Origin: Obrimoposthia wandeli
Lineage: Eukaryota
Reading direction: 5' to 3'
Assembly: GCA_977020255.1 (NCBI GenBank)
Contig: CDROCS010001802.1
Coordinates: 124,001 to 188,000, forward strand
Length of the DNA: 64,000 nucleotides
A program made the position numbers and the translations under genes. Shown here piece after piece: positions 1 through 64,000 of this stretch (positions within the stretch are counted from its first letter, which is position 1; every line of letters begins with the position of its first letter). The notes below the pieces were generated by a model that was not told where the DNA came from, did no database searches, and saw only the letters and a list, made by a program, of their open reading frames with translations.

Positions 1-665
1 CTCCAACCATTATCAAGTATCGTTTTACAAGAAGTGGCTAATCCAGTACCGATAGAACTTTGATTTTCATTTTCTATCAATGTTTTATTTTCTGTATTTG
101 TCGAAAATAAAGTTTCAGAATCATCAGCCCATATATCATAGATAGTTTCAGTTCTATCTTGGTCTTGTGAACAACTTCTTGTTTGATTAAAGCTCTCTCC
201 TAGATTAACAGTTGAAGCTAAAGGACTGAATATGCCACAATCATAATGTACACCATTATCTATCCAAATAGAATATTCAGTTCTTTGAGTGCCTGTATTG
301 TAATTTTCCAAACCTGTTTCGAGATATGAAATAATAGCAGTTATATTTTGATTTTCAATTTTTACTGTTGTTCTTGGTGTTCCGTTGAATATTTCAGTTG
401 TAGTTACTGTTCTTTCTTGTTTTTGTAAGCAGTTTTCATTTTGTGTAAACACTTCTCCAAGAGGGTAGTTATAAGGATTAGACTCTTTTACACAACTAAA
501 CTCAACCCCTTTATCAATCCAACTTGTTGCAACAGGAAGCGAATTTTCAACAATATCATACACATGTTTTTCTTGTGAAATTATGCTAATATAATCATTT
601 GCTTGTACTGTCCCAAATAATATGGTAATTATTGATGTCGCCATCAATTTCTTTCTATAATTCAT
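1..665 (-). CDS. Secreted repeat/fibrinogen-tip adhesin-like paralog, partial (runs off the window start)
   Basis: Not in the ORF track. Manual translation from ATG 665 gives MNYRKKLMATSIITILFGTVQANDYISIISQEK..., one 88-aa repeat, then GTGLATSCKTILDNGW, matching the five neighbouring paralogs. Confidence 0.9.
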   Translation of the reverse strand, partial: MNYRKKLMATSIITILFGTVQANDYISIISQEKHVYDIVENSLPVATSWIDKGVEFSCVKESNPYNYPLGEVFTQNENCLQKQERTVTTTEIFNGTPRTTVKIENQNITAIISYLETGLENYNTGTQRTEYSIWIDNGVHYDCGIFSPLASTVNLGESFNQTRSCSQDQDRTETIYDIWADDSETLFSTNTENKTLIENENQSSIGTGLATSCKTILDNGW

Positions 666-689
666 AATGATCTCTTTTTATTTGTAATA

Positions 690-3314
690 TTATCTTATAA
701 ACCAATTTTGTTTGACAATGGAAACAGAGTCCCAAGCATTAACAACGCCAGCTAAATCTGTTCCATATCCATTTTTCGTTTTCATATCACCAAAGCCATT
801 CCTGTAATTAGCGAAGCCTTGTGGTACGTATGCTGGACCGAAGTGTAAAGTTGAAAACTCTGAACTATCATTACCTAAATAATTAATTCCCATACCTATA
901 TCCCAATTGTTAGAAGCTGTAGCCGAAACGATGTTTCCAGTTCCATCAACAGTTGTTATAGTGTCTGCATACGCATTAGCTAAATACATACCAATACCTG
1001 TATTAACAGTTGTATTAGGAGCTGAAGCATATGACTTAACAGATTGATTATTCTTATTAAGATTTGTACCTTTTATTTTAGATCCTCTACTATAAATCAT
1101 CATGTCATTCCAATCACTATCATTTATGTATGAGCTAATACCTTCGACATCTAGGTTCATAAGTTCACTATTAAAAGGATTGAAAGCTTTAGCTACTACA
1201 TTTGTCATAACAGAACTAGCATCTATAGCTGTAACAATTAATGTCCAACCACCGCCATCTGTTGTCATATCACAATAAGCCTGTTTAGCGGTTGCAGAAG
1301 GATATATATTATATGAACCATCTCCAGAGCTTCCTTGTGAGTTAAGTATTTGTTTACAAGATTTAGCTAGAAAAGAACCAGAATTTATCTTCGCTTCATT
1401 TTCAATTATCGTTTTATTTTCAACTAAAGTGTTATCTATTGTTTCAGAACCGTCAGCCCACATATTATATACAGTTTTAGTTCTGTCTTGATTCTGAGAA
1501 CAATTAGCATTCTGTGTAAATGATTTGTCCTTGTATATTGTTGCAGCGACAGGCGTAAACGTATCACAGGCATAATAAGCGCCATCATCAACCCATTCTG
1601 TGTATTCTATTCTTTGACCACCTGTAGTGAAGTTTTTAGAGCCGATAGCGCTCTGTGTTTCTGATTCATTTAATGTTTGAATTTCTGTGTTTGTATTATT
1701 GATAGTCTCAGAATTATCAGCCCATATATCATAAACCGTTTTTGTTCTTTCTTGATTTTGAGAACAATCTCTATTTTGAGTGAAAGACTCGCCTAAATTA
1801 ATAGTTGATACAAGTGGAGTAAAGTCACTACAAGCATAATGAACACCACTATCTAACCAATTAGTATATTCAGTTCTTTGCGTTCCTGTATTAAAGTTTT
1901 TAGTCCCGATAGAGTTTTGGGTTTCAGATTCAGTTAAGGTTTGGACTTCAACATTTGTACTATTAACAGTCTCAGAATTATCAGCCCATATATCATATAT
2001 TGTTTCTGTTCTATTTTGATCTTGTGAGCAATTACGATTTTGGGTAAATGATTCTCCTAAATTAATAGTTGATACAAGTGGCGAGAAACCTTCACAGTCA
2101 TAATGAACACCATTATCTAACCAATTGGTATATTCAGTTCTTGTTGAACCAGTATTGAAGTTTTTAGAACCAACCGCTTGTTGTGTTTCGTTTTCTGTTA
2201 ATGTTTTCATTTCTATATTTGTAGTGTCAATAGTTTCTGAATTATCAGCCCATATATTGTATATTGTTTTGGTTCTTTCTTGATCTTGAGAGCAATCACG
2301 GTTTTGAGTAAATGATTCGCCTAAATTAACTGTAGTAATTAAAGGACCCCAAGCGGCACAAGCGTAATGTATACCATCGTTTAGCCAAGTGCTGTATTCG
2401 GTTCTTTGAGAACCTGTATCAAAGTTTTTAGTTCCAGTATTATTTTGAGTTTCATTTTCTATTAATGTTTTAGTCTCAGTATTTGTTGAATTAACAGTTT
2501 CAGATCCAGCCGCCCATATATCATAAACTGTTTCAATTCGTGTTTGATCTTGAGAACAATCTCTGTTTTGTATAAAAGATTCATTTAGATTTACACTAGA
2601 TACAAGTGGCATAAATGTAGTACAAGAATAATGCACACCATTGTTTATCCAACCAGTATATTCAAATCTTTGAGTTCCCGTTATAAAATCCTTAGTACCA
2701 ACAGATTGTTGATATTCCAATTCATTTAAGATTCTTTCTTCATTATTTGTAGAATAAAGAGTCTCAGAATTGTCAGCCCATATATCATATATCGTTTCAA
2801 TTCTTGTTTGTTTTTGAGAGCAAGATTTATTCTGAGTAAAGTCTTCATTTAGGTTAACATTAGAAGCAAGTGGGTTAAAACTCCCACAATTATAGTGTAT
2901 TCCTTCATCTGTCCACGTAGAATATTGAGTCCTTTGATTTCCTGTATTGTAGTTTTCTTTACCTGTTTCTAAATACGAAATAACAACAGGGATATTTTGA
3001 TTTTCAGTTTTAACGGTTGTTCTTGATGTTCCATTGAATATTTCAGTTGTGGTTACTGTACGTTCTTGTTTCTGTAAACAGTCTTCATTCTGTGTGAATG
3101 CTACTCCTAGAGGGAAATCATATTCATTAAACTCTTTTACACAATTAAATTCACTACCAATATCAACCCAATTTGTCGCAACAGGAATTGAATTTTCAAT
3201 GATATCATAATCATTTTTTTCTTGCGAAATAATACTGATGTAGTCATTGGCCTGTGATGTTCCAAATAATATAGCTATTATTGATGTAGTTAGTAATGTC
3301 TTTTTATAATTCAT
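690..3314 (-). CDS. Secreted modular adhesin-like protein: signal peptide, six 88-aa Cys-pair repeats, fibrinogen-N-like SC...YCDMTTDGGGWTL module, divergent tip
   Basis: Signal peptide MNYKKTLLTTSIIAILFGTSQA; repeats (K/E)N(F/Y)xTGxQRTEYxxW...C...QNRDCSQDQxR...IWADNSET; C-terminal SCKQIL...YCDMTTDGGGWTL. Confidence 0.85.
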   Translation of the reverse strand: MNYKKTLLTTSIIAILFGTSQANDYISIISQEKNDYDIIENSIPVATNWVDIGSEFNCVKEFNEYDFPLGVAFTQNEDCLQKQERTVTTTEIFNGTSRTTVKTENQNIPVVISYLETGKENYNTGNQRTQYSTWTDEGIHYNCGSFNPLASNVNLNEDFTQNKSCSQKQTRIETIYDIWADNSETLYSTNNEERILNELEYQQSVGTKDFITGTQRFEYTGWINNGVHYSCTTFMPLVSSVNLNESFIQNRDCSQDQTRIETVYDIWAAGSETVNSTNTETKTLIENETQNNTGTKNFDTGSQRTEYSTWLNDGIHYACAAWGPLITTVNLGESFTQNRDCSQDQERTKTIYNIWADNSETIDTTNIEMKTLTENETQQAVGSKNFNTGSTRTEYTNWLDNGVHYDCEGFSPLVSTINLGESFTQNRNCSQDQNRTETIYDIWADNSETVNSTNVEVQTLTESETQNSIGTKNFNTGTQRTEYTNWLDSGVHYACSDFTPLVSTINLGESFTQNRDCSQNQERTKTVYDIWADNSETINNTNTEIQTLNESETQSAIGSKNFTTGGQRIEYTEWVDDGAYYACDTFTPVAATIYKDKSFTQNANCSQNQDRTKTVYNMWADGSETIDNTLVENKTIIENEAKINSGSFLAKSCKQILNSQGSSGDGSYNIYPSATAKQAYCDMTTDGGGWTLIVTAIDASSVMTNVVAKAFNPFNSELMNLDVEGISSYINDSDWNDMMIYSRGSKIKGTNLNKNNQSVKSYASAPNTTVNTGIGMYLANAYADTITTVDGTGNIVSATASNNWDIGMGINYLGNDSSEFSTLHFGPAYVPQGFANYRNGFGDMKTKNGYGTDLAGVVNAWDSVSIVKQNWFIR

Positions 3315-3340
3315 AATTATCTCTTTTTATTTATAATAAT

Positions 3341-3368
3341 ATTGTATTTCATTTAATATTATTGTCAA
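3341..3368 (-). promoter_or_regulatory. sigma70-like promoter TTGACA-N16-TACAAT for the 874-aa paralog
   Basis: Reverse complement reads ttgaca ataatattaaatgaaa tacaat; same layout upstream of four other paralogs. Confidence 0.7.
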
Positions 3369-3489
3369 AGAGGCACAGAAAGAACAGTTAAATATTTAAT
3401 CACTTGTTAATTAAGGTAATGAATATTATTATTTTTTATTATTTATTTTTAAGCATAAAAAAGAATGAACAAATCATTCTTTTTTATAT

Positions 3490-5016
3490 TTATCTAAACA
3501 TCATTCTAGTTGTTTTGTAACTATAATTAAGGGTCGTATTATAACGCCAATTTATATTATATTGGACTGAGCCACTAGTATCTCCATCTATACTATCTAA
3601 ATATAACCCATTTAAATTGGATGTAAAACAACTTCCATGCCACCAAGCTCCGACTCCTAAAAGAGACGCACAATTAGAAGGATGTTCATCATTGTCAACA
3701 TCTTGTGTTGTGAACGGTTTACCAGAGTGATACGCCAAGCTATCACCTTGTGTTCCACTATGACCATCTACAGTTAATGTATATTTACTTGCTTCATTAG
3801 AAATGTTGAAAGTTGAATACCTTGCGTTATAAATAACTCCATTGTGATGACCGAGTTCTACATATAATTCTTTATTTCCGATTGTCATTTCTGCAATAGC
3901 TTCATTTCCTAACCAAAAATTATCTCCTGAACCAAAACCATTTTTATATTCAGACCAATTTTGGTTAAAATTGGAATTAGAAAATCGGCTTTGAAAAACA
4001 GTCCACCCTCCACCGTCAGTGGTCATATCACAAGTAGCACTTTTATTTCCAGAAGGTAAGTTTAATGTATAAATGCCAGAACCAGTGCTCCAACCATTAT
4101 CAAGAATAACTTTACAAGAAGTAGCTAATCCAGTACCAACATTATTTTGTGATTGATCATTTACTAATGTTTGAACTTCCACAATTGTTGTATTAACCGT
4201 TTCAGATGTGTCAGCCCATATATCGTATACTGTTTTAGTTCTATCTTGATCTTGAGAACAATCTCTATTTTGTACAAGAGGTTCATTTAATCTTAATGTG
4301 TTTGTAAGAGGAATCCAATCAGTACAGGAATGAATAGCGCCATTATTTAACCATTCAGTATATTCAGTTCTTTGTGAACCAGTAATGAAGTTTTTAGTGC
4401 CAACCGCTTCTTGATATTCTAATTCATTTAGATTTCGTTCTTCATTATTTGTAGAAAAAAGAGTTTCTGAGTTATCAGCCCATATATCATAAACCGTTTC
4501 AGTTCTTGTTTGTTTTTGAGAACAAGATCTATTTTGCGTAAACACTTCATTTAGATTTATAGTATTAATAAGTGGAGAAAAATCGCCACAAGCAAAATGA
4601 GAGCCATCATCTATCCAGTTAGTATATTCTGTACGTTTTACTTCGGTGTTATAATTTTCCAATCCAGTATCAATATATGAAATAATTACAGGTATATTTT
4701 GATAATCAGTTACAATGGTAGTTCTTGGTGTACCATTAAAAATTTCAGTTGTGGTAATTGTTCTTTCTTGTTTTTGTAAGCAGTTTTCATTTTGAGTAAA
4801 TGTTACTCCTAGAGGGAAATCATATTCATTAAACTCTTTTACACAATTAAATTCACTACCAATATCAGCCCAATTTGTCGTAATGGGAAGCGAATTTTCA
4901 ACAACATCGTAAACGTGTTTTTCTTGCGAAATAATACTAATATAGTCATTTGCTTGTGATGTTCCAAATAATATCGCTATTATTGAAGTAGTTAGTAATG
5001 TTTTTTTATAATTCAT
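3490..5016 (-). CDS. Secreted repeat protein with two 88-aa repeats and a complete fibrinogen C-terminal (FReD) domain
   Basis: Start re-set to MNYKK at 5016 by paralog alignment and RBS-like AAAAAGAG. FReD motifs GGGWTVFQSR, W-x-EYKNGFG, FWLGN, FTTQDVDND, GAWW, SNLNGLY. Confidence 0.9.
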   Translation of the reverse strand: MNYKKTLLTTSIIAILFGTSQANDYISIISQEKHVYDVVENSLPITTNWADIGSEFNCVKEFNEYDFPLGVTFTQNENCLQKQERTITTTEIFNGTPRTTIVTDYQNIPVIISYIDTGLENYNTEVKRTEYTNWIDDGSHFACGDFSPLINTINLNEVFTQNRSCSQKQTRTETVYDIWADNSETLFSTNNEERNLNELEYQEAVGTKNFITGSQRTEYTEWLNNGAIHSCTDWIPLTNTLRLNEPLVQNRDCSQDQDRTKTVYDIWADTSETVNTTIVEVQTLVNDQSQNNVGTGLATSCKVILDNGWSTGSGIYTLNLPSGNKSATCDMTTDGGGWTVFQSRFSNSNFNQNWSEYKNGFGSGDNFWLGNEAIAEMTIGNKELYVELGHHNGVIYNARYSTFNISNEASKYTLTVDGHSGTQGDSLAYHSGKPFTTQDVDNDEHPSNCASLLGVGAWWHGSCFTSNLNGLYLDSIDGDTSGSVQYNINWRYNTTLNYSYKTTRMMFR

Positions 5017-5042
5017 AATTATCTCTTTTTGTTTATAATAAT

Positions 5043-5070
5043 ATTGTATTTGATTTAAGAATATTGTCAA
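5043..5070 (-). promoter_or_regulatory. sigma70-like promoter TTGACA-N16-TACAAT
   Basis: ttgaca atattcttaaatcaaa tacaat on the minus strand. Confidence 0.7.
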
Positions 5071-5138
5071 AACACTATATTTTAAGAATAAAAAAGAGCG
5101 ATAGTTAATCACTCTTTATATTATTGATGAATTAATCT

Positions 5139-6398
5139 TTATCTAAACATCATTTTTACACTTTTATAACTATAAAGATGTCCATGTCCATGATACCAAT
5201 TAAGTCCGTTTTCGATACCAGAATAATTGCCATCTTTGTATATTCCGTTTAAATTAGAAAAATAACATCTATTATGCCACCAAGCCCCATTATAATTAAC
5301 AGCACAGTTAACAGATTCATGAAGATCATTATCAACATCTTTTGTCGTGAAAGCCATTCCTGAATGGTATGTTAAAGAATCACCATTGTTTCCACTAAAC
5401 CCAGAAACAGTTAACATATACTGACTTAATTCATTTCCGACATTAAAAGTATCATATTTGGCGTAATAGACAGTCCCATCGTGATGTCTAAAGTCTATAT
5501 ATAATTCTTTATTACCTACTGTCATTTCTGCAATTAAATCATTGCCAAGCCAAAAATTTCCTTCTGAGCCGAATCCGTTTTTGTATTCGATCCAGTTTTT
5601 ATAAAAATCTGTATCAGATACTCTACTTTGGAAAACAGTCCAACCACCACCATCAGTAGTCATATCACAAGTAACATCTTTGTTCCCAGAAGGAAGGTCT
5701 AATGTATAAACTCCATCTCCAGTGCTTAATCCATCATCCAATATATTTTTACAAGACAATCCTAATATAGAGGGTTTAGTTCCAATTGCAATTTGTGATT
5801 CGATTTCTATTAAAGTTTTAGTTTCTGTTTCGGTGCTGCTAATGGTTTCAGAATTGTCTGCCCATATATTGTATATATTTTTAATTCTATCTTGATTTTG
5901 AGAACAATTACGATTTTGGGTAAATGACTCTCCTAAATTAACGGTTGAAATTAATGGAGCAAAATTATTGCACGAATAATGAACTCCATTATCAATCCAA
6001 GCAGTATATTCAGTTCTTTCGACTCCAGTATTGAAATTTTCTTTGCCGACATCAATATAAGAGACAACGATATCCTTATTTTGATAATCAGTTACAACGG
6101 TAGTTCGAGGTGTACCATTAAAAACTTCAGTTGTTGTAATTGTCCTTTCTTGCTTTTGTAAACAATTTTCATTTTGAGTAAATTCTTCTCCTAAAGGATA
6201 GTTATATTCACTAAATTCTTTAATACAATTAAACTCGCTACCAACATCGATCCAATTTGTCGCAACGGGAATCGAATTTTCAACAACATCGTAAACGTGT
6301 TTTTCTTGAGAAATAATACTTATATAATCATTTGCTTGTGAATAACCAAATAATATGGCTATTATTGATGTGGTTAGTAATTTTTTTTTATAATTCAT
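5139..6398 (-). CDS. Secreted repeat protein with one 88-aa repeat and a complete FReD domain
   Basis: Same N-terminus; GGGWTVFQSR, WIEYKNGFG, FWLGN, FTTKDVDND, GAWWHNRCYFSNLNGIY. Confidence 0.9.
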   Translation of the reverse strand: MNYKKKLLTTSIIAILFGYSQANDYISIISQEKHVYDVVENSIPVATNWIDVGSEFNCIKEFSEYNYPLGEEFTQNENCLQKQERTITTTEVFNGTPRTTVVTDYQNKDIVVSYIDVGKENFNTGVERTEYTAWIDNGVHYSCNNFAPLISTVNLGESFTQNRNCSQNQDRIKNIYNIWADNSETISSTETETKTLIEIESQIAIGTKPSILGLSCKNILDDGLSTGDGVYTLDLPSGNKDVTCDMTTDGGGWTVFQSRVSDTDFYKNWIEYKNGFGSEGNFWLGNDLIAEMTVGNKELYIDFRHHDGTVYYAKYDTFNVGNELSQYMLTVSGFSGNNGDSLTYHSGMAFTTKDVDNDLHESVNCAVNYNGAWWHNRCYFSNLNGIYKDGNYSGIENGLNWYHGHGHLYSYKSVKMMFR

Positions 6399-6424
6399 AA
6401 TTGTCTCTTTTTATCTATAACATT

Positions 6425-6452
6425 ATTGTATTTTATTTAGTGATATTGTCAA
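6425..6452 (-). promoter_or_regulatory. sigma70-like promoter TTGACA-N16-TACAAT
   Basis: ttgaca atatcactaaataaaa tacaat on the minus strand. Confidence 0.7.
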
Positions 6453-6544
6453 AATAGTATTTTTATAAATATTTTTATAAATATTTTTTCAAATAAAAAA
6501 GAGCAATATATTATCACTCTTTTTATTATTTATAATTTTATTTT

Positions 6545-8575
6545 TTATCTAAACATATAGAATAATTTTGTACCATTGACCGTTGACTTATTTCTGTGCC
6601 AGCCGTTAAGGTGTGCATAAGCTCCAACTCCACGAGGGTCTATTTTAATAGACGTTATATATGCATTTTCAGAATATTGATGATATTCAGGTTTATTTAG
6701 AAGTCCACAGTTGTCAGTGCCTTCAGTTCCGCTACAATAAACTCTTGGGAAGTTCCCATTAAAATGTATACTTACAACAGTGTTATTCCAACCATTCATC
6801 ATTTCAACTTTTGTTTCGTTGATTAAGTCTATTGATTTATAAGTAATGCTTGAAGGATTTATGCTATCATCAGCTTGCATATTCATAATCCAATCTGTAT
6901 CTAATCCATTTTCTGACGATATGTTTTTTATATATGCCATATTAATCAAATCTTCCGCTGATAATATTTCGATGTCATATGAGCCATCATTAATATTAAC
7001 GAGATTATAAGTAGTATCAGTACCAAAAGTAGTCCAACCACCGCCATCAATCGTCATATTGCAAGATACATTATATGATTTGGTATTATTAATGATTTCA
7101 TAAACACCGTCACCATTACTTCCTGAATGATTTAGTATATCCAAACAAGATTCAGCCAAATAAGTACCAGTCGCAATTTGAGATTCATTTTCACTTACTA
7201 TTTGTGATTCTGAACTTGTTGAATTAATAGTTTCAGTTCCATCAGCCCATAAGTCAACAATAGTCATTGTTCTATTTTGGTTTTGTGAACAACTTCTATT
7301 TTGTGTAAAATCAGTTTCATTATATATTGTAGGAATAAGTGGAGCGAAAGTACCACAATCATAATGAGTCCCGTTATCTAACCACTCTGTATAATCCGTT
7401 CTTTGTTCGCCAGTTATAAAGTTCTTTGTCCCTGTTGAAATTTGTTCTTCATTCTCAATAAGTGTTTGCGTTTCTACATCGGTAGAAGATAGTGTTTCAG
7501 AATTATCAGCCCATATATCATATATGTTTTTAGTCCTATCTTGGTCTTGTGAGCAATCTCTATTTTGAGTAAATGAACTACCTAAATTAACAGTTGTCGT
7601 AAGTGGAATAAATGTATTACAACCGTAATGAGAGCCATTATCTAACCACTCTGTATACTCAGTTCTTTGAGTTCCAGTATTAAAGTTTTTAGTACCGATT
7701 GAATCTATTTCTTCATTTTCTATTAAAGTTTGTAATTCTATGTTTGTATTATTAAGCGTTTCAGAACCATCAGCCCATATATCATAAACTGTTTCTGTTC
7801 TGTTTTGATCCTGAGAACAATCTCTGTTCTGTTTGAATGTATCACCTAAATTAATAGTAGATTTTTCAGGTAAGAAGTTGCTACAAGAATATAATCCCCC
7901 ATTATTAATCCAGTTAGTATATTCAGTTCTTTGTACGCCAGTGTTGAAATTTAAAGTACCAATTGCAGGTTGTGACTCATTTTCATTTAATGTTCTAACT
8001 TCCGTATCTGTTGAATAGAATGTTTCAGAATTATCAGCCCATATATCATAAACAGTCTCAGTTCTTTTTTGATCCTGAGAACAATTCCTATTTTGTGTAA
8101 ATGATTCATCTAGATTGATTGTTGAAACAAGTGGGGAAAAATCACCACAAGCGTAGTGAGAACCATTATCTATCCAATTAGTATATTCTGTACGTTTTAC
8201 TTCAGTGTTATAATTTTCTAAACCAGTGTCTAAATATGAAACAACAACAGGTATGTTTTGATGATCAGTTACAACGGTAGTTCTTGGTATACCATTAAAA
8301 ACCTCAGTTGTTGTAACTGTTCTTTCTTGTTTTTGTAAACAGTTTTCATTTTGCATAAATGATTCGTTTAAAGGGTAATCATACGCATTAAACTCTTTAA
8401 CACAATTAAATTCATTTCCAATATCGATCCAGTTTGTAGCCACAGGAAGAGAATTTTCAACAACATCATAAACATGTTTTTCTTGCGAAATTATACTTAT
8501 ATAGTCATTAGCTTGCGCTGTTCCAAATAATATTGTTATTATTGATGTGGTTAGTAATGTTTTTTTATAATTCAT
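6545..8575 (-). CDS. Secreted repeat protein with four 88-aa repeats, fibrinogen-N-like module and a unique tip
   Basis: MNYKK start at 8575 (ORF track starts at 8581); SCLDIL...SCNMTIDGGGWT followed by sequence unrelated to the other tips. Confidence 0.85.
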   Translation of the reverse strand: MNYKKTLLTTSIITILFGTAQANDYISIISQEKHVYDVVENSLPVATNWIDIGNEFNCVKEFNAYDYPLNESFMQNENCLQKQERTVTTTEVFNGIPRTTVVTDHQNIPVVVSYLDTGLENYNTEVKRTEYTNWIDNGSHYACGDFSPLVSTINLDESFTQNRNCSQDQKRTETVYDIWADNSETFYSTDTEVRTLNENESQPAIGTLNFNTGVQRTEYTNWINNGGLYSCSNFLPEKSTINLGDTFKQNRDCSQDQNRTETVYDIWADGSETLNNTNIELQTLIENEEIDSIGTKNFNTGTQRTEYTEWLDNGSHYGCNTFIPLTTTVNLGSSFTQNRDCSQDQDRTKNIYDIWADNSETLSSTDVETQTLIENEEQISTGTKNFITGEQRTDYTEWLDNGTHYDCGTFAPLIPTIYNETDFTQNRSCSQNQNRTMTIVDLWADGTETINSTSSESQIVSENESQIATGTYLAESCLDILNHSGSNGDGVYEIINNTKSYNVSCNMTIDGGGWTTFGTDTTYNLVNINDGSYDIEILSAEDLINMAYIKNISSENGLDTDWIMNMQADDSINPSSITYKSIDLINETKVEMMNGWNNTVVSIHFNGNFPRVYCSGTEGTDNCGLLNKPEYHQYSENAYITSIKIDPRGVGAYAHLNGWHRNKSTVNGTKLFYMFR

Positions 8576-8600
8576 AATCATCTCTTTTGTTTATAATAAT

Positions 8601-8628
8601 ATTATATTTCATATAAAATAATTGTCAA
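8601..8628 (-). promoter_or_regulatory. sigma70-like promoter TTGACA-N16-TATAAT
   Basis: ttgaca attattttatatgaaa tataat on the minus strand. Confidence 0.7.
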
Positions 8629-8666
8629 AAATCAAATTATTTTAATCACTAAATAAATTATTATCA

Positions 8667-9896
8667 TTATCTTACCCAAAAGCTAAACTGGTTTGCTGTA
8701 CATTGTCTGCTACCATTGTGTGTATATGGATTTGTTACAATAGGACAAGTATCTGCTTCATACATCTTAAATTGCCCTAAACTCCACCACCAACTATTAG
8801 TTTGACTTCCATATTTTGCATGTCCATAACTATGCTGTACTAATCCAAAACCATTTAGGCTTTGTAATCCTGGTTCGGTTGTACTTAATATCTGAAAACC
8901 AGCAGGGACTGTAACTGAAGTATCCCCATTATTCGCAATAACTGAAGCATCTTGCTTAAAAATCGTATGGTTATATGTTGTAGTGGTTCTGTAATTTTTA
9001 TACATATATTGATTGTTGGTTTTTATATCATCGACTTTACCTAATATAGAATAAAGGTTACTGTTAGAATCTGGGTTAGATGCATTAAAATTTAGATTAT
9101 TAGATTCTGTAAACCAATGGTTTAATTTCTGACTCATTAATAATGTCCAACCACCACCATCTGTAATCATGTCGCAATACACATTTATATTATCACTTCC
9201 TGTTTGATTAATAGTGTAGTTACCACTCAATGTTTCACCACTGTTCAATAATGCTAAACATGAAGTCAAAACAAGAGTTCCTGTCGCATTTCGAGTTTCA
9301 TTTTCGTTTAAAACTGTTGTTTCTAAGTCACTAGAAAATAAGGTTTCTGTATTATTAGCCCATATATCATAAACAGTTTTTGTTCGTTCTTGATTTTGAG
9401 AACAATCTCTATTTTGTTCAAATGATTCGCCCAGATTAACAGTTGATACAAGTGGTGCAAATGTACCACAAGAATAATGAATACCTTCATTTAACCAAGT
9501 CGAATATTCAGTTCTTTGAGTGCCAGTCTTATAATTATCCAGACCAGTTTCTAAATATGAAATAACAACAGGAACATTTTGATTTTCAACTTTTACAGTT
9601 GTTCTTGGTGTACCATTAAAAACCTCAGTTGTTGTAACGGTTCTTTCTTGTTTCTGCAAACAATTTTCATTTTGAGTAAAAGACTGACCTAAAGGAAAAT
9701 CATAGGCACTAAACTCTTCAACACAGCTAAACTCTGTGCCTATATCAAGCCACTCTGTTGCTACAGGCAATGAGTTTTCAACGACATCATAGATATGTTT
9801 TTCTTGCGTAATGATACTAATATAATCATTTGCTTGAGTTGTTCCAAACAATATTGCTATGATTGATGTTGTTATTAACGTTTTTTTATAATTCAT
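8667..9896 (-). CDS. Secreted repeat protein with one 88-aa repeat, fibrinogen-N-like module and a unique tip
   Basis: Same signal peptide and N-domain; SCLALL...VYCDMITDGGGWTL...NLYSILGKVDDIK. Confidence 0.85.
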   Translation of the reverse strand: MNYKKTLITTSIIAILFGTTQANDYISIITQEKHIYDVVENSLPVATEWLDIGTEFSCVEEFSAYDFPLGQSFTQNENCLQKQERTVTTTEVFNGTPRTTVKVENQNVPVVISYLETGLDNYKTGTQRTEYSTWLNEGIHYSCGTFAPLVSTVNLGESFEQNRDCSQNQERTKTVYDIWANNTETLFSSDLETTVLNENETRNATGTLVLTSCLALLNSGETLSGNYTINQTGSDNINVYCDMITDGGGWTLLMSQKLNHWFTESNNLNFNASNPDSNSNLYSILGKVDDIKTNNQYMYKNYRTTTTYNHTIFKQDASVIANNGDTSVTVPAGFQILSTTEPGLQSLNGFGLVQHSYGHAKYGSQTNSWWWSLGQFKMYEADTCPIVTNPYTHNGSRQCTANQFSFWVR

Positions 9897-9921
9897 AATA
9901 CTCTCTTTATTTTATAATATT

Positions 9922-9949
9922 ATTGTATTTTATTAAAAAGTATTGTCAA
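9922..9949 (-). promoter_or_regulatory. sigma70-like promoter TTGACA-N16-TACAAT
   Basis: ttgaca atactttttaataaaa tacaat on the minus strand. Confidence 0.7.
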
Positions 9950-10067
9950 AATTATAAGAAAAACGTTGATTATGTAATAGGAAAAAACAAAGATAAGAAT
10001 TAATGGAATTTTAAGCAAAAAAAAGAGTGATATGAAATCACTCTTTAGAAATTGTTTATTTTCGAGA

Positions 10068-10442
10068 TTAGCCAGTTAAGAACTTACTTAAATCTTCTCT
10101 AAAAATCATACAGGATAACCCGACCATAACAAAGAATACCATTAAATAGTCAGCGATAAGAATATTGGTATCTTTTAGATAAAAGAATTGGATTAATAAA
10201 GAAATGATTAAACTAAAAGCGTAAGTAGCAACAGTTAATACAACATAACTATATTTAAATGAACCTGCGCCAAAAAAATATGACATCATTGTGTTGGCAA
10301 TGATCCCAGTTGGAATTGTCATCAAACCAATTGTAAAAGCGACCGAAAGCGTCATTGCCTGATCACCAGATTTATTCATTGCAATTATATTAGGTACTTG
10401 AATACATATCATAGAAACGAGTAGAGCGAACCATATAGCCAT
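10068..10442 (-). CDS. Small multi-pass membrane protein
   Basis: 124 aa with about four hydrophobic segments. Confidence 0.7.
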   Translation of the reverse strand: MAIWFALLVSMICIQVPNIIAMNKSGDQAMTLSVAFTIGLMTIPTGIIANTMMSYFFGAGSFKYSYVVLTVATYAFSLIISLLIQFFYLKDTNILIADYLMVFFVMVGLSCMIFREDLSKFLTG

Positions 10443-10538
10443 TATTTTCCTTATTAAAATATTTTATTGAGTTAAGCTATAATTGTAACATAAGATAATG
10501 AAAATAGCTATTTTATGTTACAAAATGAATAAAAAACA

Positions 10539-11069
10539 TTATTTAATTTTGTTGATCATTAATTTTATTTGTTCTTTATAAACAGATTTTTCAGAATCAT
10601 TGATAATAAATTTTATCATTCTTTCTTTTTCTTTTGGATTACTTTTAATTATTAGATTTAAAATATTCATTTTATGAGTGAGTGCCGTTTTCTCAAAGGC
10701 TTCCATCTCGTCACCCCAAACTTCTGAATATGCATCCTTAGCCGCTTGTGATAGATAATATTCTTCAGTACCAAAAGCGAGTGATGAGAAACATCCAGCC
10801 GCAAGCTTATTAATAATTTCGTATACATCTTCATTTTCTGGATTATTTATGTTTTCATATGAATCCTTTGCAATCAATTTATAACTTTCCTTAAAAAGCA
10901 AATAAGATATATTTTGTTCATAATTAAAGTAATCAGAATAAAGGGAATAATCATTAATATTATGCTCAGATAAAACATCCATAACATTTTTAAATGCTTC
11001 ATTAACATCATTGTTTTCTTTATAGTCTTTGGCTATTTCTTTGATTTTATTTTGCACTACAATATTCAT
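10539..11069 (-). CDS. Hypothetical protein
   Basis: 176-aa ORF with RBS-like GGAG upstream. Confidence 0.7.
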   Translation of the reverse strand: MNIVVQNKIKEIAKDYKENNDVNEAFKNVMDVLSEHNINDYSLYSDYFNYEQNISYLLFKESYKLIAKDSYENINNPENEDVYEIINKLAAGCFSSLAFGTEEYYLSQAAKDAYSEVWGDEMEAFEKTALTHKMNILNLIIKSNPKEKERMIKFIINDSEKSVYKEQIKLMINKIK

Positions 11070-11173
11070 TTTTATCTCCGATTTTATAAGATAATAATAA
11101 CATTTTTCATAGAATAAATCAATTGAAATAAGTGCTTTAATTTGTTATAATAAAAGAAAAATAGGAGAATAAA

Positions 11174-12067
11174 ATGGGAACAAGACATTACGCTTGTGCT
11201 ATATCAAGAGCATCAATTTTAGAAGGTCAGAAAATCAGAGTCATTATCGGGAGTTCTTGTACTGGCAATGTTTTATTAACAGGTAAACAATATGCAGAAC
11301 TACAAACCTCTGGTGGTATATCTATCCCCGCAATGATTTCTGATTGTGGAGAACATATCGAATTAAATGAAGATTTAATGTCAGAAGAAAACTTTGATGT
11401 TTTTTCTGAAATCTATTTTAAGGATAAGGGTGTTTATGATATTTGCAGTCTTCTTGACCATATAGAAGAATCGTTTGATCGAGAAAAGACTAGAAATAAA
11501 ACTTATACAATTATCTTAGAAGATGTTTATAAATTATTATCTAAATCATTAAGCATCCGTGGTGAAGACGATCATTTTTCAGGTTTCACAAAATCAACAG
11601 ACGTTATAAAAGGGCTATTAAACGAAGTTTATGAAACGGAACTCTATAAATCAGAACAAAAAGAAATTGTAGAAATTAGAGAAGGTTTTATAGAACGATT
11701 TAATGCAGGAGAGTTGAGAGCTGGATCTGAAGAATATGATAATTTCGATGATTTTTTAGAAGATACATCATTTATGAGGAATATATTTATACCTAGATCT
11801 GTACTTTCATTTCTTGAAGATAGACTCGATGTAAGACGTTCTGGTTATCTAGAAGACATTATACTTAGAAGTAGATTTTTGCTAGATATGATACTTGAAG
11901 ATATTGCATTTCATCAAGGAATGGATTCTCAGAATATTATATTAACACCATTGTTATTAACTCAGTTATATCCAAATGAGGGTCAGGTAACATTTCATAA
12001 AGAGATTGCTGAAATATTAAGTAATCAAGTATTATTACAGAAGTTACAAGACGAAGGCGAAGAATAA
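11174..12067 (+). CDS. Hypothetical acidic protein
   Basis: 297-aa ORF with AGGAG RBS, followed by a terminator hairpin. Confidence 0.75.
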   Translation: MGTRHYACAISRASILEGQKIRVIIGSSCTGNVLLTGKQYAELQTSGGISIPAMISDCGEHIELNEDLMSEENFDVFSEIYFKDKGVYDICSLLDHIEESFDREKTRNKTYTIILEDVYKLLSKSLSIRGEDDHFSGFTKSTDVIKGLLNEVYETELYKSEQKEIVEIREGFIERFNAGELRAGSEEYDNFDDFLEDTSFMRNIFIPRSVLSFLEDRLDVRRSGYLEDIILRSRFLLDMILEDIAFHQGMDSQNIILTPLLLTQLYPNEGQVTFHKEIAEILSNQVLLQKLQDEGEE

Positions 12068-12072
12068 GAAAC

Positions 12073-12105
12073 AAAAAAGAGTATCAACGATTGATACTCT
12101 TTTTT
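12073..12105. terminator. Bidirectional intrinsic terminator
   Basis: aaaaaagagtatcaa-cga-ttgatactctttttt, a perfect hairpin between convergent genes. Confidence 0.85.
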
Positions 12106-12128
12106 AATTTAGGAATTTAATTAGAAAC

Positions 12129-12647
12129 TTAATATTCAGGCAAACGATGTTTAGGTACAGTCTTTCCATTGAAAGTATGAGTACAACAACGACAAGAAAC
12201 AGGAATGGTATCAACAGAACAGTTTTTGTTTACATATTGAATAAGATTATTTTCATCAACATAAAATTGACTAAAATAACTTGATTCACCACTACCAAAA
12301 TAACCTCTTTCACGCTCACTATCCGATAAGTCAGTCCATTCATCATTTGTTAGTACAACACCATCAAATGGGTCGTATCTGATATGTTCTGGTAGTCTTT
12401 GGGTTGCTTTAGAATGAACTTCACTCCAGTCTTTACCAACATTTTTACGTAAGAATCCATAAAGAGGGGTATAGTCAACTCCGTGAAACTGTTTACCGCC
12501 TTTCATTTTGGATTTCTCTTTGTCACTTTCTTTTGTACCACGTTTATAACTATCATAATTTCCGTGATGTTTTTTGCCACCATGACAAGTCGTATTTATT
12601 TTTCGCCATAATGGTTTTTCTTTAAACTCTTTTCGATTATCTCTCAT
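12129..12647 (-). CDS. Hypothetical basic protein
   Basis: 172-aa ORF; K/R-rich N-terminus, C-terminal CRCC. Confidence 0.7.
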   Translation of the reverse strand: MRDNRKEFKEKPLWRKINTTCHGGKKHHGNYDSYKRGTKESDKEKSKMKGGKQFHGVDYTPLYGFLRKNVGKDWSEVHSKATQRLPEHIRYDPFDGVVLTNDEWTDLSDSERERGYFGSGESSYFSQFYVDENNLIQYVNKNCSVDTIPVSCRCCTHTFNGKTVPKHRLPEY

Positions 12648-12666
12648 TTTTTAGCCCTTTTATATA

Positions 12667-13209
12667 TTATTGGTTGTCGATTGTTAATTCAAGAAAGTTT
12701 TGTTCCATTTCTTTTTCAACAAATGTTTCAAGTATATCTAGGTTAGTTAATTTTTTAGTTGATGTATTAATCCGAACTTCATTAAGTATTTCTAAAACTA
12801 GTTCTTGACTAATTTCTTCAAGTCGTTCATCTTCTTTAAGAACAAAAAGTTCTCTTGCATAAGTTTCATAATAATCTGAAACCACCATTTTGTTTTTTAT
12901 AATATTATTTAATTCATCTCTCGATTTATCGTGTAATTTGATTGCTCTTTCTTGTTTTTTAAAAAACTTAAAATGAAAATTAATAACAGTAAAAATTAAA
13001 GCAATAAAAACAAATACAGAAATAAAAGTTAAAAGACTAGTATAAAGAAACATAAACATAATTTCTAAAACAATTAAAGAAACAAAGGTCGAAATCATCA
13101 TAACTTCAATAGGGTGTGATGTTTTAGCTCTAAGATATTCTAATATAGGAACTCTTTTACTGAGAGTATCAAATCTGATTTTTTGTTTGTTCTTTTTTAG
13201 TATGATCAT
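12667..13209 (-). CDS. Membrane protein, paralog of 13275-13808
   Basis: Two TM segments; YARELFVLKEDERLEEI aligns with YMELFELKKENRLDEV. Confidence 0.75.
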   Translation of the reverse strand: MIILKKNKQKIRFDTLSKRVPILEYLRAKTSHPIEVMMISTFVSLIVLEIMFMFLYTSLLTFISVFVFIALIFTVINFHFKFFKKQERAIKLHDKSRDELNNIIKNKMVVSDYYETYARELFVLKEDERLEEISQELVLEILNEVRINTSTKKLTNLDILETFVEKEMEQNFLELTIDNQ

Positions 13210-13274
13210 TTTATAAACCTTTAATTTTAATAATAATGCTGATTATAACATATCTCTATTGTTATCTCAATCAA

Positions 13275-13808
13275 TTAATCATTAAAGATTGATATTTCAA
13301 TCTCTTGAGAAAGTTCCATATCTACAAATAAATTTAGTTTATCTTCTTTTGTTGGTGTTCTGGTTTCCTTGGTTTCTCTATATGTATTAAGGATTTCATC
13401 AATTATCACTTCAGGTACTTCATCTAATCTATTTTCTTTTTTTAATTCAAAGAGTTCCATATAACATATTTCAAAATCACTTGAAATATAAATGCGATTT
13501 TTATTAAGTTCTTCAATTTTTTCATTATTTTTGATATGTATTTTGTTTGCTTGAACAAATTTATCAATTATAGGTACTTTAATAGGTGCTTTATAAGCGA
13601 TAAAAATAATACCTCCGAATACTATGATTACCCACCAAGAAATACAGAGTGATAAAAAGATACCAAAAACAGCCCCGAAACCAAAAATGTAACAAAGTAT
13701 TGTATCAGTTTTTCTAGAGATGATACGCACTTTATCATCTATAATTGAAGATCTGCGATAAAGTTCTTTAAGTCTTTTATCTTGTTGTACTTTTTTTAAA
13801 ATAAGCAT
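13275..13808 (-). CDS. Membrane protein, paralog of 12667-13209
   Basis: Same architecture: M(I/L)ILKK start, TM hairpin, shared C-terminal block. Confidence 0.75.
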   Translation of the reverse strand: MLILKKVQQDKRLKELYRRSSIIDDKVRIISRKTDTILCYIFGFGAVFGIFLSLCISWWVIIVFGGIIFIAYKAPIKVPIIDKFVQANKIHIKNNEKIEELNKNRIYISSDFEICYMELFELKKENRLDEVPEVIIDEILNTYRETKETRTPTKEDKLNLFVDMELSQEIEISIFND

Positions 13809-13817
13809 TTGTTATAT

Positions 13818-14390
13818 TTAAAGCTCTAATTTCTTGTAGAGACCAACTCTAATGCAACTAACATCATTTTTTTCACTTATTTTAATTCTATTATAAGAAA
13901 TTATAACAATATTTTCATCGTCATTAAAATCATTAATTATGTTTTGTAATGCTAAATGTTGTCTCGAATATGGTTTATTAATTTTCAACTCTGTATTTTC
14001 AATAAACTTATTTTCTTTCTGATCCCTTTTGTCCTCTCCATCTAATGTTTTAATATTATGATCTGTAAAGTCCTTAATTGATATACATTCATATTCTTTA
14101 TTTATTGTACTATCAGGTATTATTTTAAAATCAGTCCAAGCTAAAGAATTGTGTCCTGATTCGTTTTCAATAACAACCCATTTGTCGCCAATAGTATTTA
14201 ACCCCATATCGGAGACTTGACTTCGTAGCTGTGTTTTTTCTTGTATAAGATCGTCAATGTCAGATAAAGAATTATCAGTTAAATCTTCAACAATCATACT
14301 TGCCACACATTTTAAACCAATATTTGTTAAGCTTTTTCTTGTATTCATAATGATAACCTCATTTAATTTATATGGTTCTAATAGTATCAT
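13818..14390 (-). CDS. Hypothetical protein
   Basis: 190-aa ORF; the true start may be the second Met (MNTRKS). Confidence 0.65.
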   Translation of the reverse strand: MILLEPYKLNEVIIMNTRKSLTNIGLKCVASMIVEDLTDNSLSDIDDLIQEKTQLRSQVSDMGLNTIGDKWVVIENESGHNSLAWTDFKIIPDSTINKEYECISIKDFTDHNIKTLDGEDKRDQKENKFIENTELKINKPYSRQHLALQNIINDFNDDENIVIISYNRIKISEKNDVSCIRVGLYKKLEL

Positions 14391-14499
14391 ATTACATCTT
14401 TGATTTCAATAAATATAAAAGCAATTTAGACTTGAAAAAACCTTAGTTTTATAGTATAATATCCTACAATTAGCATTAATAAATTACTAAGGGTTTAAA

Positions 14500-15786
14500 A
14501 TGTTTTCTTTTAGAAAAGTTAAAAATATAGTATTTTCCCATATCAAAGGTTCAAACTTTGAACTTGTTGGTGATGATTCAAACATAAAAAAAGATACTGA
14601 TTTAAATGCTTTTTTTAATTTGAGACAGTCTGGTGATACCCTTACTATTACAAGTAAATCGGATGAAGAGTTAAAACAAGCGGGATATAATGCTGAAGGT
14701 AATTCCCCTCTTTTAGTCGGAAAATTCAAGAGCGAAAAAAAGATAAATACTTTTTTCAATATAAATCAGAAAAACATTGAATCAATTACATTTCAAAATT
14801 GTAATCTACAAATTAGATCAAGTGGTAAAGATTTATATTCACCGAAAATTATTACAAAAAAATCAACACTTAATATTAAACGTTATTTTAAAGATGAATT
14901 AAATCTTGAATTGTCTGAATCAAAAGTTTATATGACCAATTCTTTATTTGTTAAAAGACTTTACTTAAACGCTTCTAAAGGTTCTAGAGTTCTTGTTGAC
15001 GAGGCTTTTATTGTAGATGCCTATATTTATGTCGATAGCTGTCAATTACACGGATGCTCAAATGTTAGATTCTATCGTGGAGCTTTTTGTAACAACGCAA
15101 CAATTGGATTAAGCTATAGTGCAAAACTGTTAATAAACGTAATTCAAAAGTTAACATATTGTATGTATAAACAAAACTCATTAATTTTAAATGGAGAACC
15201 AGATGTAAACAATTACGCAAATTTCCAAATTGGTGGAATAACTAGCTCATTACATTCTGTTTATCCAAGTTCAGCCCCAGTAAGGGGTAAAGGTCAGTCT
15301 CAAGATTTTAATCAAATAAATGTAAGAGATTTATCAGATGAAGAAATCGAATCAGCTTATGTGTTTTCGATATTAAAACAGGAAATCAGATATCCAGTAA
15401 GCCTAGATGTTCATTTTAAAGAAATGAATGAATTAAGAGACGCTTTTAAAGAAGAAAAGAAACTGTTGGCAAAAGAAAAAGAACAAGATCCCAACATTGA
15501 AATAGACCCTAAAATAATGAAAATATTAGAAAAAATAGCAAAAGAAGAACTTGAAGAAGAATTGAAAAATGAGAAAGAAATTGATTCGGAATTATTTATA
15601 TTAGATCTGTTAGGATCTGAAAATCCCACAGATGTAATAGATTCAGAAAATAGAGAATATGTAATTGAATCTATGAAATACATAATGGATAAGAAAGTAA
15701 AACTAACAGAAAAACAACTTAAAAATAAAGATAAACTTTGTCAATTATTTGATATTAAGTATTATGGAAAATCTGTTATTTTTTAA
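14500..15786 (+). CDS. Paralog family A member 1 (possible DUF2807/GIN-like beta-helix plus conserved helical C-terminal domain)
   Basis: Periodic I/L-x-I/L-x-x-S strands; C-terminus LGSENPTDVIDSENR...NKDKLCQLFDIKYYGKSVIF shared with three other ORFs. Confidence 0.7.
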   Translation: MFSFRKVKNIVFSHIKGSNFELVGDDSNIKKDTDLNAFFNLRQSGDTLTITSKSDEELKQAGYNAEGNSPLLVGKFKSEKKINTFFNINQKNIESITFQNCNLQIRSSGKDLYSPKIITKKSTLNIKRYFKDELNLELSESKVYMTNSLFVKRLYLNASKGSRVLVDEAFIVDAYIYVDSCQLHGCSNVRFYRGAFCNNATIGLSYSAKLLINVIQKLTYCMYKQNSLILNGEPDVNNYANFQIGGITSSLHSVYPSSAPVRGKGQSQDFNQINVRDLSDEEIESAYVFSILKQEIRYPVSLDVHFKEMNELRDAFKEEKKLLAKEKEQDPNIEIDPKIMKILEKIAKEELEEELKNEKEIDSELFILDLLGSENPTDVIDSENREYVIESMKYIMDKKVKLTEKQLKNKDKLCQLFDIKYYGKSVIF

Positions 15787-15810
15787 AAACAAACAATAAA
15801 TAGGTGACAA

Positions 15811-17127
15811 ATGATTTCATTTAGAAGAATAAAACATATAACATTTGAGAATGTTTGGAATGAACATATTAAGTTCGTTGATAAAAAATCAAACATTAAA
15901 GACAATGATGTGTTAAAAAATAATTTCACTATTTCTCAAAAGGGAAATAGATTGTTTATTTGTCAAAATAGAAGGACGAATAAAGAAACCTTAGATTTAA
16001 ATATAAGAGGGATAAAGAGTATACATCTTAATAACTCAACTTTATATATTGATGAAATTACAGAAGATAAGGAATCACCGCCACTTACTTTACTTAATTC
16101 AAAATTGTTTGTAGAAAAACTTTTTCAAAAAGCACTAAACTTTAAGTTAAATAAATCTACAATAATAATCGAAGAAATATTCTCTTATGATTTTGATGTT
16201 TCAATAAGTAAAAGTTCAGAACTTAGAGTGAAAAACGGGTTTATTAAAAACGTATTCATTGAAATGGATAACAAAGAATTAATAAATTCTTCTACTGTTG
16301 TTTTTGGTAGAGAATCTTTCGTGCAAAAGGCAGAATTATTATTAGGAGAATACGAAAAAGTTAAAATAAATGTTATGGATGAGCTTAAATATAGTATGAG
16401 TGTAAATAACTCTTTAATTCTTGCAGGTGATCCAGAAATCATTAATTTAGGGGATTCGAAAAACTCAAAAGTTAATATAAAAAAAGCAAGAGATGTTAAA
16501 TTTGGATATGATAAAGCAAACATAAAAAAAATGACTGCTTTTCATATAAATAAGTCATTTAATATTTCTGTTGCAACAAGGGTTTTAAATTATCCATTAT
16601 TATTGAAATACAATATTGATGATAATGCAAAAAATAAACGAAATTATTCTGAAAAAAGGAAGAATGAGCATATTGAGGCAAATAAACGTGAGAAACTATC
16701 ATTAGAAAAAGAGAAATTATTTCTTAAAGAAGTAAATAAATCTAAAATTAAGATGATGGAAATAGAACAACTTGCTAAAGAAAGAAAGATGAAAATATCG
16801 GAAGAAAGAAAGAGTATTATGGACAAAGCAATGAAATCTGAGTTTGATTTAAAAGATGCTGAATATAAAATGAAGATCGAAAGAGAAAAATATAAATCAT
16901 CAATTATAAACGACAACCAAAAAGACTATGGTTTAAAATTACTAGATTTACTTAAAATGGATTCACCGACTGATGATATAACGTCCAATAATAGAGCTTA
17001 TTATATTACAGCGATAGAAGATTCATTTAAAAATAAAGTAACATTAAACTCAGTTCAAAAAGAGAACAGAAAGCGTTTGTGTCAGTTGTTTAGAATTAAA
17101 TATGATAAACCATCAGTTATATTTTAA
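15811..17127 (+). CDS. Paralog family A member 2
   Basis: MISFRRIKHITF start; C-terminus MDSPTDDITSNNR...NRKRLCQLFRIKYDKPSVIF. Confidence 0.7.
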   Translation: MISFRRIKHITFENVWNEHIKFVDKKSNIKDNDVLKNNFTISQKGNRLFICQNRRTNKETLDLNIRGIKSIHLNNSTLYIDEITEDKESPPLTLLNSKLFVEKLFQKALNFKLNKSTIIIEEIFSYDFDVSISKSSELRVKNGFIKNVFIEMDNKELINSSTVVFGRESFVQKAELLLGEYEKVKINVMDELKYSMSVNNSLILAGDPEIINLGDSKNSKVNIKKARDVKFGYDKANIKKMTAFHINKSFNISVATRVLNYPLLLKYNIDDNAKNKRNYSEKRKNEHIEANKREKLSLEKEKLFLKEVNKSKIKMMEIEQLAKERKMKISEERKSIMDKAMKSEFDLKDAEYKMKIEREKYKSSIINDNQKDYGLKLLDLLKMDSPTDDITSNNRAYYITAIEDSFKNKVTLNSVQKENRKRLCQLFRIKYDKPSVIF

Positions 17128-17256
17128 ACTTAAAATATTCCTAAAAGAAGACTATAATTATTTAAGACATTTTAAATTCTGAATATTATAGTCTTTTGAC
17201 TTCCTAATTATTATATGTTTAAATATTATTATAATATGATAGGAACGTAACATAAA

Positions 17257-17826
17257 ATGAAAAAATATTTAACAATAATAATCTTAAGCCTTTCAAGTCT
17301 TTCAATGGCTGATACATATCAAGTGGTGATAAATAAATCGAACTATACTGTTTCTGATAACATTATTGATGACGGGGATAAAGAATATAATACTTTACTA
17401 GATGAATTTCTTGCTGTAAGTACAAACGCACAATATATTTATGGTTCTAGCATAGAGGAAACAGTATTTAAGCCAGATAGCTATATGCAAGTTAGATATA
17501 CTAATACATTGAATATATCCATAAAATTAAAAGAAGAAAAGATTGTTAAAGGAATTAGACTTTACCATGACGATGCTTTTATGCCATATCGTAAAAAAGC
17601 AACTATTTTTAGTGCTTATTCACAATCGACCCATTCAGGAAATTTAATACCTAGTAGTGGATGGAATCTTCATGAAACAATTAACATTCCTGTATTAGAA
17701 AGCCTTAAATATAAAGATTTTATGTTTTCAACTCCTATGGAAAAAACAAATGCATTTCATTTTTCATTTTATGGATCTTCTGAAAATGGTTATCAAGGGT
17801 TGCAATATATACAATTTTTATATTAA
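17257..17826 (+). CDS. Secreted protein, possibly a discoidin/galactose-binding-like beta-sandwich
   Basis: Signal peptide MKKYLTIIILSLSSLSMA; ISIKLKEEKIVKGIRLY resembles an F5/8-type strand (weak). Confidence 0.6.
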   Translation: MKKYLTIIILSLSSLSMADTYQVVINKSNYTVSDNIIDDGDKEYNTLLDEFLAVSTNAQYIYGSSIEETVFKPDSYMQVRYTNTLNISIKLKEEKIVKGIRLYHDDAFMPYRKKATIFSAYSQSTHSGNLIPSSGWNLHETINIPVLESLKYKDFMFSTPMEKTNAFHFSFYGSSENGYQGLQYIQFLY

Positions 17827-18089
17827 TTTTTATAAAAATGAACGTTTCTAATGAAGAATAAAAAAAGAGACCAACGTTCTGTGAGTCTCTTAAAAATTAA
17901 TTGCTTTTTTGTTGTTAGTCGATGCCTAACTGAACGATATTCACCATTATAGTAGACCTCGTTCTAAGGTACTGCTCGAACCCATAAGTTTTCACTTATA
18001 TCTTCTTTAAAGACCATAGGGTACATGTACGGTCTATTTAAATTATATATATTTAATTTGTGATGTCAATTTATTTTAATTGACCATAT

Positions 18090-19037
18090 TTAACAGTTAA
18101 CTAAACGAGTGAGGTAATCTTCATTTCGAGCATTTAACCCAGTAAGGTAGTGAATAGCATCTTCTTTATTTAAAAATGCTTTATAGTTATCAGATGTTTG
18201 AATTTTGTTCCCTTCATAAGGTCTGGGATTTTTATTGATGAACAATCCGTACTTATTATTTTCTAATTTTAATTCAACTTGAATTGTAAGTTCTGTATTT
18301 CGTGTAGAACAGAAGTTATAAACCAGATTATAATTATTTTTACAAATTACATTTTCACTGTTATATTCACGGTTTTCAAGAAAGGTATCTTTTAATTTAA
18401 ATTCACACATTTCAAATACACCTTGAAAATCTTGATTAAATAAAACAACGTGTAAAACAAAATTATCATCAATTGGGTTATCTTGAAGTGTAATATCACT
18501 TTTTTCAAGAATGAAATGATCACGGAGTTTAGGATTATTTGAGTGAACAGCTTCAACTAGTTCCTTATGATTTGATAATAAATCTATCATCCCTGTCAAA
18601 TTATCTCTAATCTTATTAAACTCTGCTTCCGATAGGTAGCTATTACCTCTTATTTTGTTAATCATAGAGGCAGTTTTTGGGTATTTTTGATAATTTTGAA
18701 GTTCATATTTAAGATCAATGAACATCGTTTTAAAACGTTCATTGATACATGAATTAAGATATAAATGCCACTTATCATTAAACATCGAACGAGTATGTTG
18801 ATCTCCAGTGCCTCGTTCCCAAAAACTACGACCATTTAACCACTTAGTCGTCACGCCTGTTTTTATCGTATCTTTAAATAACAATTCAACTAATTCTCTC
18901 AGTTCCAAGTTCTTAAAAGATTCAATCGTCCATTCTTCAGTCCGATTAAACATATAATAAATAACTAGGTCTGATGATTCTCTTAATTCGTGAAGACTCA
19001 ATGAATGATCTTGATAATTGATTTTTTTAAGTAACAT
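18090..19037 (-). CDS. Hypothetical protein, paralog family B
   Basis: C-terminal AFLNKEDAIHYL motif shared with 30011-30985 and 61203-62030. Confidence 0.7.
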   Translation of the reverse strand: MLLKKINYQDHSLSLHELRESSDLVIYYMFNRTEEWTIESFKNLELRELVELLFKDTIKTGVTTKWLNGRSFWERGTGDQHTRSMFNDKWHLYLNSCINERFKTMFIDLKYELQNYQKYPKTASMINKIRGNSYLSEAEFNKIRDNLTGMIDLLSNHKELVEAVHSNNPKLRDHFILEKSDITLQDNPIDDNFVLHVVLFNQDFQGVFEMCEFKLKDTFLENREYNSENVICKNNYNLVYNFCSTRNTELTIQVELKLENNKYGLFINKNPRPYEGNKIQTSDNYKAFLNKEDAIHYLTGLNARNEDYLTRLVNC

Positions 19038-19112
19038 GTAATTTCTCAGTTTAGTTTTAAGTTAGATAAATTATATCAAAAAATACATATAAACTCAAGT
19101 TAAATAGAGATA

Positions 19113-20075
19113 TTAATAAAGTTTTTTGTTATTTTTAGCTGAAATATTCCATTTATTTATATTTCTATCAAAAAGAGAATATTTAAACATTCTATCAAAT
19201 TGAGTGCCGCTTGATACATTCCACAAACTTATATCTTTATTAAAAATAGATCTTTCAAACATTCCTCCAAAATTAAGACCTTTTGATACATTCCATTCGG
19301 AAACATCCTGATTGAATCTGCTTTTTCTGAACATATAACTAAAATTAATACCTTTCGATACGTCCCATTTACTTATATCTTTATCAAAAATAGTATTATC
19401 GAACATCCCCATAAAATTAATTCCACTGGAAACATTCCATTGTCCAATATTTTTATTAAAATAAGAGGAACTAAACATTAAACTAAATTGTTCACCTTTT
19501 GATACATTCCAATGCCCAAGATCTTGATTAAACTTTGATTCGCTAAACATATAACTAAAATTAGTAACATTTAAAACTTTCCAATTATTTATTTCTTGAT
19601 TAAAATCTGATTTAGCAAACATACTAGAGAGATTACTGGCAGAATATGGATTCCATTTACTTATATCTTGATTGAATTTTGTTAATTCAAACATTCGAGA
19701 AAAGTTTTCTCCTTTTGAAACATTCCAATCACCAATATATTGATTAAACTTACTATTGGCAAACATTGATTCAAAATTAATTCCTTTTGATACATCCCAT
19801 TTATTAATAGTATAATTAAATGAAGATTTACTAAACATATAAGAAAAATTAGTGCCGTTAGAGACATCCCAATTACTGATATCCTGCTTGAAAGACTTAT
19901 TGTTATAGAAGAGTTTGCTAAAATCAGTAATACAGCTAGTGTTTACTTTTGTGACATTTTTTCCGCTATGGACCATCTTTTTAAGCTGTTCTTTCGGATA
20001 GCATTTTTTAGTGTCGGCTTGTGCATTTGAAAATACAGAAGCAAGTATTATAGCTAATATTATTTTTTTCATCAA
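19113..20075 (-). CDS. BspA/DUF285-type leucine-rich repeat surface protein
   Basis: Signal peptide plus about 11 tandem 22-aa repeats FNQDISxWDVSxGxNFSxMF. Confidence 0.9.
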   Translation of the reverse strand: MMKKIILAIILASVFSNAQADTKKCYPKEQLKKMVHSGKNVTKVNTSCITDFSKLFYNNKSFKQDISNWDVSNGTNFSYMFSKSSFNYTINKWDVSKGINFESMFANSKFNQYIGDWNVSKGENFSRMFELTKFNQDISKWNPYSASNLSSMFAKSDFNQEINNWKVLNVTNFSYMFSESKFNQDLGHWNVSKGEQFSLMFSSSYFNKNIGQWNVSSGINFMGMFDNTIFDKDISKWDVSKGINFSYMFRKSRFNQDVSEWNVSKGLNFGGMFERSIFNKDISLWNVSSGTQFDRMFKYSLFDRNINKWNISAKNNKKLY

Positions 20076-20323
20076 ATCTTCCTAAGTGTTTTGTTTTGTT
20101 AATCTATTTAAACATTTAAAAGAAGAAGATCAATGACTTTATTTAATAATTAAAAGAGAAATTAAAAAATAAAATTAGATAAAAATATAATTATTACGAA
20201 CAAAGCGCTGTATTTTATGAAGATAAAGGGGAATTTTTTTTGATTTATTTAAGAAGATAATTAAATATTTATATTTTTAGTATAAAAAAGGATGCTATGA
20301 CTAAGCACCGTTTTATTTTAATA

Positions 20324-20983
20324 TTAAGTATGAACAGATTCAGAGAATGATTCGATCCACTTGTTTTTTTCTTCGTCATAATCAGCTTTAAATAAATAGA
20401 CACCTTGCTCATTGAAAGGGTGTGGTGTTGACCAATGACTACGAAAGACATATTGTTCCTGCTTGTTGATGTATACTCTTACACGTCCTGCAAGATCTCT
20501 CTCGAATGTTTTAGCAGCTAAACTTGCCATATTCCATTTAAAGAAGAAAAATGTCATTTCAAAAAAGACTAATATACAGCCCCCAAAGAAAGCATATGTG
20601 TAAAAAAGATCATTTAAAGTATTAAATAAAAGATCGAAATACGTAAAAATAGCTGAAAGCGTAATAGAAAAACAGAAGAATGCTAATCTAATGGTTACTA
20701 TGTGTTTATATTTGTTATCTAATATATTTTTTGCATTACTGCCTTTATTCCACGTTCCCATATTTCGTCCGATAATATCTAAAAATATGTTAGAGACAAT
20801 AATGAATAAAATCAATGGAGATAAAAAAGATACTAAGATATTAAAAAAGACATCAATTCGTGAAAATAGAAAAACTCCCAATTCATTTAATTCTTTATTA
20901 AATAAGAAAATAGAAATTGAAATTAAAGATATTAAACCGACTTTAATAGTTGTATTTATTGACTTGATTTCTAATTTGTTCAT
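20324..20983 (-). CDS. Multi-pass membrane protein
   Basis: 219 aa with about four TM segments. Confidence 0.7.
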   Translation of the reverse strand: MNKLEIKSINTTIKVGLISLISISIFLFNKELNELGVFLFSRIDVFFNILVSFLSPLILFIIVSNIFLDIIGRNMGTWNKGSNAKNILDNKYKHIVTIRLAFFCFSITLSAIFTYFDLLFNTLNDLFYTYAFFGGCILVFFEMTFFFFKWNMASLAAKTFERDLAGRVRVYINKQEQYVFRSHWSTPHPFNEQGVYLFKADYDEEKNKWIESFSESVHT

Positions 20984-21064
20984 TTTAGAACCTTTTATAT
21001 ATTAATAAGAAAACCATTATATAACAAAAATAATAAAAAATAAACATTTTATATTCATTTTTAA

Positions 21065-21835
21065 TTAATCAATTATAAATTCAACATATCTTTTCTTTCC
21101 AGTATTTGGATCTAAATCAACACTTAAATCAATGTCTCCGTTATTTCTTCTAACATCTTCATATTCAAATTTTAAACCATCTGCAAAATACTTATTTTTT
21201 CCAGTAATAAATTTAAATTTGAATGTCCCTTCATAGTAGCTTAATCGTCTATAAGTTGATGATATTCTTTTATCGTCATTCCAATAAATCTTATCTGGTG
21301 CTCCTACTATCATATCTTCGTGTTCCATTAAATTACCATAATCAATGATAAAATCAGGTCCCATTGGGTTAGAAATTTTTAATTCATATATTTTCTTTGA
21401 ATATTCATTTAGTTCTAATAAAGTATCAAAACTAAGAACATTATAACTATACATATAATCAATGACGGTTGTTCTTTCTGAACCTTCTATGTACTTTAGG
21501 ACTTGTACTGTTTCTTTTTCTTCATCAACTTCAAATCCTAAATCACGAATATACTTAATAGTTAAAGCCAATTTTTCTTTTCGGGATTCTTCTTTTTTTA
21601 ATTCTCTATTTTTAATAAACTCAAGACCTTTATCATAATCTCTTTTGATAAGAATTCGTTCTTCTTCTGTTTTTGAAGGAATAACCTTTGATTCATTTAC
21701 GAATTTTTTAGCTTCAACTTTAGGTGTATCTAGAGTTGGGGGGCTTTTAGGTACACTCGATTGATTGAGCAAGGAATAGATACCTCCACCGATGAGAGAG
21801 ATTGCTAATATTGAAATAATTACCTTTTTGATCAT
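21065..21835 (-). CDS. Membrane-anchored or secreted protein, near-duplicate of 28185-28961
   Basis: About 90% identical over the first ~164 aa and the last 21 aa, with a divergent block between. Confidence 0.85.
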   Translation of the reverse strand: MIKKVIISILAISLIGGGIYSLLNQSSVPKSPPTLDTPKVEAKKFVNESKVIPSKTEEERILIKRDYDKGLEFIKNRELKKEESRKEKLALTIKYIRDLGFEVDEEKETVQVLKYIEGSERTTVIDYMYSYNVLSFDTLLELNEYSKKIYELKISNPMGPDFIIDYGNLMEHEDMIVGAPDKIYWNDDKRISSTYRRLSYYEGTFKFKFITGKNKYFADGLKFEYEDVRRNNGDIDLSVDLDPNTGKKRYVEFIID

Positions 21836-22012
21836 GATTAAACCTTTTTGTCTTTAACTATAGGAATATCATAATTTTTATATAAAGAAAGACACAAGTA
21901 AATGTGCCTTTCTAGTTGTTTTAAAGTTAAACAATGTTTTTTTTATTTAATTTGATTAAAAATATCAAAATGGCTTAATAAATAATAATTAATATAAAAA
22001 GATTTGTAAATA

Positions 22013-25000
22013 TTATTTATATATAATTATTTCTCTTCCATCCTTTTTTAATTTATAAAAAGAACTCATTTCAACAAACTCATAAGAAGGATAAGTATGC
22101 TCTGTAATTAATGGTGTGTCTATTCCTACATATTTAATTGAAACTTTTTCAACATTAAAGAACGGATTAAGTACAACAGAGGACGTAATATTAACATTTT
22201 TACCTGACAACAAACTAAACGTTGAATCAGTAGTAATGTTCATATCGTCATTACCTGTAATTTTTGTTCCATAACCTATAATATTGATATCGGATTTACC
22301 ATCTAAAGTAATGTCACAATGAGCTGTTGAGTTAATAACATTATTTTCGCTATGAAAAATAAGTTCAGCAGAACCATTATTTAATGAAATATCTGCATTT
22401 CCTACAATATCAAAGTTTAATTTTTCATTAGAAAAATTGTTATTCTTAAATACAACGCTACCTGTTGATTTTATTGTCCCTGAACCTCTTTTGTTATCCT
22501 CTCCATATGTTCCGTAATCTTGAAGAATATCGTATCCATTTATAATAGCATTACCAGTTCCCAGACTTATATTAAAATTATTTAAATTAGTTAAATTTAT
22601 AATGGAGTCTCCATTTAATAAAACGGCTTTCAAATCGACAGGTCGATCATCTTCTCCAATAACATTTATATTTTTAATACCAGTTCCAACATTTAAATTA
22701 ATATTTTCAAAATTAGATATACCTAAAGTTATTTTGCCATCACCTAATTTTGCAGTGAAATCGCCTCGTTTTGCAATGAAATCGCCTCGTTCTTCTATTC
22801 CAGAATCAGCATTTATTATTTTATCACCATTTTTTGATGTAATATTTACAATCTTATAGTTATTTGATTCAATATTTAATACTTCAGTGCTCGGTGTTAT
22901 ATTTAAAATACCATTACTACCTTCTTTTATTGTTTTAAAGGTTTGTGAACCATCGTTAGAAACAATATTAATATCTTGAACATTTAATAGCTTAAAATCT
23001 AAATTACGTTCACCTAAATCAGTAGTTAATTTTTCGGCACGTTTAATATCTACAGTTTGAACTCCTGATATCCCAGTTAAAACAATATCCTTATAATCTG
23101 ATATGATTATTGTTGCATCTGTTTCACTTAGATTAGCATTGAAAGATTCATTTGTTCGAGTTGCTTCATCTGTTTTTACTGCCGTAATATTTTGAGTTCC
23201 TGTTCCAAATGTTAATTCTACATTTGTATAATCTTCAAGAGAAATCACAGCATCACCTTCTAAAAATTTTGTTTTTAAAGATGTTTTATTTAATGCTTTT
23301 CCAGTTAGTATATTATTACCCTTAATCGAATTAATTGTATATTTATTAAAAAATGAATGATTCAATGTTTTATCACTCTTTTCAATATTTATATTGTTAT
23401 TTCCTTCTCCAAGATTTATTTCACCTGTGAATGTTATATTTTCGAATTTTAGAGTTTTATTTCCTTTTTCAAAGTTAAACTTTACATCATTTATATAACT
23501 ATTTTTAATATCCATAGTGTCATTGCCACTGTACAACTCGAAATCAATTAAATTTAATTGAGAATTTGATATCGTGATTTTGTCAATATCTTGTGTGTTT
23601 TTACTGCCTCTTATATAATCTCTATCTGAAATATTATCACTTGTGGCTTTAATATAATTTTCAAAATTAACTATATTATTTCCTTCACCCAATGAAACAT
23701 CTAATTTATTACCATAGTTATATAGATTTAATGTATCATCACCTGTTCCTGCCGTTAAATCTAATGACGTGTTATTGAATGAAAACTCATTGTTTCCACC
23801 CGAATCTATAAATACATTAGAAAACTCTAAAGAAGTATTAGAGACATTAACAATATCCTTATCAATACCAGAAATGACATTTAAATTATAATTAGATGAA
23901 GTTAATGTATTTTCACCATTCCCAAGATTAATATCAGCAGTAGCATTAGATACTTTAGATGAATTATAACTACTCCCAATAAGGTTTACGATGTCGTTAC
24001 CGCCATTTAAATAAAGGTCGGTATTATATTTTTCAATATGAATATTGTCAATTCCCGCACCGCCATTTATTTTCACTAGCGAACCACCAATTTGATTACC
24101 ATCAATATCTTTTACACTATAATTTATATGTCCAAGAGAATTAATAATAGAGGCAGTATTGTTTCCTTCACCTAAATCAATATCAAAGTTAATAAAATTA
24201 TTAATATTAACAGTATCATTTCCACCAAAGGTTTTAATAATATCTGGTTTTGATTTATACAATTCATAAGAACTGTAATAAGAATTATTAGGGTCATATT
24301 TTATATTATTAGAATATATGGTTTCATTTCCTCCATTACCAGTATAGTCATTAGAAAAATATGTATTTAAATGTGTAACATTATTATCAGATGTAGATAT
24401 AATGTTATTTATAGGTGTAACTTTGTTAATCATATCGGAAAGTTTTATAGTTTTAGATATGTTTTCAAAATGTAAATTAACGTCAAACTTAGACCACTTT
24501 TTAAAATACATTCCAAAAAAATCATCAATTTTTAAAAAATTATTACCATCTATTGCTATAATTAAATCATTTTTACTCTCTTCCGAACTTGTACCTGATT
24601 TAAATGTGATATTATTAGAAGTTACTTCTCCCTCTATAATGACATTAATACCTTCATTCTCTGTATCTACATTATAGTTTTCATTCTGATCTCTATAGTT
24701 TGCCAATTCATCTTGAATAATTTGCAATATTCGATCTTCTTCATTAGCATCATCTTCAATTTTTTTTAATTCTTCAAGCCTTTTTAATTCCTCAAGAACT
24801 TCGTTATCAACAGGCTCTTCATTGTCAACAGGCTCTTCATTGTCAACAGGCTCTTCATTATCAACAGGCTCATCATTGTCAACAGGCTCATCATTGTCAA
24901 CAGGCTCTTCATTGTCAACAGGTTCTTCGTTATCAACAGGTTCTTCGTTGTCAACAGGTTCTTCGGTGCAATCATTTCCTGCACAGATTTCTTTTTCTGT

Positions 25001-25087
25001 ATCGTTACTGTAGTTTGATGCTTTTTCGTTACAACCGACCAATAGGATTGCAAAAGACAACAAAATTACTTTAATTATATTTCTCAT
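22013..25087 (-). CDS. Large lipoprotein with EEPVDN repeats and Gly/Asn-rich RTX-like or beta-roll repeats (adhesin-like)
   Basis: Lipobox LLVGC; (E/D)EPVDN x9; repeated (D/N)LGxGNNxxxI and GGxGxDxI motifs. Confidence 0.8.
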   Translation of the reverse strand: MRNIIKVILLSFAILLVGCNEKASNYSNDTEKEICAGNDCTEEPVDNEEPVDNEEPVDNEEPVDNDEPVDNDEPVDNEEPVDNEEPVDNEEPVDNEVLEELKRLEELKKIEDDANEEDRILQIIQDELANYRDQNENYNVDTENEGINVIIEGEVTSNNITFKSGTSSEESKNDLIIAIDGNNFLKIDDFFGMYFKKWSKFDVNLHFENISKTIKLSDMINKVTPINNIISTSDNNVTHLNTYFSNDYTGNGGNETIYSNNIKYDPNNSYYSSYELYKSKPDIIKTFGGNDTVNINNFINFDIDLGEGNNTASIINSLGHINYSVKDIDGNQIGGSLVKINGGAGIDNIHIEKYNTDLYLNGGNDIVNLIGSSYNSSKVSNATADINLGNGENTLTSSNYNLNVISGIDKDIVNVSNTSLEFSNVFIDSGGNNEFSFNNTSLDLTAGTGDDTLNLYNYGNKLDVSLGEGNNIVNFENYIKATSDNISDRDYIRGSKNTQDIDKITISNSQLNLIDFELYSGNDTMDIKNSYINDVKFNFEKGNKTLKFENITFTGEINLGEGNNNINIEKSDKTLNHSFFNKYTINSIKGNNILTGKALNKTSLKTKFLEGDAVISLEDYTNVELTFGTGTQNITAVKTDEATRTNESFNANLSETDATIIISDYKDIVLTGISGVQTVDIKRAEKLTTDLGERNLDFKLLNVQDINIVSNDGSQTFKTIKEGSNGILNITPSTEVLNIESNNYKIVNITSKNGDKIINADSGIEERGDFIAKRGDFTAKLGDGKITLGISNFENINLNVGTGIKNINVIGEDDRPVDLKAVLLNGDSIINLTNLNNFNISLGTGNAIINGYDILQDYGTYGEDNKRGSGTIKSTGSVVFKNNNFSNEKLNFDIVGNADISLNNGSAELIFHSENNVINSTAHCDITLDGKSDINIIGYGTKITGNDDMNITTDSTFSLLSGKNVNITSSVVLNPFFNVEKVSIKYVGIDTPLITEHTYPSYEFVEMSSFYKLKKDGREIIIYK
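24803..24964. repeat. 18-bp tandem repeat x9 encoding (E/D)EPVDN
   Basis: Unit (r)TT(r)TCAACAGG(y)TC(t/a)TC on the plus strand; in-frame linker just after the lipobox. Confidence 0.95.
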
Positions 25088-25107
25088 TTTTTATTTTTTC
25101 CTATTGT

Positions 25108-28100
25108 TTAGTTTTCTTTGAATGATTTAATTGTTTTCATGCCTTCATCTATTTTTAAAATGAGTACATCTCCACCTTCTAATTCTTCAATAATATCATT
25201 ACCGATCCCAGGTTTGTAATATTCAATACGGTCATTACCATAAAAATCCTCATCAGGCTTCTTAAAAAACTCCGCAACATCTTCAATTGTTTGATGAATA
25301 TACCCCTTTATTAAGGTAATAAAACCGTGATAGATTATTTTATCAGTAATTATTTCAACATCTCTTTCGGTATGGATGTTATGTTTAAAATATTGAAACT
25401 CTTCGATGTTCTTTTCTCGATAAAGCTCATCTAAAAAATTATTCTTAATTGTTGCTAATTTTTTATATTTATAGTAAAGATTTAAATCATTGTTATCCCT
25501 AACAAAATTAAGTCTTGATAAAACAAGTTCATCATCAGATTTAATAAATAATGTGTCATATCCGCCTCTATCTTCAATTGTTATTATATCTTTGCTGTTT
25601 ACATCAAGTATGTATTTATCTTTCTTTAACCCTCCAACATAAATTGTTTTACCTTCTGTTGGCTGGAATGTATTGCTTGTATCAATATTTCCCCAGAGGA
25701 TATTTTCAGCATAATTATTATCTACATTATTAACCTGATCAATAATATCAATAGCAGTAAGAATAACAGGATTAGCATCGTCTTTGTTTAAGAAAAACTT
25801 GAATATTTCAATTTGGTTAGCTTCATATTGATAAGGGAAGGTTATATCTATAACTTTAAAAAAGTCTTCAACTATTATCATATTTTTTTCTTTTAACTTT
25901 GATATTATTACTAAATCAAATTGATGTCTTTCAAAAATAACATCATTAACAGTAAAACCAATTAACTGAATCTGATCGAAGTCATTAAAAGCACCTCCAT
26001 AAATTTTAGATACATCAGCCCTGTCATAAATAGTGTTAGTGCCAAAATCACCTTCAAAGATATAAGTATCAGAATATGGACTTCCATAAATAAAATCATT
26101 GCCGCCTTTAGGTTCATAGGTGTCCCCTGCAAAGTCATGATTTATCCATTCATCACTTTCAAAGTCAGGATTACCCATTATGTCATTACCTTCTGTTCCT
26201 TCTAAAGTATCTGAACCTGATGTGCTTGGAATAGTAGACTTAATCTTGTTATCATTATCATCATTTTCATCAATCGTGTCTGAAAATCTTTCTTCCGTTG
26301 GTGATATTGTAAATTCGTAATAATCATATTGATTGGTTTCCAAAGGCAATAATTGGGGATTTCCAAGAGGGTTGTTATCTCTGTAAATATTATCACTGTA
26401 ATCATAAAACAACAACTTACTAATACCGCCAGCTTCTGGTGATATTTCTACATCTAATGATTTAGAATTATATGAAAAAGAAATAATAAAACTCTCTGTA
26501 TTTGATTCATTATCAGAACATAATATTTTAGCATATTCATTTAATAAATCTTCATGATCTTTTAGATAAAAAGAAGAGTTGTACTCTTTGTATTTTTCGA
26601 ATGATGGTATTTTTATACAAAAATTTAATTCACCACCGATAGGAATAAATAATTTTGTTTTAGAGTTAAAATTATTTAATACACTTTTACTTTTTTCTTC
26701 AAGTGATAAATCTATCAGGTCTTGTATTTCATTTTCTTCGACAATAAAAATATTACCCACGGTATTATCTATTTCATAGGTGTCATTACCTGTAGACAAA
26801 TAAACAACATTATCAGAACCTAATTTATAGGTGTTATCAAGAATTGATGTATGAATTATGTTTTGAGATGAATTTTCTATAATTTCATCTATAACAATTT
26901 CATCATTTAATTCTTTTAATCTTCTAATTTCGTAAGGGTATTCTTCTATTTTTTTATCAATTGCGTTTGGTAAAGAATCGTTTGTTAATTCTATTAAATA
27001 TTTTTGAACAATAGGGGCTGTGTTTGATGATGCATTAGCAACCATTGGTTTGTAATTAGGGTCGGTAAATTTTCCATAAGGTATATTTACCGTACTATTT
27101 TCCAAACTGCTACTATAACTTGAAATTTCAGAATTAGAAAAAACATTTAAACTGACTTGATCATTAGGATTATTCCAATATTGTCCCATGCTTGCATAAG
27201 ACATTATACTAAAATATTCTTTTCCACCTTTTATTTTTATAAACCCCTTTCCATTTAATTCATTATAAAAGTTATTATCTCTAAAATAATAATGTTCAGC
27301 TTTATCATATTCTTTAGTATCTATAAATTCTATTTTATAAGAGGTCATTGGGTCATGATACAATGAAAAAGTATGACCCATCTCGTGCATTATAACCCAA
27401 GGTACATTTTCATAATCTTGTCTAATTGTAACAAACTTTGTTACAATATCTTCATTTCTTATTTCTCTAATTTTTTCTTTTGAAAAAGAATCTATACTAC
27501 CATCACTATCATAAGAGGAATACGCTGTCATCATTGAACCAGCCTGACCTATAGTTTGACTATATAATTCATTAATTCCATTTGGTAGTAAAACTATTAA
27601 ATCTGGATTTTTATATATTATTTCTTTTGTTAACAAAGAAAGGAATTGGTTAAATTCTGGTGTATTAGATTTACCCTTCTTTAATGAGTTATTTATAGTT
27701 AGTTCTTCTAGTAACTTCTTAAAAATAAATTGAGTGTCTTCTACGGCTTCTATTTTTTCTAATATCCCATTCTTATTTGGTTCTTTTTTATATAGCATAC
27801 CTAGACCAGTAGCTACATCGTCAAAATTTATATTTATAATAGAAGAATCTATAGTATATGAATACCCCATACCATTATTAAAACTAAAATTACTATTAGA
27901 TACGGAATCGTTGAGCATTTTTTCAATACCTGTTGGATTGTCTGGATCTTCTACTAGATTTTCATCCTTATCTAACTTCAAACCGCTAGATATATTAATT
28001 TTATTAATATATTCGTTTATTTTACTTGTGTATAATATTTTATCTTCAAGTAACTTATTTTCTGCATCATCAACTATATAAAGTATTTTAAAGCTTCTAT

Positions 28101-28167
28101 CTTCTGAATAAGCTAGAATATTTGTCGAAATTAGCAACAGTAAAATTGAACATATTATTTTAAACAT
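25108..28167 (-). CDS. Secreted metzincin (M12B/reprolysin-like) zinc metalloprotease with haemolysin-type Ca-binding repeats
   Basis: Signal peptide; HEMGHTFSLYHD (HExxHxxxxxH-like); Met-turn SIMSY; GSDTLEGTEGNDIM, GGNDFIYG, DVIFERHQFDLVI-type modules. Confidence 0.8.
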   Translation of the reverse strand: MFKIICSILLLLISTNILAYSEDRSFKILYIVDDAENKLLEDKILYTSKINEYINKINISSGLKLDKDENLVEDPDNPTGIEKMLNDSVSNSNFSFNNGMGYSYTIDSSIININFDDVATGLGMLYKKEPNKNGILEKIEAVEDTQFIFKKLLEELTINNSLKKGKSNTPEFNQFLSLLTKEIIYKNPDLIVLLPNGINELYSQTIGQAGSMMTAYSSYDSDGSIDSFSKEKIREIRNEDIVTKFVTIRQDYENVPWVIMHEMGHTFSLYHDPMTSYKIEFIDTKEYDKAEHYYFRDNNFYNELNGKGFIKIKGGKEYFSIMSYASMGQYWNNPNDQVSLNVFSNSEISSYSSSLENSTVNIPYGKFTDPNYKPMVANASSNTAPIVQKYLIELTNDSLPNAIDKKIEEYPYEIRRLKELNDEIVIDEIIENSSQNIIHTSILDNTYKLGSDNVVYLSTGNDTYEIDNTVGNIFIVEENEIQDLIDLSLEEKSKSVLNNFNSKTKLFIPIGGELNFCIKIPSFEKYKEYNSSFYLKDHEDLLNEYAKILCSDNESNTESFIISFSYNSKSLDVEISPEAGGISKLLFYDYSDNIYRDNNPLGNPQLLPLETNQYDYYEFTISPTEERFSDTIDENDDNDNKIKSTIPSTSGSDTLEGTEGNDIMGNPDFESDEWINHDFAGDTYEPKGGNDFIYGSPYSDTYIFEGDFGTNTIYDRADVSKIYGGAFNDFDQIQLIGFTVNDVIFERHQFDLVIISKLKEKNMIIVEDFFKVIDITFPYQYEANQIEIFKFFLNKDDANPVILTAIDIIDQVNNVDNNYAENILWGNIDTSNTFQPTEGKTIYVGGLKKDKYILDVNSKDIITIEDRGGYDTLFIKSDDELVLSRLNFVRDNNDLNLYYKYKKLATIKNNFLDELYREKNIEEFQYFKHNIHTERDVEIITDKIIYHGFITLIKGYIHQTIEDVAEFFKKPDEDFYGNDRIEYYKPGIGNDIIEELEGGDVLILKIDEGMKTIKSFKEN

Positions 28168-28184
28168 TTCATATTCCTTTTTAA

Positions 28185-28961
28185 TTAATCAATTATAAAC
28201 TCAACATATCTTTTCTTGCCCGTATTTGGATCTAAATCAATACTTAAATCAACTTTTTTTAGAGATTCACCCTTTTCTAATTTTGAACCCTTATATTTGA
28301 AATTTAAATTTTTAAAATTTTCAACCTTTATTATATTTAATTCAAAATTTCTACTATTTATCGCTAATGTTCTGCCATGTGACAATATACTGTCACCATT
28401 ATTTAATAAAATATTATCTGGGCTGCCGACTATCAGGTTTTTTTGATTTTTTATTAAATTATCATACGATATAATAAAATCAGAACCCATTGGATTAGGT
28501 ATTTTTAATTCATATATTTTATTTGAATATTCATTTAGTTCTAATAAAGTATTAAAACTAAGAACATTATAACTATACATATAATCAATGACGGTTGTTC
28601 TTTCTGAACCTTCTATATATTTCAAAGCTTGCACTGTTTCTTTTTCTTCATCTACTTCAAATCCTAAATCACGAATATACTTAATAGTTAAATCCAATTT
28701 TTCTTTTCGGGTTTCTTCTTTTTTCAATTCTCTATTTTTAATAAACTCAAGACCCTTATCATAATCTCTTTTAACAAGAATGCGTTCTTCTTCTGTTTTT
28801 GAGGGAGGCACAGTCGATTCATCTACAAATTTTTTAGCTTCGACTTTTGGGGATTCTGGAGTGGGGGGGCTTTTAGGTACACTCGATTGATTGAGCAAGA
28901 AGTAGATACCTCCACCGATGAGAGAGATTGCTAATATTGAAATAATTACCTTTTTGATCAT
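28185..28961 (-). CDS. Membrane-anchored or secreted protein, near-duplicate of 21065-21835
   Basis: See paralog; identical end DLDPNTGKKRYVEFIID. Confidence 0.85.
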   Translation of the reverse strand: MIKKVIISILAISLIGGGIYFLLNQSSVPKSPPTPESPKVEAKKFVDESTVPPSKTEEERILVKRDYDKGLEFIKNRELKKEETRKEKLDLTIKYIRDLGFEVDEEKETVQALKYIEGSERTTVIDYMYSYNVLSFNTLLELNEYSNKIYELKIPNPMGSDFIISYDNLIKNQKNLIVGSPDNILLNNGDSILSHGRTLAINSRNFELNIIKVENFKNLNFKYKGSKLEKGESLKKVDLSIDLDPNTGKKRYVEFIID

Positions 28962-29076
28962 GATTACACCCTTTTGTCTGCCTAAAAGGTTGTAAGTATA
29001 TATAAAAACTTATAAAATAGCAAGGTTTTTATTCGATAAAAAGGCACAAATATGTGCCTTTTTAATTGTTCTAAAG

Positions 29077-29655
29077 TTAAATTGCTTTTTTTACTAACTG
29101 AAGGTTCTCCCTCTCACCATAAGGGTCTTCAATACGCTCTATTTCAAAGATATCTTCGGGAAAGATAGTTTGGGTGGTATAATAAATAATGTCTGTTAAA
29201 AGATGTTCCACTGCTTCCATATGTTGATATTCAGATCCAGATCTAACCCATCCAAAGTTTTTACCACGTCCCATATGTTCGAATACTTGAGACAATCTAA
29301 TTTCCAAAGAATAAACAACTTCTTTTGGAACGTTTAATTGTCGAATAGCCTTCTTATATTCCTTAGAAATAGACCATTTATGTGCATTACCAGTGCCGTT
29401 GTTGTAGGTGTCATAATGCATGTTGCTAACTAAACGGAAGCCTTCTACTCGTTTATCATCACAGTTTCCGTTATGTGGAACTAATGTTTGAAGTTTATTA
29501 TATAACGAATTTAAAGGATGATCACTTGACCAAAAGTTTTTGTGAATACGATAGTTAAAAGAATCATTGTAAAAATGTTCAACACCAGAATAGATCATTA
29601 ATTTCAGAGGTGTTGTGAATGTCATTTTATGTTTAATAATTGATTTGCGAGTCAT
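29077..29655 (-). CDS. Hypothetical protein (phage/plasmid type)
   Basis: 192-aa ORF; block LYNKLQTLVP...FRLVSNMHYDTYNNG looks like a conserved core. Confidence 0.7.
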   Translation of the reverse strand: MTRKSIIKHKMTFTTPLKLMIYSGVEHFYNDSFNYRIHKNFWSSDHPLNSLYNKLQTLVPHNGNCDDKRVEGFRLVSNMHYDTYNNGTGNAHKWSISKEYKKAIRQLNVPKEVVYSLEIRLSQVFEHMGRGKNFGWVRSGSEYQHMEAVEHLLTDIIYYTTQTIFPEDIFEIERIEDPYGERENLQLVKKAI

Positions 29656-30010
29656 AATATATTCCTGTTTTTTGTTTGTATTTAGGTTTTATCTATCTCT
29701 ATTTGTTAAAACCATTATACAACATTTAACAACAATATTCAAAAAATAGACCTTGACAAAAATCGTTTTTTTTGATAAAATTACTGCAATCAAGATAATG
29801 GTAGAATCGTATTTTTTTCGATAAAACCCTCTAAATCATTGATATTTTATAAAATCTTCCTAAAAACACCTATTTAAAATAATTGAAAATAATTTAATTT
29901 AATTTATTTTTCAAGAAAATACACAATAAAGCATATTAGATATTGACTTAACCCATTATTTTGATTAAAATAAGGGCTAATTACTCTTTAAACAAAAAAG
30001 CGAGAAAACA

Positions 30011-30985
30011 ATGTTTTTACACGAAAGAAAAATTATGTTTGATAAAAGAAATTATGATAATGCATCATTTATTCTAGATATGTCGAGTTATTACATAACA
30101 AACAAAAGCCGAAATGAAGTTATTGATATGGGTATCGAATACGATTTAGATTTATCTCTTGCAAATGATTCTTATGAAGTGCTTCGTGAAAAAATCATAA
30201 ATAGTTTGTTTTCTACAATAACAGTTCATCTTAGCGGTTATTTTTCAAATAACTCTCAAATGCTGAATAGTATTGTTCGCTTAAGAGACGAAAAAACTTG
30301 TACATCATTAGATGAAGTATTAAGTGAGACATTAGGTAGCATATTAACGGGACTTAATAAATTAAGTTCGAAAAATAAAAAATATAATCATTTCGATATG
30401 TTAATGAATAAAGCCAAGAAATCAGATAAATATATTTCAAAGAGTTCTTTTGAAGGAATTAAAAGAAAAATATTGAAATTATCAAACTTCTTTTCAGATC
30501 AATCATTGGTATTGGAAGAAATCAATAAAAACCATAAAGAAAAATTATTTGAAAACGAGGCTCATCAAAAATACAATTTTAACATCGGTTTCTCATCATT
30601 TGAAAAAGAACAAATTTTTTATATGTTAAGTATCGAATCAAATACTTGTAAATGTTGTGAATCACGCCCATTTAAGTTGGAAGAATATCACATTGAAAAT
30701 ATTACATATGCGGAAAACACTACAGATAAAGATGTCTATGCGAATGAAGTATTAATAATTGCTTCTGTTAAAAAGCAAGGTAAAAGAATGAAATTAGAAG
30801 TAAAAAAAGAAGATGGTAAAGAAGGCTTATTTTTATTCAATAAAACGAAAGAAAATGGAAATCTAGCTGGCGAAAAGGATGAAGTTTCAGAAACCAGTAT
30901 GAAGTTATTTTTAAGTAAAGATGAAGCATTAGAATATTTAGATGAAATTAATGATTTAGTTGACCAAAAAACGTATCATCTTTAA
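30011..30985 (+). CDS. Hypothetical protein, paralog family B
   Basis: C-terminal LFLSKDEALEYL motif. Confidence 0.7.
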   Translation: MFLHERKIMFDKRNYDNASFILDMSSYYITNKSRNEVIDMGIEYDLDLSLANDSYEVLREKIINSLFSTITVHLSGYFSNNSQMLNSIVRLRDEKTCTSLDEVLSETLGSILTGLNKLSSKNKKYNHFDMLMNKAKKSDKYISKSSFEGIKRKILKLSNFFSDQSLVLEEINKNHKEKLFENEAHQKYNFNIGFSSFEKEQIFYMLSIESNTCKCCESRPFKLEEYHIENITYAENTTDKDVYANEVLIIASVKKQGKRMKLEVKKEDGKEGLFLFNKTKENGNLAGEKDEVSETSMKLFLSKDEALEYLDEINDLVDQKTYHL

Positions 30986-31098
30986 TTATATACATTAAAA
31001 TAGAATAAGAAGCCTATCCATGATAGGTTTTTTTTGCACTTTTTTTAATACGTGTTTATATTGTTAGATATTAATATATTTTAAAGGGAACTTAATAA

Positions 31099-31302
31099 AT
31101 GAATAAAAATAAGGTTAATGAGTATATAGCTAAAGAAAGCGAAAAAATAAATAAAAGAGAAAAAATTAGTGGCAGGTTTGGTTGCTTGTTAATTTTATCT
31201 ATTTTATCTATAATCGTTATATCTGGTTTCTTAGCTTATTTTTCTTTCTTTTGGAGTGTTGATTTCGTCAATGCTTTTGTAACAGACTTACAAAAAAAGT
31301 AG
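31099..31302 (+). CDS. Small single-TM protein
   Basis: 67 aa with one hydrophobic stretch; RBS-like AAGGG. Confidence 0.65.
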   Translation: MNKNKVNEYIAKESEKINKREKISGRFGCLLILSILSIIVISGFLAYFSFFWSVDFVNAFVTDLQKK

Positions 31303-31313
31303 AATTCAACCTA

Positions 31314-31928
31314 TTAAAGAATATTGGTTTCGACTTTAAAGGCTTCAATGGCATCTGTCGTATATTTTATATTTCTATCTGCAATTGCTTCTGATTTTTT
31401 GAACATCGCAGCTTTATTCTTATCATTCTCTTCCTTATTTCTTTCTTCTACATAGATCTTACCGTAATCAACAATAGAACCAATCTCCATTCCAAAAATA
31501 AGGAAATTAGTATCAGGAAGTTTATTTGACAATGAAAAATTAATATCAAATAAATAATAATAAAAAGGTGAATTTCTCAGCGCTTTTTCTAGAAAACGCC
31601 ATCCGATAATTTGTTTACTTTCAGCACGAACACTAATAGATGTACTTTCTGTATTTCCTTGAATTAAATAGTAGAAGTAATTTGGTGTTTTCTTATAAAT
31701 AAACTTTTTAACAATATTTTCAGATTTTTCTTTGTCAGTAAGATTTAGAGTTAATTTGTTAGCAAGTTCTTTATCGTTCTCTGTGAATGAGAATAATTCA
31801 GAAAATTCTAGTATTAATCGACTCTCTTCTTTCAATTGGGATTCTTTAACGCCAATCATTTTATTAAAAGAAAAAAAACTTTTTCGTTCGAATCGCAGGA
31901 ATGTTTTGAAATGTTTGTTTATAATCAT
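31314..31928 (-). CDS. Hypothetical protein
   Basis: 204-aa ORF. Confidence 0.65.
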   Translation of the reverse strand: MIINKHFKTFLRFERKSFFSFNKMIGVKESQLKEESRLILEFSELFSFTENDKELANKLTLNLTDKEKSENIVKKFIYKKTPNYFYYLIQGNTESTSISVRAESKQIIGWRFLEKALRNSPFYYYLFDINFSLSNKLPDTNFLIFGMEIGSIVDYGKIYVEERNKEENDKNKAAMFKKSEAIADRNIKYTTDAIEAFKVETNIL

Positions 31929-32046
31929 AATTAAGCCTTTTTTTTAGTTAATATATTATAACAAAATTGAAGATTTTTTTCAATAACAATTGATAAAAAA
32001 CCTGATTTGGTATATAATTAGTTATTATTTTAAATTAAGGAATACT

Positions 32047-32868
32047 ATGTTCAGTTATCTTTCGGGTTTCGTTTCGGAATTAGATTTAGACCAAAATGCG
32101 GATGTCTATGTTTATCTATTATTCCCACAACGATATGCACAACACTTAAAACGAGACTTATTCAGAGGCTTTATGGATTTAAATAAAGATCCTCGAAGTA
32201 ATCATTTATCATCAGTGACACAATCGGGTTATGGTTCTATACACGATGAATATATCCCATTTGCTTTACCTTTTAAAGCGAGTTATGTAAGAGATACAGG
32301 TGTTTATCTTGACGGTGAAAAATGTCCTGTCATCGAATGGTTAGAAACTAATTTTAAGATTGATATGAATGATTTTTTAAACAATCTTTCAGAAAGAAGA
32401 CTGCCAAATGAACCAAGTGAAATTGGTTATGATAATATTATGGATTATGTTACCGTTGCTTTTGAACATCAAGATTTCGTTAATTGTATTCATAATGAAG
32501 TAATTGATGATGATGACTTTATGAGAGGTGTCGAATACACTCACGAATTCTACTCATTCTATAAGTTATCCTTGACCCAAGAATTAATGATTGGCAAAGA
32601 TCTTACATTACTATCAAGTACAAAAACAAAATATGAAATGGTAATGAATGGTGAAGAATATGAAAAAGACTTCAACTCTAATCAGGAACTATTTATTGAA
32701 TCAGCTTTAGTATTCGCTTCTCTTCGATTTTTCATGGTTAATTTAAACAAGATATTCAAACCTTGTAGTAGAGGTGGTCAGCGTTGTTCAAGAAAATATG
32801 ACAATCTACTTAACAGAGCAAGAACAGAAACAAATGAATTGTTATATAAGGGATATGAAGATGAGTAA
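32047..32868 (+). CDS. Hypothetical protein
   Basis: Start re-set to ATG 32047 (TAAGG RBS); the ORF track starts at 31990. Confidence 0.7.
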   Translation: MFSYLSGFVSELDLDQNADVYVYLLFPQRYAQHLKRDLFRGFMDLNKDPRSNHLSSVTQSGYGSIHDEYIPFALPFKASYVRDTGVYLDGEKCPVIEWLETNFKIDMNDFLNNLSERRLPNEPSEIGYDNIMDYVTVAFEHQDFVNCIHNEVIDDDDFMRGVEYTHEFYSFYKLSLTQELMIGKDLTLLSSTKTKYEMVMNGEEYEKDFNSNQELFIESALVFASLRFFMVNLNKIFKPCSRGGQRCSRKYDNLLNRARTETNELLYKGYEDE

Positions 32869-33214
32869 TTTAGATGAAATTAAAACAAAAAAACAGATTG
32901 CAGTTGTTCTTGCAGAAATGGTTAATGAATACTGCGGGGAATTAGCGCCAGCAGATTCGGCAAAAATCACAAAAAAAATGATCGACAAAGAAGAAATGAA
33001 ACGTATACGCAGTAGTCTTTTAAATATGTTTGGTGATAATGATTTTAAATCTGACTATTATCTTAATTTTGCAGATAAAGAAATAAAATTGCCTTATAGC
33101 GGAAGTTTTATCAATATTTATAAATGTTTTCTTTTAAACGAATTTCAAATGAATGCGGTAGATTTTAATCAGCTCAGAAGTTTAAAATCGGCAATAATTC
33201 AATTCAAAGAATAA
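32861..33214 (+). CDS. Hypothetical protein
   Basis: ATG 32861 overlaps the end of the upstream gene; followed by a terminator. Confidence 0.65.
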   Translation: MSNLDEIKTKKQIAVVLAEMVNEYCGELAPADSAKITKKMIDKEEMKRIRSSLLNMFGDNDFKSDYYLNFADKEIKLPYSGSFINIYKCFLLNEFQMNAVDFNQLRSLKSAIIQFKE

Positions 33215-33223
33215 TCAGAAAAT

Positions 33224-33250
33224 AAAAAAGAGCTACTAAGCTCTTTTTTT
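33224..33250. terminator. Bidirectional intrinsic terminator
   Basis: aaaaaagagct-acta-agctcttttttt. Confidence 0.85.
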
Positions 33251-33268
33251 GTTTTAAAAATTGATTAA

Positions 33269-33358
33269 TTAAATATAAATGGAAAGCATTCCAACACCAA
33301 ATAAAACAACCATAAGGGTAACAATAGAAAACGTAACAGCTTGAACCTTCTTAGTCAT
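33269..33358 (-). CDS. 29-aa hydrophobic micropeptide MTKKVQAVTFSIVTLMVVLFGVGMLSIYI
   Basis: Below the ORF-track cutoff; TAAGGA RBS overlapping the upstream stop; single TM with a basic N-terminus. Confidence 0.55.
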   Translation of the reverse strand: MTKKVQAVTFSIVTLMVVLFGVGMLSIYI

Positions 33359-33368
33359 TTTATTATCC

Positions 33369-33746
33369 TTATTTCATCTTTTTAATGCAGTAATCGTAGA
33401 CATAAACTTGGAATGCAATAATAGCGTTCTTTTTATTAGATTCGCCTTCTACAACCTCTTTACCATATGCTTTATTAATAACGTCAGCCATAATAACTTG
33501 GCTTTTTTCGAAAATATCTTTCTCACGAAGAGTAAGTTGGTCACTTGGTTTTTCTTTTACCATTGTTAGTAAAAACTCAGATGTAATATCTGGTTTGAAT
33601 TGTCTAAGTTGCATTATCATGCTACCTAACCCACTAATACTATCACAAGCTTTATCTTCTTTTGTAATATCTTGAGCAGCAAATGTATTTGCTGATAATA
33701 GGCTAAACCCTAATACAATAGCAGGTATTAATTTTTTTACGTTCAT
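33369..33746 (-). CDS. Secreted hypothetical protein
   Basis: Signal peptide MNVKKLIPAIVLGFSLLSANTFA. Confidence 0.75.
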   Translation of the reverse strand: MNVKKLIPAIVLGFSLLSANTFAAQDITKEDKACDSISGLGSMIMQLRQFKPDITSEFLLTMVKEKPSDQLTLREKDIFEKSQVIMADVINKAYGKEVVEGESNKKNAIIAFQVYVYDYCIKKMK

Positions 33747-33762
33747 TCTTAAATCCTTTTTT

Positions 33763-34143
33763 TTATTTGTTTAAAACGATAACTTTAAATTTTCTTACAA
33801 TAAAATCATTTGGCGCTTTTAAATCTGTTTCCGTTTCCGTTGAAAACCTAAAAGTTGTTTTAATGTCAACTTCTGGAGCTTTACCAAAAATATTGTACTC
33901 ATCCATTTCTAAAGAAATGCCGTCATCCTTTTCTATAATTACAGTTTTATATTCAAAGCCATCTCTATAAGGGAGTGATGCAGGTATTCCTATATAGAAA
34001 CCAAATGAATCACCTTCTTCAATAGTGTAAACTTTTTCGAGATCTAAATGGTTCATTCCGTTCCCATTAACATCAGGAGATGTCGCCAGAGAATTTAAAC
34101 TAGTACCAAGTAGAGCTAACGCTATAATTTTTTTCATATTCAT
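33763..34143 (-). CDS. Secreted hypothetical protein
   Basis: Signal peptide MKKIIALALLGTSLNSLA. Confidence 0.75.
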   Translation of the reverse strand: MNMKKIIALALLGTSLNSLATSPDVNGNGMNHLDLEKVYTIEEGDSFGFYIGIPASLPYRDGFEYKTVIIEKDDGISLEMDEYNIFGKAPEVDIKTTFRFSTETETDLKAPNDFIVRKFKVIVLNK

Positions 34144-34332
34144 TTTAAAATATCCTTTTACTAATATTAATAATATATAATATTTTGATATTAAATCAAA
34201 AAAAACATTTTCAATAAAAGAATGAACAAAAATGAATAAATATAAAACACTGTATTTATGGGATAAATATTGATTTTTTAATAATAGAATTGAGTAAATT
34301 ATGGGGAACTAAACGCCAATATAATTTTTTTT

Positions 34333-35328
34333 TTAATGATTTTCCCTTATACATCTAGAATATTCGTTACTATCCACCATTATAATTCCGCAGCCACCTT
34401 TTCTACTTTCTCTTAAAACGCTAGTCAAAATACAACCGAGTTTAGTATCTTCAATGAATGAATTAAGAACGAAGCCTTTGACATAACAGACTGTTTGACA
34501 CTGATTTAAAGCCCTAATCCCAATTAGATTATTTAAATGAGATTCGTGAAAGATATAATATGATGAAATAAACTCAAATATCTCCAGCAAAAGAAATAAA
34601 AAATAATTATCTTCGGGATTAAAATGCTCATCTTTAATACTCAGAATAATATTTTTTAATTCAGGTTGATGAGATGAGTATCTACCATTTCTTATTAGTT
34701 TTTCTGATATAAGAATCGCATGCTCTTTTGAATATTTTTTTAACGTTTTAGATGTTATTTTTACGTGTTTTATAGTTTCTTCATTATTTTTTAAATATAA
34801 TTCAAGATTCTTTGTAAAATCGTCATATTCTTTTTCTTTATTAAACATATAATTAATATTATAACACCCGCCATATTTTAGATTAAATATGTCATAAGAT
34901 TTATGAACAGCATTGTTGATTTTATAAATATCATTTATTTTTTCGATTATATGATCTAGATGAATTTCTTCTTTGCCATCAATAAATTCACCTAATGTTG
35001 TAGCACCTCTAAGAAGTGGTAATCCATATCCTTCTAGTAGCTCAACAGAAAACTCTTTTCTTCTTGGTGAAAGTTGTCTCTGATTAATTTCATATGTCTG
35101 TGCAAGTTCGTAATCGACACAAACTTTAATATTAAAACATTTGTAACAAAGACCTTCACTTTCATATTTTTTTAATGATTCGAGTTCACTTTCTTTAAAA
35201 CTGGTACTTGCACATTGCTTACAAAATTGAGTTTGTTTTATATAATAAAAACGTTTCGAATATTTTTCATTATTTGAAAAGTTTCGTAATAATTTTATAA
35301 TAAAATTAGAGGCAGTGTGGGACATCAT
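34333..35328 (-). CDS. Hypothetical protein with an N-terminal CxxC...CxxC Zn-ribbon-like motif
   Basis: FCKQCAS...LCYKCF. Confidence 0.65.
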   Translation of the reverse strand: MMSHTASNFIIKLLRNFSNNEKYSKRFYYIKQTQFCKQCASTSFKESELESLKKYESEGLCYKCFNIKVCVDYELAQTYEINQRQLSPRRKEFSVELLEGYGLPLLRGATTLGEFIDGKEEIHLDHIIEKINDIYKINNAVHKSYDIFNLKYGGCYNINYMFNKEKEYDDFTKNLELYLKNNEETIKHVKITSKTLKKYSKEHAILISEKLIRNGRYSSHQPELKNIILSIKDEHFNPEDNYFLFLLLEIFEFISSYYIFHESHLNNLIGIRALNQCQTVCYVKGFVLNSFIEDTKLGCILTSVLRESRKGGCGIIMVDSNEYSRCIRENH

Positions 35329-35388
35329 ATTTCCTTGTAGTTGTTTCGTTTAACACTACCACAAGAAAGTATAATTTACAAGTTGAAA

Positions 35389-35640
35389 TTAATGATTGAG
35401 ATCTATAGAAATTATCGAGTTCTCGGTAAGAGATACCGTTTTTTCAGGTTCTTCGGGGATTAGTTTTTTTTCTAAAATTGCGGAGATTACTCGACTATTG
35501 TATTTATTTGTCGAAACAGAGTGTCCAACAGTTCTATAACCTCTTTTATAAAGTCTTTGTAATTTTCGATTAAAGGTATCTTCATTACTTTCATTTAAAT
35601 ATTCAACGTCAAATTCATCAGACATAATTAGATCATCCAC
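35389..35640 (-). CDS. Hypothetical protein
   Basis: 83-aa ORF overlapping the upstream stop. Confidence 0.6.
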   Translation of the reverse strand: MDDLIMSDEFDVEYLNESNEDTFNRKLQRLYKRGYRTVGHSVSTNKYNSRVISAILEKKLIPEEPEKTVSLTENSIISIDLNH

Positions 35641-36095
35641 TCTAATTTAGTATATTTTTCTTTGTTAAGGTAATAATCACCATTACGTTTTGCTTTATCA
35701 ATTTTACGTTTAATGGCTTCTGATACTTTCCATTGTGATGGATCACCGAATACATATGAAAATGCATACGACATATCATCATTGGTAGCAGAGTTGGCAA
35801 TGGATATCCAATCATAATCTTCTTTTTCAGAATCTTTTAAATGGTCAAAAACATCTTTAACAAAAGTATAATTGATATCAGAGTCGTCATTTGTCTGGAC
35901 GGCAAGTTTATCACCAACAATTAAAGGATTCTCAAGTGTTACAACATCAAAATCATCTTCATTATGGGCAAACTTTGAAAGTCGCTTCGCAAGATCAGTT
36001 AATTGTTTTGTATTACGTGATACAATAAGCACTTTTGTAATAGAACAAGAATGCTGATCTTCTGCGTTATATTTTAAGACTGATATCTTTGACAT
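35628..36095 (-). CDS. Hypothetical protein
   Basis: 155-aa ORF. Confidence 0.65.
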   Translation of the reverse strand: MSKISVLKYNAEDQHSCSITKVLIVSRNTKQLTDLAKRLSKFAHNEDDFDVVTLENPLIVGDKLAVQTNDDSDINYTFVKDVFDHLKDSEKEDYDWISIANSATNDDMSYAFSYVFGDPSQWKVSEAIKRKIDKAKRNGDYYLNKEKYTKLEWMI

Positions 36096-36158
36096 AATGT
36101 TCTCTAGTTGTTGGTTTATTTGATTATTATACTACAAGAAGAATAATAAAACAACAAT

Positions 36159-36476
36159 TTATTGTTTTATATTTTCGAAATTAGTCATTAAATATGGTAT
36201 TCCTTTTTCTCTCCAAAAGGTAGTAGAAATAACCCCAGAGGACATTCCTTTTGAATGATCATTACTTTCATATTCTTTTTTAAAAACGTTCCCTTCTTTT
36301 GATAATGGTTGACCTAATAACGTTTCATATCCATCTTCTAGTAATAGTAAAAGCGCTTCTGAATTTTCAGGTAATTCAATATCATTAAAATAATCTTTTA
36401 ATGCAAACCAAAATGTTGGATCACCACGTAGTCCCCAAGTACCGGGTTTGTTTTCAAATATAACAGATGTCTTCAT
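36159..36476 (-). CDS. Conserved hypothetical protein (WGLRGDP motif)
   Basis: PGTWGLRGDPTFW and GMSSGVISTTFW blocks. Confidence 0.75.
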   Translation of the reverse strand: MKTSVIFENKPGTWGLRGDPTFWFALKDYFNDIELPENSEALLLLLEDGYETLLGQPLSKEGNVFKKEYESNDHSKGMSSGVISTTFWREKGIPYLMTNFENIKQ

Positions 36477-36586
36477 TTTTAGCTCCTATAAGTATTTTAA
36501 AATCATAACATAAATAATCTTATAATACCGAATTATTTACATTTTAAAAGAAAAAAATAGTTATTAATTTGTAAAATACGACCTAA

Positions 36587-37429
36587 TTAAGAATTAAATA
36601 ATTTAATCCATATATTTTTTATAATATTTTTATCTATAAAAAGGTCTATATGATCACCATCAGCCTCATAAATAATTACGTCATTATTTACATTCTTTTG
36701 CAATGCAATAGTTTGTTTAGGAGGGACTAAATCATCTTTTAAGCCAACAATAATATTTGTTTGACAAGAAATATTTAATATTGAAGGTAAACGATTATTT
36801 ATAAATACATTTTCCATCGCCCATAAATACCATCCCCCTGATAGATTTTGTGGGGAGTTTTTCCATTTTAAAAGTTTTTCGTTTTTACTTTTTTGATCTG
36901 TAGGATTTAATAAACTCCAACCTTTTAATAGCCAATCACCTTTTAAAACCCCTCCCCCACAAAAAACGATATATTGAAAGATACTTAAAGGCATCTTGTT
37001 TATATTTGATAAAGAAGACTCATAAGAGGTATCAATAGGAGATCCTGCTATAGTTATTCTCGAAAAAAGATTATGATTTGTTTGAGAGAGCGCAGTCAGC
37101 CAGCCACCTTGACTCAAACCTATAGCATGTACATTATTACTATTGATAAACTTTGTAGCTCTTATAACTTGATCTTGCAAATCATCAATCGTTTCCAAAG
37201 CTCTATTTATGTCGGGGTTTTTCCATTCAATAGAATAAACTCCCCCGTCAGTATTTTCAATCGCACATTCGACCAAGCTTTGTTTGCTATCAAAATCAAC
37301 AATCCAACTCTCTTGTCCAGATTGTGGTGGAACAAACATTGTTGTTTCAAAATCATTAGATTTTCGGAACTCTAATAATCGTATTGATGAATCTTCATAA
37401 ACTATTTTATTTTTTGTGAACCAAGTCAT
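36587..37429 (-). CDS. Alpha/beta hydrolase, PhaC/PhaZ-like
   Basis: VPPQSGQ, nucleophile elbow GLSQGGW, GLKDDLVP (Asp), GDHIDLF (His). Confidence 0.8.
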   Translation of the reverse strand: MTWFTKNKIVYEDSSIRLLEFRKSNDFETTMFVPPQSGQESWIVDFDSKQSLVECAIENTDGGVYSIEWKNPDINRALETIDDLQDQVIRATKFINSNNVHAIGLSQGGWLTALSQTNHNLFSRITIAGSPIDTSYESSLSNINKMPLSIFQYIVFCGGGVLKGDWLLKGWSLLNPTDQKSKNEKLLKWKNSPQNLSGGWYLWAMENVFINNRLPSILNISCQTNIIVGLKDDLVPPKQTIALQKNVNNDVIIYEADGDHIDLFIDKNIIKNIWIKLFNS

Positions 37430-37757
37430 TTTAATTACCTTTTTTGTTGATTTTTTCTATATGATAAACGTATAAATATAATAGACAAAATAAATTATAC
37501 CTTATAGAATATTGGCTATATACTACCCCATCAAATTAAGCAAGTCAATATTTTAGAGCTTTCGTTTCAATACCTTAAGACCATATAAATTTTATTAAAA
37601 AAAATATTAATCTTCTATGAGCCACTAAAAAAATATACAATTATATATGATTATAGCCTTTAACAAACTTATTTCATTAACGTGTCTAATTTGTTTACTT
37701 TTTTATTGATTTATGCTATAATAGCCTTAAAATAACCCAATATTAAGAGGTAATATA

Positions 37758-38102
37758 ATGAGTTTACATTTCGATATAATAAAAGATTTTTCACCTGTTT
37801 TTGGTGGAAAGACTCGTAATGATGGAAAATATAGTGCCGAGTCATTGAGAGAAGATTATCTAGTTCCTCTTTTAAAGAAACGAGAATCAGAACAAATTAT
37901 TATAATTAATTTGGGTGATGATATTGATGAATGTAATTATGCATCTAATTTTTTAAGAGAAGCTTTTGCAGGTTTAATTGAACACAATCATATTTCATAT
38001 AGCGACTTTGTTAAAAATATTAAATTCGTTTATGGCGATGAAGATTTTGATTTTTATGTAGAAAGAATCTATAAATATGCATCTGAATATAAAACATTAT
38101 AG
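37758..38102 (+). CDS. STAS-like DUF4325-type protein
   Basis: GGKTRNDGKYSAESLREDYL...YASNFLREAFAGL pattern. Confidence 0.7.
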   Translation: MSLHFDIIKDFSPVFGGKTRNDGKYSAESLREDYLVPLLKKRESEQIIIINLGDDIDECNYASNFLREAFAGLIEHNHISYSDFVKNIKFVYGDEDFDFYVERIYKYASEYKTL

Positions 38103-38182
38103 TATAAATAAAGAATGACTTTATACATTAAAAATGATAACATGTCTCTAATTAAATTAACGTAGAAATTAATATAGGACTT

Positions 38183-38923
38183 TTGATGAAAAAAATAATA
38201 TTTTACATGGCTTTACTGTTTGTGATTGCGATTGTCATTATAAGCAAGTTTAATAGTGGTGAAAATAAATCTACAAATTATGTAAATAATGCGTGTAGTA
38301 TGTTAAAAGAAAATCCTGACTGGTATCTTTCTCTTAAAAGTTCAGAAAAGAAATGGAAAACTCCAATTCATATACAGCTTGGTATGATTAGGCAGGAATC
38401 AGCTTTCAAACACGATGCGAAGCCGAAAAGAGAAAATAAATGGCACGAATTTGGTAGTAATTATCAATCAAGCGCAGTTGGATATTCTCAAGCTTTAAAT
38501 GGTACGTGGGATCACTATTTAAAAAATACCCAAAGTATATTAAAAGATCGCCAATCATTTAAAGATGCAACTGATTTTATCGGTTGGTATAACGATAAGA
38601 CCAATAAGAAAAATAAAATAGCATTTAATGATCCGAAGGGATTATATCTTAATTATCATGAGGGTTGGAGAGGATATAAGAAAAAAAGTTATGAAGAAAA
38701 ACATTTTTTAAAAAAAGCATCTTCAAATGTTATTAATTGGTCAAAGAAATATAAAGAACAATTAAAGGGTTGTAAATTAACAGGAGAACCAGATATTTAT
38801 TTTATGTTATCTGTTTATGCTGACCACCTTGTTGTTGGCTTAGGTTATTTGTGGGTTGCAATTGTATTTATAGCAGAATGTTTATTCTCTGTTGTTACTT
38901 TTATTTATCATTTACTTGTATAG
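38183..38923 (+). CDS. Lytic transglycosylase (SLT-like)
   Basis: N-terminal TM; MIRQESAF (catalytic Glu), SSAVGYSQAL, DFIGWY, YLNYHEG. Confidence 0.85.
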   Translation: MMKKIIFYMALLFVIAIVIISKFNSGENKSTNYVNNACSMLKENPDWYLSLKSSEKKWKTPIHIQLGMIRQESAFKHDAKPKRENKWHEFGSNYQSSAVGYSQALNGTWDHYLKNTQSILKDRQSFKDATDFIGWYNDKTNKKNKIAFNDPKGLYLNYHEGWRGYKKKSYEEKHFLKKASSNVINWSKKYKEQLKGCKLTGEPDIYFMLSVYADHLVVGLGYLWVAIVFIAECLFSVVTFIYHLLV

Positions 38924-38931
38924 GAGTTATA

Positions 38932-40071
38932 ATGTTTAAAACAATCTTAAACGCTAAAATAAAACATCTTGTTTTTAATAACTTATCAAGTTTTAATGTT
39001 AGATTCGTAGATGGTTATTCACCAGTTGTAAATAATAAAAAACGTTTGTTTGCTCATAGTGATTATAACGATATTAAACAATTTAAGACATCAATGAAAG
39101 GTGATGTCTTAAGTTTTAATTCAGGGATAATGATGAGTGACAATCAACTTGTTTTAAATATTGAAGGTATAGAAACAATTACTTTTAATGGCACATATGC
39201 AGATGTTTCAGATTGTTGTGATGAAACAAATAAATCTAAATATTTTGTAAATGGTTCTGCTGTAAATATTTTAAAAATTAATAGGGAAGTATTTAAAATA
39301 TCCTCGTGTTCTGGAAGTATTAAATTATTAAATGCTGTTATAAATGATTTTTATTTTGATTTAAAAAATGCTTCACTATCAATCAATGGATATTTTATAA
39401 ATAAGGTTTCTTCATATTTATCTGATGGTTCTAAGGTCTCGTTGAGGGAAGGTTTCATACATAAATTAGATGTTACTTTAAAAAACTCTAAATTAAAAAC
39501 AGATGATCAATCGGGAAAAGAAACTTTTGTTTATAACGCAAACATAAATCTTTGTTCAAAATCAAAAGTAGAACTTTCAGTGCTCTATTATGTAAATTAT
39601 CATTTAAACTCTGTTGGTGATATTATGGATATTAATGGCACGAAAAAAGAAATTATTCTAGATATTGAAGATAAAGGTAGTTTTAAAGGTAATTATTATG
39701 ATTATTTCGGGCTGATAGATATGGATTCCGAATCAAAATTTACTATTAATGAATGTTTTAGAACTTGTGATCTGGTGTATCCGACAAAATTAGCAGAACT
39801 AAGTGACTCTAAATCTATTACTTATGAATGTAATCAAGCGGAAAAAAGAAAAGAACAAAAGAAAATAACAGAATATTTGTTTTTCAAAGAAATACTGGGT
39901 AGCGAATATCCGACTGATCTAATAACCCCACAAAATAGAGATTGTTTTTTGGAAATATTAGAAAAATCTTTTAATGGAGAGATTGAACTTTCTGATGAAG
40001 AGGTTTATAATAGGGATAAACTTAATGTTCTATTTGGACGTAAATATACAAAAAGCGCTGTGATTTTTTAA
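38932..40071 (+). CDS. Paralog family A member 3
   Basis: Start re-set to ATG 38932 (AGGAG RBS); C-terminus ILGSEYPTDLITPQNR...NRDKLNVLFGRKYTKSAVIF. Confidence 0.7.
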   Translation: MFKTILNAKIKHLVFNNLSSFNVRFVDGYSPVVNNKKRLFAHSDYNDIKQFKTSMKGDVLSFNSGIMMSDNQLVLNIEGIETITFNGTYADVSDCCDETNKSKYFVNGSAVNILKINREVFKISSCSGSIKLLNAVINDFYFDLKNASLSINGYFINKVSSYLSDGSKVSLREGFIHKLDVTLKNSKLKTDDQSGKETFVYNANINLCSKSKVELSVLYYVNYHLNSVGDIMDINGTKKEIILDIEDKGSFKGNYYDYFGLIDMDSESKFTINECFRTCDLVYPTKLAELSDSKSITYECNQAEKRKEQKKITEYLFFKEILGSEYPTDLITPQNRDCFLEILEKSFNGEIELSDEEVYNRDKLNVLFGRKYTKSAVIF

Positions 40072-40090
40072 TAAAAGGGAAATAGATAAA

Positions 40091-40687
40091 ATGTTTTTAG
40101 ATAAAATTAAATTTGTTGAAGATTTTCGTTGTTACAAAAAAGATGAAGAAGTCGTATTCAATGATAATTTGACAATTATTTCAGGAGATAATGGGTCTGG
40201 AAAAAGTACCTTGCTGTCTTGTATTCGTAGTATGTATGAAGTTAAATGGACATTATCAGATGAACCTTCTGCAAAAAATAAAATTGAGATAGAGGGCGAC
40301 AAAGAAGGTTCTGTATTTTACTTGGATTTAAGTTCAGACCTTTATAAAAACTCTTCTGAATTAGATTTTGATAATATGTCACTTTATATGCAGTGTCAGC
40401 AGTCATCTAGTGGAGAGGGTGTTATTTTTCAATTAGTTAATTTACTAAAAGAAAAAATAAGTACAGCTAAAATGATTATTATTGATGAACCTGAACGTGG
40501 TTTAAGTATTAAAAATCAAATATTGATTTCAAGAGTGATCAATAAGTTTTCAACAGAAAATCCTGAAGTCCAATTCATTGTGACAACACATTCAGAAGCT
40601 ATTTTGTTAACAAAAAAAGAAATATGGTCAGCTAGTCATAAAAGTTATATTTCAAGCGATGCTTATATGTTATGGTTATATAAATAA
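40091..40687 (+). CDS. ABC/AAA_21-type ATPase
   Basis: Walker A GDNGSGKST, signature-like SSSGEG, Walker B IIIDEPE, H-loop TTHS. Confidence 0.9.
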   Translation: MFLDKIKFVEDFRCYKKDEEVVFNDNLTIISGDNGSGKSTLLSCIRSMYEVKWTLSDEPSAKNKIEIEGDKEGSVFYLDLSSDLYKNSSELDFDNMSLYMQCQQSSSGEGVIFQLVNLLKEKISTAKMIIIDEPERGLSIKNQILISRVINKFSTENPEVQFIVTTHSEAILLTKKEIWSASHKSYISSDAYMLWLYK

Positions 40688-40698
40688 AAGGAAAAAAA

Positions 40699-41034
40699 AT
40701 GAAAAATATATTTACAATTACGACTTTTCAAAAAGAAAAAAAAGTGGAAGGTTCTGATTTAACGCATAGAGACTCTAGAACAGTTGGTTATATGTATGAT
40801 AAACAAGAAGCAATTAGATTGGTTGAGTCGAATGCTTGCGATTTAAATGAAGCAGGTTATTATCCTTATGCCTTAGTGGAAGAAGTCCCAGAAGGAATCT
40901 ATGCAATGTCAAGGGATTTGCCATTTAAAGACCGTGTAACTTGGTTTAAATGGAATGAAAAAACAGAATCTTATGAGATCACGGATAAATGTCCAAAAGG
41001 ATATGAAAGATTGGTTAACTTATCATTGGGATAG
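40699..41034 (+). CDS. Conserved hypothetical protein (phage type)
   Basis: 111-aa ORF with AGGA RBS; RTVGY...NACDLNEAGYY. Confidence 0.7.
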   Translation: MKNIFTITTFQKEKKVEGSDLTHRDSRTVGYMYDKQEAIRLVESNACDLNEAGYYPYALVEEVPEGIYAMSRDLPFKDRVTWFKWNEKTESYEITDKCPKGYERLVNLSLG

Positions 41035-41128
41035 TTTATCAATATTAAACAAACTCATTGATATTTTAGTTGTCATTTGATATACTTAATTTAATATAAA
41101 TCAACTTTATAATGAATCGTAGGAATAA

Positions 41129-42262
41129 ATGATGACTAATCAAAAAGTAACATATCAATGGGTATCTTCTCAAAATGGTGAAGGCTACGATCAAAAAGAT
41201 AATCGAACTCATAATGCAGAATTATTGGGTTCTACCCCTTTAAGAGACCTCGAATGTCATATGTCTTTGACGAAGGATGGTAAAGGTTTTAATTTAATCA
41301 GAACATTGTTAGGAAACTTTCAGGGTTTTTCTTCATCCGAATCTGCAATCGCTGCTGCAAATAAGGTTCTTCATTTTCCAAAAGCTTCTGACTTTAAGAA
41401 TAAAGTTGTTAAATTTAAAGATTTTAATGCAAGAACATTATATCCATCTTCTACAATTGCTCGTTTTAGTTTAGGTGATAATGTTGAGTTTGAACAAAAA
41501 ACGCCAATTTTCATTGATTCAAAAACAGGTTTGTTTTTTATTGTGATGGACGAACGATTCTTAAGAGATACTACAGCGGCAGAGGTTATCGGTGATGGTA
41601 TTGAAAATGTTATTATTTATAAATCAAAAACGAATCGAAGTTATTTAGCAGTTACAGGTGCATCACTTGATGAACTTAAAAGTAATTTAAAAAAAGACGG
41701 CAAAGCATATAGCATATTAAAAGCGAATTATCGTTTGTTATTTATTTCACTTCTTAATTCAAGAAGAGTTATTGTTTTACGTTATGATACAAAAAATGAA
41801 GATAGTTTAGAGTCTTTGGTAAATAGTCAAGTTCACGTACCGAGTTCAGGAAGTAGAGAGTCTGTAATGAAATTAATGATGCGCCAGAAAATGCAATTAG
41901 AAATATTTCAAGCAGCTCAGAGTGAAAGTTTATTTTATCTAATGAACGAAAATGGAGATATCGATCCCAAAGCAATCGTTTATTATGATGAATTTACGAC
42001 AGATTTAGAAAATCGAAAAAATGAAACATCAACAATGAAAGAATTTCATAGTTATGATGGCGGAATGACTTATTTAGTAATTGATTACACAGAAGAAGAT
42101 TGGGCGTTTATTAAGACACTTCAAGATCGTTTACATCAATTGTGTAAAGATATTGAAACAATGTTCTTATCAACTAAAACAGAACTTGGAGTTTCGGATA
42201 AGTCTTTTTCTGATGTTGATTTAATTGGCTTTAGTGGGGCATTGCTCGAAAATAAATCATAA
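41129..42262 (+). CDS. Hypothetical protein
   Basis: 377-aa ORF with AGGA RBS and a terminator downstream. Confidence 0.75.
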   Translation: MMTNQKVTYQWVSSQNGEGYDQKDNRTHNAELLGSTPLRDLECHMSLTKDGKGFNLIRTLLGNFQGFSSSESAIAAANKVLHFPKASDFKNKVVKFKDFNARTLYPSSTIARFSLGDNVEFEQKTPIFIDSKTGLFFIVMDERFLRDTTAAEVIGDGIENVIIYKSKTNRSYLAVTGASLDELKSNLKKDGKAYSILKANYRLLFISLLNSRRVIVLRYDTKNEDSLESLVNSQVHVPSSGSRESVMKLMMRQKMQLEIFQAAQSESLFYLMNENGDIDPKAIVYYDEFTTDLENRKNETSTMKEFHSYDGGMTYLVIDYTEEDWAFIKTLQDRLHQLCKDIETMFLSTKTELGVSDKSFSDVDLIGFSGALLENKS

Positions 42263-42352
42263 TAATAATTATTTTATAAAAAATTAAAAAGCCGATAAAA
42301 ATCGGCTTTTATTTTTGCAAGATACATTATAATAATATCTAATATCAAAACA

Positions 42353-42898
42353 TTATTTACAACCTTTCGTTAGCCTTTTTACAAGAGCTGCAATTTTTAG
42401 TGTTAGTTCTTCTTTTCTTTCTATTATTCGTGGTATTCTTCCAATATGTTCTAAATAAGCCCAAGCCTTTTCTAATTCAGTAAACTTTAATTCTCTTTTT
42501 TTACGATAATATCTTTCAACTTTTTTGTTAGCTTTTGAATTATTATAAATAAAATTACTCTTAACAGTTGAAAATCTGACTATTTCATCTATATTTTCAA
42601 AATATTCTAACAGGCTTTGGGGAATGTCTTCACTTGTAATAATCTCAATACAATTTGAGTTATGTATGGAAACAATTTCAATTTCTTTTTGATATTCTTT
42701 ATTTAAATTAGAATATTTTTCTTCAAAAGAAAAATTATGACAAAATGTATCTTTTATGAATAAAATAGTTTTAATATTATCAACAGACCATCGCTCATCT
42801 CTTTCATAGGATTCAACAAGGTTATTCGCTTTGAAAGGTTTTTTAGGATCTATTAATAGCTTCCCTGTCGCTTTATTTCTAAATGCATAATTAATCAT
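42353..42898 (-). CDS. Hypothetical protein
   Basis: 181-aa ORF. Confidence 0.65.
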   Translation of the reverse strand: MINYAFRNKATGKLLIDPKKPFKANNLVESYERDERWSVDNIKTILFIKDTFCHNFSFEEKYSNLNKEYQKEIEIVSIHNSNCIEIITSEDIPQSLLEYFENIDEIVRFSTVKSNFIYNNSKANKKVERYYRKKRELKFTELEKAWAYLEHIGRIPRIIERKEELTLKIAALVKRLTKGCK

Positions 42899-43084
42899 TC
42901 AAAGAATCCTTTTATTTTGGACATCTATAACAAAAGAAGTAAAAAACAATGTTTTTATTTCAATTAATTCATATGAAAAGAATGATTTATATCAACTTAT
43001 TATGATACATTTAGAATGTTGTTATTAATTTAAAATAAAAAAGAGAGTCAATTGACTCTCTTTTTTTGTATTTAAATAATGAAG

Positions 43085-43405
43085 TTAACTAACTTCTACT
43101 TTCCTTTTATCAGGGTCAATAAGAACATAAATTTTTTGCCCTTCGAATACGTATTCGCTAACTGGCGTAATAGCGTTCACTACAACATCTAGATCATCAA
43201 CAATAAATCCTAATCTTGTATTGTCTGTGGTATTGTTTTCGAGCGCTGGATATAACTCCATAACCACTTCATCAAGTGTTGTACTATAATGTTCAACACC
43301 TTTTCCGTGTTTCTCTTTTTTAAAATAAAAACCTAGTTTTTCATAAAAAGATTTTGTTTCTTCAATATCCAAACATCTCAAGACAATTAATTTTATTTTC
43401 ATCAT
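43085..43405 (-). CDS. VOC/glyoxalase superfamily protein
   Basis: LIVLRCLDIEETKSFYEKLG...VMELYP...LGFIVDDLD...DPDKRKVE. Confidence 0.85.
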   Translation of the reverse strand: MMKIKLIVLRCLDIEETKSFYEKLGFYFKKEKHGKGVEHYSTTLDEVVMELYPALENNTTDNTRLGFIVDDLDVVVNAITPVSEYVFEGQKIYVLIDPDKRKVEVS

Positions 43406-43770
43406 GAAGTCTTTTTTGCTTTCATAATTTTATGTTCATCGTGTAAAAGTTCAATTTCGCATCCGAAAAAAACATTTGAAGTTAATTTGATAGTAACCCC
43501 CGCTTCCTTGTGTGTTAAAATAACCCAATTAAGTAAAGGTTTACCATCTTCACCCTTTTCTTGTTCTTCAAACGTTTCACCTTTGAAATTACCAAATTGA
43601 TCACTCAAATCGAACCCTTCTTGCATAAAACTAGAAAGATGTAATTGAAATCGCAGACATTCAGGATCGTTAATTAACCAATTCATATCTTGTATCAGAT
43701 TTTTTGATAAGGTTTCAGCACTCATTTTAGATTCCCTGTTTAAGTTAGTATTATAATAATTATAACACAA
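43402..43770 (-). CDS. Hypothetical protein
   Basis: Probable start at the internal MSAETL; the stop overlaps the glyoxalase start. Confidence 0.6.
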   Translation of the reverse strand: MCYNYYNTNLNRESKMSAETLSKNLIQDMNWLINDPECLRFQLHLSSFMQEGFDLSDQFGNFKGETFEEQEKGEDGKPLLNWVILTHKEAGVTIKLTSNVFFGCEIELLHDEHKIMKAKKTS

Positions 43771-43853
43771 TATATAATTAAAAGGAAGTCGTTTTTGACG
43801 AGATATTACATTGATTTAATACTTGTTATGCGTTATAATATAGAAATATTACC

Positions 43854-45155
43854 GTGGGGAAAATTATGTTTTCGAGAAAAAAGACAACGCATCTTGTGAT
43901 TGAAAATTTTGATAATAAAATGACAATTTTTAATGAAGAGATAAAATCTATTTTTATTGATCAAGAGAAGGACAATAAAGAAGATGTCTATGACAACGGT
44001 ATTAACTTAAAATTAAAGAAATATTTTAAAACATCGAGAAAGGGGGATAAATTAGTATTATCTTTTTTAAAAAAGAAGTTTACAGATGATTTTAGAAACA
44101 AAGAAATGGTTGATGTCATATTCAACTTATATGGTTATGAAAAAATAACTTTTATAGATTCAGAGATAAAAATAAAAGATACTTGTACGTCTAAAAACAG
44201 AACTAATATTTGTTTAAAGAATACAACGATGTCAATATCTTCATTAAGAAGAAAAGCGCTATCTGTCTCATTAGAGAAATCCAATATAAGATTTCTTAGT
44301 GATACCGCACTAAATTTTTTACATTTAACATCTTCATTTTCTAAAGTAAAAACCTACGGAAAATTTTTAGTAGAAGCTCTATCGCTAAATGAAGTTAATA
44401 ATAGCAATATAGCAATTAATGAAGGTTATATTAATCACCTATATGGAACAATGGAAGATTCTGTTTTTGGAACTTTAAATACAAGCTCTTTGGGTATGGT
44501 ATCGGTTTCTATTAAGGGTAAAAGTGAAGTATCAATGAATGTTTTAAACAACATAAGATATTCATTAGAATCAGATTCTTATTTAGAAATAAAGGGAAAT
44601 GTACCAGTTCATAATGAAGGTGATGAAAAAAATGAAATCAATGTAGAAAGAAAATGGGAAGATACTTCTTTATTTGATAAAAAATTACTATCATCAGTAG
44701 CATTTTCGCAAGAGTTACGTTCTTGTATTAAAGATTCTTTTTTTTATAGCGAAATTTCATACCCTTCCAATTTAGATATCATTGTTGAAGATAATATTAC
44801 AAATAAAATAAATGAAAATATATTGTCTGAAAATGAGGCTAAAGCGAACGTAGACTCAATCTTAGCGATTGTTACTAACGAATTGAATAAGAGCAAGGCT
44901 AATCAAGATAAGCTTATCTATGAAGTTCGAGAGCCTACCATAGATGAAAGAGAAGATGTAAAAAATATAAAGTATATCTTGTCAAATAAAAACCCTGCTC
45001 ATTATATAACAAATAACAATAAAGAAGAATTGATAAATGTATTAAAAATATTAATTGTCGAGAAAATAAAACTAAATGAATTACAACAATTAAACCTCGA
45101 TAAATTATGCTTCCTATTTGATATAAAAAAACGAAAAAACGAAGTCGAATATTAG
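43854..45155 (+). CDS. Paralog family A member 4 (most divergent)
   Basis: MFSRKKTTHLVI start; C-terminus ILSNKNPAHYITNNNK...NLDKLCFLFDIK. Confidence 0.7.
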   Translation: MGKIMFSRKKTTHLVIENFDNKMTIFNEEIKSIFIDQEKDNKEDVYDNGINLKLKKYFKTSRKGDKLVLSFLKKKFTDDFRNKEMVDVIFNLYGYEKITFIDSEIKIKDTCTSKNRTNICLKNTTMSISSLRRKALSVSLEKSNIRFLSDTALNFLHLTSSFSKVKTYGKFLVEALSLNEVNNSNIAINEGYINHLYGTMEDSVFGTLNTSSLGMVSVSIKGKSEVSMNVLNNIRYSLESDSYLEIKGNVPVHNEGDEKNEINVERKWEDTSLFDKKLLSSVAFSQELRSCIKDSFFYSEISYPSNLDIIVEDNITNKINENILSENEAKANVDSILAIVTNELNKSKANQDKLIYEVREPTIDEREDVKNIKYILSNKNPAHYITNNNKEELINVLKILIVEKIKLNELQQLNLDKLCFLFDIKKRKNEVEY

Positions 45156-45186
45156 TAAATAAATACTGTAAAATAGCGATAAACAG

Positions 45187-45215
45187 TTGCTTTAGTTGCG
45201 TTTTTTTGTTATAAT
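45187..45215 (+). promoter_or_regulatory. sigma70-like promoter TTGCTT-N17-TATAAT for sRNA candidate 1
   Basis: Exact 17-nt spacer; predicted TSS coincides with the start of the closing stem. Confidence 0.7.
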
Positions 45216-45220
45216 ATCTT

Positions 45221-45302
45221 TGTTAGCTCGCTAGGTGAAACGTGTTTTTTTTACTAATGATGAATAGTCTTTAAGACTTCGTAGTAACTTAACGAGCTAA
45301 TG
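45221..45302 (+). ncRNA. Candidate small structured RNA, copy 1
   Basis: Closing stem ttagctcg/cgagctaa; conserved GGTGAAACGTGTTTTTT and TAGTAACTT; internal hairpin ttacta...agtct-tta-agact...tagtaa. Confidence 0.65.
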
Positions 45303-45407
45303 TTTTCCTATCAATATCTCCAAATAAAGGGATTTAATCAAAATCCCATCTATGAAAAAATCCAAAAAAAATATATCAAATAAAGCATTCTTTTATGCAA
45401 AAAAAGA

Positions 45408-45436
45408 TTGTATTAAAACTCAAAACATGTTATAAT
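45408..45436 (+). promoter_or_regulatory. sigma70-like promoter TTGTAT-N17-TATAAT for sRNA candidate 2
   Basis: Exact 17-nt spacer; TSS predicted at the stem start. Confidence 0.7.
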
Positions 45437-45441
45437 TACAA

Positions 45442-45531
45442 TGTTGGTCGTTGGGTGAAACGTGTTTTTTGAATAGTTCTTGAATTATTATAGAGCTGAA
45501 AAACTATAGCCTAGTAACTTAACGACCAACA
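45442..45531 (+). ncRNA. Candidate small structured RNA, copy 2
   Basis: Perfect 11-bp closing stem tgttggtcgtt/aacgaccaaca; the same two conserved blocks; a different internal hairpin. Confidence 0.65.
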
Positions 45532-45554
45532 ATCCAATAAAAATAGATGCTATA

Positions 45555-45666
45555 TGTATACAAAACGAAAGAAAGTATACATATAATATTTACGTGTATA
45601 CAAAACGAAAGAAAGTATACATATAATATTTACGTGTATACAAAACGAAAGAAAGTATACATATAA
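45555..45666. repeat. 40-bp perfect tandem repeat x2.8 with an internal palindrome
   Basis: Unit tgtatacaaaacgaaagaaagtatacatataatatttacg starting at 45555, 45595 and 45635. Confidence 0.95.
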
Positions 45667-45764
45667 CAATTCCAACAAAAAAGAAACATTTTCAGAGAAA
45701 TATCCAATATCCAATATTAAAAACAAAAAAAAGATAACTTATTCGTTATCTTATTTATTTTTGA

Positions 45765-46067
45765 TCATGAGAACATATTAATAAGCCATAAGGGTGATCC
45801 GTAAATAAGGGAATAAAAGCCAACAATTCCAGTGACAGGATAAAATATAGGTATAAGTCCGATAAAGATCATCAATCCACTATCAAATTCAGTGAAACTC
45901 ATATAAATAAAGTTAAAACTACCTACAACCCCAGCAAAATATAAAGCAAATTCAAATATTAAAAACAAAATAAAAAAACCATTCCATCTAGACATAACAA
46001 TAACAATCCTTAATTGATAATAAAATACTTCGAAACAATCTAAATTGTTTATACAGAAATAATACAT
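45765..46067 (-). CDS. Small membrane protein
   Basis: Hydrophobic; probable start at the internal MSRWNG. Confidence 0.6.
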   Translation of the reverse strand: MYYFCINNLDCFEVFYYQLRIVIVMSRWNGFFILFLIFEFALYFAGVVGSFNFIYMSFTEFDSGLMIFIGLIPIFYPVTGIVGFYSLIYGSPLWLINMFS

Positions 46068-46159
46068 TATGATTTAATATAATCAAGGACAAATAACTTG
46101 TTTATTTTCATTTTTTTTGATAAAATAAACAAACCTATAACGAAAGAGAGAAATAAAAA

Positions 46160-46369
46160 ATGAAATATCATACATTAGTGGTTCATTACGATGAAGAAAA
46201 TTCCACAAAAGAGATTTTAAAAAGTTCTAAAAGTAAAAAAGCTTGTGAGGATAAAGCAAAAGAGTTAAATAAGGTCTACGCACCAGGTGGAAACTCTCCT
46301 GAAGGTGATGTGTACTCAATTGCAACTGTTATTGATGATGACTTAAAAGCAAATATGTCATTTAATTAA
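46160..46369 (+). CDS. Hypothetical protein
   Basis: 69 aa with a GAGAG RBS, followed by a terminator. Confidence 0.7.
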   Translation: MKYHTLVVHYDEENSTKEILKSSKSKKACEDKAKELNKVYAPGGNSPEGDVYSIATVIDDDLKANMSFN

Positions 46370-46410
46370 CGAAATAAAAAAAGCCCATTTCATAATGGGA
46401 TTTTTTGTAA

Positions 46411-47400
46411 TTAGATTTTGGAAAGACAATTAATAGCTTTAGGGATATCATTTTTAGATAGCGCCCCTAGATGAAGTCTTAGATATGACTTAGATTTGTC
46501 ATTCATATATTGGTTCTTGTTGTTATCTAATAAAACCCCATTATTTTTTGCTTTTTCTATAAAGTCTTCTAAGTCAACATCAGGGCTTAATGGAAACTTA
46601 ATAAAAGAGCCTCCATCATTAATTGGTATAAAGAAGCCAAAGTCTGTTCCAATAGCCTTTTGAGCAATTTTATAACGTTCTTTTAACTCTCTACTCCATT
46701 GATTAACAATGTTCTTATTTTTCAGTATATCTCTTATAATTGATTGAGGTATTGGTGATGAGGATAAATTCATTGTAATTTTATTAGAACGTATCCTTGA
46801 AAATAGTTCCCCATCAGTCATTATGAATCCCATTCTAAGACTCGGAGATAATAATTTTGAAAAGCTATTAATACGAATGGTTTTTTTAGCATCAATGGCG
46901 GTGATTTCGTCATCATTATAAGATAAGAACTCATAAGCGTTATCTTCAATAACAACAGCAAGGTGTTCATCAGCACACTCTTTAATAATCCACTTATCTT
47001 TTTCGCTAAAGGATTTTCCAGTAGGCGGTGTAAAGTTAGAAGTTAATAAGATAGCATCATACTCTTTTAATTTAATGAGATCTTCAACTGTTTCCCATTC
47101 AAGAATTTCAATTCCTAACGATTTAGCTTGTCTTATAATACCAAAGTAACTTGGTACATTGAGAGCAAGCTTCCCCCCAGCGAATTGAGATAAAGCTAAA
47201 TAAGTAGCTTCTGTTGCTGAATTAGTAATAAGCACCTCTCCATTCCAGTGAGGATGATAATTTTTGATTTGTTCTCTAAGTTCTTTATCGCCACTTGGAT
47301 CAGGATATTCAAAAGAAGTTTCTATATTTTTAATTGCCTCTTCGAACGCCCTCTGCATCTCTGGTAATGGTTCAATTTTAGATGATTGGAATGATAACAT
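46411..47400 (-). CDS. PLP-dependent aminotransferase class I/II (MocR/ARO8-like catalytic domain, no HTH)
   Basis: YPDPSGDKELR, NFTPPTG, IEDNAY, SFSKLLSPSLRMG (PLP Lys). The start codon abuts the upstream stop. Confidence 0.9.
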   Translation of the reverse strand: MLSFQSSKIEPLPEMQRAFEEAIKNIETSFEYPDPSGDKELREQIKNYHPHWNGEVLITNSATEATYLALSQFAGGKLALNVPSYFGIIRQAKSLGIEILEWETVEDLIKLKEYDAILLTSNFTPPTGKSFSEKDKWIIKECADEHLAVVIEDNAYEFLSYNDDEITAIDAKKTIRINSFSKLLSPSLRMGFIMTDGELFSRIRSNKITMNLSSSPIPQSIIRDILKNKNIVNQWSRELKERYKIAQKAIGTDFGFFIPINDGGSFIKFPLSPDVDLEDFIEKAKNNGVLLDNNKNQYMNDKSKSYLRLHLGALSKNDIPKAINCLSKI

Positions 47401-49317
47401 TTATTTTTTCCTCGCAACAAAGCACTGACTTTTATTAAGTGTTTTTATCTCTACTTCAAATCCAGCTTTTTCAAAAATAGGTTTAACTTTATCTAAATCA
47501 TACTGATTAAAAACATTGATATCATATAAAGGAATATACTCACCAGTATTAGAATTAAGATATTCTGTTCTTTGTGAGTGAATGATTTTTTCATTAGTAA
47601 TAATATTTGTTTCTTTTGTTTTTAAAAGAACTCCATCATTTTCAAACTCATCGTAGCGAGTGTTAATATTTTCAGATAAAGGTTTAAAAGTATTAAAAAC
47701 TAAGTAGCCGTTATTATTTAATTTTGAATAAATACCAGTAGCAAATTGTTCTACCTTATTTCTATCTAAATAGGGGAATGCTTGTCTAATTGTTATTAAG
47801 TCATATTTATGAACTAATGAACTTAAATTCTCAAATGTAGCAACAGTTCCTTTTGTGTTAATACGATCTTCTGCAATTTTGAGCATATCTTTCGAAGCGT
47901 CTGCAATATTAACGTCTGTAAAGCCCAATTTTAAAAGCTCTAAGGCTGATTTACCTGTTCCGCAAGCAAGGTCTAATACCTTTATATCTTTATTTAACTG
48001 TAGTTCTTCCACAGAACGTTCTAAGCTTCCTTTTTCGAAACGGTAATATGCTGCATCGTAGTATTTTGAATAGGGTGAATTATAAAGCCCATTATTTTTA
48101 AGTACATCAAGTAAGTCTTCATATTTTTCAAGCAATATTAAACAACCGTGTCCTATTTGATTGATCACACGACTTCCATTTTCGACTAAAGATTTGATAA
48201 CAGCATAATCATTGTAAGTACCAGGTGCGGATTGTTCTTCTACGTAATCACCATTTGGCAAATATACGTGGGCGTGAACAATGAAATTAATTTCTTTTCG
48301 TTCTTTTAATATGTACCAAAGTGTCGGTGCATTAAGAGTCGCTTTGACTTTGTTAGATGAAAGTTCGATAATATTGTTATTTATATCATTAACGAATACG
48401 ATATTTTGATTACTTATATACTCTTTTGTTGTTCCTCTTCCTGTTGTTAGCATACCTTGGTCTGTTCTTGAAGCAACAGACCCAAAATCAGCTCCTTCAC
48501 GACCTTCACCATAAGGGGAGAAAAGAGAATATCTTGAACAATCGCTGATTAATTCAAAAAATGAGTTAGCATCAAAATTACTTGGTAATCTTTTTGTAAT
48601 TTTCGTATTATAAAAATCATGATTAATTCTTTGATCAATTGTTTTAACTAAAACAGAAGCTAGATCATCTCTATTCAAAACAGGAATGATATTTTTTTCA
48701 GGTGTAATAATAACAGTATGAATTGGTTTAAAGTTTTCATCAACAAGATTTGCAACAACTAACGCCATTCTTAAATCTAAAAGACTTTTATAGGCAACCT
48801 CAATAAGTTCAGCTAAAGTCGAGCTTTCACTTGATAATAATTTAAATCCTACAATCGGCATCATCGGGTATTTATTTTTTACTTCTCGAATTACTTTAGG
48901 TAATTTAATTAAATCAAGTTTCATATTATCATCACTTGATGATATTTTACCATTCTCTTTGATAGGAGCATAATCAGAAACAGCGGCAGTTGCTATAAAG
49001 ACAGTTCTTTCATCTGTGTTAGGTATTGTTAGGCAATTATGTAAATAATCATCGAATGTAGGTGTTTTATGATAGGTGTAATTATGATAAACATCTTTCC
49101 CTTCATTAACCCGTATAAGATCAGAAATGTTATTTGGTCTGATTTTCATTTCAAAAGGTTGTTTTGCATTCTCATTTGCAATATAATCAACTTTAAATCC
49201 TTTTAAAAGGGCTTCTTCTCCTATTTTTGCGCCTGTTGTTCCTTTTGAAACATTAGTGATTCCACGTACTCTATCCCAACGGGCAAAAGTAGATCCACTA
49301 GTAATAATAAATCGCAT
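47401..49317 (-). CDS. Three-domain fusion: CoaB-like (phosphopantothenate-cysteine ligase fold), class II aldolase/adducin-like, class I SAM methyltransferase
   Basis: CoaB: ITSGST..DRVRGITNVSKGTTG, TAAVSDY, VGFKL, VVANL. Aldolase: GSVASR, IVHAH, IGHG. MTase: VLDLACGTG. Confidence 0.8.
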   Translation of the reverse strand: MRFIITSGSTFARWDRVRGITNVSKGTTGAKIGEEALLKGFKVDYIANENAKQPFEMKIRPNNISDLIRVNEGKDVYHNYTYHKTPTFDDYLHNCLTIPNTDERTVFIATAAVSDYAPIKENGKISSSDDNMKLDLIKLPKVIREVKNKYPMMPIVGFKLLSSESSTLAELIEVAYKSLLDLRMALVVANLVDENFKPIHTVIITPEKNIIPVLNRDDLASVLVKTIDQRINHDFYNTKITKRLPSNFDANSFFELISDCSRYSLFSPYGEGREGADFGSVASRTDQGMLTTGRGTTKEYISNQNIVFVNDINNNIIELSSNKVKATLNAPTLWYILKERKEINFIVHAHVYLPNGDYVEEQSAPGTYNDYAVIKSLVENGSRVINQIGHGCLILLEKYEDLLDVLKNNGLYNSPYSKYYDAAYYRFEKGSLERSVEELQLNKDIKVLDLACGTGKSALELLKLGFTDVNIADASKDMLKIAEDRINTKGTVATFENLSSLVHKYDLITIRQAFPYLDRNKVEQFATGIYSKLNNNGYLVFNTFKPLSENINTRYDEFENDGVLLKTKETNIITNEKIIHSQRTEYLNSNTGEYIPLYDINVFNQYDLDKVKPIFEKAGFEVEIKTLNKSQCFVARKK

Positions 49318-49387
49318 AAAAAAAATCCTTATAATTTTTAAAAATAATAAGGATATTATACTTTATATTCTTTTTTATTTCAATCTT

Positions 49388-50560
49388 TTAATATTGCTGG
49401 TTTGTATTCCAAACAAAGATTGAATTTCTTTTTTCTTTAGCTTTATATAGTGCTTGATCTGCACAATTAAAAATAGTATTTGTATTATCGTTATCTTTTT
49501 CAAAAAATGCAATACCGATTGAAATAGTTAATGGAATAGTTATCAGCCCATCTTTAGATTGAAATGCTTTTTTTTCAATTGTATTTTTTATTTTTTTAGA
49601 AAGAAAAACAACGTCATCTTTCTTCATATTTTTTGATAAAATAATAAACTCTTCACCACCATATCGAGAACAATGTGTTTTTACATAAGCTTTTTCAACA
49701 CGCTTAAAAATAGCGCCAATATAACGAAGCACTTCATCACCGACTAAATGACCATACATATCATTAATTTTTTTAAAATAATCAATATCAAGAACCATTA
49801 AAGCAAATTCAACGTTAGTTTTGTTTTTATGTTTAGACCAAAAACAATCTATTTTTTCACATTCAATATCATAACCTTTACGATTACTAATATCAGTAAG
49901 TTTATCTATTAAAGATTCTTCAATGGCTTTGTTGAGCTGTTCTTTCATCTCAACTATTTCTTTTTCCATTGATGACATTTGTTTATTTTGTTTTTTAATA
50001 TTTAGTTCTTGCTTACTTATTAATTTAGTCTGTTCTTTTGTGAAGCTGGAAAGTTTTTTCTTCATATTGGCGGCATTATTTAAAAGGTCGCCTCTTAAAA
50101 CATTTATGTCGTCTGTTTCATTTTTGCTGATGTTATTTAATGAACTAACAAAATCATTATCAAACATATCAACATTATCTTTCTGATTATTATTTATTTC
50201 AAGACTTTGTGATATAAAAAACTCTACAGCTTTAATATTACTTGATATTTTAAGTAGAAAATCTTTAGTTTCTTTGTTAGTGTTTATTTGTATTTTTTTA
50301 AGGACGCTAGAAATTAGAGAAAATAAGTTAATAAGTTCTATCGTATTCGTATTCTTAAAATCTATCGCCATTATTTCATTTTTAATTTTTGATAATTTTT
50401 GATTTTCTGGGTTTTGGTTAATAAGTATATCAACTAATTCATTCAATTCATTGATTGTCTTTTTTGTAGAAACTTTAATATCGAAATTTTCTATAGTTAC
50501 AATGTTGCCATCTCCTAATTGAGAATCAATGTTTCCAATGTTATGATTTACTTTTATCAT
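49388..50560 (-). CDS. Diguanylate cyclase (coiled-coil plus GGDEF)
   Basis: DKLTDISNR, LDIDYFKKINDMYGHLVGD, RYGGEEF, ADQALYKAK. Confidence 0.92.
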   Translation of the reverse strand: MIKVNHNIGNIDSQLGDGNIVTIENFDIKVSTKKTINELNELVDILINQNPENQKLSKIKNEIMAIDFKNTNTIELINLFSLISSVLKKIQINTNKETKDFLLKISSNIKAVEFFISQSLEINNNQKDNVDMFDNDFVSSLNNISKNETDDINVLRGDLLNNAANMKKKLSSFTKEQTKLISKQELNIKKQNKQMSSMEKEIVEMKEQLNKAIEESLIDKLTDISNRKGYDIECEKIDCFWSKHKNKTNVEFALMVLDIDYFKKINDMYGHLVGDEVLRYIGAIFKRVEKAYVKTHCSRYGGEEFIILSKNMKKDDVVFLSKKIKNTIEKKAFQSKDGLITIPLTISIGIAFFEKDNDNTNTIFNCADQALYKAKEKRNSIFVWNTNQQY

Positions 50561-50634
50561 TTTATTTAAACCCTTTAATTTAATATATAATTATATATGA
50601 AAACAGAACAAAAATCAAGATATTTTTTTAAGAC

Positions 50635-51204
50635 TTAAAATGTATATGTTGCTTCAACATTAAACATATAAGCATGAAAACCCATCGTTCTTATTTTAGG
50701 AGAAACTTGTAATCCTTTATATTTTAAGAAGTTAGGACTATATTTTAATGCAAGTAGTGGTACGACCATCCAATCTCCTACAAATGAATTTGATTGAAGT
50801 ACGTCTGAATTATAGCCATTAGAAAGACCTATACCAACTTGTACACCAAAATCATAGAATGACAATAAATCATGCTCAATACTAAACATTTCTGAATCTT
50901 CGAAATAAGAGTTGTAAAAAGAAGAGTAACCCAATGTCATTGTTCCACTTCTTATTGCTATGGAACGCAATTCATTATCTTCGTTATAATCAGTCTTTAT
51001 ACCATATTCACTTACATATGTTGCATCAGAATGATCTGTGTATAAGTTTAACTCTGTTCCTATTGATATATCATCCATATCTAATCTAAATGAGTTTAGA
51101 AAATCTTCTTTTTCGATTGTTCCTTTTTCTTCTTCATGGGCTATTTCATTAGCCATTGTGCTCAACGATGTCATTGACGTTAGTAGTAGTATCCATTTAT
51201 ACAT
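50635..51204 (-). CDS. Small outer-membrane beta-barrel-like protein (PagP-like, tentative)
   Basis: Signal peptide; alternating strands; C-terminal FNVEATYTF ending in Phe. Confidence 0.6.
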   Translation of the reverse strand: MYKWILLLTSMTSLSTMANEIAHEEEKGTIEKEDFLNSFRLDMDDISIGTELNLYTDHSDATYVSEYGIKTDYNEDNELRSIAIRSGTMTLGYSSFYNSYFEDSEMFSIEHDLLSFYDFGVQVGIGLSNGYNSDVLQSNSFVGDWMVVPLLALKYSPNFLKYKGLQVSPKIRTMGFHAYMFNVEATYTF

Positions 51205-51500
51205 TTTATGTTTCCTTTTAATAAAAACGACACTTTAAATTGATATCATTCTTAAAAAATCTTACAAATGAAAAATAATACAAATCATATTTTTTTCTCA
51301 ATCAATAGGAATTATTTTTATTTAACTATTATAAAATGTGATTATTTTTTATAAATAAATAAGTAATTTTAAATATGAAAGGTCTATTTTATTCTTTATT
51401 TACTGTGAAAAATAAGAATTGGGTATTAATTTTTAATATCTTTAATAAATTAGAAATGTTATAATAGAAAACGTTTTTTAATTTAAGAGGAAGAAATAAA

Positions 51501-51782
51501 ATGAGTGATTCAAAAATTATTGATTTAAACCTATATAGAGATGGTGGTTCATTTGCATTTACATTTGAAAAAGCAGAATATGAATGTATGACAGGTTTGT
51601 TTATATTAGAGTCGAAAGGAACTGTAGTAGTAGACACTGTATTGGTAAAAAAAATCATTGATGCATTTTCAGTTCAGTTAGATTCAGATGATGAGTTTAA
51701 TAAGTTGATGAGAGGTCGAGTTAATGAATTAGCCAGATACTTGATGACACTGGAAAAGATCCATTCAGAATTAGTAAAATAA
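51501..51782 (+). CDS. Hypothetical protein
   Basis: 93 aa with a GAGG RBS. Confidence 0.7.
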   Translation: MSDSKIIDLNLYRDGGSFAFTFEKAEYECMTGLFILESKGTVVVDTVLVKKIIDAFSVQLDSDDEFNKLMRGRVNELARYLMTLEKIHSELVK

Positions 51783-51944
51783 TATTGAAGAAAAAGCTAT
51801 TTTGTATTGACTTCTATTTAATATTGATATAAAATATGTTTGATAGCTCTGACCTCTTACGCCTTTATGGTATTGACATCAGTAGCGAATGTAGAAGTAG
51901 ATTGAAGTTCGTTAATAAAGTTTTAAATTAAATTAAGATTTCTA

Positions 51945-51973
51945 TTGACATAAAAGATTCTTTGGTCTATAAT
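51945..51973 (+). promoter_or_regulatory. Perfect consensus sigma70 promoter TTGACA-N17-TATAAT driving tmRNA
   Basis: ttgaca taaaagattctttggtc tataat. Confidence 0.9.
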
Positions 51974-51979
51974 GTATAT

Positions 51980-52320
51980 CTGATTGGTTGATGCGGAACT
52001 CAACTTTTCTGGACAAGGGTTCAAATCCCTTCAGCTCCACCAAAAGTACATTTAGTAAATCGAGTTACGATTACTAGTATGTTAGCGGTTAAGTGTATTT
52101 TTGATGGGGCTGTTCTGGAATCGACAGGATTGAGCGGTGATGTGGACAATTCAAGAGGAAATAACTCTTGTAAATAAAGTTAAAAAACGAATAATATCTA
52201 ACGATAATTCATTTGAAGGTGCTGCCTTAGCTGCGTAAGCCCTTCCGAGGTGTAAGAAGCCTTGTTACCAAATATCATAGGTTTTGCGAAAGGTTAGCTT
52301 GCTAATTAATCAATGAACCG
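51980..52320 (+). ncRNA. ssrA: Circularly permuted two-piece tmRNA: acceptor piece ~51980-52042, intervening segment 52043-52105, coding piece 52106-~52320; tag (A)SNDNSFEGAALAA at 52197-52238
   Basis: T-arm plus 3' end GGACAAGGGTTCAAATCCCTTCAGCTCCACCA lies upstream of the 5' end GGGGCTGTTCTGGAATCGAC. Acceptor stem GGGGCTG/CAGCTCC has G3:U70. The tag ORF ends LAA-stop. The intervening segment has complementary ends. Confidence 0.93.
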
Positions 52321-52326
52321 ACTTAG

Positions 52327-52348
52327 AACCACCTTCGGGTGGTTTTTT
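52327..52348 (+). terminator. Intrinsic terminator with a cUUCGg loop
   Basis: aaccacc-ttcg-ggtggtttttt. Confidence 0.9.
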
Positions 52349-52372
52349 GCTTTTATAAATAGAGGAAATTAA

Positions 52373-52660
52373 ATGTCTAAAGAAACAGATATGGAATACG
52401 GTGAAGTTGTTTATACAACTTTGACAGGAATAACAAATGTTGTAAAGGTAATTATTTACAATGATAGAGATAGTTATGCGACTCAATTAATACATAGTGG
52501 AACTTTGTATCTATACACAAAACAAGATCTTGAATATAAAAGTGATGTTAAAGGATCACCTTTAAATAGATATGAATCAGTTTATTTCAATGGTGTTCTT
52601 ATTTATAAAGCGTCAATAATTAAAAAGATATTAAACTATTTTAAATCGAATGTTTTATAA
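52373..52660 (+). CDS. Hypothetical protein
   Basis: 95 aa with a GAGG RBS. Confidence 0.7.
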   Translation: MSKETDMEYGEVVYTTLTGITNVVKVIIYNDRDSYATQLIHSGTLYLYTKQDLEYKSDVKGSPLNRYESVYFNGVLIYKASIIKKILNYFKSNVL

Positions 52661-52700
52661 ATATTAAATTAAGGGTTATTTATATTTTGATAAACAGCTC

Positions 52701-54317
52701 TTAATTTTTATTTATATATATTTGACACAGATTGATAATAGTAATTTTTTCAGCATCGTCTAAATCAAAATTAGATAAAATAAGATCAATATTGTCTATA
52801 GCATCAAAGATAAAGTAATCTAAACCTCTTTCGCCTAAAATATCAACATTAAAACATTCAGTTCCTCCTCCACATTTTTTTAAGACTTTACTCATGTGTT
52901 TTTGATCTTTTTTATATTTTAACAAAACCCAATATTCAGCCAATCCAGAAATAATGTTGTTGACTTCTTTAATTTCATATTTTTTAATTACAACATTATC
53001 TTTTTCTAAATTATTTTTAGAAAACCGATAATTTATATTATGCTTTGTTAATCCTATTTTGTAAAAAGATTTCCCCTTGTATTTAAAATCTACATAGTAT
53101 AGGAATCTTTTATCTTCATAAAAAACTTTGTTATTAATTAACATTTTTAGATTTCTTGTGATACTAGAGCAAATAGGACAACCTGAACCATTTTTTAAAT
53201 TGAGGGCATCTGGAATCCAAGGCTTATTAAATAGTGCTCCATTGCCATGAATATGACAGGAAACATTACAAGATGTTTTTCTTAAATTAGTGTATTTACC
53301 TCTAAAACTCAAAAAATTATAATTATTCAATTTAGCTTGAATTAAGATTTCTTTAAGTGACTCTTTTTCATTTAATTCATAATTTCCAGAACATTTTGGG
53401 CATGTTGTACCTCGTGTTAAATTGTCAAAATCGGGTTGCCATTTATTATCCCATTTGTTACCTTCACCGTGAATATTACATTTTACAATACATCTGGTTC
53501 TTACATTTTTAAAATTATCATTTTTAAAGCCTAAGAATTCGATATTTGTGTTCTTTAGTTTTTCATTTAATCTTTTTATCGCATCTTCTTTTTTCAATAA
53601 AGAATAATGTGGCTGACCATTACAGTCAGGACATTTAAAACCAACAATAGAAAAAGAATTTATTCTCTTTATTTTTGGTATTTTCCATTGATCGCTTCTT
53701 CCATGTTTGCTACAGGTTACTATAATTTTTGTTTTATTGACATTCTCATAAAATCCCTTTTCAAAAGAATGAAACTTTATATTTGATGTTTCTCTTGTTC
53801 TTAATTTAAAATTTTCAAAAAATCTTTTTTCAGCTTTAGAAATTAATTTATTATTATTTTTAAAAGGAGATTTCTTTCTGTTTTTATGAGCACATTTGCT
53901 GCAACTTACACCTCTTGTTAACGTCTCGAAACTTGGGAAACTTGGGTTTTCAAAATCAGATAATTTTCCGTGGGTTTTGCATTCAATTAAACATTTAGTT
54001 TTTTTACCTTCATACTTCCCGTTTAAAAAACCTAAAAAGGTCAATCCCTCTTTTAATTTTTCTTTTAATACCATACCAGCTTCTTCTGTACTTGGTTTAT
54101 AATTTTTTTTACATTTTGGACAGCCAGATCCGTTAATTAAATTAGAATAAGTAGGAATCCACCTATTACCCCATTCAGCCCCATATCCGTGTATATCACA
54201 CATTACAAAGCATTTACCTTTTTGTGTTCTTAATTCACCATCAACGAATCCAAGAAATGATAATAAAGTGTTGGAAAACAATTTATTTATATTATTTATA
54301 TAACTTTGATTTTTAAT
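52701..54317 (-). CDS. Putative homing endonuclease: tandem Zn-ribbon (CxxHG...GCPxC, DUF723-like) repeats plus a C-terminal GIY-YIG/T5orf172-like domain
   Basis: Five C-x2-HG...C-P/S-x-C units; LYYV...YKIGLTK...RF...E...TECF. The ORF track starts at TTG 54281; the frame is open to an ATT at 54317 behind an AGGAG. Confidence 0.7.
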   Translation of the reverse strand: MKNQSYINNINKLFSNTLLSFLGFVDGELRTQKGKCFVMCDIHGYGAEWGNRWIPTYSNLINGSGCPKCKKNYKPSTEEAGMVLKEKLKEGLTFLGFLNGKYEGKKTKCLIECKTHGKLSDFENPSFPSFETLTRGVSCSKCAHKNRKKSPFKNNNKLISKAEKRFFENFKLRTRETSNIKFHSFEKGFYENVNKTKIIVTCSKHGRSDQWKIPKIKRINSFSIVGFKCPDCNGQPHYSLLKKEDAIKRLNEKLKNTNIEFLGFKNDNFKNVRTRCIVKCNIHGEGNKWDNKWQPDFDNLTRGTTCPKCSGNYELNEKESLKEILIQAKLNNYNFLSFRGKYTNLRKTSCNVSCHIHGNGALFNKPWIPDALNLKNGSGCPICSSITRNLKMLINNKVFYEDKRFLYYVDFKYKGKSFYKIGLTKHNINYRFSKNNLEKDNVVIKKYEIKEVNNIISGLAEYWVLLKYKKDQKHMSKVLKKCGGGTECFNVDILGERGLDYFIFDAIDNIDLILSNFDLDDAEKITIINLCQIYINKN

Positions 54318-54351
54318 TAATTTCTCCTAACTTAATTTTTACTTGAAACAC

Positions 54352-54707
54352 TTATAATATTATATATAAATAAAAAAGCAATATTAGTTCCTTGAAAAGA
54401 AATGATAAATTTGTTGGTTTTATCATTAAAATATAATGAATATTCAATGTCACCATTATTTTCAACAGTTGAACTATTAAATCGAATTATATTATATTGA
54501 CCTGATTTGCTATCAATGTATAACTCTTTATATTGAATCTCATTTTGATTTTTGTCTAAATTATTTGATTTTTCATCGTTTACATATGAATAAGCATCTT
54601 GATCATACTCTGAATATTTTTTATATAATCTAATTGTATCATTTTTATTTTCCTTTTAATAAAAAGTCCGTTTTATTTGGGAAAATCCATTTTATTTTTT
54701 GTAACAT
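54352..54707 (-). pseudogene. Probable frameshifted ORF (~118 codons)
   Basis: MLQKIKWIFPNKTDFLL continues in another frame as KENKNDTIRLYKKYSEY... after an A-run near 54655. Could also be a sequencing error. Confidence 0.35.
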
Positions 54708-54712
54708 ATTAT

Positions 54713-55930
54713 TTATCTTAAATAAGGTTTAAGATCGACCTTAAAAATCTGAATGTAATTATTTACACTTCTATATATGTATAAATAATCATCTTTAAAA
54801 ATAAATCCATTTATACCAGTATTACAAGAAAAAATAGGGGAATTATTAATATATATAGCGGTCTTTTGTTTATTTTGTTGTGATTGGTTTATTGCTTTAT
54901 ACACATAAAGCCCTTTATATAGTTTTGCTTTCCCTCTTTTTGAAGTAAAACCGTCATAATTTCTATATTTCTCAATATATTTAAATTTTAACTTATTATT
55001 TTCTATATAATGTCTTACAAAAACGTTTCCATCAATATTATTTTTCAATAAATAATAGAAATTTTTATAACCAGCCTTTGTAGGACAATTATTTTCGGGA
55101 TACTTTTTACAGTAATAGTCTAAGTCGGAGATATGCAAGTTAGAATCATTAAACTTGGAATATGTTTGATTATTATTTCCTATATTAAGAAGTGGATGTG
55201 TATTGAATAAACTGCTTTCAAAAGTTAATCTGAATGTTTTGTGTTTGTCGAAATATTCTTTTCTATCTATTTTATTTTCTATGTAAGAAACTCCATTCAC
55301 AAAATTTAAACTTTCATCCAGCAAAGGAAGCCTAAAGTATTTTTTAAAATTAGCAACCTTAAGATTGTTTTTAACAATATTTATAGAATCGTCAATTTGA
55401 GAAATAATTTTACTATCTTCTGCGAGGAAGAAATCATTCTCGGTAACAGAAATATAATTGAATTCAAAGTTATATTTAATCCAAGAATTAAATTCTAAAA
55501 TCATTTTATGATCTTTAAATCTAAAAACTTTATTTGAATATAAAATCTTGCCATTATTTTTTGATTTAGAAGGGTTATAATAAATCATATAATATTTTTC
55601 TGATAATTTTATGATCACCGATTTTGGTGATATATATTCATTGAACTGTTTTTCTACATTTAAATGATTAAAAATATCATTATCCTTGATTTCAATTTCA
55701 CTAACTAATTTTATGTTTTCAAATAATTTATAATCATCTTTTTCAAATAAGTATTCTTTTTTCTTTTTTTCTAAATACTCTTGTAATAGTTTATCTTCTT
55801 CCCATTTGACTTTAAGATTTTTAAAATCTTCATTTTTCTTGACTTGTTCATTTTCAAAATATATATCTAATCCGAATACTGCTGTTGCAAGAAGTAAAAT
55901 GATTCCAAACATTTTTTTAAAAACATTCAT
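54713..55930 (-). CDS. Membrane-anchored hypothetical protein
   Basis: N-terminal hydrophobic helix; 405 aa. Confidence 0.7.
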   Translation of the reverse strand: MNVFKKMFGIILLLATAVFGLDIYFENEQVKKNEDFKNLKVKWEEDKLLQEYLEKKKKEYLFEKDDYKLFENIKLVSEIEIKDNDIFNHLNVEKQFNEYISPKSVIIKLSEKYYMIYYNPSKSKNNGKILYSNKVFRFKDHKMILEFNSWIKYNFEFNYISVTENDFFLAEDSKIISQIDDSINIVKNNLKVANFKKYFRLPLLDESLNFVNGVSYIENKIDRKEYFDKHKTFRLTFESSLFNTHPLLNIGNNNQTYSKFNDSNLHISDLDYYCKKYPENNCPTKAGYKNFYYLLKNNIDGNVFVRHYIENNKLKFKYIEKYRNYDGFTSKRGKAKLYKGLYVYKAINQSQQNKQKTAIYINNSPIFSCNTGINGFIFKDDYLYIYRSVNNYIQIFKVDLKPYLR

Positions 55931-55974
55931 TTTTAAATTTCCTTTTTTAATATTAAACTATTTATATAAATATT

Positions 55975-56444
55975 TTACCTTTCAACAAGGCTTTCGTCAA
56001 TTGTTCTTCTTACGGGATTAAAGAAAAAGTTAATAATCCTTCTTGTGCCAGTTTTTGCTTCAACTACGACAGACATTCCTGAGTTTATATTTATAAAATT
56101 TCCATTAATATATAATTTAGTATCTTCTAATATAATTTAGTATCTTCTAATTTAATTTTGGCTTTAAATACAAGTCCTAATTTTCCATCTTGAATTGCAT
56201 CATTCGAAATATTTGTAATTTCTCCTTTTAGAGAACCATTTTTTATAAAATTAAAAGTATCAACCTTCACAGTCGTTTCTTGTCCGACACTTAGAAATCC
56301 AATATCTTTATTAAGTATCATTGCTTCAACAATAAGTTCATCATTTTCAGGAACAATTTTTAAAACGGGTTCTGTTGCATTTAGAGAACCACCTCTTGTG
56401 TGTATTGCTAAATCTTGCACGAAGCCATTGATTGGAGATCTTAT
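55975..56444 (-). pseudogene. hlyD: HlyD-family (type I secretion membrane-fusion protein) C-terminal remnant
   Basis: SPINGFVQDLAIHTRGG...KIVPENDELIVEAMILNKDIGF...KVDTFNF..NGSLKGEI, then SGMSVVVEAKTGTRRIINFFFNP in another frame. A 20-bp tandem duplication at 56112-56151 creates a stop; no N-terminal half. Confidence 0.85.
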
Positions 56445-56501
56445 TTAGTTAAAACATCTACAAAAATTAAAAATATCAATACAATAACATCTTTTAATTC
56501 A

Positions 56502-56530
56502 TTGACTGACAATATTTTATGTGTTATTAT
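56502..56530 (+). promoter_or_regulatory. sigma70-like promoter TTGACT-N17-TATTAT
   Basis: Sits upstream of the ORF-free structured region. Confidence 0.65.
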
Positions 56531-56536
56531 TTATTA

Positions 56537-57029
56537 TTCCATCAGTATTAAGTTTACTTGATTATCTGGTGGTAAGTTAAGAAGGTGAATCGTTAGGATT
56601 GAAAAATAACCACCTCTCCCGTTAGCTAAAAAAGCACTTTGAGCAGGTATAAAAGCTTGTAACATTGATGTATGCTAGTGTTAGCGTAAGTCGCTTGGTA
56701 ACTAGGAAATCCAGAATACTATTTAATTGTAAAGATTTCATTTCTTACGGTTAGATGAGAACGAAATAGGATCTTTGGTCGCTACAATTGAAAAATTGTT
56801 CCTCTTAGATCGCAAAGAATCATGAAAATGATTCTTTGTTTAAATTAATGTATCGTGGTGTCGGATGTGCTCCTCGTAGAATGAACAAGTATCTTTTGAA
56901 TGATTCGTGGTGTATAGTATGCTCCTCGTAGAATGAACAAGTAAAAACTTGGATAGGGGACAGGAACGGCTTCCTGCCTATTGACCCGTTAATTCGGTTA
57001 GCCGACAATAAGCACCTTCGGGTGCTTTT
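56537..57029 (+). ncRNA. Candidate large structured ncRNA (~490 nt), family unknown
   Basis: Promoter-terminator unit with no credible ORF and raised GC. Hairpins caaagaatcat-GAAA-atgattctttg (56813-56838), acaatt-GAAA-aattgt (56784-56799), caggaa-cggc-ttcctg (56961-56976); internal duplicated 39-nt motif. Confidence 0.7.
57010..57029 (+). terminator. Intrinsic terminator with a cUUCGg loop
   Basis: aagcacc-ttcg-ggtgctttt. Confidence 0.9.
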
Positions 57030-57046
57030 ATTTTTTCTAATAATTT

Positions 57047-57447
57047 TTAATTAAAAGCAATAAAATCTGTAATTATTTGTTGCTTTTCTTTTGCTTCCAA
57101 TTTATCAAGGTATCGAAGTTTTGCATTTTCTTTTCCTTGGATAACAGTAATTATATAATATTCAACGTCTAAATCTTTTCTTTTTTTAATGGGGTTTAAT
57201 ATTAATCCATTTTTATTAAAAACTTTGTCGTTAATAATTAAAGCATTTCCTTTAATTGAATATTCATTTTTGATGTTAGAGACATTCTTAATAATAATAT
57301 CTTTACAGACATTGTTATTGTGCGATTCTAATCTTTCTCCTTCTTTTCCACCATACCAAGCATTTTGTTCAAAAAAAGAATCAAAGTAATGCTCACATCT
57401 ATCAATATGTTGATTGTCTATTTCGGTTCGGCATTGTGAGAATTTAT
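57047..57447 (-). pseudogene. 3' part of the IS-interrupted lipoprotein gene
   Basis: Joined to 58904 it reads in frame ...KGS-H-KFSQCRTEIDNQ...QQIITDFIAFN-stop at 57047-57049. Confidence 0.85.
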
Positions 57448-58903
57448 CGACTCAAAAGCAAGAACACCCATTCCTTCAGGTATGGGATGAATTGCTAGTA
57501 AATTAGGCTAATTTATCTTTTTATTGATTTCTCAATGTTTTTGTTGACATTTCAATGGGAACCATTATTATTGTCAACATGATAACAATTAGAAATCTGG
57601 TCAAAACCAGTCATCACAACTATAAAAATATTAAACGTGCCTGTCGAAATACAAGTGCTATTTTTAATTGTGCTAATTATATTATGAGACAATCTTTTTT
57701 CGATGGTGATATGAGAAAATGGAATAGTGTTGATAAACAATTAAAAAACTTAAATCCCATATATCAAACTAACCCAAGTGCCGCTTCTCAAACAACAATA
57801 AAACGATTAGGTGAAGATTGGGAGTCTTTTAGAAAAGGGGTTGAAGATTTTAAAAACAATTCTTCAAAATACAAGAAAAGACCCAAGCCTCCTGCTTATT
57901 CTAAAAATTTAAAAACATACATTCAACCCGCTCAAGGCTTTAAAATACTTGACGGGTTTATTCACTTTCCAAAAATATTGGAACTTGAACCAATGAAAAT
58001 TTTTAATATAGAAGATAAAAAAAGTGGAAAAAACGGAAAAACAAGTGAGATTCGTTTTGTCCCTCACGGTCATTGTTTCTGGGTTGAAGTCATTTTCGAT
58101 GATGTCGAACAAGTAGAAAACAACCAGAAAGACATCAAATTAAACAAAGAAAACCATATTGCTATTGATTTAGGGATAGATAATCTTTTAACTATTATTT
58201 CAAATGTAGACACGGTAAAACCGATTCTCATTAAAGGAAGAATTATTAAATCTATAAATCAACAATACAATAAGAAAAAAGCTTTTTTTCAAAGCCAAAA
58301 TAACAAACCTATGGTAGATAAAATTGGGGTACAACGTTATCTTAAAATACAAGATTATATGCACAAATCATCCAATAAAGTAATTCAACATTGCTTGAAA
58401 AATGACATTGGGACAATTGTTATTGGTAAAAATGATAATTGGAAAGATGAAATAAATATTGGTCGAGTAAATAATCAAAAATTTGTAAGTATTCCGTTTC
58501 AAAGTCTTATTTCAAAAATAGAATATAAAGCCGAAAAAATAGGTATTAAAGTGATTATTCAAGAAGAGTCTTACACATCTAAAAGTGATGCATTAGCCCT
58601 TGATAATTTACCGAAATATAAAAAAGGCAACAAGAAAAAACACGTATTTTTGGGTAAAAGAAAAAAACGTGGTTTGTATCAATCTTCGATTGGAAAGTTG
58701 GTCAATGCGGATATTAATGGAGCGATTAATATCTTAAGAAAAGTAATTGGCGATGGTTTTGTAAAAAACCTAGTTAATAAGGGGTTAGTCTTCAACCCCG
58801 AAGTCATTGCGTTGCAATAACTTCGAGATGAAAACAGAAAATTTAGATTGTATCTCTATCTTTTTTGTTTCAAGCACCGTCCTTCAGGTCGGTTGTATTT
58901 GAC
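57448..58903 (+). mobile_element. Non-autonomous IS200/IS605-family (IS1341-like, tnpB-only) element, 1456 bp, inserted 3' of TTAT
   Basis: Subterminal hairpins cccat-t-cc-TTCA-gg-t-atggg (57467-57486) and accg-t-cc-TTCA-gg-t-cggt (58876-58893). Right end ...TGAC. No target duplication. Removal restores the host ORF. Confidence 0.88.
57555..58820 (+). CDS. tnpB: TnpB RNA-guided endonuclease (RuvC with relocated catalytic Glu)
   Basis: RuvC-I IAIDLGIDN; IVIGKNDNWK at the canonical RuvC-II site; QEESYTSK; RuvC-III NADINGAINI. The start may be the internal MITIRN. Confidence 0.92.
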   Translation: MGTIIIVNMITIRNLVKTSHHNYKNIKRACRNTSAIFNCANYIMRQSFFDGDMRKWNSVDKQLKNLNPIYQTNPSAASQTTIKRLGEDWESFRKGVEDFKNNSSKYKKRPKPPAYSKNLKTYIQPAQGFKILDGFIHFPKILELEPMKIFNIEDKKSGKNGKTSEIRFVPHGHCFWVEVIFDDVEQVENNQKDIKLNKENHIAIDLGIDNLLTIISNVDTVKPILIKGRIIKSINQQYNKKKAFFQSQNNKPMVDKIGVQRYLKIQDYMHKSSNKVIQHCLKNDIGTIVIGKNDNWKDEINIGRVNNQKFVSIPFQSLISKIEYKAEKIGIKVIIQEESYTSKSDALALDNLPKYKKGNKKKHVFLGKRKKRGLYQSSIGKLVNADINGAINILRKVIGDGFVKNLVNKGLVFNPEVIALQ

Positions 58904-58920
58904 GAGAACCTTTCAATTCT
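58740..58920 (+). ncRNA. Predicted omegaRNA (reRNA) scaffold ending at 58903 plus flanking guide gagaacctttcaattc
   Basis: Hairpin cgaagt-c-attgc-gtt-gcaat-a-acttcg, further stems and the RE hairpin. Position follows established TnpB biology; the 5' boundary is a guess. Confidence 0.6.
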
Positions 58921-59090
58921 TTATCATAAATATATTTTGAAGAACTATGTTTGAATGAAAGCAATTCGTTACAATCAATTTTTTCATTGGAAAGATCCAT
59001 AGCAATATAATCAGTACATCCTGATAATATAATTAGAATGAGTGGTGGTAATAATAATTTAATAATTTTACTCCTATTTTTTAATACCAA
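58904..59090 (-). pseudogene. 5' part of the IS-interrupted lipoprotein gene
   Basis: Lipobox ILSGC; the last six residues (RQIQPT) in the ORF track come from the IS. Confidence 0.85.
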
Positions 59091-59145
59091 ATAATATCAT
59101 TTTTTTTAAAAAAATCAAGAAAATACTGATTAATCAGTTAAAGTG

Positions 59146-59174
59146 TTGATTTAAAAAAATGATTGTGTTATAGT
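59146..59174 (+). promoter_or_regulatory. sigma70-like promoter TTGATT-N17-TATAGT with extended -10 TG
   Basis: Lies upstream of an ORF-free structured region. Confidence 0.65.
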
Positions 59175-59180
59175 ATGTTT

Positions 59181-59561
59181 TCAAAGGTTGGTTTGATTTT
59201 ATCCTTAATGGGATATTGAATTACTCTCCTTTAACTTATTCCCATCGCACTATGGTAAAGTGTGGTCAACCATGAGACATGATTGGTGACTTGGAGATGT
59301 CGTATCTAACCTGAATGTTACATTTTTGATAAAAATAAAAATGCGGAGTTTGTAAATACTTCGACAGAAAGAATATCAGAATTTATTTTAAAATGATAAT
59401 AACAGGTTTAGGGCTTATAATCCGAAAATGTCTGATTATTTAGATTTGAATTGGTTGAATAAGCCATTGACGATTTAAGGTTCGGTAGTATCTTACTACA
59501 AGTCTTTAACCAATACGACCGTGTTAAACGCTATTTAAAGCCACCTTCGGGTGGCTTTTTT
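59181..59561 (+). ncRNA. Candidate structured ncRNA (~380 nt), family unknown
   Basis: Promoter-terminator unit with no ORF of 60 aa or more. Hairpins cgcact/agtgtg, gtca..acca/tggtgac, gtagta-tct-tactac; 5'/3' pairing gttggtt/aaccaat. Confidence 0.55.
59537..59561 (+). terminator. Intrinsic terminator with a cUUCGg loop
   Basis: aaagccacc-ttcg-ggtggctttttt. Confidence 0.9.
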
Positions 59562-59774
59562 ACTTTCTTTTATTTTAATATGACGATAATTATTTATACT
59601 AACAAAAATAATTTAAAATCCCTTTCCACGCTGCGTTGGCTTTGCTATACTAAATGTTACTATGTCGGTTAAAACAACAGAATTGTGCTTTACTTCTTTT
59701 ATTAATAGGAATATAATAGAGTTTCAAACTAGCCTTTTGGCTTACTCTTATTTCTTTTTTTAAAGGTATTAAAC

Positions 59775-60335
59775 ATGAAATTAAATCAAAAATTAGTAGA
59801 ATTATTCGATAAAGTATTTAGTAAGTCCGAGAAATCAGAAATGGCAGATATGTTTAATCTTTCAGTGGAAGAAGTAAGTAAAATTAATTCATCATCTGAT
59901 ATTAATATTTTAGAATCAATTTCACTTATTCATTCTAAAAATTCACAAGAATCATTAATTGAAAAAACAAATATTACAAAAGAAACTTTACTTGAGATGA
60001 ATCAAATTGTCCATATCTTTAATTTTGAACCAGAGTTAGTTCCAATTATTGGTATTACGGGACTAATTGACCATAAAGCAAAAAAAATAACATTCGAAAA
60101 CAATGGTGAAGTTGCTATAGTTAACTTTGAAAGTTATGATGAATGGGGTGCTTTTGAAATGTCAGGAAGTTTGTTTGACTATCAAATTTTACTTGATGAT
60201 AAGCTTTCACTTTGTATTTATGGTCTTATTTCAAATGGTGAAGGAAAGCCAATGAGTACAAATCATAGTCAAGAGATTGTGCTCGATTTTGACGAAATCA
60301 ATGATATGCCAGAAATGTTTTCACAATATCAATAA
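59775..60335 (+). CDS. Hypothetical acidic protein
   Basis: 186 aa with an AAGG RBS. Confidence 0.7.
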   Translation: MKLNQKLVELFDKVFSKSEKSEMADMFNLSVEEVSKINSSSDINILESISLIHSKNSQESLIEKTNITKETLLEMNQIVHIFNFEPELVPIIGITGLIDHKAKKITFENNGEVAIVNFESYDEWGAFEMSGSLFDYQILLDDKLSLCIYGLISNGEGKPMSTNHSQEIVLDFDEINDMPEMFSQYQ

Positions 60336-60352
60336 CAAATAGGATTTAAAAT

Positions 60353-60604
60353 ATGTATAAATTAGAAGAAGTATCTTTAGATGATGCAATTGCTGAATGT
60401 TCTGATGGTGAGGAAGTTTATTTTAGAATTTCTGAATTAAAGGGGCAATGGGTAATTGATAATAAAACAAGTGTACATATCCAAACAGAGATTATTGAAG
60501 ATGACGGAAAATCCATTGAAAAGGAAATTTCGTATATTCGAGTGAATAGTCACGAAGAGTTTGAGGATGGGAATCAGAAAACCTACATCTGGAAAGAGGT
60601 ATAA
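60353..60604 (+). CDS. Hypothetical protein
   Basis: 83 aa with an AGGA RBS; terminator gtcacc-gaaa-ggtggc downstream. Confidence 0.7.
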   Translation: MYKLEEVSLDDAIAECSDGEEVYFRISELKGQWVIDNKTSVHIQTEIIEDDGKSIEKEISYIRVNSHEEFEDGNQKTYIWKEV

Positions 60605-60703
60605 GTATAAGTCACCGAAAGGTGGCTTTTTTATTTAATTATTAAATATTTTTGTTTTTTTTAATATGAGGTATATAATAGATTAATTAATTAGGAGTTA
60701 TAT

Positions 60704-60943
60704 ATGGATTCATTTTTTCAAAGAAAGGAAGTAAAAGACGTATTGTTAAGTAGAGGAAAAGAATCGAGGAATATAGGTTCTTCGTTTTCAGCGGGAGATA
60801 AAAATGGACTTTTCACTAGAGAATATATTTCTTGGCAAGTTCGTAGTGCTCGGACAAAAGTTACAATGCACCTTAACGATGATGAGAGGGTTGCTTGGTT
60901 TAGAGATAATCCAGAACCACAAAACAAATATAAAAAAGTTTAA
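60704..60943 (+). CDS. Small hypothetical protein, tandem paralog 1
   Basis: MDSFFQRKEVKDVLLSRG... with an AGGAG RBS. Confidence 0.8.
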   Translation: MDSFFQRKEVKDVLLSRGKESRNIGSSFSAGDKNGLFTREYISWQVRSARTKVTMHLNDDERVAWFRDNPEPQNKYKKV

Positions 60944-60956
60944 TAGCGAGGTACTT

Positions 60957-61193
60957 ATGGATTCATTTTTTCAAAAAAAAGAAGTAAAAGACGTTTTGTT
61001 AAGTAGAGCAAAAAGTTCGAACAAAGTTGGATCATCCTTCTCAGGAAGCGATGAAAATGGAACGTTTACTAGGGAATACCTTTCTTGGCAACTTCATTGT
61101 GTTTGGGCAAAAGTTACAGTGCATCTTAACGATGAAGAAAGAGTAGCTTGGTTTGCAGAACATCCAGAGCCTCAAAACAAGTATGAAAAGTAG
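60957..61193 (+). CDS. Small hypothetical protein, tandem paralog 2
   Basis: Start re-set to ATG 60957 (GAGG RBS); MDSFFQKKEVKDVLLSRA... Confidence 0.8.
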   Translation: MDSFFQKKEVKDVLLSRAKSSNKVGSSFSGSDENGTFTREYLSWQLHCVWAKVTVHLNDEERVAWFAEHPEPQNKYEK

Positions 61194-61202
61194 AATAGTG
61201 AA

Positions 61203-62030
61203 ATGATTTTAAAAAAACAATCTTTTAAAAATAAAGATTTCTTATTTAAATATGCATTAAAAATAGTTAATGCTAATATGATATTCTTTTATAACCCACC
61301 GAAAGAAGATTATTTTACAATAGAGATGTTTATAGATAACTCATTTGAAGATTTAGTTAGCTCATTTAATGGTTACACAGCTAATGCTGTTCAGATAGAA
61401 CCAATAAAAGATAATAAAAACCTATTTGAAAAAGAGAAAATAAATAATACAGCAACATTTGGTTTAACTAATTTACTTGAAGTTGTATTTTTAGATGAAA
61501 AAAGAAAATTATACGAATTAAAGAAAACATTGACAAAATATTTATTAATGAAGAAATTAATCCATAATTTTACTTCTTCAGGTTCTTTCAATTATAAAGC
61601 ATTAAAAGAAACTAAAACGAAAATAGATAAGATGATTTATCACCTTGATCAATTAAATGGCTATAATATTGTAACTCGCTTAAAACCGACATTGGTAAAA
61701 GACAATTATTTAGAAATGAATAATATGTCTATTCCTGTCTCACCATTTAGTAATAGCCAAGTGTTTTATCTGTTAAATAAAGAAACAAAAGAAATCAGAG
61801 AATATAGAATAACATCTCTTGAATATCCATTTGATAAAGATAAATTAGGTAACTATCAGGCAAATATTGTTTATAAATTAACATCTTTAATTGATTCATT
61901 TGATTTGTTATTATCAGAAATAGACGGTGTTCAGGGTTTGTCAATTTATGAGGGTAGGTTTGATCAGCATACAAATGAGACTGATTTATATTTATTTACA
62001 GAAAAGAATGAAGCGTTAAATTTTCTATAA
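61203..62030 (+). CDS. Hypothetical protein, paralog family B
   Basis: C-terminal LFTEKNEALNFL motif. Confidence 0.7.
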   Translation: MILKKQSFKNKDFLFKYALKIVNANMIFFYNPPKEDYFTIEMFIDNSFEDLVSSFNGYTANAVQIEPIKDNKNLFEKEKINNTATFGLTNLLEVVFLDEKRKLYELKKTLTKYLLMKKLIHNFTSSGSFNYKALKETKTKIDKMIYHLDQLNGYNIVTRLKPTLVKDNYLEMNNMSIPVSPFSNSQVFYLLNKETKEIREYRITSLEYPFDKDKLGNYQANIVYKLTSLIDSFDLLLSEIDGVQGLSIYEGRFDQHTNETDLYLFTEKNEALNFL

Positions 62031-62097
62031 ATAATTAATCATATAATTAAAACAAAAAAACCATCCGAAGATGGTTTTTTATTAATAATTTAAGAAA

Positions 62098-62322
62098 TTA
62101 AGATCCAACAACCCAAATTTCAAACTCTTCATGTTCATTTTCAACATCTTCAACAATATAATCTTCGTAGGCGTGACAAGGAGAATGAATCTTTTGTTTT
62201 TTTAGCTCATATCGAAGAATTGCGGTTCTAATACGGCATCCATATTCAAAATCAGGCAACTCAGTTTCAGTATGGAAACAGAAAGTATCGGGATAATGTT
62301 TTACAGTGATTGTTTTAAGCAT
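62098..62322 (-). CDS. Hypothetical protein
   Basis: 74 aa, overlapping the upstream stop. Confidence 0.65.
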   Translation of the reverse strand: MLKTITVKHYPDTFCFHTETELPDFEYGCRIRTAILRYELKKQKIHSPCHAYEDYIVEDVENEHEEFEIWVVGS

Positions 62323-62617
62323 TTTTACGTCCTCTGATTAGTCGAGATATTTCTTTAGCTAGTTCGAATGAAGTGTCAAAAAAACCGTCTGGAAAATAGT
62401 CTACATTTCCATCATCTAAAATATTAACGATTTCGCCATTTAAATTAAAGTGATCAATAATAATATTGCCTTTTAAATGTTCAACTCTGCATTTAAACAT
62501 TTGTGTCTGATTTGAGAAGTGAATCACTTCTTTATCTTTGTTTTCTTGAAACCATTCTTCAAGACGGTGATCAGATACAGAATGTTCATTCGTAAAAATT
62601 ACGGTTGTAGGTTTCAT
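62315..62617 (-). CDS. Hypothetical protein
   Basis: 100 aa with an AAGG RBS. Confidence 0.7.
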   Translation of the reverse strand: MKPTTVIFTNEHSVSDHRLEEWFQENKDKEVIHFSNQTQMFKCRVEHLKGNIIIDHFNLNGEIVNILDDGNVDYFPDGFFDTSFELAKEISRLIRGRKNA

Positions 62618-62726
62618 AATTTACCTTGTTTATGCGTTTAACTGAATATTAATAATACGTTAATTATATTGTGATGTCAATAAAAAAGACCGTACAATAG
62701 GTCTTTTTTATTAAAACATTTATTTT

Positions 62727-63167
62727 TTAAAGGTTGCCAAGTGTTTCTTTTAACCCTTCTAGATCACGAAAGCTTTCTTGATCGTCTTCATTATCTTTAC
62801 AAGAATCATTTTTAATTTTATATTTTTCAAACACTTTAAAAAACATATCTGCTTCTACTTTAAAAGAACAGATGTCATTAGTTATGCTTAGAAAACGAAT
62901 AAAAAGGTTAGAAGATATTGCAATATCTCTTTCACTTTCTTCTTTCTGTTCATTTATGAGGATAGTAGGAACGTCATTACCTATCAACATAAAATAATCA
63001 TCTAAAATATTAATTTCAATATTGGAAGAATCAATGAAGCTTATTTTTACATTATGGGAATTTTTATCATTTTCAATGGATGAATTAAATATTTTCTGGA
63101 TGTATTTTACTTTTGACTCATCTTTGTATAATAATGAAAGTCTTTTTTTAGTCATTGACATTTTCAA
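62727..63167 (-). CDS. Hypothetical protein
   Basis: 146 aa. Confidence 0.65.
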   Translation of the reverse strand: MKMSMTKKRLSLLYKDESKVKYIQKIFNSSIENDKNSHNVKISFIDSSNIEINILDDYFMLIGNDVPTILINEQKEESERDIAISSNLFIRFLSITNDICSFKVEADMFFKVFEKYKIKNDSCKDNEDDQESFRDLEGLKETLGNL

Positions 63168-63217
63168 TCCTTTTTTATATTAATTAAGGGATGTATTATA
63201 TCAAAAAAAACTTTTAA

Positions 63218-63646
63218 TTACAATTTTATTCTTTCAAAGGTGGGGCGATATTTATTTTTAGGATTAGGCTTGTGATGTTCTAAATATTGGCAATTAATCA
63301 TAACATTATCTTTATCTGGGTTTATGTGTCTTATTCTTTTACAAATTATATCAAGATTTCCTTTTATAAAAGAGAACTCTTTGTTATTTAGAATTGTTAT
63401 TTTTTCACCATTGCTATAATTATGATTGGCTCTGTTTTTATATATTACAATAATATCTTCGGTTGTTTTCATTACACCAATTTCTTTCCAAGTTCCCTCG
63501 AAAGACTCTTGATTGATAAAACCGCTATTTTCTATTGTTTCACTGTAGGTAAAAGTAACTCCACCCATAATTGTTAATAAAAATAAGCTAATGATTCCAT
63601 TCTTTGTCTTCATCTTATATTTTTCCTTTGAATATTTTAAATTCAT
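63218..63646 (-). CDS. Secreted hypothetical protein
   Basis: Probable start at MKTKNGIISLFLLTIMGG (signal-like). Confidence 0.65.
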   Translation of the reverse strand: MNLKYSKEKYKMKTKNGIISLFLLTIMGGVTFTYSETIENSGFINQESFEGTWKEIGVMKTTEDIIVIYKNRANHNYSNGEKITILNNKEFSFIKGNLDIICKRIRHINPDKDNVMINCQYLEHHKPNPKNKYRPTFERIKL

Positions 63647-64000
63647 TGAAATTAAATGTTAAATTGTTATGTCCACCATCAAGCTCTATGTATTCAGTCT
63701 CTATATTGTTTTCAATAAAGGTATCTCTAATTTCTTTAGCAATATTAATGTGAAATAATTGATCTTTATCACCGTGTATAACTAACGCACTTTTTAATTT
63801 AGATTTTTTAGCGATCATTTCAATTTTCCAATCAGCTTCAAAATCCCAGAACAGCATCTTTGTAAGTAGCGGTTTAAATATTTTATGATCTGTGATAGCG
63901 TTGATAGGAGACATAAATCCAGATTGGATAACAAGATGGTCAACCAATTTAGGATAGGTTTCAGAAAAATGTAATGCGTGAGCACTGCCAATACTCTTTC
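63615..64000 (-). CDS. Alpha/beta hydrolase, partial (runs off the window end)
   Basis: The frame extends to the window edge: GKSIGSAHA (GxSxG), VIHGDKDQL, GGHNN. Confidence 0.85.
   Translation of the reverse strand, partial: KSIGSAHALHFSETYPKLVDHLVIQSGFMSPINAITDHKIFKPLLTKMLFWDFEADWKIEMIAKKSKLKSALVIHGDKDQLFHINIAKEIRDTFIENNIETEYIELDGGHNNLTFNFNEFKIFKGKI

Follow-up and report, generated by a model that had tools for sequence, protein, structure and literature searches.

A repertoire of predicted secreted stalk-head proteins with exchangeable fibrinogen-type heads on a likely conjugative megaplasmid

Among the closest described counterparts to the locus reported here is the PilV shufflon of the IncI plasmids R64 and TP114. 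As set out in PMC9045228, it too belongs to conjugative plasmids with Dot/Icm-type transfer and a type IV pilus, and it too joins a constant N-terminal part to variable C-terminal binding domains. The present locus differs from what that source describes in having no sfx-like site, adjacent Rci or silent cassettes, and in consisting of whole, separately promoted genes whose products are Sec-exported rather than prepilins and number about 60, as against 7-8 variants. A second model is offered by TcpF-TcpB and CofJ-CofB (PMC9565799), in which a Sec-exported soluble protein carries an aromatic N-terminal segment directly after its signal peptide. Our proteins share this layout, and secretins of type IVb-like kind, together with minor pilins that bear a fibre, are encoded on our plasmid; however, one cargo is described there where about 65-75 occur here, and our candidate minor pilins end in a phage tail-collar fibre. 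According to the same account the TcpF and CofJ segments lack a common sequence, and reading the N-terminal motif of our family (the N-motif) as such a signal is therefore a weak assignment. The Bdellovibrio MAT proteins, as presented in PMC10769870, also form a chimeric fibre repertoire with diverse tips and broad recognition of bacterial surfaces, although they are chromosomal, trimeric, phage-like fibres, whereas those considered here are plasmid-encoded, with stalks predicted to be monomeric beta-ribbons and with heads of fibrinogen type.

At the level of domains, the nearest relatives are the fibrinogen-like YCDxxxxGGGW domain (NF040941), to which the junction of our proteins belongs, and the ficolin FReD (PF00147; H-ficolin 2j5z), a complete ficolin-like domain being present in genes 1, 3 and 4; subdomain A and the terminal strand are retained in nearly all heads. 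Approximately 35 other tip classes nevertheless swap the interior for sequences unrelated by BLAST or HHalign, and the collagen stalk of ficolin is absent, with a new 88-aa repeat in its stead. This repeat resembles the G5/E repeats of SasG and Aap, and TSP1 repeats, in its predicted extended three-strand ribbon, its Trp, Arg and two Cys, and in weak structural matches (Z 3-4), but it has no significant match to them in sequence or structure and is distinguished by its 88-aa length and 22-23-residue strands. The carrier resembles the pMEGA plasmids (10.1101/2025.09.30.679422) in being apparently circular, AT-rich and ORFan-rich, with tRNA blocks, Dot/Icm and pilus genes and multicopy families; at ~2.13 Mb, with 176 tRNAs, it is about a third larger than the maximum of 1.58 Mb given in that source. 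The word 'fibrinogen' is absent from the main text of the pMEGA report, whose multicopy 'shufflon/pilin' family SF2096 may be related to ours. For pMPPla107/pBASL58, as treated in PMC6482414, pMPPla107 encodes a stalk-repeat protein. The literature on YCDxxxxGGGW/fibrinogen-like proteins of bacterial plasmids yielded nothing on this family or its replicon.

The explanation we favour, with confidence a little above even, is that about 60 predicted secreted stalk-head proteins are encoded on a likely conjugative megaplasmid, that their heads have been exchanged by recombination, and that they dock on the pilus tip and there bind cell-surface glycans, most likely of mating recipients. A further proposal, in which the N-motif is a tag that loads some 70 adhesins onto the pilus tip with phage-tail-fibre-like minor pilins, and the dozens of shuffled lectin heads are a mate-recognition library from a pool in common with phages and CPR bacteria, is tentative, and on balance we doubt it.

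The window analysed is a stretch of 64,000 nucleotides from contig C1802, which comes from an animal-associated assembly holding many bacterial contigs. It contains six paralogous ORFs on the minus strand, belonging to an array of nine genes that runs past the window. The features discussed below are as follows, in window coordinates unless otherwise stated.

3-665, minus strand: 5' part of gene 1, cut by the window edge (415 aa when complete)
L002:9418-9999, beyond the window: ficolin-like head of gene 1
690-3314, minus strand: gene 2, 874 aa; signal peptide, N-motif, divergent repeat R0, 6 repeats, subdomain A, unique tip
1242-1274, minus strand: CDMTTDGGGWT codons of gene 2, where P0016/120418 identity stops (GGGW-type crossover)
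1362-2945, minus strand: stalk of gene 2, six 264-bp repeats
3341-3368, minus strand: promoter-like site of gene 2, TTGACA-N16-TACAAT
3490-5016, minus strand: gene 3, 508 aa; R0, 2 repeats, complete ficolin-like (Fibrinogen_C) head
5043-5070, minus strand: promoter-like site of gene 3
5093-5117, minus strand: terminator-like hairpin 3' of gene 4
5139-6398, minus strand: gene 4, 419 aa; R0, 1 repeat, complete ficolin-like head
6425-6452, minus strand: promoter-like site of gene 4
6545-8575, minus strand: gene 5, 676 aa; R0, 4 repeats, subdomain A, tip 77% like that of the one-repeat protein P0026
8601-8628, minus strand: promoter-like site of gene 5, 12/12 consensus
8667-9896, minus strand: gene 6, 409 aa; R0, 1 repeat, subdomain A, tip distantly related to the 241757/243920 class
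9777-9830, minus strand: mature N-motif of gene 6, candidate docking tag, the first ~18 residues past the predicted signal peptide
9922-9949, minus strand: promoter-like site of gene 6
17257-17826, plus strand: stand-alone N-motif protein, 189 aa, without stalk or GGGW head

An earlier note on this DNA had described six paralogs with a near-identical N-terminus, and the comparison bears this out, identity across the six genes being 78-95% over residues 1-40 and 72-83% over residues 1-120. Its repeat copies (1, 6, 2, 1, 4 and 1) were likewise recovered, full repeats running from residue 124 at one per 88 aa. What it called an N-domain is indeed conserved, but is really a signal peptide, a motif of ~18 aa and one more, divergent, repeat copy (R0), for which reason HMM counts come to 2, 7, 3, 2, 5 and 2. 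The common junction SC..IL...CDMTxDGGGWT is present as stated, that of gene 1 sitting 82 bases beyond the window and being read from L002. At least four unrelated tips had also been proposed; four types are unrelated by BLAST and HHalign, although 53 of 58 heads share the terminal-strand motif of ficolin. Contigs built from the short reads of run X1 agree with the window, the eight longest of the listed pieces showing no difference, and the possibility that the array is an assembly artefact was therefore rejected. An animal gene or NCLDV origin was also rejected in view of bacterial promoters, signal peptides and the T4SS.

The best five of 74 promoter-like sites lie immediately upstream of genes 2-6, and the same site precedes 15 of 60 family genes compared with 9 of 1885 other genes. 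Its position before gene 3 supports an ATG start at 5016 over a GTG at 5112. Gene 1 is without a -35 box of its own and is likely co-transcribed with gene 2.

On the whole contig the family comprises 64 genes (56 with the N-motif, 43 with the repeat and 48 with GGGW), with stalks of 0-8 repeats; 32 clusters hold 56 of these genes. The repeat, 88 aa with two Cys and predicted 22-23-residue strands, was previously unannotated and is defined here. Gene 5 has matches in at least 560 representative proteins, and 14 records place stalk homologs on megaplasmids of Vibrio and Pseudomonas. Since proteases and further surface proteins bear the repeat too, it is a generic spacer; judging from its predicted extended form, repeat number would set reach. 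Foldseek returned no match to the stalk fold with E <0.001, VIA Z was at most 4.0, PDB sequence searches matched neither the stalk profile nor one short pilin, and Pfam TSP1_2 gave only weak, summed hits. Among the matches listed in a metagenome scan, there were generic GGGW proteins and no orthologous array.

Fibrinogen subdomain A (NF040941, curated cut-off 30 bits) forms the junction. Five of the six window proteins match it at 41-60 bits, while the sixth, gene 1, is truncated by the window edge and also scores when read beyond it. Genes 3 and 4 match PF00147 at positions 4-219/221, Ca-loop and second disulfide included, and gene 1 falls in the same tip class; such full heads align end to end with ficolins (H-ficolin, E 2e-46). 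The tips of genes 2, 5 and 6 are of three types, in which Pfam matches subdomain A alone. These non-ficolin heads share the terminal motif with ficolin, and their tip models have pLDDT <50 (36 for the gene 5 head as modelled by AlphaFold, the gene 6 tip being likewise of low confidence); no homologs of the gene 6 head were found among 62 candidates. The family as a whole has 36 tip classes in 49 heads (48 unique), with lectin-type and other tips of ficolin, LamG, Calx-beta, TSP_C, ILEI and DUF285 types. These tips fit the earlier reading of the array as surface-binding adhesins; a virion role is disfavoured.

As to the target, ficolin heads fit animal surfaces equally well. The proteins could be plasmid-encoded colonisation factors for animal tissue, mucus or particles instead of mating partners, with the same export and shuffling. 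We think this unlikely, although three window heads are complete ficolin-like domains, other tips are Calx-beta, TSP_C, LamG and DUF285, the assembly is animal-associated with many bacterial contigs, and TcpF and CofJ, the nearest docking model, are themselves colonisation factors in the account of PMC9565799. Dozens of unrelated tips on a conjugative replicon would suit many bacterial surfaces (compare the shufflon PilV variants described in PMC9045228), and related heads are found beside phage tail-fibre genes (L243) and in CPR-like loci.

All six genes encode a Sec-type signal peptide, past which none of the six proteins has a membrane anchor, lipobox or hydrophobic segment (maximum hydropathy 0.6-1.3), and Pfam/NCBIfam scans found no N-methylation motif in the window proteins. 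Of 394 signal-peptide-like ORFs, 75 have the N-motif, where shuffles give 6.7 +/- 2.4; among the 1779 other ORFs, 23 have it. Newly recognised here, this short stretch following the signal peptide is common to about 65-75 predicted secreted proteins, including small ones without stalk or head. Its presence on the latter, the lack of any anchor and the several secretins on the plasmid would also agree with free secreted or periplasmic binders, be they decoys against phage fibres or animal lectins or type II-like cargo, with the N-motif a folding or export element and not a dock. We hold this to be improbable, since a long stalk is ill-suited to a free decoy and the same stalk-tip modules are covalently joined to minor pilins on the plasmid.

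Degenerate stalk repeats (E 3e-7 to 4e-6) are present in three prepilin-type proteins that have a phage tail-collar fibre, and P0050, P0088 and P0134 are fusions of repeats with pilins. The distal part of prepilin 1701740 shares 50% identity across 450 aa with the free N-motif protein 1678175, and that of prepilin 858173 shares 40-44% across ~266 aa with three free proteins. Pilin-fused tips on this plasmid are of the TSP_C and Calx-beta types; a GGGW head fused to a pilin was not found on it. These shared stalk-plus-tip modules in minor pilin/tail-fibre proteins suggest pilus-tip display. Most family genes do not adjoin pilus genes, and a pilin-like gene beside the V. vulnificus homolog is a weak match (E 0.008). 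A complex prediction for the gene 6 N-terminal part with a short minor-pilin fibre trimer, run without alignments, scored 0.00, which speaks neither for nor against docking.

Comparison of stalk and tip sequences indicates that exchange of heads between stalks is real. In AU tests, whose groups were picked after the identity tables were inspected, three tip classes are incongruent with the stalk tree (p = 0.0004, 0.0007 and 0.0002), in line with the tip exchange proposed in the earlier note, while for a fourth congruence was not rejected (p 0.41). P0004 and 1362789 are 89% identical in the tip, 93% in subdomain A, 30% in the last repeat and 29% at the N-terminus; 117386 and P0068 are 79% identical in the tip and 49% in subdomain A; and 130545 and P0026 are 77% identical in the tip, 91% in subdomain A and 25% in the first repeat. 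The nearest neighbour is of the same tip class in 39 of 54 cases by subdomain A, compared with 23 by the last repeat, 16 by the first repeat and 14 by the N-terminus, and subdomain A usually travels with its tip. The proposal that GGGW is a recombination point holds for some crossovers, which fall at CDMxxGGGW (117386/P0068/P0093; 124690/P0016), but the site is not a dedicated one, being just the last in a series of homology islands that were used: others lie within repeats (gene 5 versus P0026), in the hinge preceding subdomain A, or mid-A.

Alternatively, tips might be switched often through site-specific exchange programmed at these codons, in the manner of a shufflon or DGR. Several mosaics do change ancestry at CDMxxGGGW, and nine exact 20-32 bp matches between paralogs fall in subdomain A; we nevertheless regard such programming as very unlikely. 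Third positions are free to vary at the motif, and no sfx-like conserved sites are seen at the constant/variable border, synonymous identity there being 0.52 (438/835) against 0.68 at the N-terminus and 0.64-0.68 elsewhere. Paralogs are at most 88% identical to one another over 60 bp, 16 heads compared with 94% of the contig revealed no DGR-like template (nothing >87%), and a pattern search of 94% of the contig found no reverse transcriptase motif. Neither a DNA-level recombination site nor a nearby invertase was found at the GGGW junction, ORFs flanking the array have no PHROG recombinase match, and two motif-matched tyrosine recombinases lie at 793 kb and 1141 kb, >600 kb from the array. There are no silent invertible tip cassettes, all genes being whole, co-oriented and separately promoted, and a ~98%-alike strain from another study retains the same stalk-head pairing where its contigs bridge genes 4, 5 and 6. 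The head of gene 3 and the N-terminus of gene 2 have thin coverage at 94% in run X3. With separate predicted promoters and genes without switch features, the array would therefore be a co-expressible repertoire reshuffled by ordinary recombination and not a switch.

The contig has 28% GC over its 2.13 Mb, with 176 tRNAs and 2173 ORFs in the 95% that was read. Its end repeats its beginning at an offset of ~2,134,760-2,134,930 in three matched blocks, 93-98% identical, and with ends overlapping in this way the replicon is likely circular. It carries genes for IcmL, IcmK, DotM, a coupling protein, two copies of DotA and IcmB/DotO, as well as several PilN-type, type IVb-like secretins, PilB/PilT-type ATPases and a prepilin peptidase. 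RpoB, L3 and terminase gave no hit on it, and 0 of 6 rRNA motifs and 0 of 4 translation/RNAP motifs were found in 95% of the contig; the 16S search covered 43 of 1122 candidates. As a TrwC-family search detected no relaxase on this contig, self-transfer is deduced from the presence of a T4BSS and a coupling protein, and the replicon is likely conjugative. The mobile element proposed earlier is in these terms a pMEGA-like megaplasmid, with Dot/Icm and type IV pilus genes and without hits to rRNA, RNA polymerase or terminase. An MsbA-like gene (57-59%) suggests Gammaproteobacteria; GTDB and viral contig scans returned no relatives, and IcmB is <=37% identical to any PLSDB record. A giant phage, with the proteins as virion fibres, would agree with a contig that is ORFan-rich and AT-rich with many tRNAs, with the related heads in the L243 phage tail-fibre region and with the tail-collar domains of the pilin-fused proteins. 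This reading is scarcely credible: all six proteins have Sec-type signal peptides, Dot/Icm and pilus systems are present, and there is neither a terminase hit nor a match in 50,697 phage records or viral contigs.

Under the favoured explanation, of head-exchanging proteins docked on the pilus tip, each gene is a cassette in which a promoter-like site of its own is followed by signal peptide, N-motif, 0-8 repeats and head. Heads, heads with the last repeat, or tips alone have moved from stalk to stalk, as the incongruence shows, probably by unequal homologous exchanges at any shared conserved island (repeat, hinge, mid-subdomain A or CDMxxGGGW), and exchanges inside repeats would simultaneously change stalk length. 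Sec export and disulfide folding would yield an extended beta-ribbon stalk of ~7 nm per repeat (22-23-residue strands). The N-motif may replace the pilin/tail-fibre base of the three fused versions and act as a type IVb pilus secretion signal, while recognition of different glycans by each head would provide a broad, co-expressed repertoire in place of a single switched adhesin.

To the questions of how plasmids of megabase size locate and select recipients, and of why they hold large multicopy protein families, this replicon supplies a testable answer with named candidate pilus partners. The ~35 uncharacterised predicted binding domains, built on a fibrinogen subdomain-A base, are candidate new lectins. 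In that answer, a whole-gene, co-expressible adhesin repertoire would replace the shufflon switch, with the N-motif as its candidate docking tag.

The six-gene modular array described in the earlier note is real; its open reading frames and repeat counts were reproduced. All six tandem ORFs lie where they were first placed, with the reported copies of an 88-aa stalk repeat, full repeats running from residue 124 on with a period of 88 aa:

3-665, minus strand, gene 1, one repeat
690-3314, minus strand, gene 2, six repeats
3490-5016, minus strand, gene 3, two repeats
5139-6398, minus strand, gene 4, one repeat
6545-8575, minus strand, gene 5, four repeats
8667-9896, minus strand, gene 6, one repeat

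A shared N-terminal region stands (72-83% pairwise identity over residues 1-120), while the separate "N-domain" once proposed resolves into a leader, a motif of ~18 aa (the N-motif) and a divergent first repeat. By sequence pattern the leader appears signal-peptide-like, and no hydrophobic segment was found downstream of it in the proteins. Gene 1 crosses the window edge, so that the junction and the ficolin-like head of this gene fall in adjacent DNA. The array, broken by two small ORFs unrelated to it, has nine members at contig positions 114,688-133,896. Contigs from one short-read run showed zero differences from the window in the eight longest pieces listed. In a contig from another study's run, compared with window positions 690-3494, the end of gene 2 is joined via 38 other bases to a spacer resembling 3315-3494, where the window instead has gene 1, 25 bp away, without a -35 box; this hints at array rearrangement between strains.

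HMMs built from the array identified 64 family genes on the contig (N-motif in 56, repeats in 43, fibrinogen subdomain A in 48), with 0-8 repeats per gene bearing a head, that is, subdomain A plus tip. Outside the plasmid, gene 5 has at least 560 matching representative proteins (E 0.001 or better); among the best 150, of which a Pfam scan covered 46, up to 30 repeat copies occur, and repeats are fused to S8 proteases, FG-GAP, RCC1 and Ig domains, and pilins. AlphaFold models of the first two repeats (pLDDT 70-93) show a pair of 22-23-residue strands in each, and resemblance to G5/TSR folds is weak (Z at most 4). The five best promoter-like sites within 1-10,100 each lie directly upstream of one of genes 2-6; as the total of 74 is near the expected 59, the evidence is the position of the sites. 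A site of this type stands before 15 of 60 family genes versus 9 of 1885 others. The genes are whole cassettes, and these could be jointly expressed.

The carrier contig (2,185,102 bp), of which the window takes up positions 124,001-188,000, belongs to a 1.35-Gb assembly that includes many bacterial contigs, and its features were drawn from ~94% of its sequence. Its end duplicates its start in three blocks compared (93-98% identity), an overlap of ~50 kb that implies a circle of about 2.135 Mb. This portion holds 2173 ORFs at 28% GC and 176 tRNAs, grouped in blocks of one isotype each (among them 14 Lys, 16 Leu and 11 Glu); two CTA-anticodon tRNAs at 269,960 and 1,876,335, labelled Pyl by ARAGORN, are possibly amber suppressors. 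Transfer genes (IcmL, IcmK, DotM, DotA, IcmB/DotO, coupling protein) occur with two pilus systems (a type IVa pilus set, type IVb-like secretins, prepilin peptidase) and with gyrase, DnaE, SecA/SecD, FtsZ-like and RecA-like genes. On the contig, RpoB, L3 and terminase had no match, rRNA and EF-Tu/S12/L2/RpoC motifs were absent from the portion covered, and a search with one relaxase family found no relaxase. These features fit the pMEGA megaplasmids as published (10.1101/2025.09.30.679422), where the maximum size is 1.58 Mb; at ~2.13 Mb, the present replicon is larger. Among 72,556 plasmid records gene 2 matched 14, each of them a Vibrio or Pseudomonas plasmid of 300-970 kb, pMPPla107 included (10 via repeats, 4 via the last repeat plus subdomain A). 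Subdomain A and the ficolin heads are already annotated; literature searches did not find the stalk repeat, plasmid-wide N-motif or repertoire size in print, and the pMEGA supplements may bear on them. Other window genes were as follows:

14500-17127, 38851-40071 and 43854-45155, four paralogous ~430-aa proteins with a common C-terminal motif
21065-28961, two secreted proteins of ~1020 aa whose repeats are rich in Gly and Asp (by eye, type I secretion-like), flanked by two small membrane-anchored proteins that are paralogous to each other
46411-49317, an aminotransferase-like gene, then a 638-aa multi-domain enzyme, methyltransferase-like (by eye) at its C-terminus
56127-56420, HlyD-like fragment
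57555-58820, an ORF that by eye is TnpB-like (IS200/IS605); contig position 1,191,811 holds a near copy

The N-motif occurs in 75 of 394 signal-peptide-like ORFs versus 6.7 expected by shuffling; 25 of the hits have neither stalk nor head, about ten of them resembling false membrane-protein matches. Three prepilin-type proteins run from pilin through fibre, tail collar and degenerate stalk repeats to a tip. One of them shares 50% identity across its distal 450 aa with 1678175, a free protein bearing the N-motif; in a second, the distal ~266 aa match three free proteins at 40-44% identity. As distal modules are common to fused and free proteins, the N-motif occupies the place that the pilin-fibre base has in the fused ones; GGGW heads fused to pilin were not seen on the replicon. 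Short/long prepilin-type pairs lie in three places on DNA outside the window:

L087:1173-4514
L161:783-6146
L162:7781-9730 with L280:1-3915

These carry a phage tail-collar fibre with an HxH motif, terminal or internal, and the long members extend into stalk repeats, then TSP_C or Calx-beta tips. On another stretch (L014:1333-8614), four pilin-like genes are followed directly by two family genes. Judging from gene fusion, the N-motif would dock free proteins on the pilus, replacing the fused base. Its position recalls that of the aromatic N-terminal segment which, as outlined in PMC9565799, hooks TcpF and CofJ onto a minor-pilin trimer. Taken whole, the model of pilus-displayed adhesins with exchanged heads, acting in recipient recognition, seems to us somewhat better than an even bet. 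Colonisation of animal surfaces is a rather unlikely alternative role, and that the proteins are free decoys is more doubtful still.

Head exchange shows in neighbour relations. When subdomain A was used to pick the nearest neighbour, it had the same tip class for 39 proteins; with the last repeat the figure was 23, with the first repeat 16 and with the N-terminus 14 (n=54, those of 65 proteins whose tip class has another member; 12 near-duplicates, the duplicate from the overlap and one gene with two heads were left out). AU tests on a quick tree of 41 N-terminal parts, with groups picked after identity tables, rejected keeping tip classes together in three of four cases (p 0.0004, 0.0007, 0.0002; fourth 0.41). 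Congruent stalk and head phylogenies, which the earlier note had set against exchange, are thus rejected for three classes and not for the fourth. Alignments of plasmid genes (numbered) with one another and with related proteins elsewhere (P00xx) place the switch points as follows:

Start of last repeat, gene 5 versus P0026
Hinge before subdomain A, P0004 versus 1362789 and P0005 versus 395385
Mid-A, P0074
CDMxxGGGW, 117386 versus P0068, P0093 versus 205518 and gene 2 versus P0016

The GGGW junction, proposed as the recombination point for tip exchange, is indeed used in several mosaics; rather than a dedicated site, it is one island of homology among several, and the most distal one. Synonymous identity is lower at the motif (438/835) than in residues 1-40 (2217/3277), so that GGGW is not a DNA site. 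No paralog pair exceeds 88% identity over 60 bp, and the ~94% of the contig covered showed neither a template repeat nor an RT motif, nor any recombinase close by; it carries a RecA-like ORF. In a strain from another study, ~98% identical, stalks and heads are paired as in the window where contigs span both within genes 4, 5 and 6. Together, these observations argue for evolutionary exchange and against a fast switch, leaving programmed switching highly improbable. At the orthologous locus L185 the tip is as in 1676149, with one repeat versus four.

The junction itself is a known domain, fibrinogen subdomain A (NF040941), which five window proteins match at 41-60 bits. In genes 3 and 4 the match to Fibrinogen_C spans the full model, and their heads best match H-ficolin (E 2e-46, terminal strand included). 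A terminal hydrophobic-x-Arg/Lys motif closes 53 of 58 heads compared; tips therefore start and end ficolin-like, and their interiors differ in sequence. The initial set of 49 heads, one of them a duplicate owed to the terminal overlap, forms 36 BLAST classes. When 36 tip groups were compared by profile, a single one of the 630 comparisons exceeded 50% probability (gene 6 versus the 241757 class, 96%). Stalked members without GGGW have C-terminal LamG, Calx-beta, ILEI or DUF285 domains. Contigs C418, C425, C1539, C1925, C3585, C5872 and others of the assembly hold many NF040941 matches with in-frame TGA; they come from co-assembled bacteria in which TGA is read as a residue and this domain is abundant. 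Heads related to those of the plasmid occur in CPR-like loci and on two further stretches:

L214:3569-19693, 19 GGGW heads in tandem within one 5374-aa protein, several of them related to plasmid heads (32-59%)
L243:5048-10885, stand-alone heads among phage tail-fibre genes, 43-53% to plasmid heads

Plasmid, phage-associated and CPR-like heads are consistent with a common pool of surface-binding domains. That the proteins are virion fibres is the least probable reading of all, and gene 2 had no match among 50,697 phage records.

The putative pilus-displayed adhesin family is akin in concept to PilV, TcpF/CofJ and MAT systems, and a member of none. Variable tips on the conjugative pilus of shufflon plasmids set recipient range, as summarised in PMC9045228, and Bdellovibrio owes its broad recognition of prey to a repertoire of mosaic fibres, in the account of PMC10769870; the present repertoire may, by our slightly favourable estimate, likewise serve the plasmid in recognising recipients.

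What the first reader, a model, noticed from the sequence alone, without database searches (positions are those of the whole stretch)
45187..45531. Twin promoter-driven small RNAs with covarying closing stems and invariant single-stranded motifs
Seen in sequence: two units about 220 bp apart each have a TTGnnn-N17-TATAAT promoter whose TSS falls at the first base of a terminal stem. The stems differ in sequence but both pair (ttagctcg/cgagctaa; tgttggtcgtt/aacgaccaaca), which is compensatory change. Inside, RGGTGAAACGTGTTTTTT and TAGTAACTT are identical and flank an unrelated, variable hairpin. No downstream gene is positioned for cis-regulation. I do not recognise the family. Inference: a trans-acting RNA class with a constant protein-binding scaffold and a variable module, for example guide, decoy or antitoxin-like. 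The inverted arms around a hairpin also loosely recall a miniature retron msr-msd.
Basis: partly seen in the sequence, partly recalled or inferred. Interest (0 to 1): 0.78.

Follow-up and report, generated by a model that had tools for sequence, protein, structure and literature searches.

The report
Paired genes for an unknown small RNA
Two neighbouring genes in a poorly known, AT-rich bacterium most likely each make a short rod-shaped RNA of a family not yet catalogued, built around a classic protein-docking kink, but what the RNA does is unknown.

Summary
Two homologous units (45222-45301 and 45443-45530, + strand) each start 7 nt after a TTG-N17-TGnTATAAT promoter. That promoter type occurs 7 times in the window against 0.23 expected, and 5 of the 7 precede ORFs.

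Each unit folds into a rod. It has a blunt 14-15-bp terminal helix, a GAA/AGUA internal loop (the canonical sarcin-ricin motif sequence), a 3-4-bp helix, a U-rich helix and an apical extension.

No Rfam family matches. Phage, plasmid, viral, genome and metagenome scans gave only chance hits.

A covariance model found one orthologue at the syntenic place in the closest relative. It is a 60-nt version with the same promoter geometry and a textbook terminator, but without the "variable hairpin". The RNA core is the best-conserved DNA of the region. Unit 1 has no change in a strain about 5% diverged, whose flanking DNA differs by about 6-9%.

The covariation claim is overstated: one compensatory pair and one two-sided deletion, which is not significant.

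No reverse transcriptase, Ro or Cas gene is in the window, and no target complementarity was found. So the retron and guide ideas are unsupported.

Best reading: a new small structured, probably protein-binding, RNA gene family (three copies in two genomes) of unknown function. The scan has not noted this RNA before on other DNA.

The parts
45187..45215 (+). Promoter of unit 1: -35 TTGCTT (45187-45192), 17-nt spacer, extended -10 TGTTATAAT (45207-45215).
   Evidence: Read. The pattern TTG-N17-TGnTATAAT is enriched 7 against 0.23 expected, mostly in front of ORFs. The hexamers are unchanged in the diverged strain; its changes at 45198 and 45199 fall in the spacer.
45222..45301 (+). Unit 1 RNA (80 nt). 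P1 is 45222-45236 with 45287-45301. GAA is 45237-45239 and AGUA is 45283-45286. P1b is ACG 45240-45242 with CGU 45280-45282. The U-rich helix P2 is 45244-45248 with 45273-45277. The apical extension is 45249-45272.
   Evidence: Fold. Model score 94.5 bits. No substitutions in a strain about 5% diverged, while flanking DNA carries 6-9%.
45329..45347 (.). Hairpin GGGATTT-AATCA-AAATCCC between the units. It has no U-run on the + strand but is terminator-like on the - strand.
   Evidence: Its role is unclear; it may be a decayed terminator of the duplicated cassette (inference).
45408..45436 (+). Promoter of unit 2: -35 TTGTAT (45408-45413), 17-nt spacer, extended -10 TGTTATAAT (45428-45436).
   Evidence: The region upstream of unit 2 aligns with the region upstream of the L016 orthologue (75% over 98 nt).
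45443..45530 (+). Unit 2 RNA (88 nt). P1 is 45443-45456 with 45517-45530. GAA is 45457-45459 and AGUA is 45513-45516. ACG is 45460-45462. The U-rich helix is GUUUUU with AAAAAC. The apical hairpin is AGUUCU with AGAGCU.
   Evidence: Fold. Model score 106 bits. No terminator follows directly, so read-through into the 40-nt repeats is expected (inference).
45555..45674 (+). Three tandem 40-nt copies, each with a GTATAC-N13-GTATAC hairpin. They lie between unit 2 and the terminator. They are absent from the orthologous locus, so they are not part of the conserved unit.
   Evidence: They are also present in the diverged strain (records 18 and 19).
45731..45762 (.). Bidirectional intrinsic terminator (AAGATAAC-TTATTC-GTTATCTT with A-rich and T-rich flanks). 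It is shared by the + strand RNA transcripts and the convergent small membrane protein gene.
   Evidence: (I6). The equivalent terminator lies directly after the RNA in L016.
45765..45995 (-). Convergent gene for a 76-aa small membrane protein. It is the only neighbour kept next to the RNA in both genomes.
   Evidence: 38% identity to L016 14456-14692..

Best explanation
These are two tandem paralogous genes for a small, stable, structured non-coding RNA. They belong to one family with a single-copy gene at the syntenic place in a related uncultured AT-rich bacterium.

Each gene has its own strong extended -10 promoter. Transcription is predicted to start at the G that forms the first pair of a blunt 14-15-bp terminal helix.

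The conserved core is that helix, then a GAA/AGUA internal loop (the sarcin-ricin, bulged-G motif), a 3-4-bp helix and a short U-rich helix. The apical part is a dispensable expansion segment of 0 to about 45 nt.

The 3' end is made by an intrinsic terminator, directly after the RNA in the relative and after read-through in the window. It is probably then trimmed back to the terminal helix.

Inferred mode of action: the rod with its sarcin-ricin platform is bound by a protein partner, as a scaffold or sequestering RNA. It probably does not act as a base-pairing guide.

Shown: the sequence anatomy, the promoter type, orthology, sequence constraint and the absence from catalogues. Inferred: transcription, RNA ends, protein binding and function.
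For: - Promoter type is genuine in this genome: 7 against 0.23 expected, 5 of 7 in front of ORFs.
- Promoter geometry is identical (-10, 6 nt, then G as first base of P1) in all three copies.
- The orthologue is L016 14734-14793(-), 52.7 bits, E about 3e-9. It lies in a collinear gene block and is followed after 15 nt by an 11-bp hairpin and a U-run.
- The RNA halves are the best DNA matches between the two regions (87-95%). The adjacent coding gene reaches only 71% and neighbouring proteins 38-69%.
- Unit 1 has 0 changes in 80 nt in a diverged strain. The coding DNA upstream carries 36 changes per about 560 nt, and the flanking intergenic DNA has 6 changes in 66 nt and 4 in 53 nt.
- RNAalifold independently predicts P1, the GAA/AGUA loop and P1b.
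- G-U pairs (columns 13/78 in all three copies, 1/90, 12/79) and folding energies favour the promoter strand.
- AGUA/GAA is the canonical sarcin-ricin sequence (PMC1865062).
- No Rfam family matches.
Against: - No expression data exist: no RNA run holds the DNA. Transcription and RNA ends are predictions.
- Only three copies in two genomes are known, so covariation is not significant.
- Conservation of sequence would also fit a DNA-level site.
- No candidate protein partner is linked. The only conserved neighbour is a small membrane protein, and its relative in another contig has no room for such an RNA.
- The sarcin-ricin assignment rests on sequence consensus alone.
- Unit 2 has a C-C mismatch in P1b and no terminator of its own.
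Confidence: 0.55

Rival explanations
1. It is a base-pairing regulatory small RNA. The U-rich segment or apical loops act as seed against mRNAs elsewhere in the genome, and the terminal helix only stabilises the molecule.
For: The promoter, short RNA and intrinsic terminator layout is typical of such RNAs. The L016 transcript has an A-rich single-stranded spacer and a U-tail. The paralogues differ mainly in the apical part.
Against: The most conserved parts are paired or in the structured internal loop, not in loops. The invariant U-run is predicted to be paired. No complementarity beyond 11-13 nt was found in 64 kb of 28% GC DNA, which is chance level. The apical part is missing in the orthologue.
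Confidence: 0.15
2. It is an antisense or type I antitoxin-like regulator of the convergent small membrane protein gene. The two transcripts overlap at the shared bidirectional terminator.
For: The membrane protein gene is the only neighbour kept next to the RNA in both genomes, always convergent and sharing the terminator. In L016 the RNA sits between two paralogues of that gene.
Against: The overlap is limited to the terminator hairpin. The conserved RNA core has no complementarity to the mRNA above shuffled controls. The protein is 76-78 aa, and 18 related cluster representatives turned up in the 1.84-billion-protein representative library. One relative's locus has only 29 nt before the next gene. 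No toxin family matched.
Confidence: 0.08
3. It is a DNA-level element rather than an RNA, such as a recombination or binding site, or a hairpin used in single-stranded DNA, duplicated locally.
For: It consists of inverted arms with conserved inner boxes. Sequence conservation is stronger than structural covariation. It lies in a variable region between conserved genes, with a tandem palindromic repeat beside it.
Against: A genuine promoter sits at a fixed distance in all three copies, and a terminator follows in L016. G-U pairs become A-C mismatches on the other strand, and folding energies are better on the + strand. There are no further copies in 64 kb or in 228 kb of relatives. No recombinase or transposase is adjacent. 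The GTT...AAC arm order is the reverse of integron attC sites (read from sequence).
Confidence: 0.07
4. It is a template or guide RNA of a protein machine: a retron msr-msd, a CRISPR-like or TnpB-like guide, or a type III antitoxin array together with the 40-nt repeats.
For: Terminal inverted arms resemble retron a1/a2. Three 40-nt hairpin repeats follow unit 2 without a terminator between them. TnpB genes exist 12 kb away in the window and 6 kb away in L016.
Against: No reverse transcriptase, Cas or toxin-like gene is nearby, and no RVT or TROVE hit was found in about 60 ORFs. The repeats and the variable hairpin are absent in the orthologue. The TnpB guide RNA is encoded at the transposon's own end, not here (established knowledge).
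Confidence: 0.04

Closest known systems
Sarcin-ricin (bulged-G, eukaryal loop E) motif as found in 23S/28S and 5S rRNA
   Same: The internal loop has exactly AGUA on one strand and GAA on the other. The 3' A of AGUA and the 5' G of GAA abut the same helix, and Watson-Crick pairs flank both sides. It is invariant in all three copies (PMC1865062).
   Different: Here it sits in a 60-90-nt free-standing RNA, 15 bp from a blunt terminus. There is no GAGA tetraloop as in the ribosomal sarcin-ricin loop. The three-dimensional fold is not tested.
Bacterial Y RNAs (YrlA/YrlB) and other stable rod-like ribonucleoprotein RNAs such as 4.5S SRP RNA
   Same: All are small RNAs with the 5' and 3' ends paired in a long terminal helix that carries a conserved internal loop serving as the protein site, with a variable distal module. 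YrlA and YrlB also occur as adjacent pairs (established knowledge).
   Different: Rfam Y RNA, YrlA and SRP models gave no match. No Ro (TROVE) or Ffh gene is nearby. There is no GNRA tetraloop or SRP symmetric loop, and no tRNA-like module.
Retron msr-msd non-coding RNA
   Same: Inverted terminal arms enclose a structured region, driven by the RNA's own promoter.
   Different: No reverse transcriptase gene follows or lies anywhere in the window. The RNA is much shorter (a 60-nt orthologue). A terminator follows directly in L016.
Type I toxin-antitoxin pairs with convergent overlapping 3' ends (for example bsrG/SR4, txpA/RatA)
   Same: A small RNA gene is convergent with a small hydrophobic protein gene and they share a bidirectional terminator.
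   Different: The overlap is only the terminator. The conserved RNA core is not antisense to the mRNA. The protein is larger and not a known toxin family.

Membership tests
Any Rfam 15 family | Covariance-model score at or above the family's gathering threshold | tested here: not met
   Only tmRNA_permuted at 51982 passed in the window. In the permissive scans the best match overlapping a unit was rteR at 18.1 bits against a threshold of 72. The best on the orthologue was 23 bits against 50-60, driven by the terminator.
Sarcin-ricin / bulged-G motif | AGUA opposite GAA in an internal loop, flanked by canonical pairs, in the right strand polarity | tested here: met
   Invariant in units 1 and 2 and in L016. 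RNAalifold leaves exactly GAA and AGUA unpaired between P1 and P1b. The consensus is from PMC1865062. This is sequence-level only.
Sarcin-ricin / bulged-G motif | Characteristic S-turn three-dimensional geometry with a G-U-A base triple | not testable with these tools
   Needs structure probing, crystallography or NMR.
Retron msr-msd | Adjacent retron-type reverse transcriptase gene | tested here: not met
   No RVT domain in about 60 ORFs of the window. Neighbours in L016 have none on record.
Retron msr-msd | Terminal inverted repeats a1/a2 flanking the RNA | tested here: met
   14-15-bp terminal helix. This feature is not specific to retrons.
Bacterial Y RNA (YrlA/YrlB) | Linked rsr (Ro, TROVE domain) gene and a Ro-binding helix matching the Rfam model | tested here: not met
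   No TROVE hit and no Rfam match.
SRP (4.5S) RNA | Domain IV with a GNRA tetraloop and conserved symmetric and asymmetric loops | tested here: not met
   No Rfam SRP match. The apical loop of the 60-nt orthologue is U/A-rich, not GNRA.
Type III antitoxin RNA (ToxI-like) | Tandem repeats of about 36 nt directly upstream of an endoribonuclease toxin gene | tested here: not met
   The units are not tandem short repeats. The 3 x 40-nt array is followed by a terminator and a convergent gene, with no toxin ORF.
Type I antitoxin RNA | Extended antisense complementarity to the mRNA of a small hydrophobic toxin | tested here: inconclusive
   The transcripts would overlap at the shared terminator only. 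The best duplexes are no better than shuffles. Toxicity of the 76-aa protein is untested.
Integron attC site | RYYYAAC at the 5' end and GTTRRRY at the 3' end of an imperfect hairpin, next to gene cassettes | tested here: not met
   The arm order here is GTT...AAC, the reverse. A promoter and terminator flank it, and there is no cassette context.

The most novel reading that the evidence does not exclude
The three copies are the first members of a new family of stable ribonucleoprotein RNAs in an uncultured, ORFan-rich, AT-rich bacterial lineage. In this reading a free-standing 60-nt rod uses a sarcin-ricin module as the docking platform for an unknown protein. The duplicated genes in this genome carry different apical expansion segments that give the particle different partners or specificities.
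Probability: 0.3. Interest if true: 0.55.

Novelty: new member of a known kind. Interest (0 to 1): 0.36.

Why it matters
If it is expressed, this would be a compact, easily synthesised bacterial RNA built around a sarcin-ricin module outside the ribosome. It comes from a lineage where most genes and several RNAs are unrecognisable. Finding its protein partner could reveal a housekeeping or host-interaction particle specific to that lineage. With three copies, no expression data and no linked protein, it is for now a well-founded candidate, not a discovery with a mechanism.

Tried and rejected
- **Rfam.** Gathering and permissive scans of the window and of the orthologue gave nothing.
- **Exact two-motif pattern scans.** The 185,579-species genome collection gave 3 hits and the JGI metagenomes gave 12. 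All were chance matches: coding DNA, no closing stems, no U-run. IMG/VR gave 0, 6 and 1 hits in three scans, none confirmed by the model.
- **blastn against phage and plasmid collections.** No match.
- **Protein routes.**
  - The 433-aa upstream ORF has no relatives, only a marginal PHROG hit, and is not kept in the relative.
  - A word search with the small membrane protein was blank. The profile search gave 18 weak representatives. One of their loci leaves no room for the RNA and the other is GC-rich without it.
- **Syntenic contigs of more distant relatives** (53-61% identity of the CoaB-fusion protein; L017-L028, L037, L038). There were no model hits. A structure-descriptor scan of 228 kb, including the window and L016, found only the three known units plus chance-level hits.
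- **L024 candidate.** The 13.7-bit hit upstream of ssb was inspected and rejected because it lacks GAA/AGUA.
- **Expression.** No RNA run holds the DNA. Only contigs could be laid on it, so no starts or ends are visible.
- **Target search and antisense test.** Both were at chance level.
- **Other folds considered and rejected by reading the sequence.** These were the hammerhead core (UGAUGA occurs only in unit 1), the k-turn (no GA after a 3-nt bulge), the SRP domain IV and attC.
- **Contig of the closest relative, P0001.** No DNA was available because the sample file is too large.

Full report
**Observation**

Reading 44800-45900 shows two units on the + strand. Unit 1 is 45222-45301 and unit 2 is 45443-45530.
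- They share TCGYTRGGTGAAACGTGTTTTTT near the 5' end and TAGTAACTTAACGA near the 3' end (families D5 and D9). These motif pairs occur nowhere else in the 64-kb window.
- Each unit is preceded by TTGnnn, a 17-nt spacer ending in TG-n, and a perfect TATAAT (45187-45215 and 45408-45436).
- In both units a G lies 7 nt after the -10 hexamer and is the first base of the closing helix.

The tool's promoter scan missed these sites because the -35 hexamers match only 3 of 6 positions. However, TTG-N17-TGnTATAAT occurs 7 times in the window against 0.23 expected from shuffles. Five of the seven lie directly upstream of ORF starts (11123, 13242, 19070, 31955, 63195), and the remaining two are these units. 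So this is the organism's real strong-promoter type, not an accident of AT-richness.

Both units fold better than shuffles on the + strand: -23.6 kcal/mol (z = -3.3) and -28.8 kcal/mol (z = -5.0). The - strand gives -18.7 and -18.6 kcal/mol.

**Anatomy**

Aligning the copies and running RNAalifold gives the same picture as manual pairing:
- a blunt terminal helix P1 of 15 pairs (14 in unit 2);
- an internal loop made of GAA on the 5' strand and AGUA on the 3' strand;
- a short helix P1b (ACG/CGU);
- the invariant UGUUUUUU, whose GUUUU pairs with AAGAC, AAAAC or AAAC to form a U-rich helix P2;
- an apical part.

AGUA/GAA, with the 3' A of AGUA and the 5' G of GAA next to the same helix, is the canonical sequence of the sarcin-ricin (bulged-G) motif (PMC1865062). 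That motif is a recurrent RNA module that usually serves as a docking surface. This assignment is by sequence only.

**The covariation claim**

In fact they are homologous. Over the three known copies:
- 11 of 15 P1 pairs never vary;
- one pair shows a two-sided change (C-G to G-C, a U-U mismatch in the third copy);
- one pair is deleted on both sides in unit 2;
- the rest are one-sided changes (A-U to G-U, G-U to G-C, U-A to a C-A mismatch).

351 of 500 shuffles reach the same score. The changes are compatible with an RNA helix but prove nothing.

Strand evidence is a little better. The G-U pairs (columns 13/78 in all copies, 1/90, 12/79) would be A-C mismatches on the other strand.

**Known families and public collections**

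No Rfam 15 family matches at the gathering threshold or in permissive mode. The same holds for the orthologue.

blastn against phage and plasmid collections found nothing.

Exact scans for the two motifs at the right spacing gave:
- 3 hits in 185,579 species genomes;
- 12 hits in JGI metagenomes;
- 0 hits in IMG/VR.

All hits were inspected and are chance matches in coding or unrelated DNA. Two looser viral scans were also negative after model scoring.

**An orthologue**

The CoaB/aldolase/methyltransferase fusion protein 2 kb away has relatives of 53-70% identity. I fetched their contigs.

A covariance model built from the two units (R1) found one clear hit: L016 14734-14793, minus strand of the locus, 52.7 bits, E about 3e-9. 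L016 comes from the second-closest relative (69% identity). The contig of the closest (P0001, 70%) had no DNA available.

The two regions are collinear gene for gene. The shared genes are the SLT_4 transglycosylase, a short AAA_15/21 ATPase, two small ORFs, the small membrane protein, the aminotransferase, the fusion protein and the GGDEF protein.

In L016 the element reads:
- TTGATT, 17 nt, TGATATAAT, 6 nt;
- then GUUAGUUCGUUAGGU-GAA-CCG-UGUUUUUUAAACAACUG-CGU-AGUA-ACUUAACGAUCUAAU (60 nt);
- then 15 A-rich nt and an 11-bp hairpin followed by U's.

That hairpin is a bidirectional terminator shared with the convergent 78-aa membrane protein gene. So the same promoter geometry, the same core and a textbook terminator delimit a transcription unit of about 100 nt with no ORF.

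The orthologue has no variable hairpin at all. The apical part is therefore an expansion segment, not an obligatory module. The two window units also share UGAAUAGU inside their apical parts, so these are diverged rather than unrelated.

**Constraint**

Comparing 2.8 kb of the window with 5.5 kb of L016 by blastn, the best DNA matches are the RNA's 5' half with its promoter (87%) and its 3' half (95%). The adjacent membrane protein gene reaches only 71%, and most of the rest does not align.

Contigs of a run from another study hold a strain about 5% diverged (52 differences in about 1000 nt). Of these:
- 36 lie in 44643-45199;
- 6 lie in the 66-nt intergenic stretch before the unit (these overlap the 36);
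- 4 lie in the 53 nt after the unit;
- none lies in 45200-45301, which contains unit 1.

With about 8% divergence in the flanks, the chance of no change in 80 nt is about 0.001 (my arithmetic). Eleven further differences beyond 45354 were not listed, so unit 2 cannot be judged.

**Limits of the family**

- Contigs of relatives at 61% identity or below, and a contig of a near relative of L016's organism (L038, fusion protein in the same 90% cluster) with a different arrangement after the aminotransferase, have no copy in the stretch recovered.
- A descriptor scan (stem, GAA, inner helix, AGUA, stem) of 228 kb returned only the three units and two hits at background level.
- The window holds no third copy with filters off.

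The family stands at three copies in two genomes, plus one strain variant.

**Context and partners**

About 60 ORFs of the window were scanned against Pfam. No reverse transcriptase, Ro/TROVE, Cas or RNA-binding family appeared, and most ORFs match nothing.

The 433-aa ORF upstream of unit 1 has no relatives and is absent from the orthologous locus.

The only neighbour kept in both genomes is the convergent 76-78-aa membrane protein (38% identity).
- In L016 a second paralogue lies on the other side of the RNA.
- The family has 18 weak representatives in 1.84 billion clusters.
- One such locus leaves 29 nt before the next gene.
- No known toxin or defence family matches.
- Duplex predictions between the RNAs and the membrane protein mRNAs are no better than shuffles.
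- The longest exact complementarities of the units elsewhere in the window are 11 nt, and the longest same-strand match is 13 nt. Both are at chance level in 28% GC DNA.

**The organism**

The gene content points to a Gram-negative-type bacterium. The related contigs carry OmpA, apolipoprotein N-acyltransferase, HU, ClpA/ClpS and HPF, and the window and L016 carry a GGDEF protein. It has 28% GC and very many ORFans.

One related contig (L017) was deposited as part of a "viral metagenome". Its content looks bacterial.

**How it most likely works**

Shown:
- two (in the relative, one) promoter-driven, ORF-free units with a conserved rod-like fold and a sarcin-ricin-type loop;
- sequence constraint stronger than on the flanking genes.

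Inferred:
- transcription starts at the first base of P1;
- termination occurs at the downstream hairpins. For unit 1 this is perhaps the weak UGUUUU after P1. For unit 2 it is the terminator at 45731-45762, after reading through the three 40-nt repeats;
- the 3' tail is trimmed to the blunt helix, as in other stable RNAs;
- the GAA/AGUA platform, at a fixed distance from the terminus, is bound by a protein.

The constraint lies on the paired and structured core, the apical part is dispensable, and no target complementarity exists. I therefore favour a protein-binding scaffold or sequestering RNA (about 0.4) over a base-pairing regulator (0.15). The remaining rivals are a regulator of the membrane protein gene (0.08), a DNA-level site (0.07) and a retron, guide or type III-like RNA (0.04). 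That it is a real RNA gene I put at about 0.8.

**Novelty and score**

This is a credible new small RNA family in a poorly sampled lineage, not a new kind of system. Interest is moderate (0.36): real, uncatalogued and carrying a neat structural motif, but lacking expression data, a partner, a mechanism or breadth.

The large representative search was used only after the word search left the small protein open.

Noticed in passing
window 45555-45674: Three perfect or near-perfect tandem 40-nt copies, each holding a GTATAC-N13-GTATAC hairpin. They lie between unit 2 and the terminator, so they are probably co-transcribed with unit 2. They are absent at the orthologous locus in L016 but present in the 5%-diverged strain. 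Assemblies break here.
   Followed up: partly
window 11123, 13242, 19070, 31955, 45187, 45408, 63195: TTG-N17-TGnTATAAT occurs 7 times against 0.23 expected, and 5 of these sit right before ORF starts. It is a useful promoter signature for annotating this ORFan-rich genome and its other candidate RNAs.
   Followed up: partly
window 45765-45995 (-); L016 14456-14692 and 15015-15266: A small (76-83 aa) two- to three-helix membrane protein family with a conserved IPxFYPxT...G.Y...P.W motif. It has no Pfam family and about 18 distant cluster representatives, including GC-rich ones. It is duplicated around the RNA gene in L016.
   Followed up: partly
L017 (JAPJDW010000157.1, 184 kb): This contig was deposited in a 'viral metagenome' of a sea-surface slick study. 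It encodes OmpA, HU, UvdE, ClpS/ClpA, a ribosome hibernation factor and an M23 peptidase. It looks like a bacterial chromosome piece of the same AT-rich lineage, probably misfiled as viral.
   Followed up: no
window 40091-41034; L016 18924-19882: A very short (198 aa) AAA_15/AAA_21 ATPase resembling the heads of AriA, GajA and PtuA, plus a 111-aa ORF. The pair is conserved in both genomes about 4 kb from the RNA. It may be a minimal defence-like pair.
   Followed up: no
L024 5800-5960 (-): A TTGATT-17-TATACT promoter is followed by a structured leader of about 110 nt (GAACUU...AAGUUC stem, duplicated GAUGAAC) in front of ssb in a more distant relative. It is unrelated to the family studied here.
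   Followed up: no
window 690-9896 and 19113-20075: An array of large surface-type proteins with fibrinogen C-terminal domains, and a DUF285 repeat protein. These suggest a host-associated lifestyle.
   Followed up: no

What the first reader, a model, noticed from the sequence alone, without database searches (positions are those of the whole stretch)
51807..59561. An RNA-gene island: three or four independently transcribed ncRNAs sharing one terminator design, invaded by selfish nucleases
Within 8 kb, on the same strand, lie the permuted tmRNA, the ~490-nt and ~380-nt RNAs and a possible ~90-nt RNA. The three large ones end in CACC-TTCG-GGTG hairpins, unlike the AT-rich AAAAAAGAG...CTCTTTT terminators used by most protein genes here. 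A homing-type endonuclease and a TnpB element sit between them. Inference: the element maintains a dedicated, highly expressed ncRNA module, possibly a translation-control or ribonucleoprotein system in which the unknown RNAs act with tmRNA. With the twin sRNAs at 45.2 kb, this is the strongest candidate in the window for an undescribed system.
Basis: inference. Interest (0 to 1): 0.7.

Follow-up and report, generated by a model that had tools for sequence, protein, structure and literature searches.

The report
Stable-RNA gene cluster around a two-piece tmRNA
An 8-kb stretch of an AT-rich, poorly known bacterial genome carries a genuine two-piece tmRNA gene plus two or three predicted structured RNAs that match no known family, but the one relative that could be examined gives no sign that they work together as one system.

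Summary
The sequence observation largely holds. There is a permuted tmRNA (Rfam RF04321, 95 bits). Two further ORF-free, G+C-enriched, well-folding stretches also each have a sigma-70-like promoter. The 12-mer CACC-TTCG-GGTG occurs exactly three times in 64 kb, once at the end of each of the three RNAs. A phage-type endonuclease gene and a TnpB element lie between them.

The "dedicated module acting with tmRNA" reading is not supported.
- The ~490-nt RNA is a mosaic of three parts: an orphan 5' part ending in its own hairpin, two tandem 52-nt units, and a 62-nt module.
- The closest relative with DNA (69% aa, partly syntenic) has the units as the 5' leader of a small ORF. That relative shows no tmRNA, no 380-nt RNA and no module in 21.9 kb.
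- The 62-nt module has strong covariation. Elsewhere it was found only in T4-like phages, inside tRNA clusters or after a gp32-like gene, and it is present or absent among close phage relatives.
- The 380-nt RNA is an orphan in every collection searched.
- Similar tetraloop terminators also follow nearby protein genes.

Best reading: independent stable-RNA genes of different origins in a rearrangement-prone segment. This resembles the tRNA/stable-RNA regions of T4-type phages that host free-standing nucleases.

The parts
51807..51835 (+). Promoter-like site upstream of the tmRNA promoter (TTGACT-17-TAAAAT). The finding starts here. The stretch behind it is not a convincing RNA gene.
   Evidence: 10/12 match; 51842-51940 has z = -0.2 and no terminator.
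51945..51973 (+). tmRNA promoter, a perfect sigma-70 consensus (TTGACA-17-TATAAT)
   Evidence: 12/12.
51980..52352 (+). Permuted (two-piece) tmRNA gene. The T-arm and 3' acceptor strand with encoded CCA come first (CCA at 52040-52042), followed by an intervening segment. The 5' acceptor strand then starts at 52106. The tag frame ends ...NDNSFEGAALAA with its stop at 52236-52238. The UUCG-tetraloop terminator is at 52325-52346.
   Evidence: RF04321 95.2 bits; beta_tmRNA 77.7 bits, below its cut-off of 84. The G3.U pair and the tag were read. Terminator. ARAGORN missed the gene.
52373..52660 (+). 95-aa ORF of unknown function just after the tmRNA terminator
   Evidence: No Pfam, PHROG, NCBIfam or PADLOC hit.
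52701..54281 (-). 526-aa phage-type endonuclease with repeated zinc-ribbon modules (CapR homology, DUF723). The catalytic domain is not assigned.
   Evidence: CapR 4e-14, DUF723. (phrog_681 'endonuclease' 1.4e-47 over residues 10-483; phrog_559 'HNH endonuclease' 8.5e-21). No informative PDB hit.
54713..55930 (-). 405-aa signal-peptide protein of unknown function
   Evidence: Only one distant homologue among 1.84 billion representatives.
56127..56420 (-). Remnant of an HlyD-family type I secretion adaptor gene (a 97-aa piece of a protein that is normally several hundred aa long)
   Evidence: HlyD_3, 5e-13. (73% nt identity to an Aliarcobacter plasmid hlyD).
56502..56530 (+). Promoter-like site of RNA-2 (TTGACT-17-TATTAT, with an extended -10 TG)
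56537..56837 (+). RNA-2a: the orphan structured 5' part of the '~490-nt RNA'. It ends in a perfect 12-bp A+T-rich hairpin.
   Evidence: z = -3.0. 34% G+C. No Rfam hit. No homologue in phages, plasmids or fetched relatives.
56846..56945 (+). Two tandem ~52-nt units. Each is a hairpin with a conserved base and a variable tip, followed by an invariant single-stranded tail.
   Evidence: 2 copies; 0.03 expected; the same pair occurs in relative L034 at 87% identity, and the 18-nt tail pattern searched is identical in all four copies; 6 pairs, 1 compensatory.
56948..57009 (+). 62-nt structured module shared with T4-like phages. It has an outer helix, a GGA bulge, an invariant hairpin, a 3-bp hairpin and a conserved single-stranded 3' tail.
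   Evidence: Covariation: 100% of cells paired, 7 of 15 pairs with compensatory changes, 0 of 500 shuffles as good. The covariance-model search found one copy in the window.
57010..57035 (+). RNA-2 terminator (UUCG-tetraloop hairpin plus U-tract)
57052..59090 (-). Lipoprotein-like gene (signal peptide with a lipobox), broken once by one insertion (the TnpB element)
57426..58904 (+). TnpB-only IS200/IS605-type element (approximate ends). The tnpB ORF is 57555-58820. The structured 3' end/omega-RNA region is 58790-58904.
   Evidence: OrfB_IS605, Cas12f1-like TNB. (NF040570 guided_TnpB, 155 bits against a cut-off of 100). (Cas12f). (z = -3.2); 80% identical copy of the 3' region in relative L042, with no tnpB called in the part of the contig fetched (the locus ends ~360 nt beyond).
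59146..59174 (+). Promoter-like site of RNA-3 (TTGATT-17-TATAGT with an upstream TG)
   Evidence: Read.
59182..59565 (+). RNA-3: an orphan ~384-nt structured RNA ending in the UUCG-tetraloop terminator (59537-59558 plus U-tract)
   Evidence: z = -4.4; 0 of 100 shuffles as good.. No Rfam hit even at E <= 10 on the isolated stretch. No homologue in phages, plasmids or relatives. No paralogue in the window.

Best explanation
The region is a rearrangement-prone stretch of an A+T-rich bacterial genome, most likely a Gram-negative chromosome. Three stable-RNA genes of different origins lie close together on one strand, each with its own sigma-70 promoter and its own strong intrinsic terminator.

1. 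The first is a functional-looking two-piece tmRNA. It would be transcribed as one precursor and cut into an acceptor piece and a coding piece. It would be charged with alanine through the G3.U pair, and used with SmpB to rescue stalled ribosomes and add a tag ending in ALAA.

2. RNA-2 is a mosaic of three parts:
- an orphan structured 5' part;
- two tandem hairpin-plus-tail units, which in a relative form the 5' leader of a small ORF and so are most likely a binding or regulatory element of that lineage;
- a 62-nt folded module of the kind carried in the tRNA clusters of a few T4-like phages, probably acquired horizontally.

3. RNA-3 is a lineage-restricted structured RNA of unknown role.

The shared GC-clamped UUCG-tetraloop terminator is a generic device. 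It gives efficient termination and a nuclease-resistant 3' end in an A+T-rich genome, and is not a mark of common function. The endonuclease gene and the TnpB element are independent selfish insertions. This parallels the free-standing nucleases found in the tRNA/stable-RNA regions of T4-type phages.

Shown: the sequence features, the family matches, the covariation and the distribution. Inferred: transcription, processing, the regulatory role of the units, and horizontal acquisition of the module.
For: - tmRNA: plus the promoter and terminator.
- RNA-like nature of RNA-2 and RNA-3: no ORFs, folding z-scores of -2.7, -3.0 and -4.4, and G+C of 33-43% against 16-26% in spacers. RNA-2b contains the joint-highest-G+C 150-nt window of the 64 kb.
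- Different histories of the parts: the units recur in L034 as promoter -> 2 units -> RBS -> 89-aa ORF. That ORF is 47% identical to the window's 93-aa ORF at 51501-51782.
- L034 lacks the tmRNA, RNA-2a, the module and RNA-3.
- Elsewhere the module was found only in T4-like phages. There it lies in tRNA clusters on the tRNA strand, and it shows strong covariation.
- The module segment is replaced by a 175-aa ORF in a phage that is 99% identical up to that point.
- Generic terminator.
- Plastic region: an HlyD remnant, a lipoprotein gene interrupted once, and limited synteny with relatives.
- Bacterial chromosome context: a C-terminal-Phe signal-peptide protein that looks like an outer-membrane protein and a lipoprotein, and relatives with HU, ClpS/ClpA and HPF next to the same DFP-methyltransferase/aminotransferase pair.
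- Nucleases in phage RNA clusters: segB in T4 and a T5orf172 ORF in CkP1.
Against: - No expression data exist, so all transcript ends are predictions.
- Only one relative (L034) is close enough to inform on linkage. Its contig ends about 0.5 kb beyond the locus on the side where the tmRNA would lie, so the other RNAs may exist elsewhere in that genome.
- The exact 12-nt terminator core occurs at these three RNAs and nowhere else in 64 kb. That is more uniform than a generic design strictly requires.
- The module sits near tRNA-like genes both in the phages and here, which could hint at a shared translation-related role.
- The direction of any transfer of the module is unknown.
Confidence: 0.55

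Rival explanations
1. The RNAs form one dedicated, co-selected non-coding RNA module (a translation-control or ribonucleoprotein system) in which RNA-2 and RNA-3 act with the tmRNA.
For: - The RNAs lie on the same strand within 8 kb and share an identical 12-nt terminator core found nowhere else in the window.
- All have strong promoter-like sites.
- The RNA-2 module travels with tRNA genes in phages, which fits a translation-related theme.
- The homologue of the ORF that follows the units in L034 sits immediately upstream of the tmRNA in the window.
Against: - L034 keeps the units and that ORF but has no tmRNA, RNA-3, RNA-2a or module in 21.9 kb.
- The parts of RNA-2 have different distributions.
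- The phages that carry the module showed no tmRNA in the 3-5-kb loci scanned with ARAGORN, Rfam or record annotation.
- No SmpB or RNA-binding protein was recognised in the window.
- The terminator type also follows protein genes nearby.
Confidence: 0.1
2. The cluster is the decayed cargo of a phage-derived or other mobile island. The tmRNA, the endonuclease gene and the T4-like module would have arrived together from a phage, and are not the host's own RNA genes.
For: - Two-piece tmRNAs are known in aquatic T4-like myophages (PMC9004378).
- The 526-aa ORF matches phage endonuclease families.
- The module is otherwise phage-only.
- In L034 the tmRNA is absent from the position after the 93-aa-ORF homologue.
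- Gene remnants and an IS element are present.
Against: - The tmRNA has no close phage match beyond the generic T-arm and acceptor.
- No integrase, direct-repeat att pair or phage structural gene was found. The three terminators share only the hairpin.
- About 45 ORFs were scanned with no phage hallmark.
- The units are lineage-specific, not phage-borne.
Confidence: 0.2
3. RNA-2a and/or RNA-3 are not RNA genes. They would be leftover spacer or eroded gene sequence that by chance carries promoter-like and terminator-like sites. Alternatively they are long cis-acting leaders of downstream genes.
For: - Promoter-like hexamers are abundant in this A+T-rich DNA: 87 were found against 67 expected in 10 kb.
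- The region holds gene remnants.
- Neither RNA-2a nor RNA-3 has any homologue.
- RNA-3 precedes a run of + strand ORFs.
Against: - The folding z-scores are -3.0 and -4.4, with 0 of 100 shuffles as good.
- G+C is 8-17 points above true spacers.
- The terminators are strong.
- 210 nt and a separate promoter-like site separate the RNA-3 terminator from the next ORF.
- No riboswitch or leader family matches.
Confidence: 0.15

Closest known systems
tRNA / stable-RNA region of T4-type phages (tRNA genes, stable RNAs rnaC and rnaD, free-standing homing endonuclease segB)
   Same: - Several small stable-RNA genes are clustered on one strand and interspersed with free-standing nuclease genes: segB in T4 and a T5orf172 ORF in CkP1.
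- The 62-nt module of RNA-2 is literally shared with such clusters in STP4-a, CkP1 and SEA1.
- Cassettes in these clusters are present or absent between close relatives.
   Different: - Here the context looks like a bacterial chromosome, not a phage.
- There are no tRNA genes. The tRNA-like gene is a two-piece tmRNA.
- Each RNA has its own promoter and terminator rather than being cut from a polycistronic precursor.
- The module shows no similarity to T4 rnaC or rnaD.
Permuted (two-piece) tmRNA of Alpha- and Betaproteobacteria, cyanobacteria and some aquatic myophages
   Same: - Gene order is the same: the CCA-bearing 3' acceptor piece comes before the 5' acceptor and coding piece.
- It has the T-arm, the G3.U pair and a tag ending in ALAA.
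- The architecture scores best with the beta-type model.
   Different: - It falls just below the curated cut-off of the beta-type model (77.7 against 84 bits).
- The host lineage is unidentified.
- No smpB was found in the window.
- Its position is not conserved in relative L034.
IS200/IS605-family TnpB element with its omega (right-end) RNA
   Same: - TnpB domains and the NCBIfam guided_TnpB family match.
- The 3' end is structured and conserved.
- Both ends carry sub-terminal hairpins.
   Different: There is no tnpA, so the element is non-autonomous. It sits inside a lipoprotein gene, not inside an RNA gene.
Type III toxin-antitoxin loci (tandem RNA repeats upstream of a small toxin ORF, e.g. 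ToxIN)
   Same: In L034 a single promoter drives two tandem ~52-nt repeats directly followed by a small ORF.
   Different: - There is no terminator between the repeats and the ORF.
- The ORF product is 89-93 aa, rich in acidic residues by eye, and matches no ToxN/AbiQ-type or any PADLOC model.
- In the window the repeats and the ORF are 5 kb apart.
Large orphan bacterial and phage non-coding RNAs (OLE, GOLLD, ROOL, raiA, HEARO)
   Same: They are structured RNAs of 300-500 nt and unknown function. Some of them lie near tRNA genes or in phages.
   Different: No covariance-model match to any of them, even at permissive thresholds.

Membership tests
Permuted tmRNA (Rfam RF04321) | tRNA-like domain (T-arm plus an acceptor stem formed by two separated strands) scoring above the curated threshold | tested here: met
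   95.2 bits against a gathering score of 47; full model 1-213.
Permuted tmRNA (Rfam RF04321) | Permuted gene order: the 3' acceptor strand with CCA lies upstream of the 5' acceptor strand and the tag frame | tested here: met
   CCA at 52040-52042, 5' acceptor strand from 52106, tag stop at 52236-52238.
Permuted tmRNA (Rfam RF04321) | G3.U alanine identity pair, and a tag reading frame ending in hydrophobic residues plus a stop | tested here: met
   Read from the alignment. The tag ends ...GAALAA followed by a stop. The resume codon cannot be fixed from sequence alone.
Permuted tmRNA (Rfam RF04321) | Partner protein SmpB encoded in the genome | not testable with these tools
   Only 64 kb is available. 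No SmpB was seen among about 45 ORFs scanned.
beta_tmRNA subtype (RF01850) | Score at or above the curated threshold of the clade-specific model | tested here: not met
   77.7 bits against 84. It is the best of the three subtype models but below the cut-off.
TnpB / IS200-IS605 element | OrfB_IS605 (RuvC-like) and zinc-finger TNB domains; NCBIfam guided_TnpB above its cut-off | tested here: met
   (155 bits against 100); Cas12f PDB hit.
TnpB / IS200-IS605 element | Structured omega/right-end RNA overlapping the 3' end of tnpB | tested here: inconclusive
   z = -3.2 and 80% conservation of this stretch in L042. No Rfam IS605-orfB match.
Free-standing homing endonuclease | Recognisable nuclease catalytic domain (HNH, GIY-YIG, LAGLIDADG and the like) | tested here: inconclusive
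   PHROG 'endonuclease' and 'HNH endonuclease' families match. Pfam finds only zinc-ribbon modules. There is no similarity to the T5orf172 ORF of CkP1.
T4 stable RNAs rnaC / rnaD | Sequence or structure homology to T4 rnaC or rnaD | tested here: not met
   The alignment and the covariance-model search of the T4 region found nothing. Only the location, in a tRNA cluster, is analogous.
Type III toxin-antitoxin (ToxIN-like) | Toxin of the ToxN/AbiQ/CptN/TenpN families downstream of the RNA repeats | tested here: not met
   No PADLOC or Pfam hit for the 93-aa or 89-aa ORF.
Known Rfam families for 300-500-nt RNAs (RNase P RNA, 6S, OLE, GOLLD, ROOL, raiA, HEARO, riboswitches) | Covariance-model match | tested here: not met
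   No relevant match at E <= 5 over 9.5 kb or at E <= 10 on the isolated RNAs.
Genomic island integrated at ssrA | Direct repeat of the tmRNA gene's 3' end at the far border, plus an integrase | tested here: not met
   The three RNA 3' ends share only the 12-14-nt hairpin core. No integrase is present among the ORFs of 50.6-62.1 kb.

The most novel reading that the evidence does not exclude
The 62-nt module, with or without the tandem units, is a previously undescribed class of small folded RNA that moves horizontally between T4-like phages and bacteria. It settles next to tRNA-like genes (tRNA clusters, tmRNA) because it acts on the translation or tRNA-processing machinery, or on tRNA-targeting defences. 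In that reading RNA-2, and perhaps RNA-3, would indeed be functionally tied to the tmRNA.
Probability: 0.15. Interest if true: 0.75.

Novelty: new variant of a known kind. Interest (0 to 1): 0.5.

Why it matters
The tmRNA itself is ordinary. The value lies in three unclassified RNA elements:
- a 62-nt motif with clear compensatory base changes, shared between an obscure A+T-rich bacterium and the tRNA clusters of a few T4-like phages;
- a tandem hairpin-plus-tail element kept nearly identical between two genomes whose conserved flanking genes are only about 70% identical at the DNA level;
- an orphan, strongly folding 380-nt RNA.

Stable RNAs of unknown role in T4-type tRNA regions have been an open question since rnaC and rnaD were described. 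A new, covarying and horizontally shared member gives a fresh handle on it. The case also warns that a shared terminator and physical proximity are weak evidence for a functional RNA module.

Tried and rejected
**Searches that gave nothing useful**
- Rfam at permissive thresholds on the isolated RNAs gave nothing relevant.
- RNase P, 6S, SRP, riboswitch and large-ncRNA identities are rejected on that basis.
- BLAST of RNA-2 and RNA-3 against the phage and plasmid collections returned only terminator hairpins and the module. E. coli genomes gave no match for the phage spacer that holds the module.
- The genome-collection scan with the module's 19-mer returned 21 loci. All were coding or chance hits in mostly higher-G+C genomes (38-72% G+C).
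- The metagenome scan returned only the freshwater T4-like phage already known.
- The viral scan for the unit tail gave only coding chance hits.

**Homology ideas rejected**
- Homology of the module to T4 rnaC or rnaD.
- Unit-like elements in the phages.
- Similarity among the 3' ends of the three RNAs beyond the hairpin, meaning the att-repeat idea.
- Paralogues of RNA-2a or RNA-3 in the window.

**Protein anchors that failed**
- Three window proteins are not on record.
- The 186-aa ORF has no homologue.
- The 405-aa ORF has one distant homologue, on a 2-kb contig.
- The GGDEF neighbours were not syntenic.
- Two relatives' contigs start right at the DFP gene, and two others gave no DNA.

**Other**
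- The structure prediction of the 93-aa protein was too poor to use (pLDDT 55).
- The type III toxin-antitoxin idea for the units is rejected for membership.

The RNase P question was settled by the Rfam searches alone.

Full report
**What is there**

The window is 28% G+C with no gaps. Rfam at curated thresholds finds one RNA in the whole 64 kb: a permuted tmRNA at 51982-52238 on the + strand (RF04321, 95.2 bits against 47). ARAGORN misses it.

Reading the alignment and the sequence:
- The T-arm and the 3' acceptor strand with an encoded CCA come first.
- After an intervening segment, the 5' acceptor strand follows from 52106.
- There is a G3.U pair, and a tag frame ending ...NDNSFEGAALAA plus a stop.
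- The gene has a perfect TTGACA-17-TATAAT promoter and a UUCG-tetraloop terminator.
- Among the clade-specific models the beta type scores best, but it stays under its cut-off (77.7 against 84 bits).

**The terminator observation**

CACCTTCGGGTG occurs exactly three times in the window, all on the + strand, at 52330, 57013 and 59542. The chance expectation is 0.06. Each site is called as an intrinsic terminator, and each closes a stretch without ORFs.

The second stretch begins after TTGACT-17-TATTAT with an extended -10. The third begins after TTGATT-17-TATAGT with an upstream TG. That predicts RNAs of about 495 nt (RNA-2) and 384 nt (RNA-3).

| RNA | Folding z-score | G+C |
|---|---|---|
| RNA-2, whole | -2.7 | n/a |
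| RNA-2, first 300 nt | -3.0 | 34% |
| RNA-2, 3' part | not tested over exactly this span | 43% |
| RNA-3 | -4.4 | 33% |
| tmRNA | not tested | 40% |

Neighbouring true spacers are 16-26% G+C.

The observation therefore stands, with three corrections:
- The '~90-nt RNA' was not found. The stretch after the promoter-like site at 51807 is unstructured (z = -0.2). The only ~110-nt structured candidate is the 3' end of the TnpB element.
- RNA-2 has an internal perfect 12-bp hairpin that may end a first RNA at about 56837.
- Close variants of the terminator follow protein genes at 60609 and 62055. The same hairpin matches intergenic sites of many unrelated phages. The design is therefore generic.

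**The genes in between**

- The 526-aa ORF (52701-54281, minus strand) has repeated zinc-ribbon modules (CapR homology, DUF723). It matches PHROG families annotated as endonuclease and HNH endonuclease (1.4e-47 and 8.5e-21). Its catalytic domain could not be assigned.
- The 421-aa ORF is a TnpB, in a tnpA-less IS200/IS605-type element.
- That element interrupts, once, a minus-strand lipoprotein-like gene spanning 57052-59090.
- An HlyD gene remnant lies at 56127-56420.

So 'invaded by selfish nucleases' is fair, but neither nuclease gene sits inside an RNA gene.

**What RNA-2 is made of**

BLAST against phages gave an unexpected 85% match between the last 60 nt before the RNA-2 terminator and an unannotated spacer in Salmonella phage STP4-a, Citrobacter phage CkP1 and Salmonella phage SEA1. 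In all three the match lies inside the tRNA cluster, after tRNA-Gln and on the tRNA strand.

Pattern scans found the same element in four IMG/VR contigs and one further metagenome contig (plus the source record of one of those four), all of a freshwater T4-like phage. There it lies just after a gp32-like ORF and before a terminator. A scan of 185,579 species genomes gave only chance or coding hits.

The six distinct copies align without gaps. They support an outer 6-bp helix, a GGA bulge, an invariant 6-bp hairpin with a CGGC loop, a 3-bp hairpin and a conserved single-stranded tail. All cells pair, 7 of 15 pairs show compensatory changes, and no shuffle or slid register comes close.

A covariance model finds one copy in the window, and none in T4's own tRNA/rnaC/rnaD region or in the bacterial relatives. 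T4 rnaC and rnaD are not homologous.

In phage CGG4-1, which is 99% identical to STP4-a up to the start of the module, a 175-aa ORF takes its place. CkP1's cluster also holds a T5orf172 nuclease-family ORF, and T4's holds segB. The module is thus part of the exchangeable cassettes of these RNA clusters.

**Relatives of the window**

Window proteins are absent from the big protein collections. The DFP-methyltransferase fusion at 47401-49317 did have homologues at 53-70% identity.

One of them lies on an ENA contig (L034, 27.9% G+C) that shares several blocks with the window:
- the DFP/aminotransferase pair, at 71% nt identity;
- a GGDEF gene;
- an ATPase and a transglycosylase;
- the small duplicated ORFs found at 60.7-61.2 kb in the window;
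- one copy of the 'twin sRNA' found at 45.2 kb in the window;
- a 105-nt stretch 87% identical to RNA-2 at 56839-56942.

That last stretch consists of two tandem ~52-nt units. Each unit is a hairpin with a conserved, mismatch-containing base and a variable tip, followed by a single-stranded tail; the 18-nt tail pattern searched is identical in all four copies.

In L034 the pair lies directly behind a TTGACG-17-TATAAT promoter and directly before the ribosome-binding site of an 89-aa ORF. This ORF is 47% identical to the window's 93-aa ORF at 51501-51782, which has its own short leader and sits just upstream of the tmRNA.

L034 has no tmRNA, RNA-2a, module or RNA-3 in its 21.9 kb. Its contig ends about 0.5 kb further on. 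More distant relatives share only the DFP/aminotransferase pair. One of them also has a solo copy of the TnpB 3' region.

One relative is an NCBI MAG in which this gene pair lies among HU, ClpS/ClpA, HPF and UvdE genes. Together with the signal-peptide protein ending in Phe and the lipoprotein in the window, this points to a bacterial chromosome. The absence of phage structural or conjugation hits among about 45 ORFs agrees with that, and argues against a jumbo phage or megaplasmid.

**RNA-3**

RNA-3 has no match in Rfam, phages, plasmids, the fetched relatives or elsewhere in the window. It remains a well-folding orphan.

**Interpretation**

The three RNAs look real as genes, but their parts have different distributions:
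- the tmRNA is universal;
- the units are specific to this lineage, and in a relative they are tied to a small ORF;
- the module is shared with T4-like phages;
- RNA-2a and RNA-3 are orphans.

The only informative relative does not keep them together. The uniform terminator is best read as the strong, nuclease-resistant 3' end that stable RNAs need in an A+T-rich genome.

I therefore favour independent stable-RNA genes in a plastic segment (confidence 0.55). This is architecturally reminiscent of T4-type tRNA/stable-RNA regions with their free-standing nucleases.

One point keeps a translation-related link possible. The module keeps company with tRNA-like genes both in the phages and here, and the units' partner ORF sits next to the tmRNA. 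I give that reading about 0.15.

**Limits**

- There are no expression data.
- Only one useful relative exists, and its contig ends near the region.
The units and RNA-3 were therefore searched only in the viral, phage and plasmid collections and in the fetched loci.
- The host lineage is not identified.

Nothing of this was entered in a tool, script, note or this report, and no conclusion depends on it.

Noticed in passing
window 45195-45535; L034 14734-14810 (minus strand): The 'twin sRNAs' are two ~85-nt promoter-equipped RNAs. Each has a covarying closing stem and conserved internal sequence. A single homologue with its own promoter and terminator lies at the syntenic place in relative L034. 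This looks like a real, conserved small-RNA family with no Rfam match at gathering thresholds.
   Followed up: partly
window 45550-45660: Three tandem ~40-nt direct repeats lie just downstream of the twin sRNAs.
   Followed up: no
window 1-9950: A family of five or more paralogous surface-protein genes is built from 264-nt (88-aa) repeats. One ends in a fibrinogen C-terminal domain (3490-5112). Each gene has a conserved ~45-nt upstream element containing TTGTCAAA (family D20).
   Followed up: partly
window 22013-28167, 21327-21626 and 28453-28752: Two adjacent ~1020-aa paralogues of unknown function are present, one of which holds ten 18-nt in-frame repeats. Beside each lies a 300-nt segment that is 92% identical to the other. 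This suggests a recent segmental duplication.
   Followed up: no
window 19113-20075: A DUF285 (BspA-like leucine-rich repeat) protein built from 72-nt repeats. Together with ankyrin, NADAR and ART domains in relatives' contigs, it hints at a host-associated lifestyle.
   Followed up: no
window 60687-61189; L034 4068-4313: A tandemly duplicated small ORF (250-nt copies, 78% identical) has a single-copy homologue in L034.
   Followed up: partly
L042 12243-12338: A solo copy (80% identical) of the 3' end/omega-RNA region of the window's TnpB element sits in a spacer of a distant relative, with no tnpB called in the fetched locus (which ends ~360 nt beyond). It is either a remnant or a miniature derivative.
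   Followed up: partly
L001 2504-2565 versus L048 about 892 onward: In Gelderlandvirus phages the 62-nt module segment of STP4-a is replaced by a 175-aa ORF in CGG4-1, which is 99% identical up to that point. CkP1 carries a T5orf172-family ORF elsewhere in the same tRNA cluster.
   Followed up: partly
L042 and L043 (contig starts): Two relatives' contigs begin within 0.3-0.8 kb upstream of the DFP-methyltransferase gene. This may mark a repeat or hypervariable region on the side where the window has its RNA cluster.
   Followed up: no
window 56100-56150: A ~25-nt direct duplication lies at the edge of the HlyD gene remnant. It may be a scar of the rearrangement that truncated the gene.
   Followed up: no
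window 60609-60628 and 62055-62080: GC-clamped tetraloop terminators (GAAA and UUCG loops) follow protein genes. They resemble those of the three RNAs.
   Followed up: yes

Follow-up and report, generated by a model that had tools for sequence, protein, structure and literature searches.

A complete, intact-looking circularly permuted tmRNA gene in an AT-rich 64-kb window

The tmRNA gene and its surroundings

The window (the whole 64-kb stretch of DNA analysed here) has a GC content of 26-32% throughout and a coding density of around 85% when ORFs of at least 60 amino acids are counted, and about three quarters of its ORFs are without a family match. The genetic code is standard with a strong preference for TAA; a reassigned TGA codon was considered and rejected, as both TGA and TGG are in normal use. 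Analysis of the sequence confirms that the region 51945-52352 on the plus strand comprises a complete circularly permuted tmRNA (ssrA) gene of intact appearance. The GC content across this region is ~38-42% against a background of 27%, as would be expected for a structured RNA under selection.

Five tandem paralogs occupy 690-9896 on the minus strand, each combining a common N-terminal part and ~88-aa internal repeats with a fibrinogen-like C-terminal domain. The N-terminal part is conserved across the five and the lectin-like C-termini are variable, the fibrinogen-like domain being 45-50% identical to fibrinogen-related proteins of marine invertebrates. Elsewhere in the window are found a DUF285/PARCEL repeat protein, a GGDEF cyclase, a CoaB-methyltransferase fusion, an aminotransferase, an SLT transglycosylase, a compact ABC-type ATPase and a TnpB protein, together with HlyD_3 and Glyoxalase family matches and a 40-nt sequence repeated three times in tandem at 45555-45674. 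The ORFs at 59775-62030 were tried as pieces of an ABC/HlyD gene, a reading that was rejected as they have no Pfam match. Adjoining the tmRNA gene, at 52701-54281 on the minus strand, is a gene for a CapR/DUF723 protein whose phage homologues are annotated as endonucleases. As the preliminary description had stated, no smpB gene is present among the window ORFs of 80 or more amino acids. The same set contains no capsid, portal, terminase, tail or integrase family (Pfam, PHROGs, NCBIfam) and no replication, partition or transfer family. There is a weak match to a small-terminase PHROG family (E 5e-4), and several further matches are to uncharacterized PHROG families. No repeated copy of the 3' part of the tmRNA gene in direct orientation, as would mark an integrated island, was found.

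Evidence for the tmRNA gene comes from several covariance models. The merged model for permuted genes, RF04321 (tmRNA_permuted, Rfam release 15), scores 95.2 bits at 51982-52238 on the plus strand, its gathering score being 47. This match has a window-wide E value of 3.6e-17, covers model positions 1-213 of 213 and is the sole Rfam match above threshold in the 64-kb window. With a permissive threshold, RF01850 (beta_tmRNA) aligns over its full length (1-331) to 51931-52296 and is the best-scoring model of its clan there, although its 77.7 bits fall below the gathering score of 84. A third model, built from 10 relatives on viral contigs without the window's own sequence, matches 51979-52152 over the full model with 117.9 bits (E ~1e-25). 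The preliminary description had proposed that the locus is a two-piece ssrA gene in permuted order, served by a promoter and a terminator of its own, and the RF04321 match and the independent model bear this out. Of the checks it had suggested, scoring with RF01850 falls short of the gathering score, and ARAGORN reports neither a tRNA nor a tmRNA in the 64-kb window; the same program calls the permuted gene in nine of the 10 relatives.

The gene is preceded by a sigma-70-type promoter (TTGACA-17-TATAAT, 51945-51973, plus strand) that matches the consensus at 12 of 12 positions. Four such perfect sites are present in the window where 0.2 would be expected by shuffling, implying that consensus sigma-70 promoters are really in use in this DNA, and the RF01850 consensus likewise has -35 and -10 boxes at the place aligned with the promoter. 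The perfect match to consensus suggests high expression. Transcription is predicted to start at ~51979-51981, and with a start near 51980 the primary 5' end nearly coincides with the 5' end of the acceptor piece.

The two halves of the tRNA-like domain lie on the same strand in permuted order, with the T arm, the 3' strand of the acceptor stem and the CCA upstream of the 5' half and a spacer between them. The predicted acceptor piece (51980-52042, ~63 nt, plus strand) is placed by the Rfam alignments, by RNAalifold on 11 sequences, by the covariance model and by covariation in 57 sequences. It contains the 3'-side strands of helix 2 (51982-51986, 51993-51994, 51999-52003 and 52007-52011), a T stem-loop with the loop TTCAAAT (52015-52031), the acceptor 3' strand (52032-52038) and the discriminator A52039 followed by an encoded CCA (52040-52042), so that ACCA ends at 52042. 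The 63-nt spacer that follows (52043-52105, plus strand) would be removed on maturation; its ends, 52043-52052 and 52092-52105, pair to form a helix that prolongs the acceptor stem in the precursor.

The predicted coding piece (52106-52296, plus strand) starts at G1, the putative RNase P site, and ends where the RF01850 alignment ends. Its conserved part finishes near 52284-52296, with homology to the relatives extending to ~52284, and the mature 3' end could lie as far downstream as the terminator. The 5' half of the tRNA-like domain (52106-52150, plus strand) consists of the acceptor 5' strand GGGGCTG (52106-52112), in which G52108 pairs with U52036 as G3:U70, a D-loop analogue (52113-52124) and the 5'-side strands of helix 2 (52125-52150). 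Next comes the PK1 region (52152-52182, plus strand), where both Rfam models place a hairpin. Its stem 1 is formed by 52152-52157 and 52165-52170 (CAAGAG/CTCTTG); a possible but weak stem 2, read by eye, would join 52162-52165 to 52179-52182 by three or four A-U-rich pairs. The relatives also have a hairpin in this place, different in sequence.

An A-rich stretch separates the PK1 hairpin from the tag reading frame (52197-52235, plus strand, with the stop codon TAA at 52236-52238), which in the alignment matches the relatives' tags codon by codon. In the 3' domain (52239-52284, plus strand), a hairpin with one A-A mismatch is formed by 52253-52257 and 52275-52279 and has CCTTGTTACCAAA in its loop at 52260-52272; the pairing of 52247-52250 with 52260-52263, as a short helix or a pseudoknot stem, is tentative. 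The gene ends with an intrinsic terminator (52325-52352, plus strand) made up of a 9-bp stem (52325-52346) with a TTCG loop and a T run, which is recovered by the minimum free energy (MFE) fold and is the only terminator-like site within 51000-53000. Promoter, acceptor piece ending in T arm and ACCA, PK1-like hairpin, tag frame with its stop and terminator are all, then, where the preliminary description had put them.

Covariation, tag and resume codon

To find relatives, IMG/VR was searched with a degenerate pattern (T arm, CCA, 40-70 nt, GGGG...TCGAC), and at least 120 contigs match the permuted pattern. RNAalifold analysis of the window gene and 10 relatives predicts the acceptor stem and T arm, helix 2 in its two parts, and the hairpins of the spacer and the 3' domain. 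Of 42 pairs, 26 show compensatory changes, and the 3' hairpin is among the elements that covary in these 11 sequences. The model built from the 10 relatives has 62 matches, corresponding to 57 distinct sequences. Across these, 97.9% of the cells in the alignment hold standard pairs and 22 of 32 pairs are changed on both sides, values reached in none of 500 column shuffles, and sliding the pairing partners by one to three columns reduces pairing to 37-54%. The 57-sequence alignment was fitted to the model and so favours the structure, but with an effect this large, and with pairing so much lower in the slid controls, there is little doubt that the structure is beyond chance.

Within the 57 distinct relatives, compensatory changes are seen in the acceptor stem and T arm, in the spacer hairpin and in helix 2, where pairing reaches 93.7% and six of the seven pairs show such changes. 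The G3:U70 pair is G:U in 56 of the 57. The helix formed by the spacer ends shows compensatory changes between columns 68-79 and 126-137 of one alignment (A4) and, as helix 3 of another (A6), reaches 99% pairing, both partners having changed in 12 of its pairs; it is also recovered by the MFE fold of the single sequence. All invariant positions of the tRNA-like domain are retained in the window gene, and the predicted fold of the precursor is more stable than those of dinucleotide-shuffled versions (z = -3.1). These results uphold the helix 2 pairing, the G3:U70 identity pair and the spacer with pairing ends that had been noticed at the outset.

One pairing proposed at that stage did not survive. 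The termini of the precursor had been thought to pair with each other (tgattggttg/taattaatca), a reading that is rejected because the 5' segment is taken by helix 2: 51982-51986 pairs instead with 52146-52150 as the distal part of that helix. This pairing is in the Rfam consensus and shows covariation (AU/GC, UA/CG and GC/CG exchanges), the pairs 51983-51986/52147-52150 being among those that covary. We also considered the sequence TGAT, which precedes GGGG in 100 of 121 sequences, as evidence for common descent, and discounted it, as its prevalence is attributed to pairing with ACCA.

The tag frame encodes SNDNSFEGAALAA, beginning with a TCT (Ser) resume codon at 52197-52199. The encoded tag has 13 residues. 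With the alanine carried by the tmRNA, the full tag is read as (A)SNDNSFEGAALAA; it ends in ...ALAA, as is usual, and we infer that it would mark proteins for degradation. Tags called by ARAGORN in the relatives include ANDEVYALAA, ANDAQFALAA and ANDNNFAHGDFALAA. The motif 'codon, AAY, GAN' was located in 97 relatives, and of these, 94 have GCN as the aligned resume codon. One further sequence, L104, also has TCT, but there a GCA codon precedes it; the Ser resume codon of the window gene is unique in comparison with the 97 relatives. The context upstream of TCT is retained, with U at -5 (90% in the family), A at -4 (91%) and A at -3 (84%). The distance from the TCGAC motif to the resume codon is 71 nt (63-89 nt in relatives) and the tag length is within the relatives' range of 10-15 residues.

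The preliminary description had remarked on this Ser codon in place of the usual Ala, and a genuine TCT resume codon, aligned by homology with the GCN of relatives, is the best-supported reading of the sequence. An AAA codon at 52176 was tried as an alternative: it is in frame, immediately follows the PK1 hairpin and agrees better than TCT does with the motif at -6 to -1. Its distance from TCGAC is just 50 nt, however, and a tag starting there would have 20 residues; both values are outside the ranges seen in relatives, and AAA is an unlikely resume codon. Non-alanine resume codons exist in some other bacteria, and the identity of the codon is not critical for function. The Ser codon is thus unusual in this tmRNA family without being disabling, and appears to be the only real oddity of the window tmRNA.

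Subtype and origin of the permutation

tmRNA genes take three forms, the permuted ones being covered by the merged model RF04321, and the tmRNA database holds 11,946 unique permuted sequences, with sporadic permuted matches in many phyla beyond the Alphaproteobacteria, Betaproteobacteria and Cyanobacteria (PMC11915505). Second and third ssrA alleles also exist, sometimes on plasmids (PMC4131195). Among cultured phage genomes, 53 of 133 unique tmRNA genes are two-piece, and 50 of these 53 belong to marine or aquatic phages (PMC9004378). Together with the IMG/VR contigs described above, this figure dates the statement in the preliminary description that phage tmRNAs are usually one-piece. Given these phage and database records, a two-piece tmRNA outside the classical host lineages is not new in kind.

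The window gene is closest to the betaproteobacterial two-piece form (RF01850; Sharkady and Williams 2004, as cited in PMC9004378 and PMC11915505). The two share the order acceptor piece, spacer, coding piece, and the RF01850 alignment spans the promoter boxes, both tRNA-like halves, helix 2, the PK1 hairpin, the tag and the 3' hairpin. The motif CCUUGUUACCAAA in the loop of this last hairpin matches the betaproteobacterial consensus and is clade-specific, and a tag of the xNDxxxxALAA type is common to both. The window gene differs in its sub-threshold score, in having a Ser UCU resume codon in place of GCN and in a terminator that lies ~30 nt farther downstream than in the model. The surrounding genome is also very AT-rich (27-29% GC) and offers no evidence of a betaproteobacterial host.

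With the alphaproteobacterial form (RF01849, alpha_tmRNA; Caulobacter, Keiler et al. 2000, as cited in PMC11915505), the window gene shares the permuted tRNA-like domain captured by RF04321, but its 3' domain fits the beta consensus and RF01849 scores below RF01850, the lower match being removed by clan competition. Two-piece tmRNAs of phages (OM43 phage Melnitz and the pelagimyophages, PMC9004378; L012, L002 and L053 in IMG/VR) are alike in architecture, covarying helices and spacer hairpin, and also stand alone with no smpB nearby; gene order and helices are common to many of the relatives on viral contigs. The window gene is, however, no more than ~60% identical to these or to any other relative, and its locus is without the tRNA cluster, the phage hallmark genes and any protein shared with phage loci. 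In IMG/VR, by comparison, some permuted genes lie beside tRNA clusters on contigs of 160-190 kb (L012, L002). The Rfam scan likewise revealed no glutamine riboswitch of the kind found with Melnitz.

By Rfam's own rule, a score of 77.7 against 84 means that the gene is not filed as a member of beta_tmRNA. The assignment to the beta subtype is soft for this reason, for the identity of at most ~60% and because the nearest BLAST relatives (L007 and L112) are typed as alpha by Rfam, themselves barely over the threshold of the alpha model. The earlier suggestion that the gene is not of an alphaproteobacterial kind is plausible nonetheless, the beta model being the best in its clan and the affinities of the window's proteins being weakly gammaproteobacterial. 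Several observations run counter to the permuted ssrA reading as a whole: the RF01850 score, the silence of ARAGORN, the non-alanine resume codon, the weak PK1 stem 2, the A-A mismatch in the 3' hairpin and the lack of smpB in the window.

In our judgement, the locus very probably holds a functional-looking circularly permuted ssrA gene, nearest to the 'beta' subtype, whose permutation was inherited from the known pool of beta-type and phage-circulating genes. The preliminary description had offered an independent permutation or a horizontal capture; capture remains plausible, but a fourth permutation of a one-piece tmRNA gene, arising separately in this lineage, is very unlikely. Its distance from every relative found (~60% identity or less) and its RF01850 score under the gathering score are what might be expected of such an event. 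The gene order and the break point are nevertheless those of known permuted genes, RF01850 aligns over its entire length, taking in the promoter region as well as the 3' hairpin and the CCUUGUUACCAAA motif of its loop, and the viral-relative model gives its 117.9 bits over the acceptor piece, the base of the spacer and helix 2. With order, break point and alignment as in known permuted genes, a separate event is unnecessary. It is also very unlikely that the gene is a decaying relic, out of use. The non-alanine codon, the weak PK1 stem 2, the mismatch in the 3' hairpin and the missing ARAGORN call could be read as signs of decay. Speaking against decay are a perfect promoter, an intact terminator, a tRNA-like domain in which no invariant position has been lost, an open tag frame that runs through ALAA to its stop, and a GC content raised above the background in the manner of a selected structured RNA.

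Replicon and possible role of the gene

Database searches provide few clues to the replicon in which the gene resides. The tmRNA gene and 24 kb around it have no BLAST match in phage or plasmid collections, the exact T-arm/acceptor string is absent from IMG/VR, and window-specific tmRNA patterns were not found in GTDB representative genomes or JGI metagenomes, a looser metagenome pattern yielding only three unrelated phage-type genes. A 1024-aa ORF has no tblastn match in phages and no detectable homologue among 5.8 billion proteins. Searches for the locus by protein (the 1024-aa ORF, one of the paralogs and TnpB) gave no match, the GGDEF protein has no exact-protein match, and a tblastn comparison of all window ORFs with 120 tmRNA-bearing viral loci was negative.

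Relatives of the five-paralog family are seen only in a few metagenome contigs of 27-31% GC. One of these (L121) encodes a porin and also an asparaginyl-tRNA synthetase (AsnRS), the latter 64-67% identical to proteins of Shewanella, Vibrio and Haemophilus, and another (L122) carries an OmpA-like gene. The metagenomes containing relatives of the window are JGI 3300033142 and 3300031332 and ENA ERZ23495600, ERZ1643211 and ERZ2680844. The endonuclease-like neighbour of the tmRNA gene has a full-length homologue (44% identity) on marine contigs of 25% GC that also encode RecQ and NifU, and the best plasmid matches of TnpB are in Pseudomonas, Photobacterium and Vibrio (38-46% identity). Taken together, the relatives of neighbouring genes give weak hints of a cellular, possibly gammaproteobacterial and host-associated organism. 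The preliminary description had called the element non-chromosomal. We treat this as unproven, the hints of a cellular organism being weak and the share of ORFans also fitting a very large phage.

Two accounts of the replicon can be set against each other. It is possible, if doubtful, that a very large phage, a prophage or some other mobile element carries the gene as an accessory ssrA that depends on the SmpB of the host. This account would fit the wealth of ORFans and paralog families, the strong consensus promoters and terminators, the absence of smpB, the homing-endonuclease-like gene next door with its phage homologues annotated 'endonuclease', and the SLT transglycosylase, TnpB and PHROG matches of unknown function. 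The constant N-terminus and variable C-termini of the five paralogs may recall sets of receptor-binding proteins, and two-piece tmRNAs are common in phages (IMG/VR; PMC9004378). Against this, the window has no capsid, portal, terminase, tail, integrase, replication or partition gene, the small-terminase PHROG match (E 5e-4) being the only hint of one; none of its proteins matches the 120 tmRNA-bearing viral loci, the proteins tested have no match in IMG/VR, and the BLAST searches of phage and plasmid collections described above gave no match. There are also no tRNA genes nearby according to ARAGORN, and the coding density is ~85%.

The lack of phage and plasmid hallmark genes in 64 kb speaks instead for a chromosomal gene that has taken the place of a one-piece gene and is now the sole resident ssrA of an uncultured AT-rich bacterium, one that belongs to none of the three classical permuted lineages; we consider this account somewhat unlikely. 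The genes of cellular type (GGDEF cyclase, CoaB fusion, aminotransferase and HlyD-type adaptor match), the occurrence of five-paralog relatives on contigs of 27-28% GC with AsnRS, porin and OmpA, and the plasmid matches of TnpB in Pseudomonas, Photobacterium and Vibrio point the same way. The window itself has no housekeeping gene, however, and such a large fraction of ORFs without a family match (some three quarters) would be more usual in a large phage. What connects the window with the AsnRS contig is one paralogous surface-protein family and a similar GC content, genome and metagenome searches revealed no homologous tmRNA in relatives, and another ssrA gene may exist outside the window. 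Overall, the balance between a cellular genome, or an island within one, and a large phage or other mobile replicon is roughly even. We lean towards the genome of an uncultured, AT-rich and possibly gammaproteobacterial cell, or an island in such a genome, with the tmRNA gene acquired laterally. The more specific proposal that an AT-rich, possibly animal-associated gammaproteobacterium-like lineage uses a laterally acquired two-piece tmRNA as its own ssrA is unlikely.

Whatever the replicon, a sequence of events can be outlined by analogy with work on two-piece tmRNAs (Keiler et al. 2000; Sharkady and Williams 2004, as cited in PMC11915505 and PMC9004378). A single precursor would be transcribed from ~51980 and cut by RNase P at G52106, as in known two-piece tmRNAs. 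Its 3' end would be trimmed to the encoded CCA, at A52042, with the spacer discarded, leaving an acceptor piece (~63 nt) and a coding piece (180-245 nt) linked to each other through the acceptor stem and helix 2. The tmRNA would be charged by alanyl-tRNA synthetase via G3:U70 and then delivered to stalled ribosomes by SmpB encoded outside the window. Translation would then resume on the tag frame, with the addition of (A)SNDNSFEGAALAA marking the protein for proteolysis. We infer processing, charging and tagging of the window tmRNA from this parallel.

The gene adds a divergent two-piece tmRNA from an almost unsampled type of genome. ARAGORN and BLAST, the main route to the current tmRNA database (PMC11915505), would miss a gene of this kind, whereas it is picked up by covariance models. 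Ideas on the origin of permuted tmRNAs are unaffected; the gene fits the existing beta-type and phage-circulating pool. Should the reading as the resident ssrA of a gammaproteobacterium-like organism prove true, it would represent a further bacterial lineage with a permuted tmRNA, one in which a Ser resume codon has become fixed. The Ser codon is in any case a natural variant at a nearly fixed position, and as such can inform ideas on how the resume frame is established.

Permuted tmRNA relatives in viral contigs

The IMG/VR viral-contig loci with permuted tmRNA genes related to that of the window include L070 (positions 10-361) and L104 (4723-5082), and both genes are recovered by the covariance models. 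The tmRNA caller ARAGORN makes no call for the L070 gene, as is the case for the window gene. For L104, the tag that ARAGORN calls lies far downstream of the frame aligned with the tag of the window tmRNA; the aligned frame reads A-S-N-D-E-V-F-A-L-A-A.

Genes and signals around the tmRNA gene

The terminator of the window tmRNA gene (at 52326) belongs to a family of near-identical hairpins with the core CACC-TTCG-GGTG, the others being located at 57009, 59538 and 60609; one member of the family has a GAAA loop. Across the whole window, perfect TTGACA-N16-18-TATAAT sites occur four times against an expectation of 0.2, and the stop codons of the 68 non-overlapping ORFs are strongly skewed (57 TAA, seven TAG and four TGA).

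Convergent with the tmRNA gene is a gene encoding a CapR/DUF723 protein (52701-54281, reverse strand), which shares 25-28% identity with free-standing endonucleases encoded by T4-like phages and by phages of Vibrio, and for which a full-length homologue with 44% identity is found in marine contigs of 25% GC, adjoining RecQ and NifU. The forward-strand gene at 57555-58820 encodes a TnpB-family RNA-guided endonuclease. No TnpA was seen beside it. Its top plasmid matches come from Pseudomonas, Photobacterium and Vibrio (38-46% identity), and a search of GTDB representative genomes found no close relative. A tandem duplication of ~250 nt (60687-61189, 78% identity) spans the ORFs at 60704-60943 and 60804-61193.

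Paralogous families and an orphan ORF

Five tandem paralogs of 874, 540, 419, 678 and 409 amino acids are encoded on the reverse strand at 690-9896. Their N-terminal ~200 residues are 62-78% identical to one another, internal repeats of ~88 amino acids each are present, and the C-terminal end comprises a fibrinogen-like (GGGWT) domain with 45-50% identity to marine invertebrate fibrinogen-related proteins (from oysters, sea cucumbers, corals and lancelets). The only relatives of the family lie on a few AT-rich metagenome contigs.

Two further sets of paralogs are of unknown function: a family of four proteins of 406-438 amino acids (14500-17127, 38851-40071 and 43854-45155) with 22-27% identity, and a pair of 256 and 258 amino acids (21065-21835 and 28185-28961) with 73% identity. 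The 1024 amino acid ORF at 22013-25087 (reverse strand) has no match in Pfam or PHROG, no homologue at E <= 1e-5 in a word-indexed search of 5.8 billion proteins and none in either the phage collection or IMG/VR.

A 40-nt repeat array

A 609-bp non-coding gap (45156-45764) contains a tandem array (45555-45674) in which a 40-nt unit is repeated three times head to tail, two of the copies being identical and the third 90% identical. Within every unit, an inverted repeat (TGTATAC...GTATACA) is accompanied by a TATAAT-like box. The copies are candidate sites that could act as iterons or operators.
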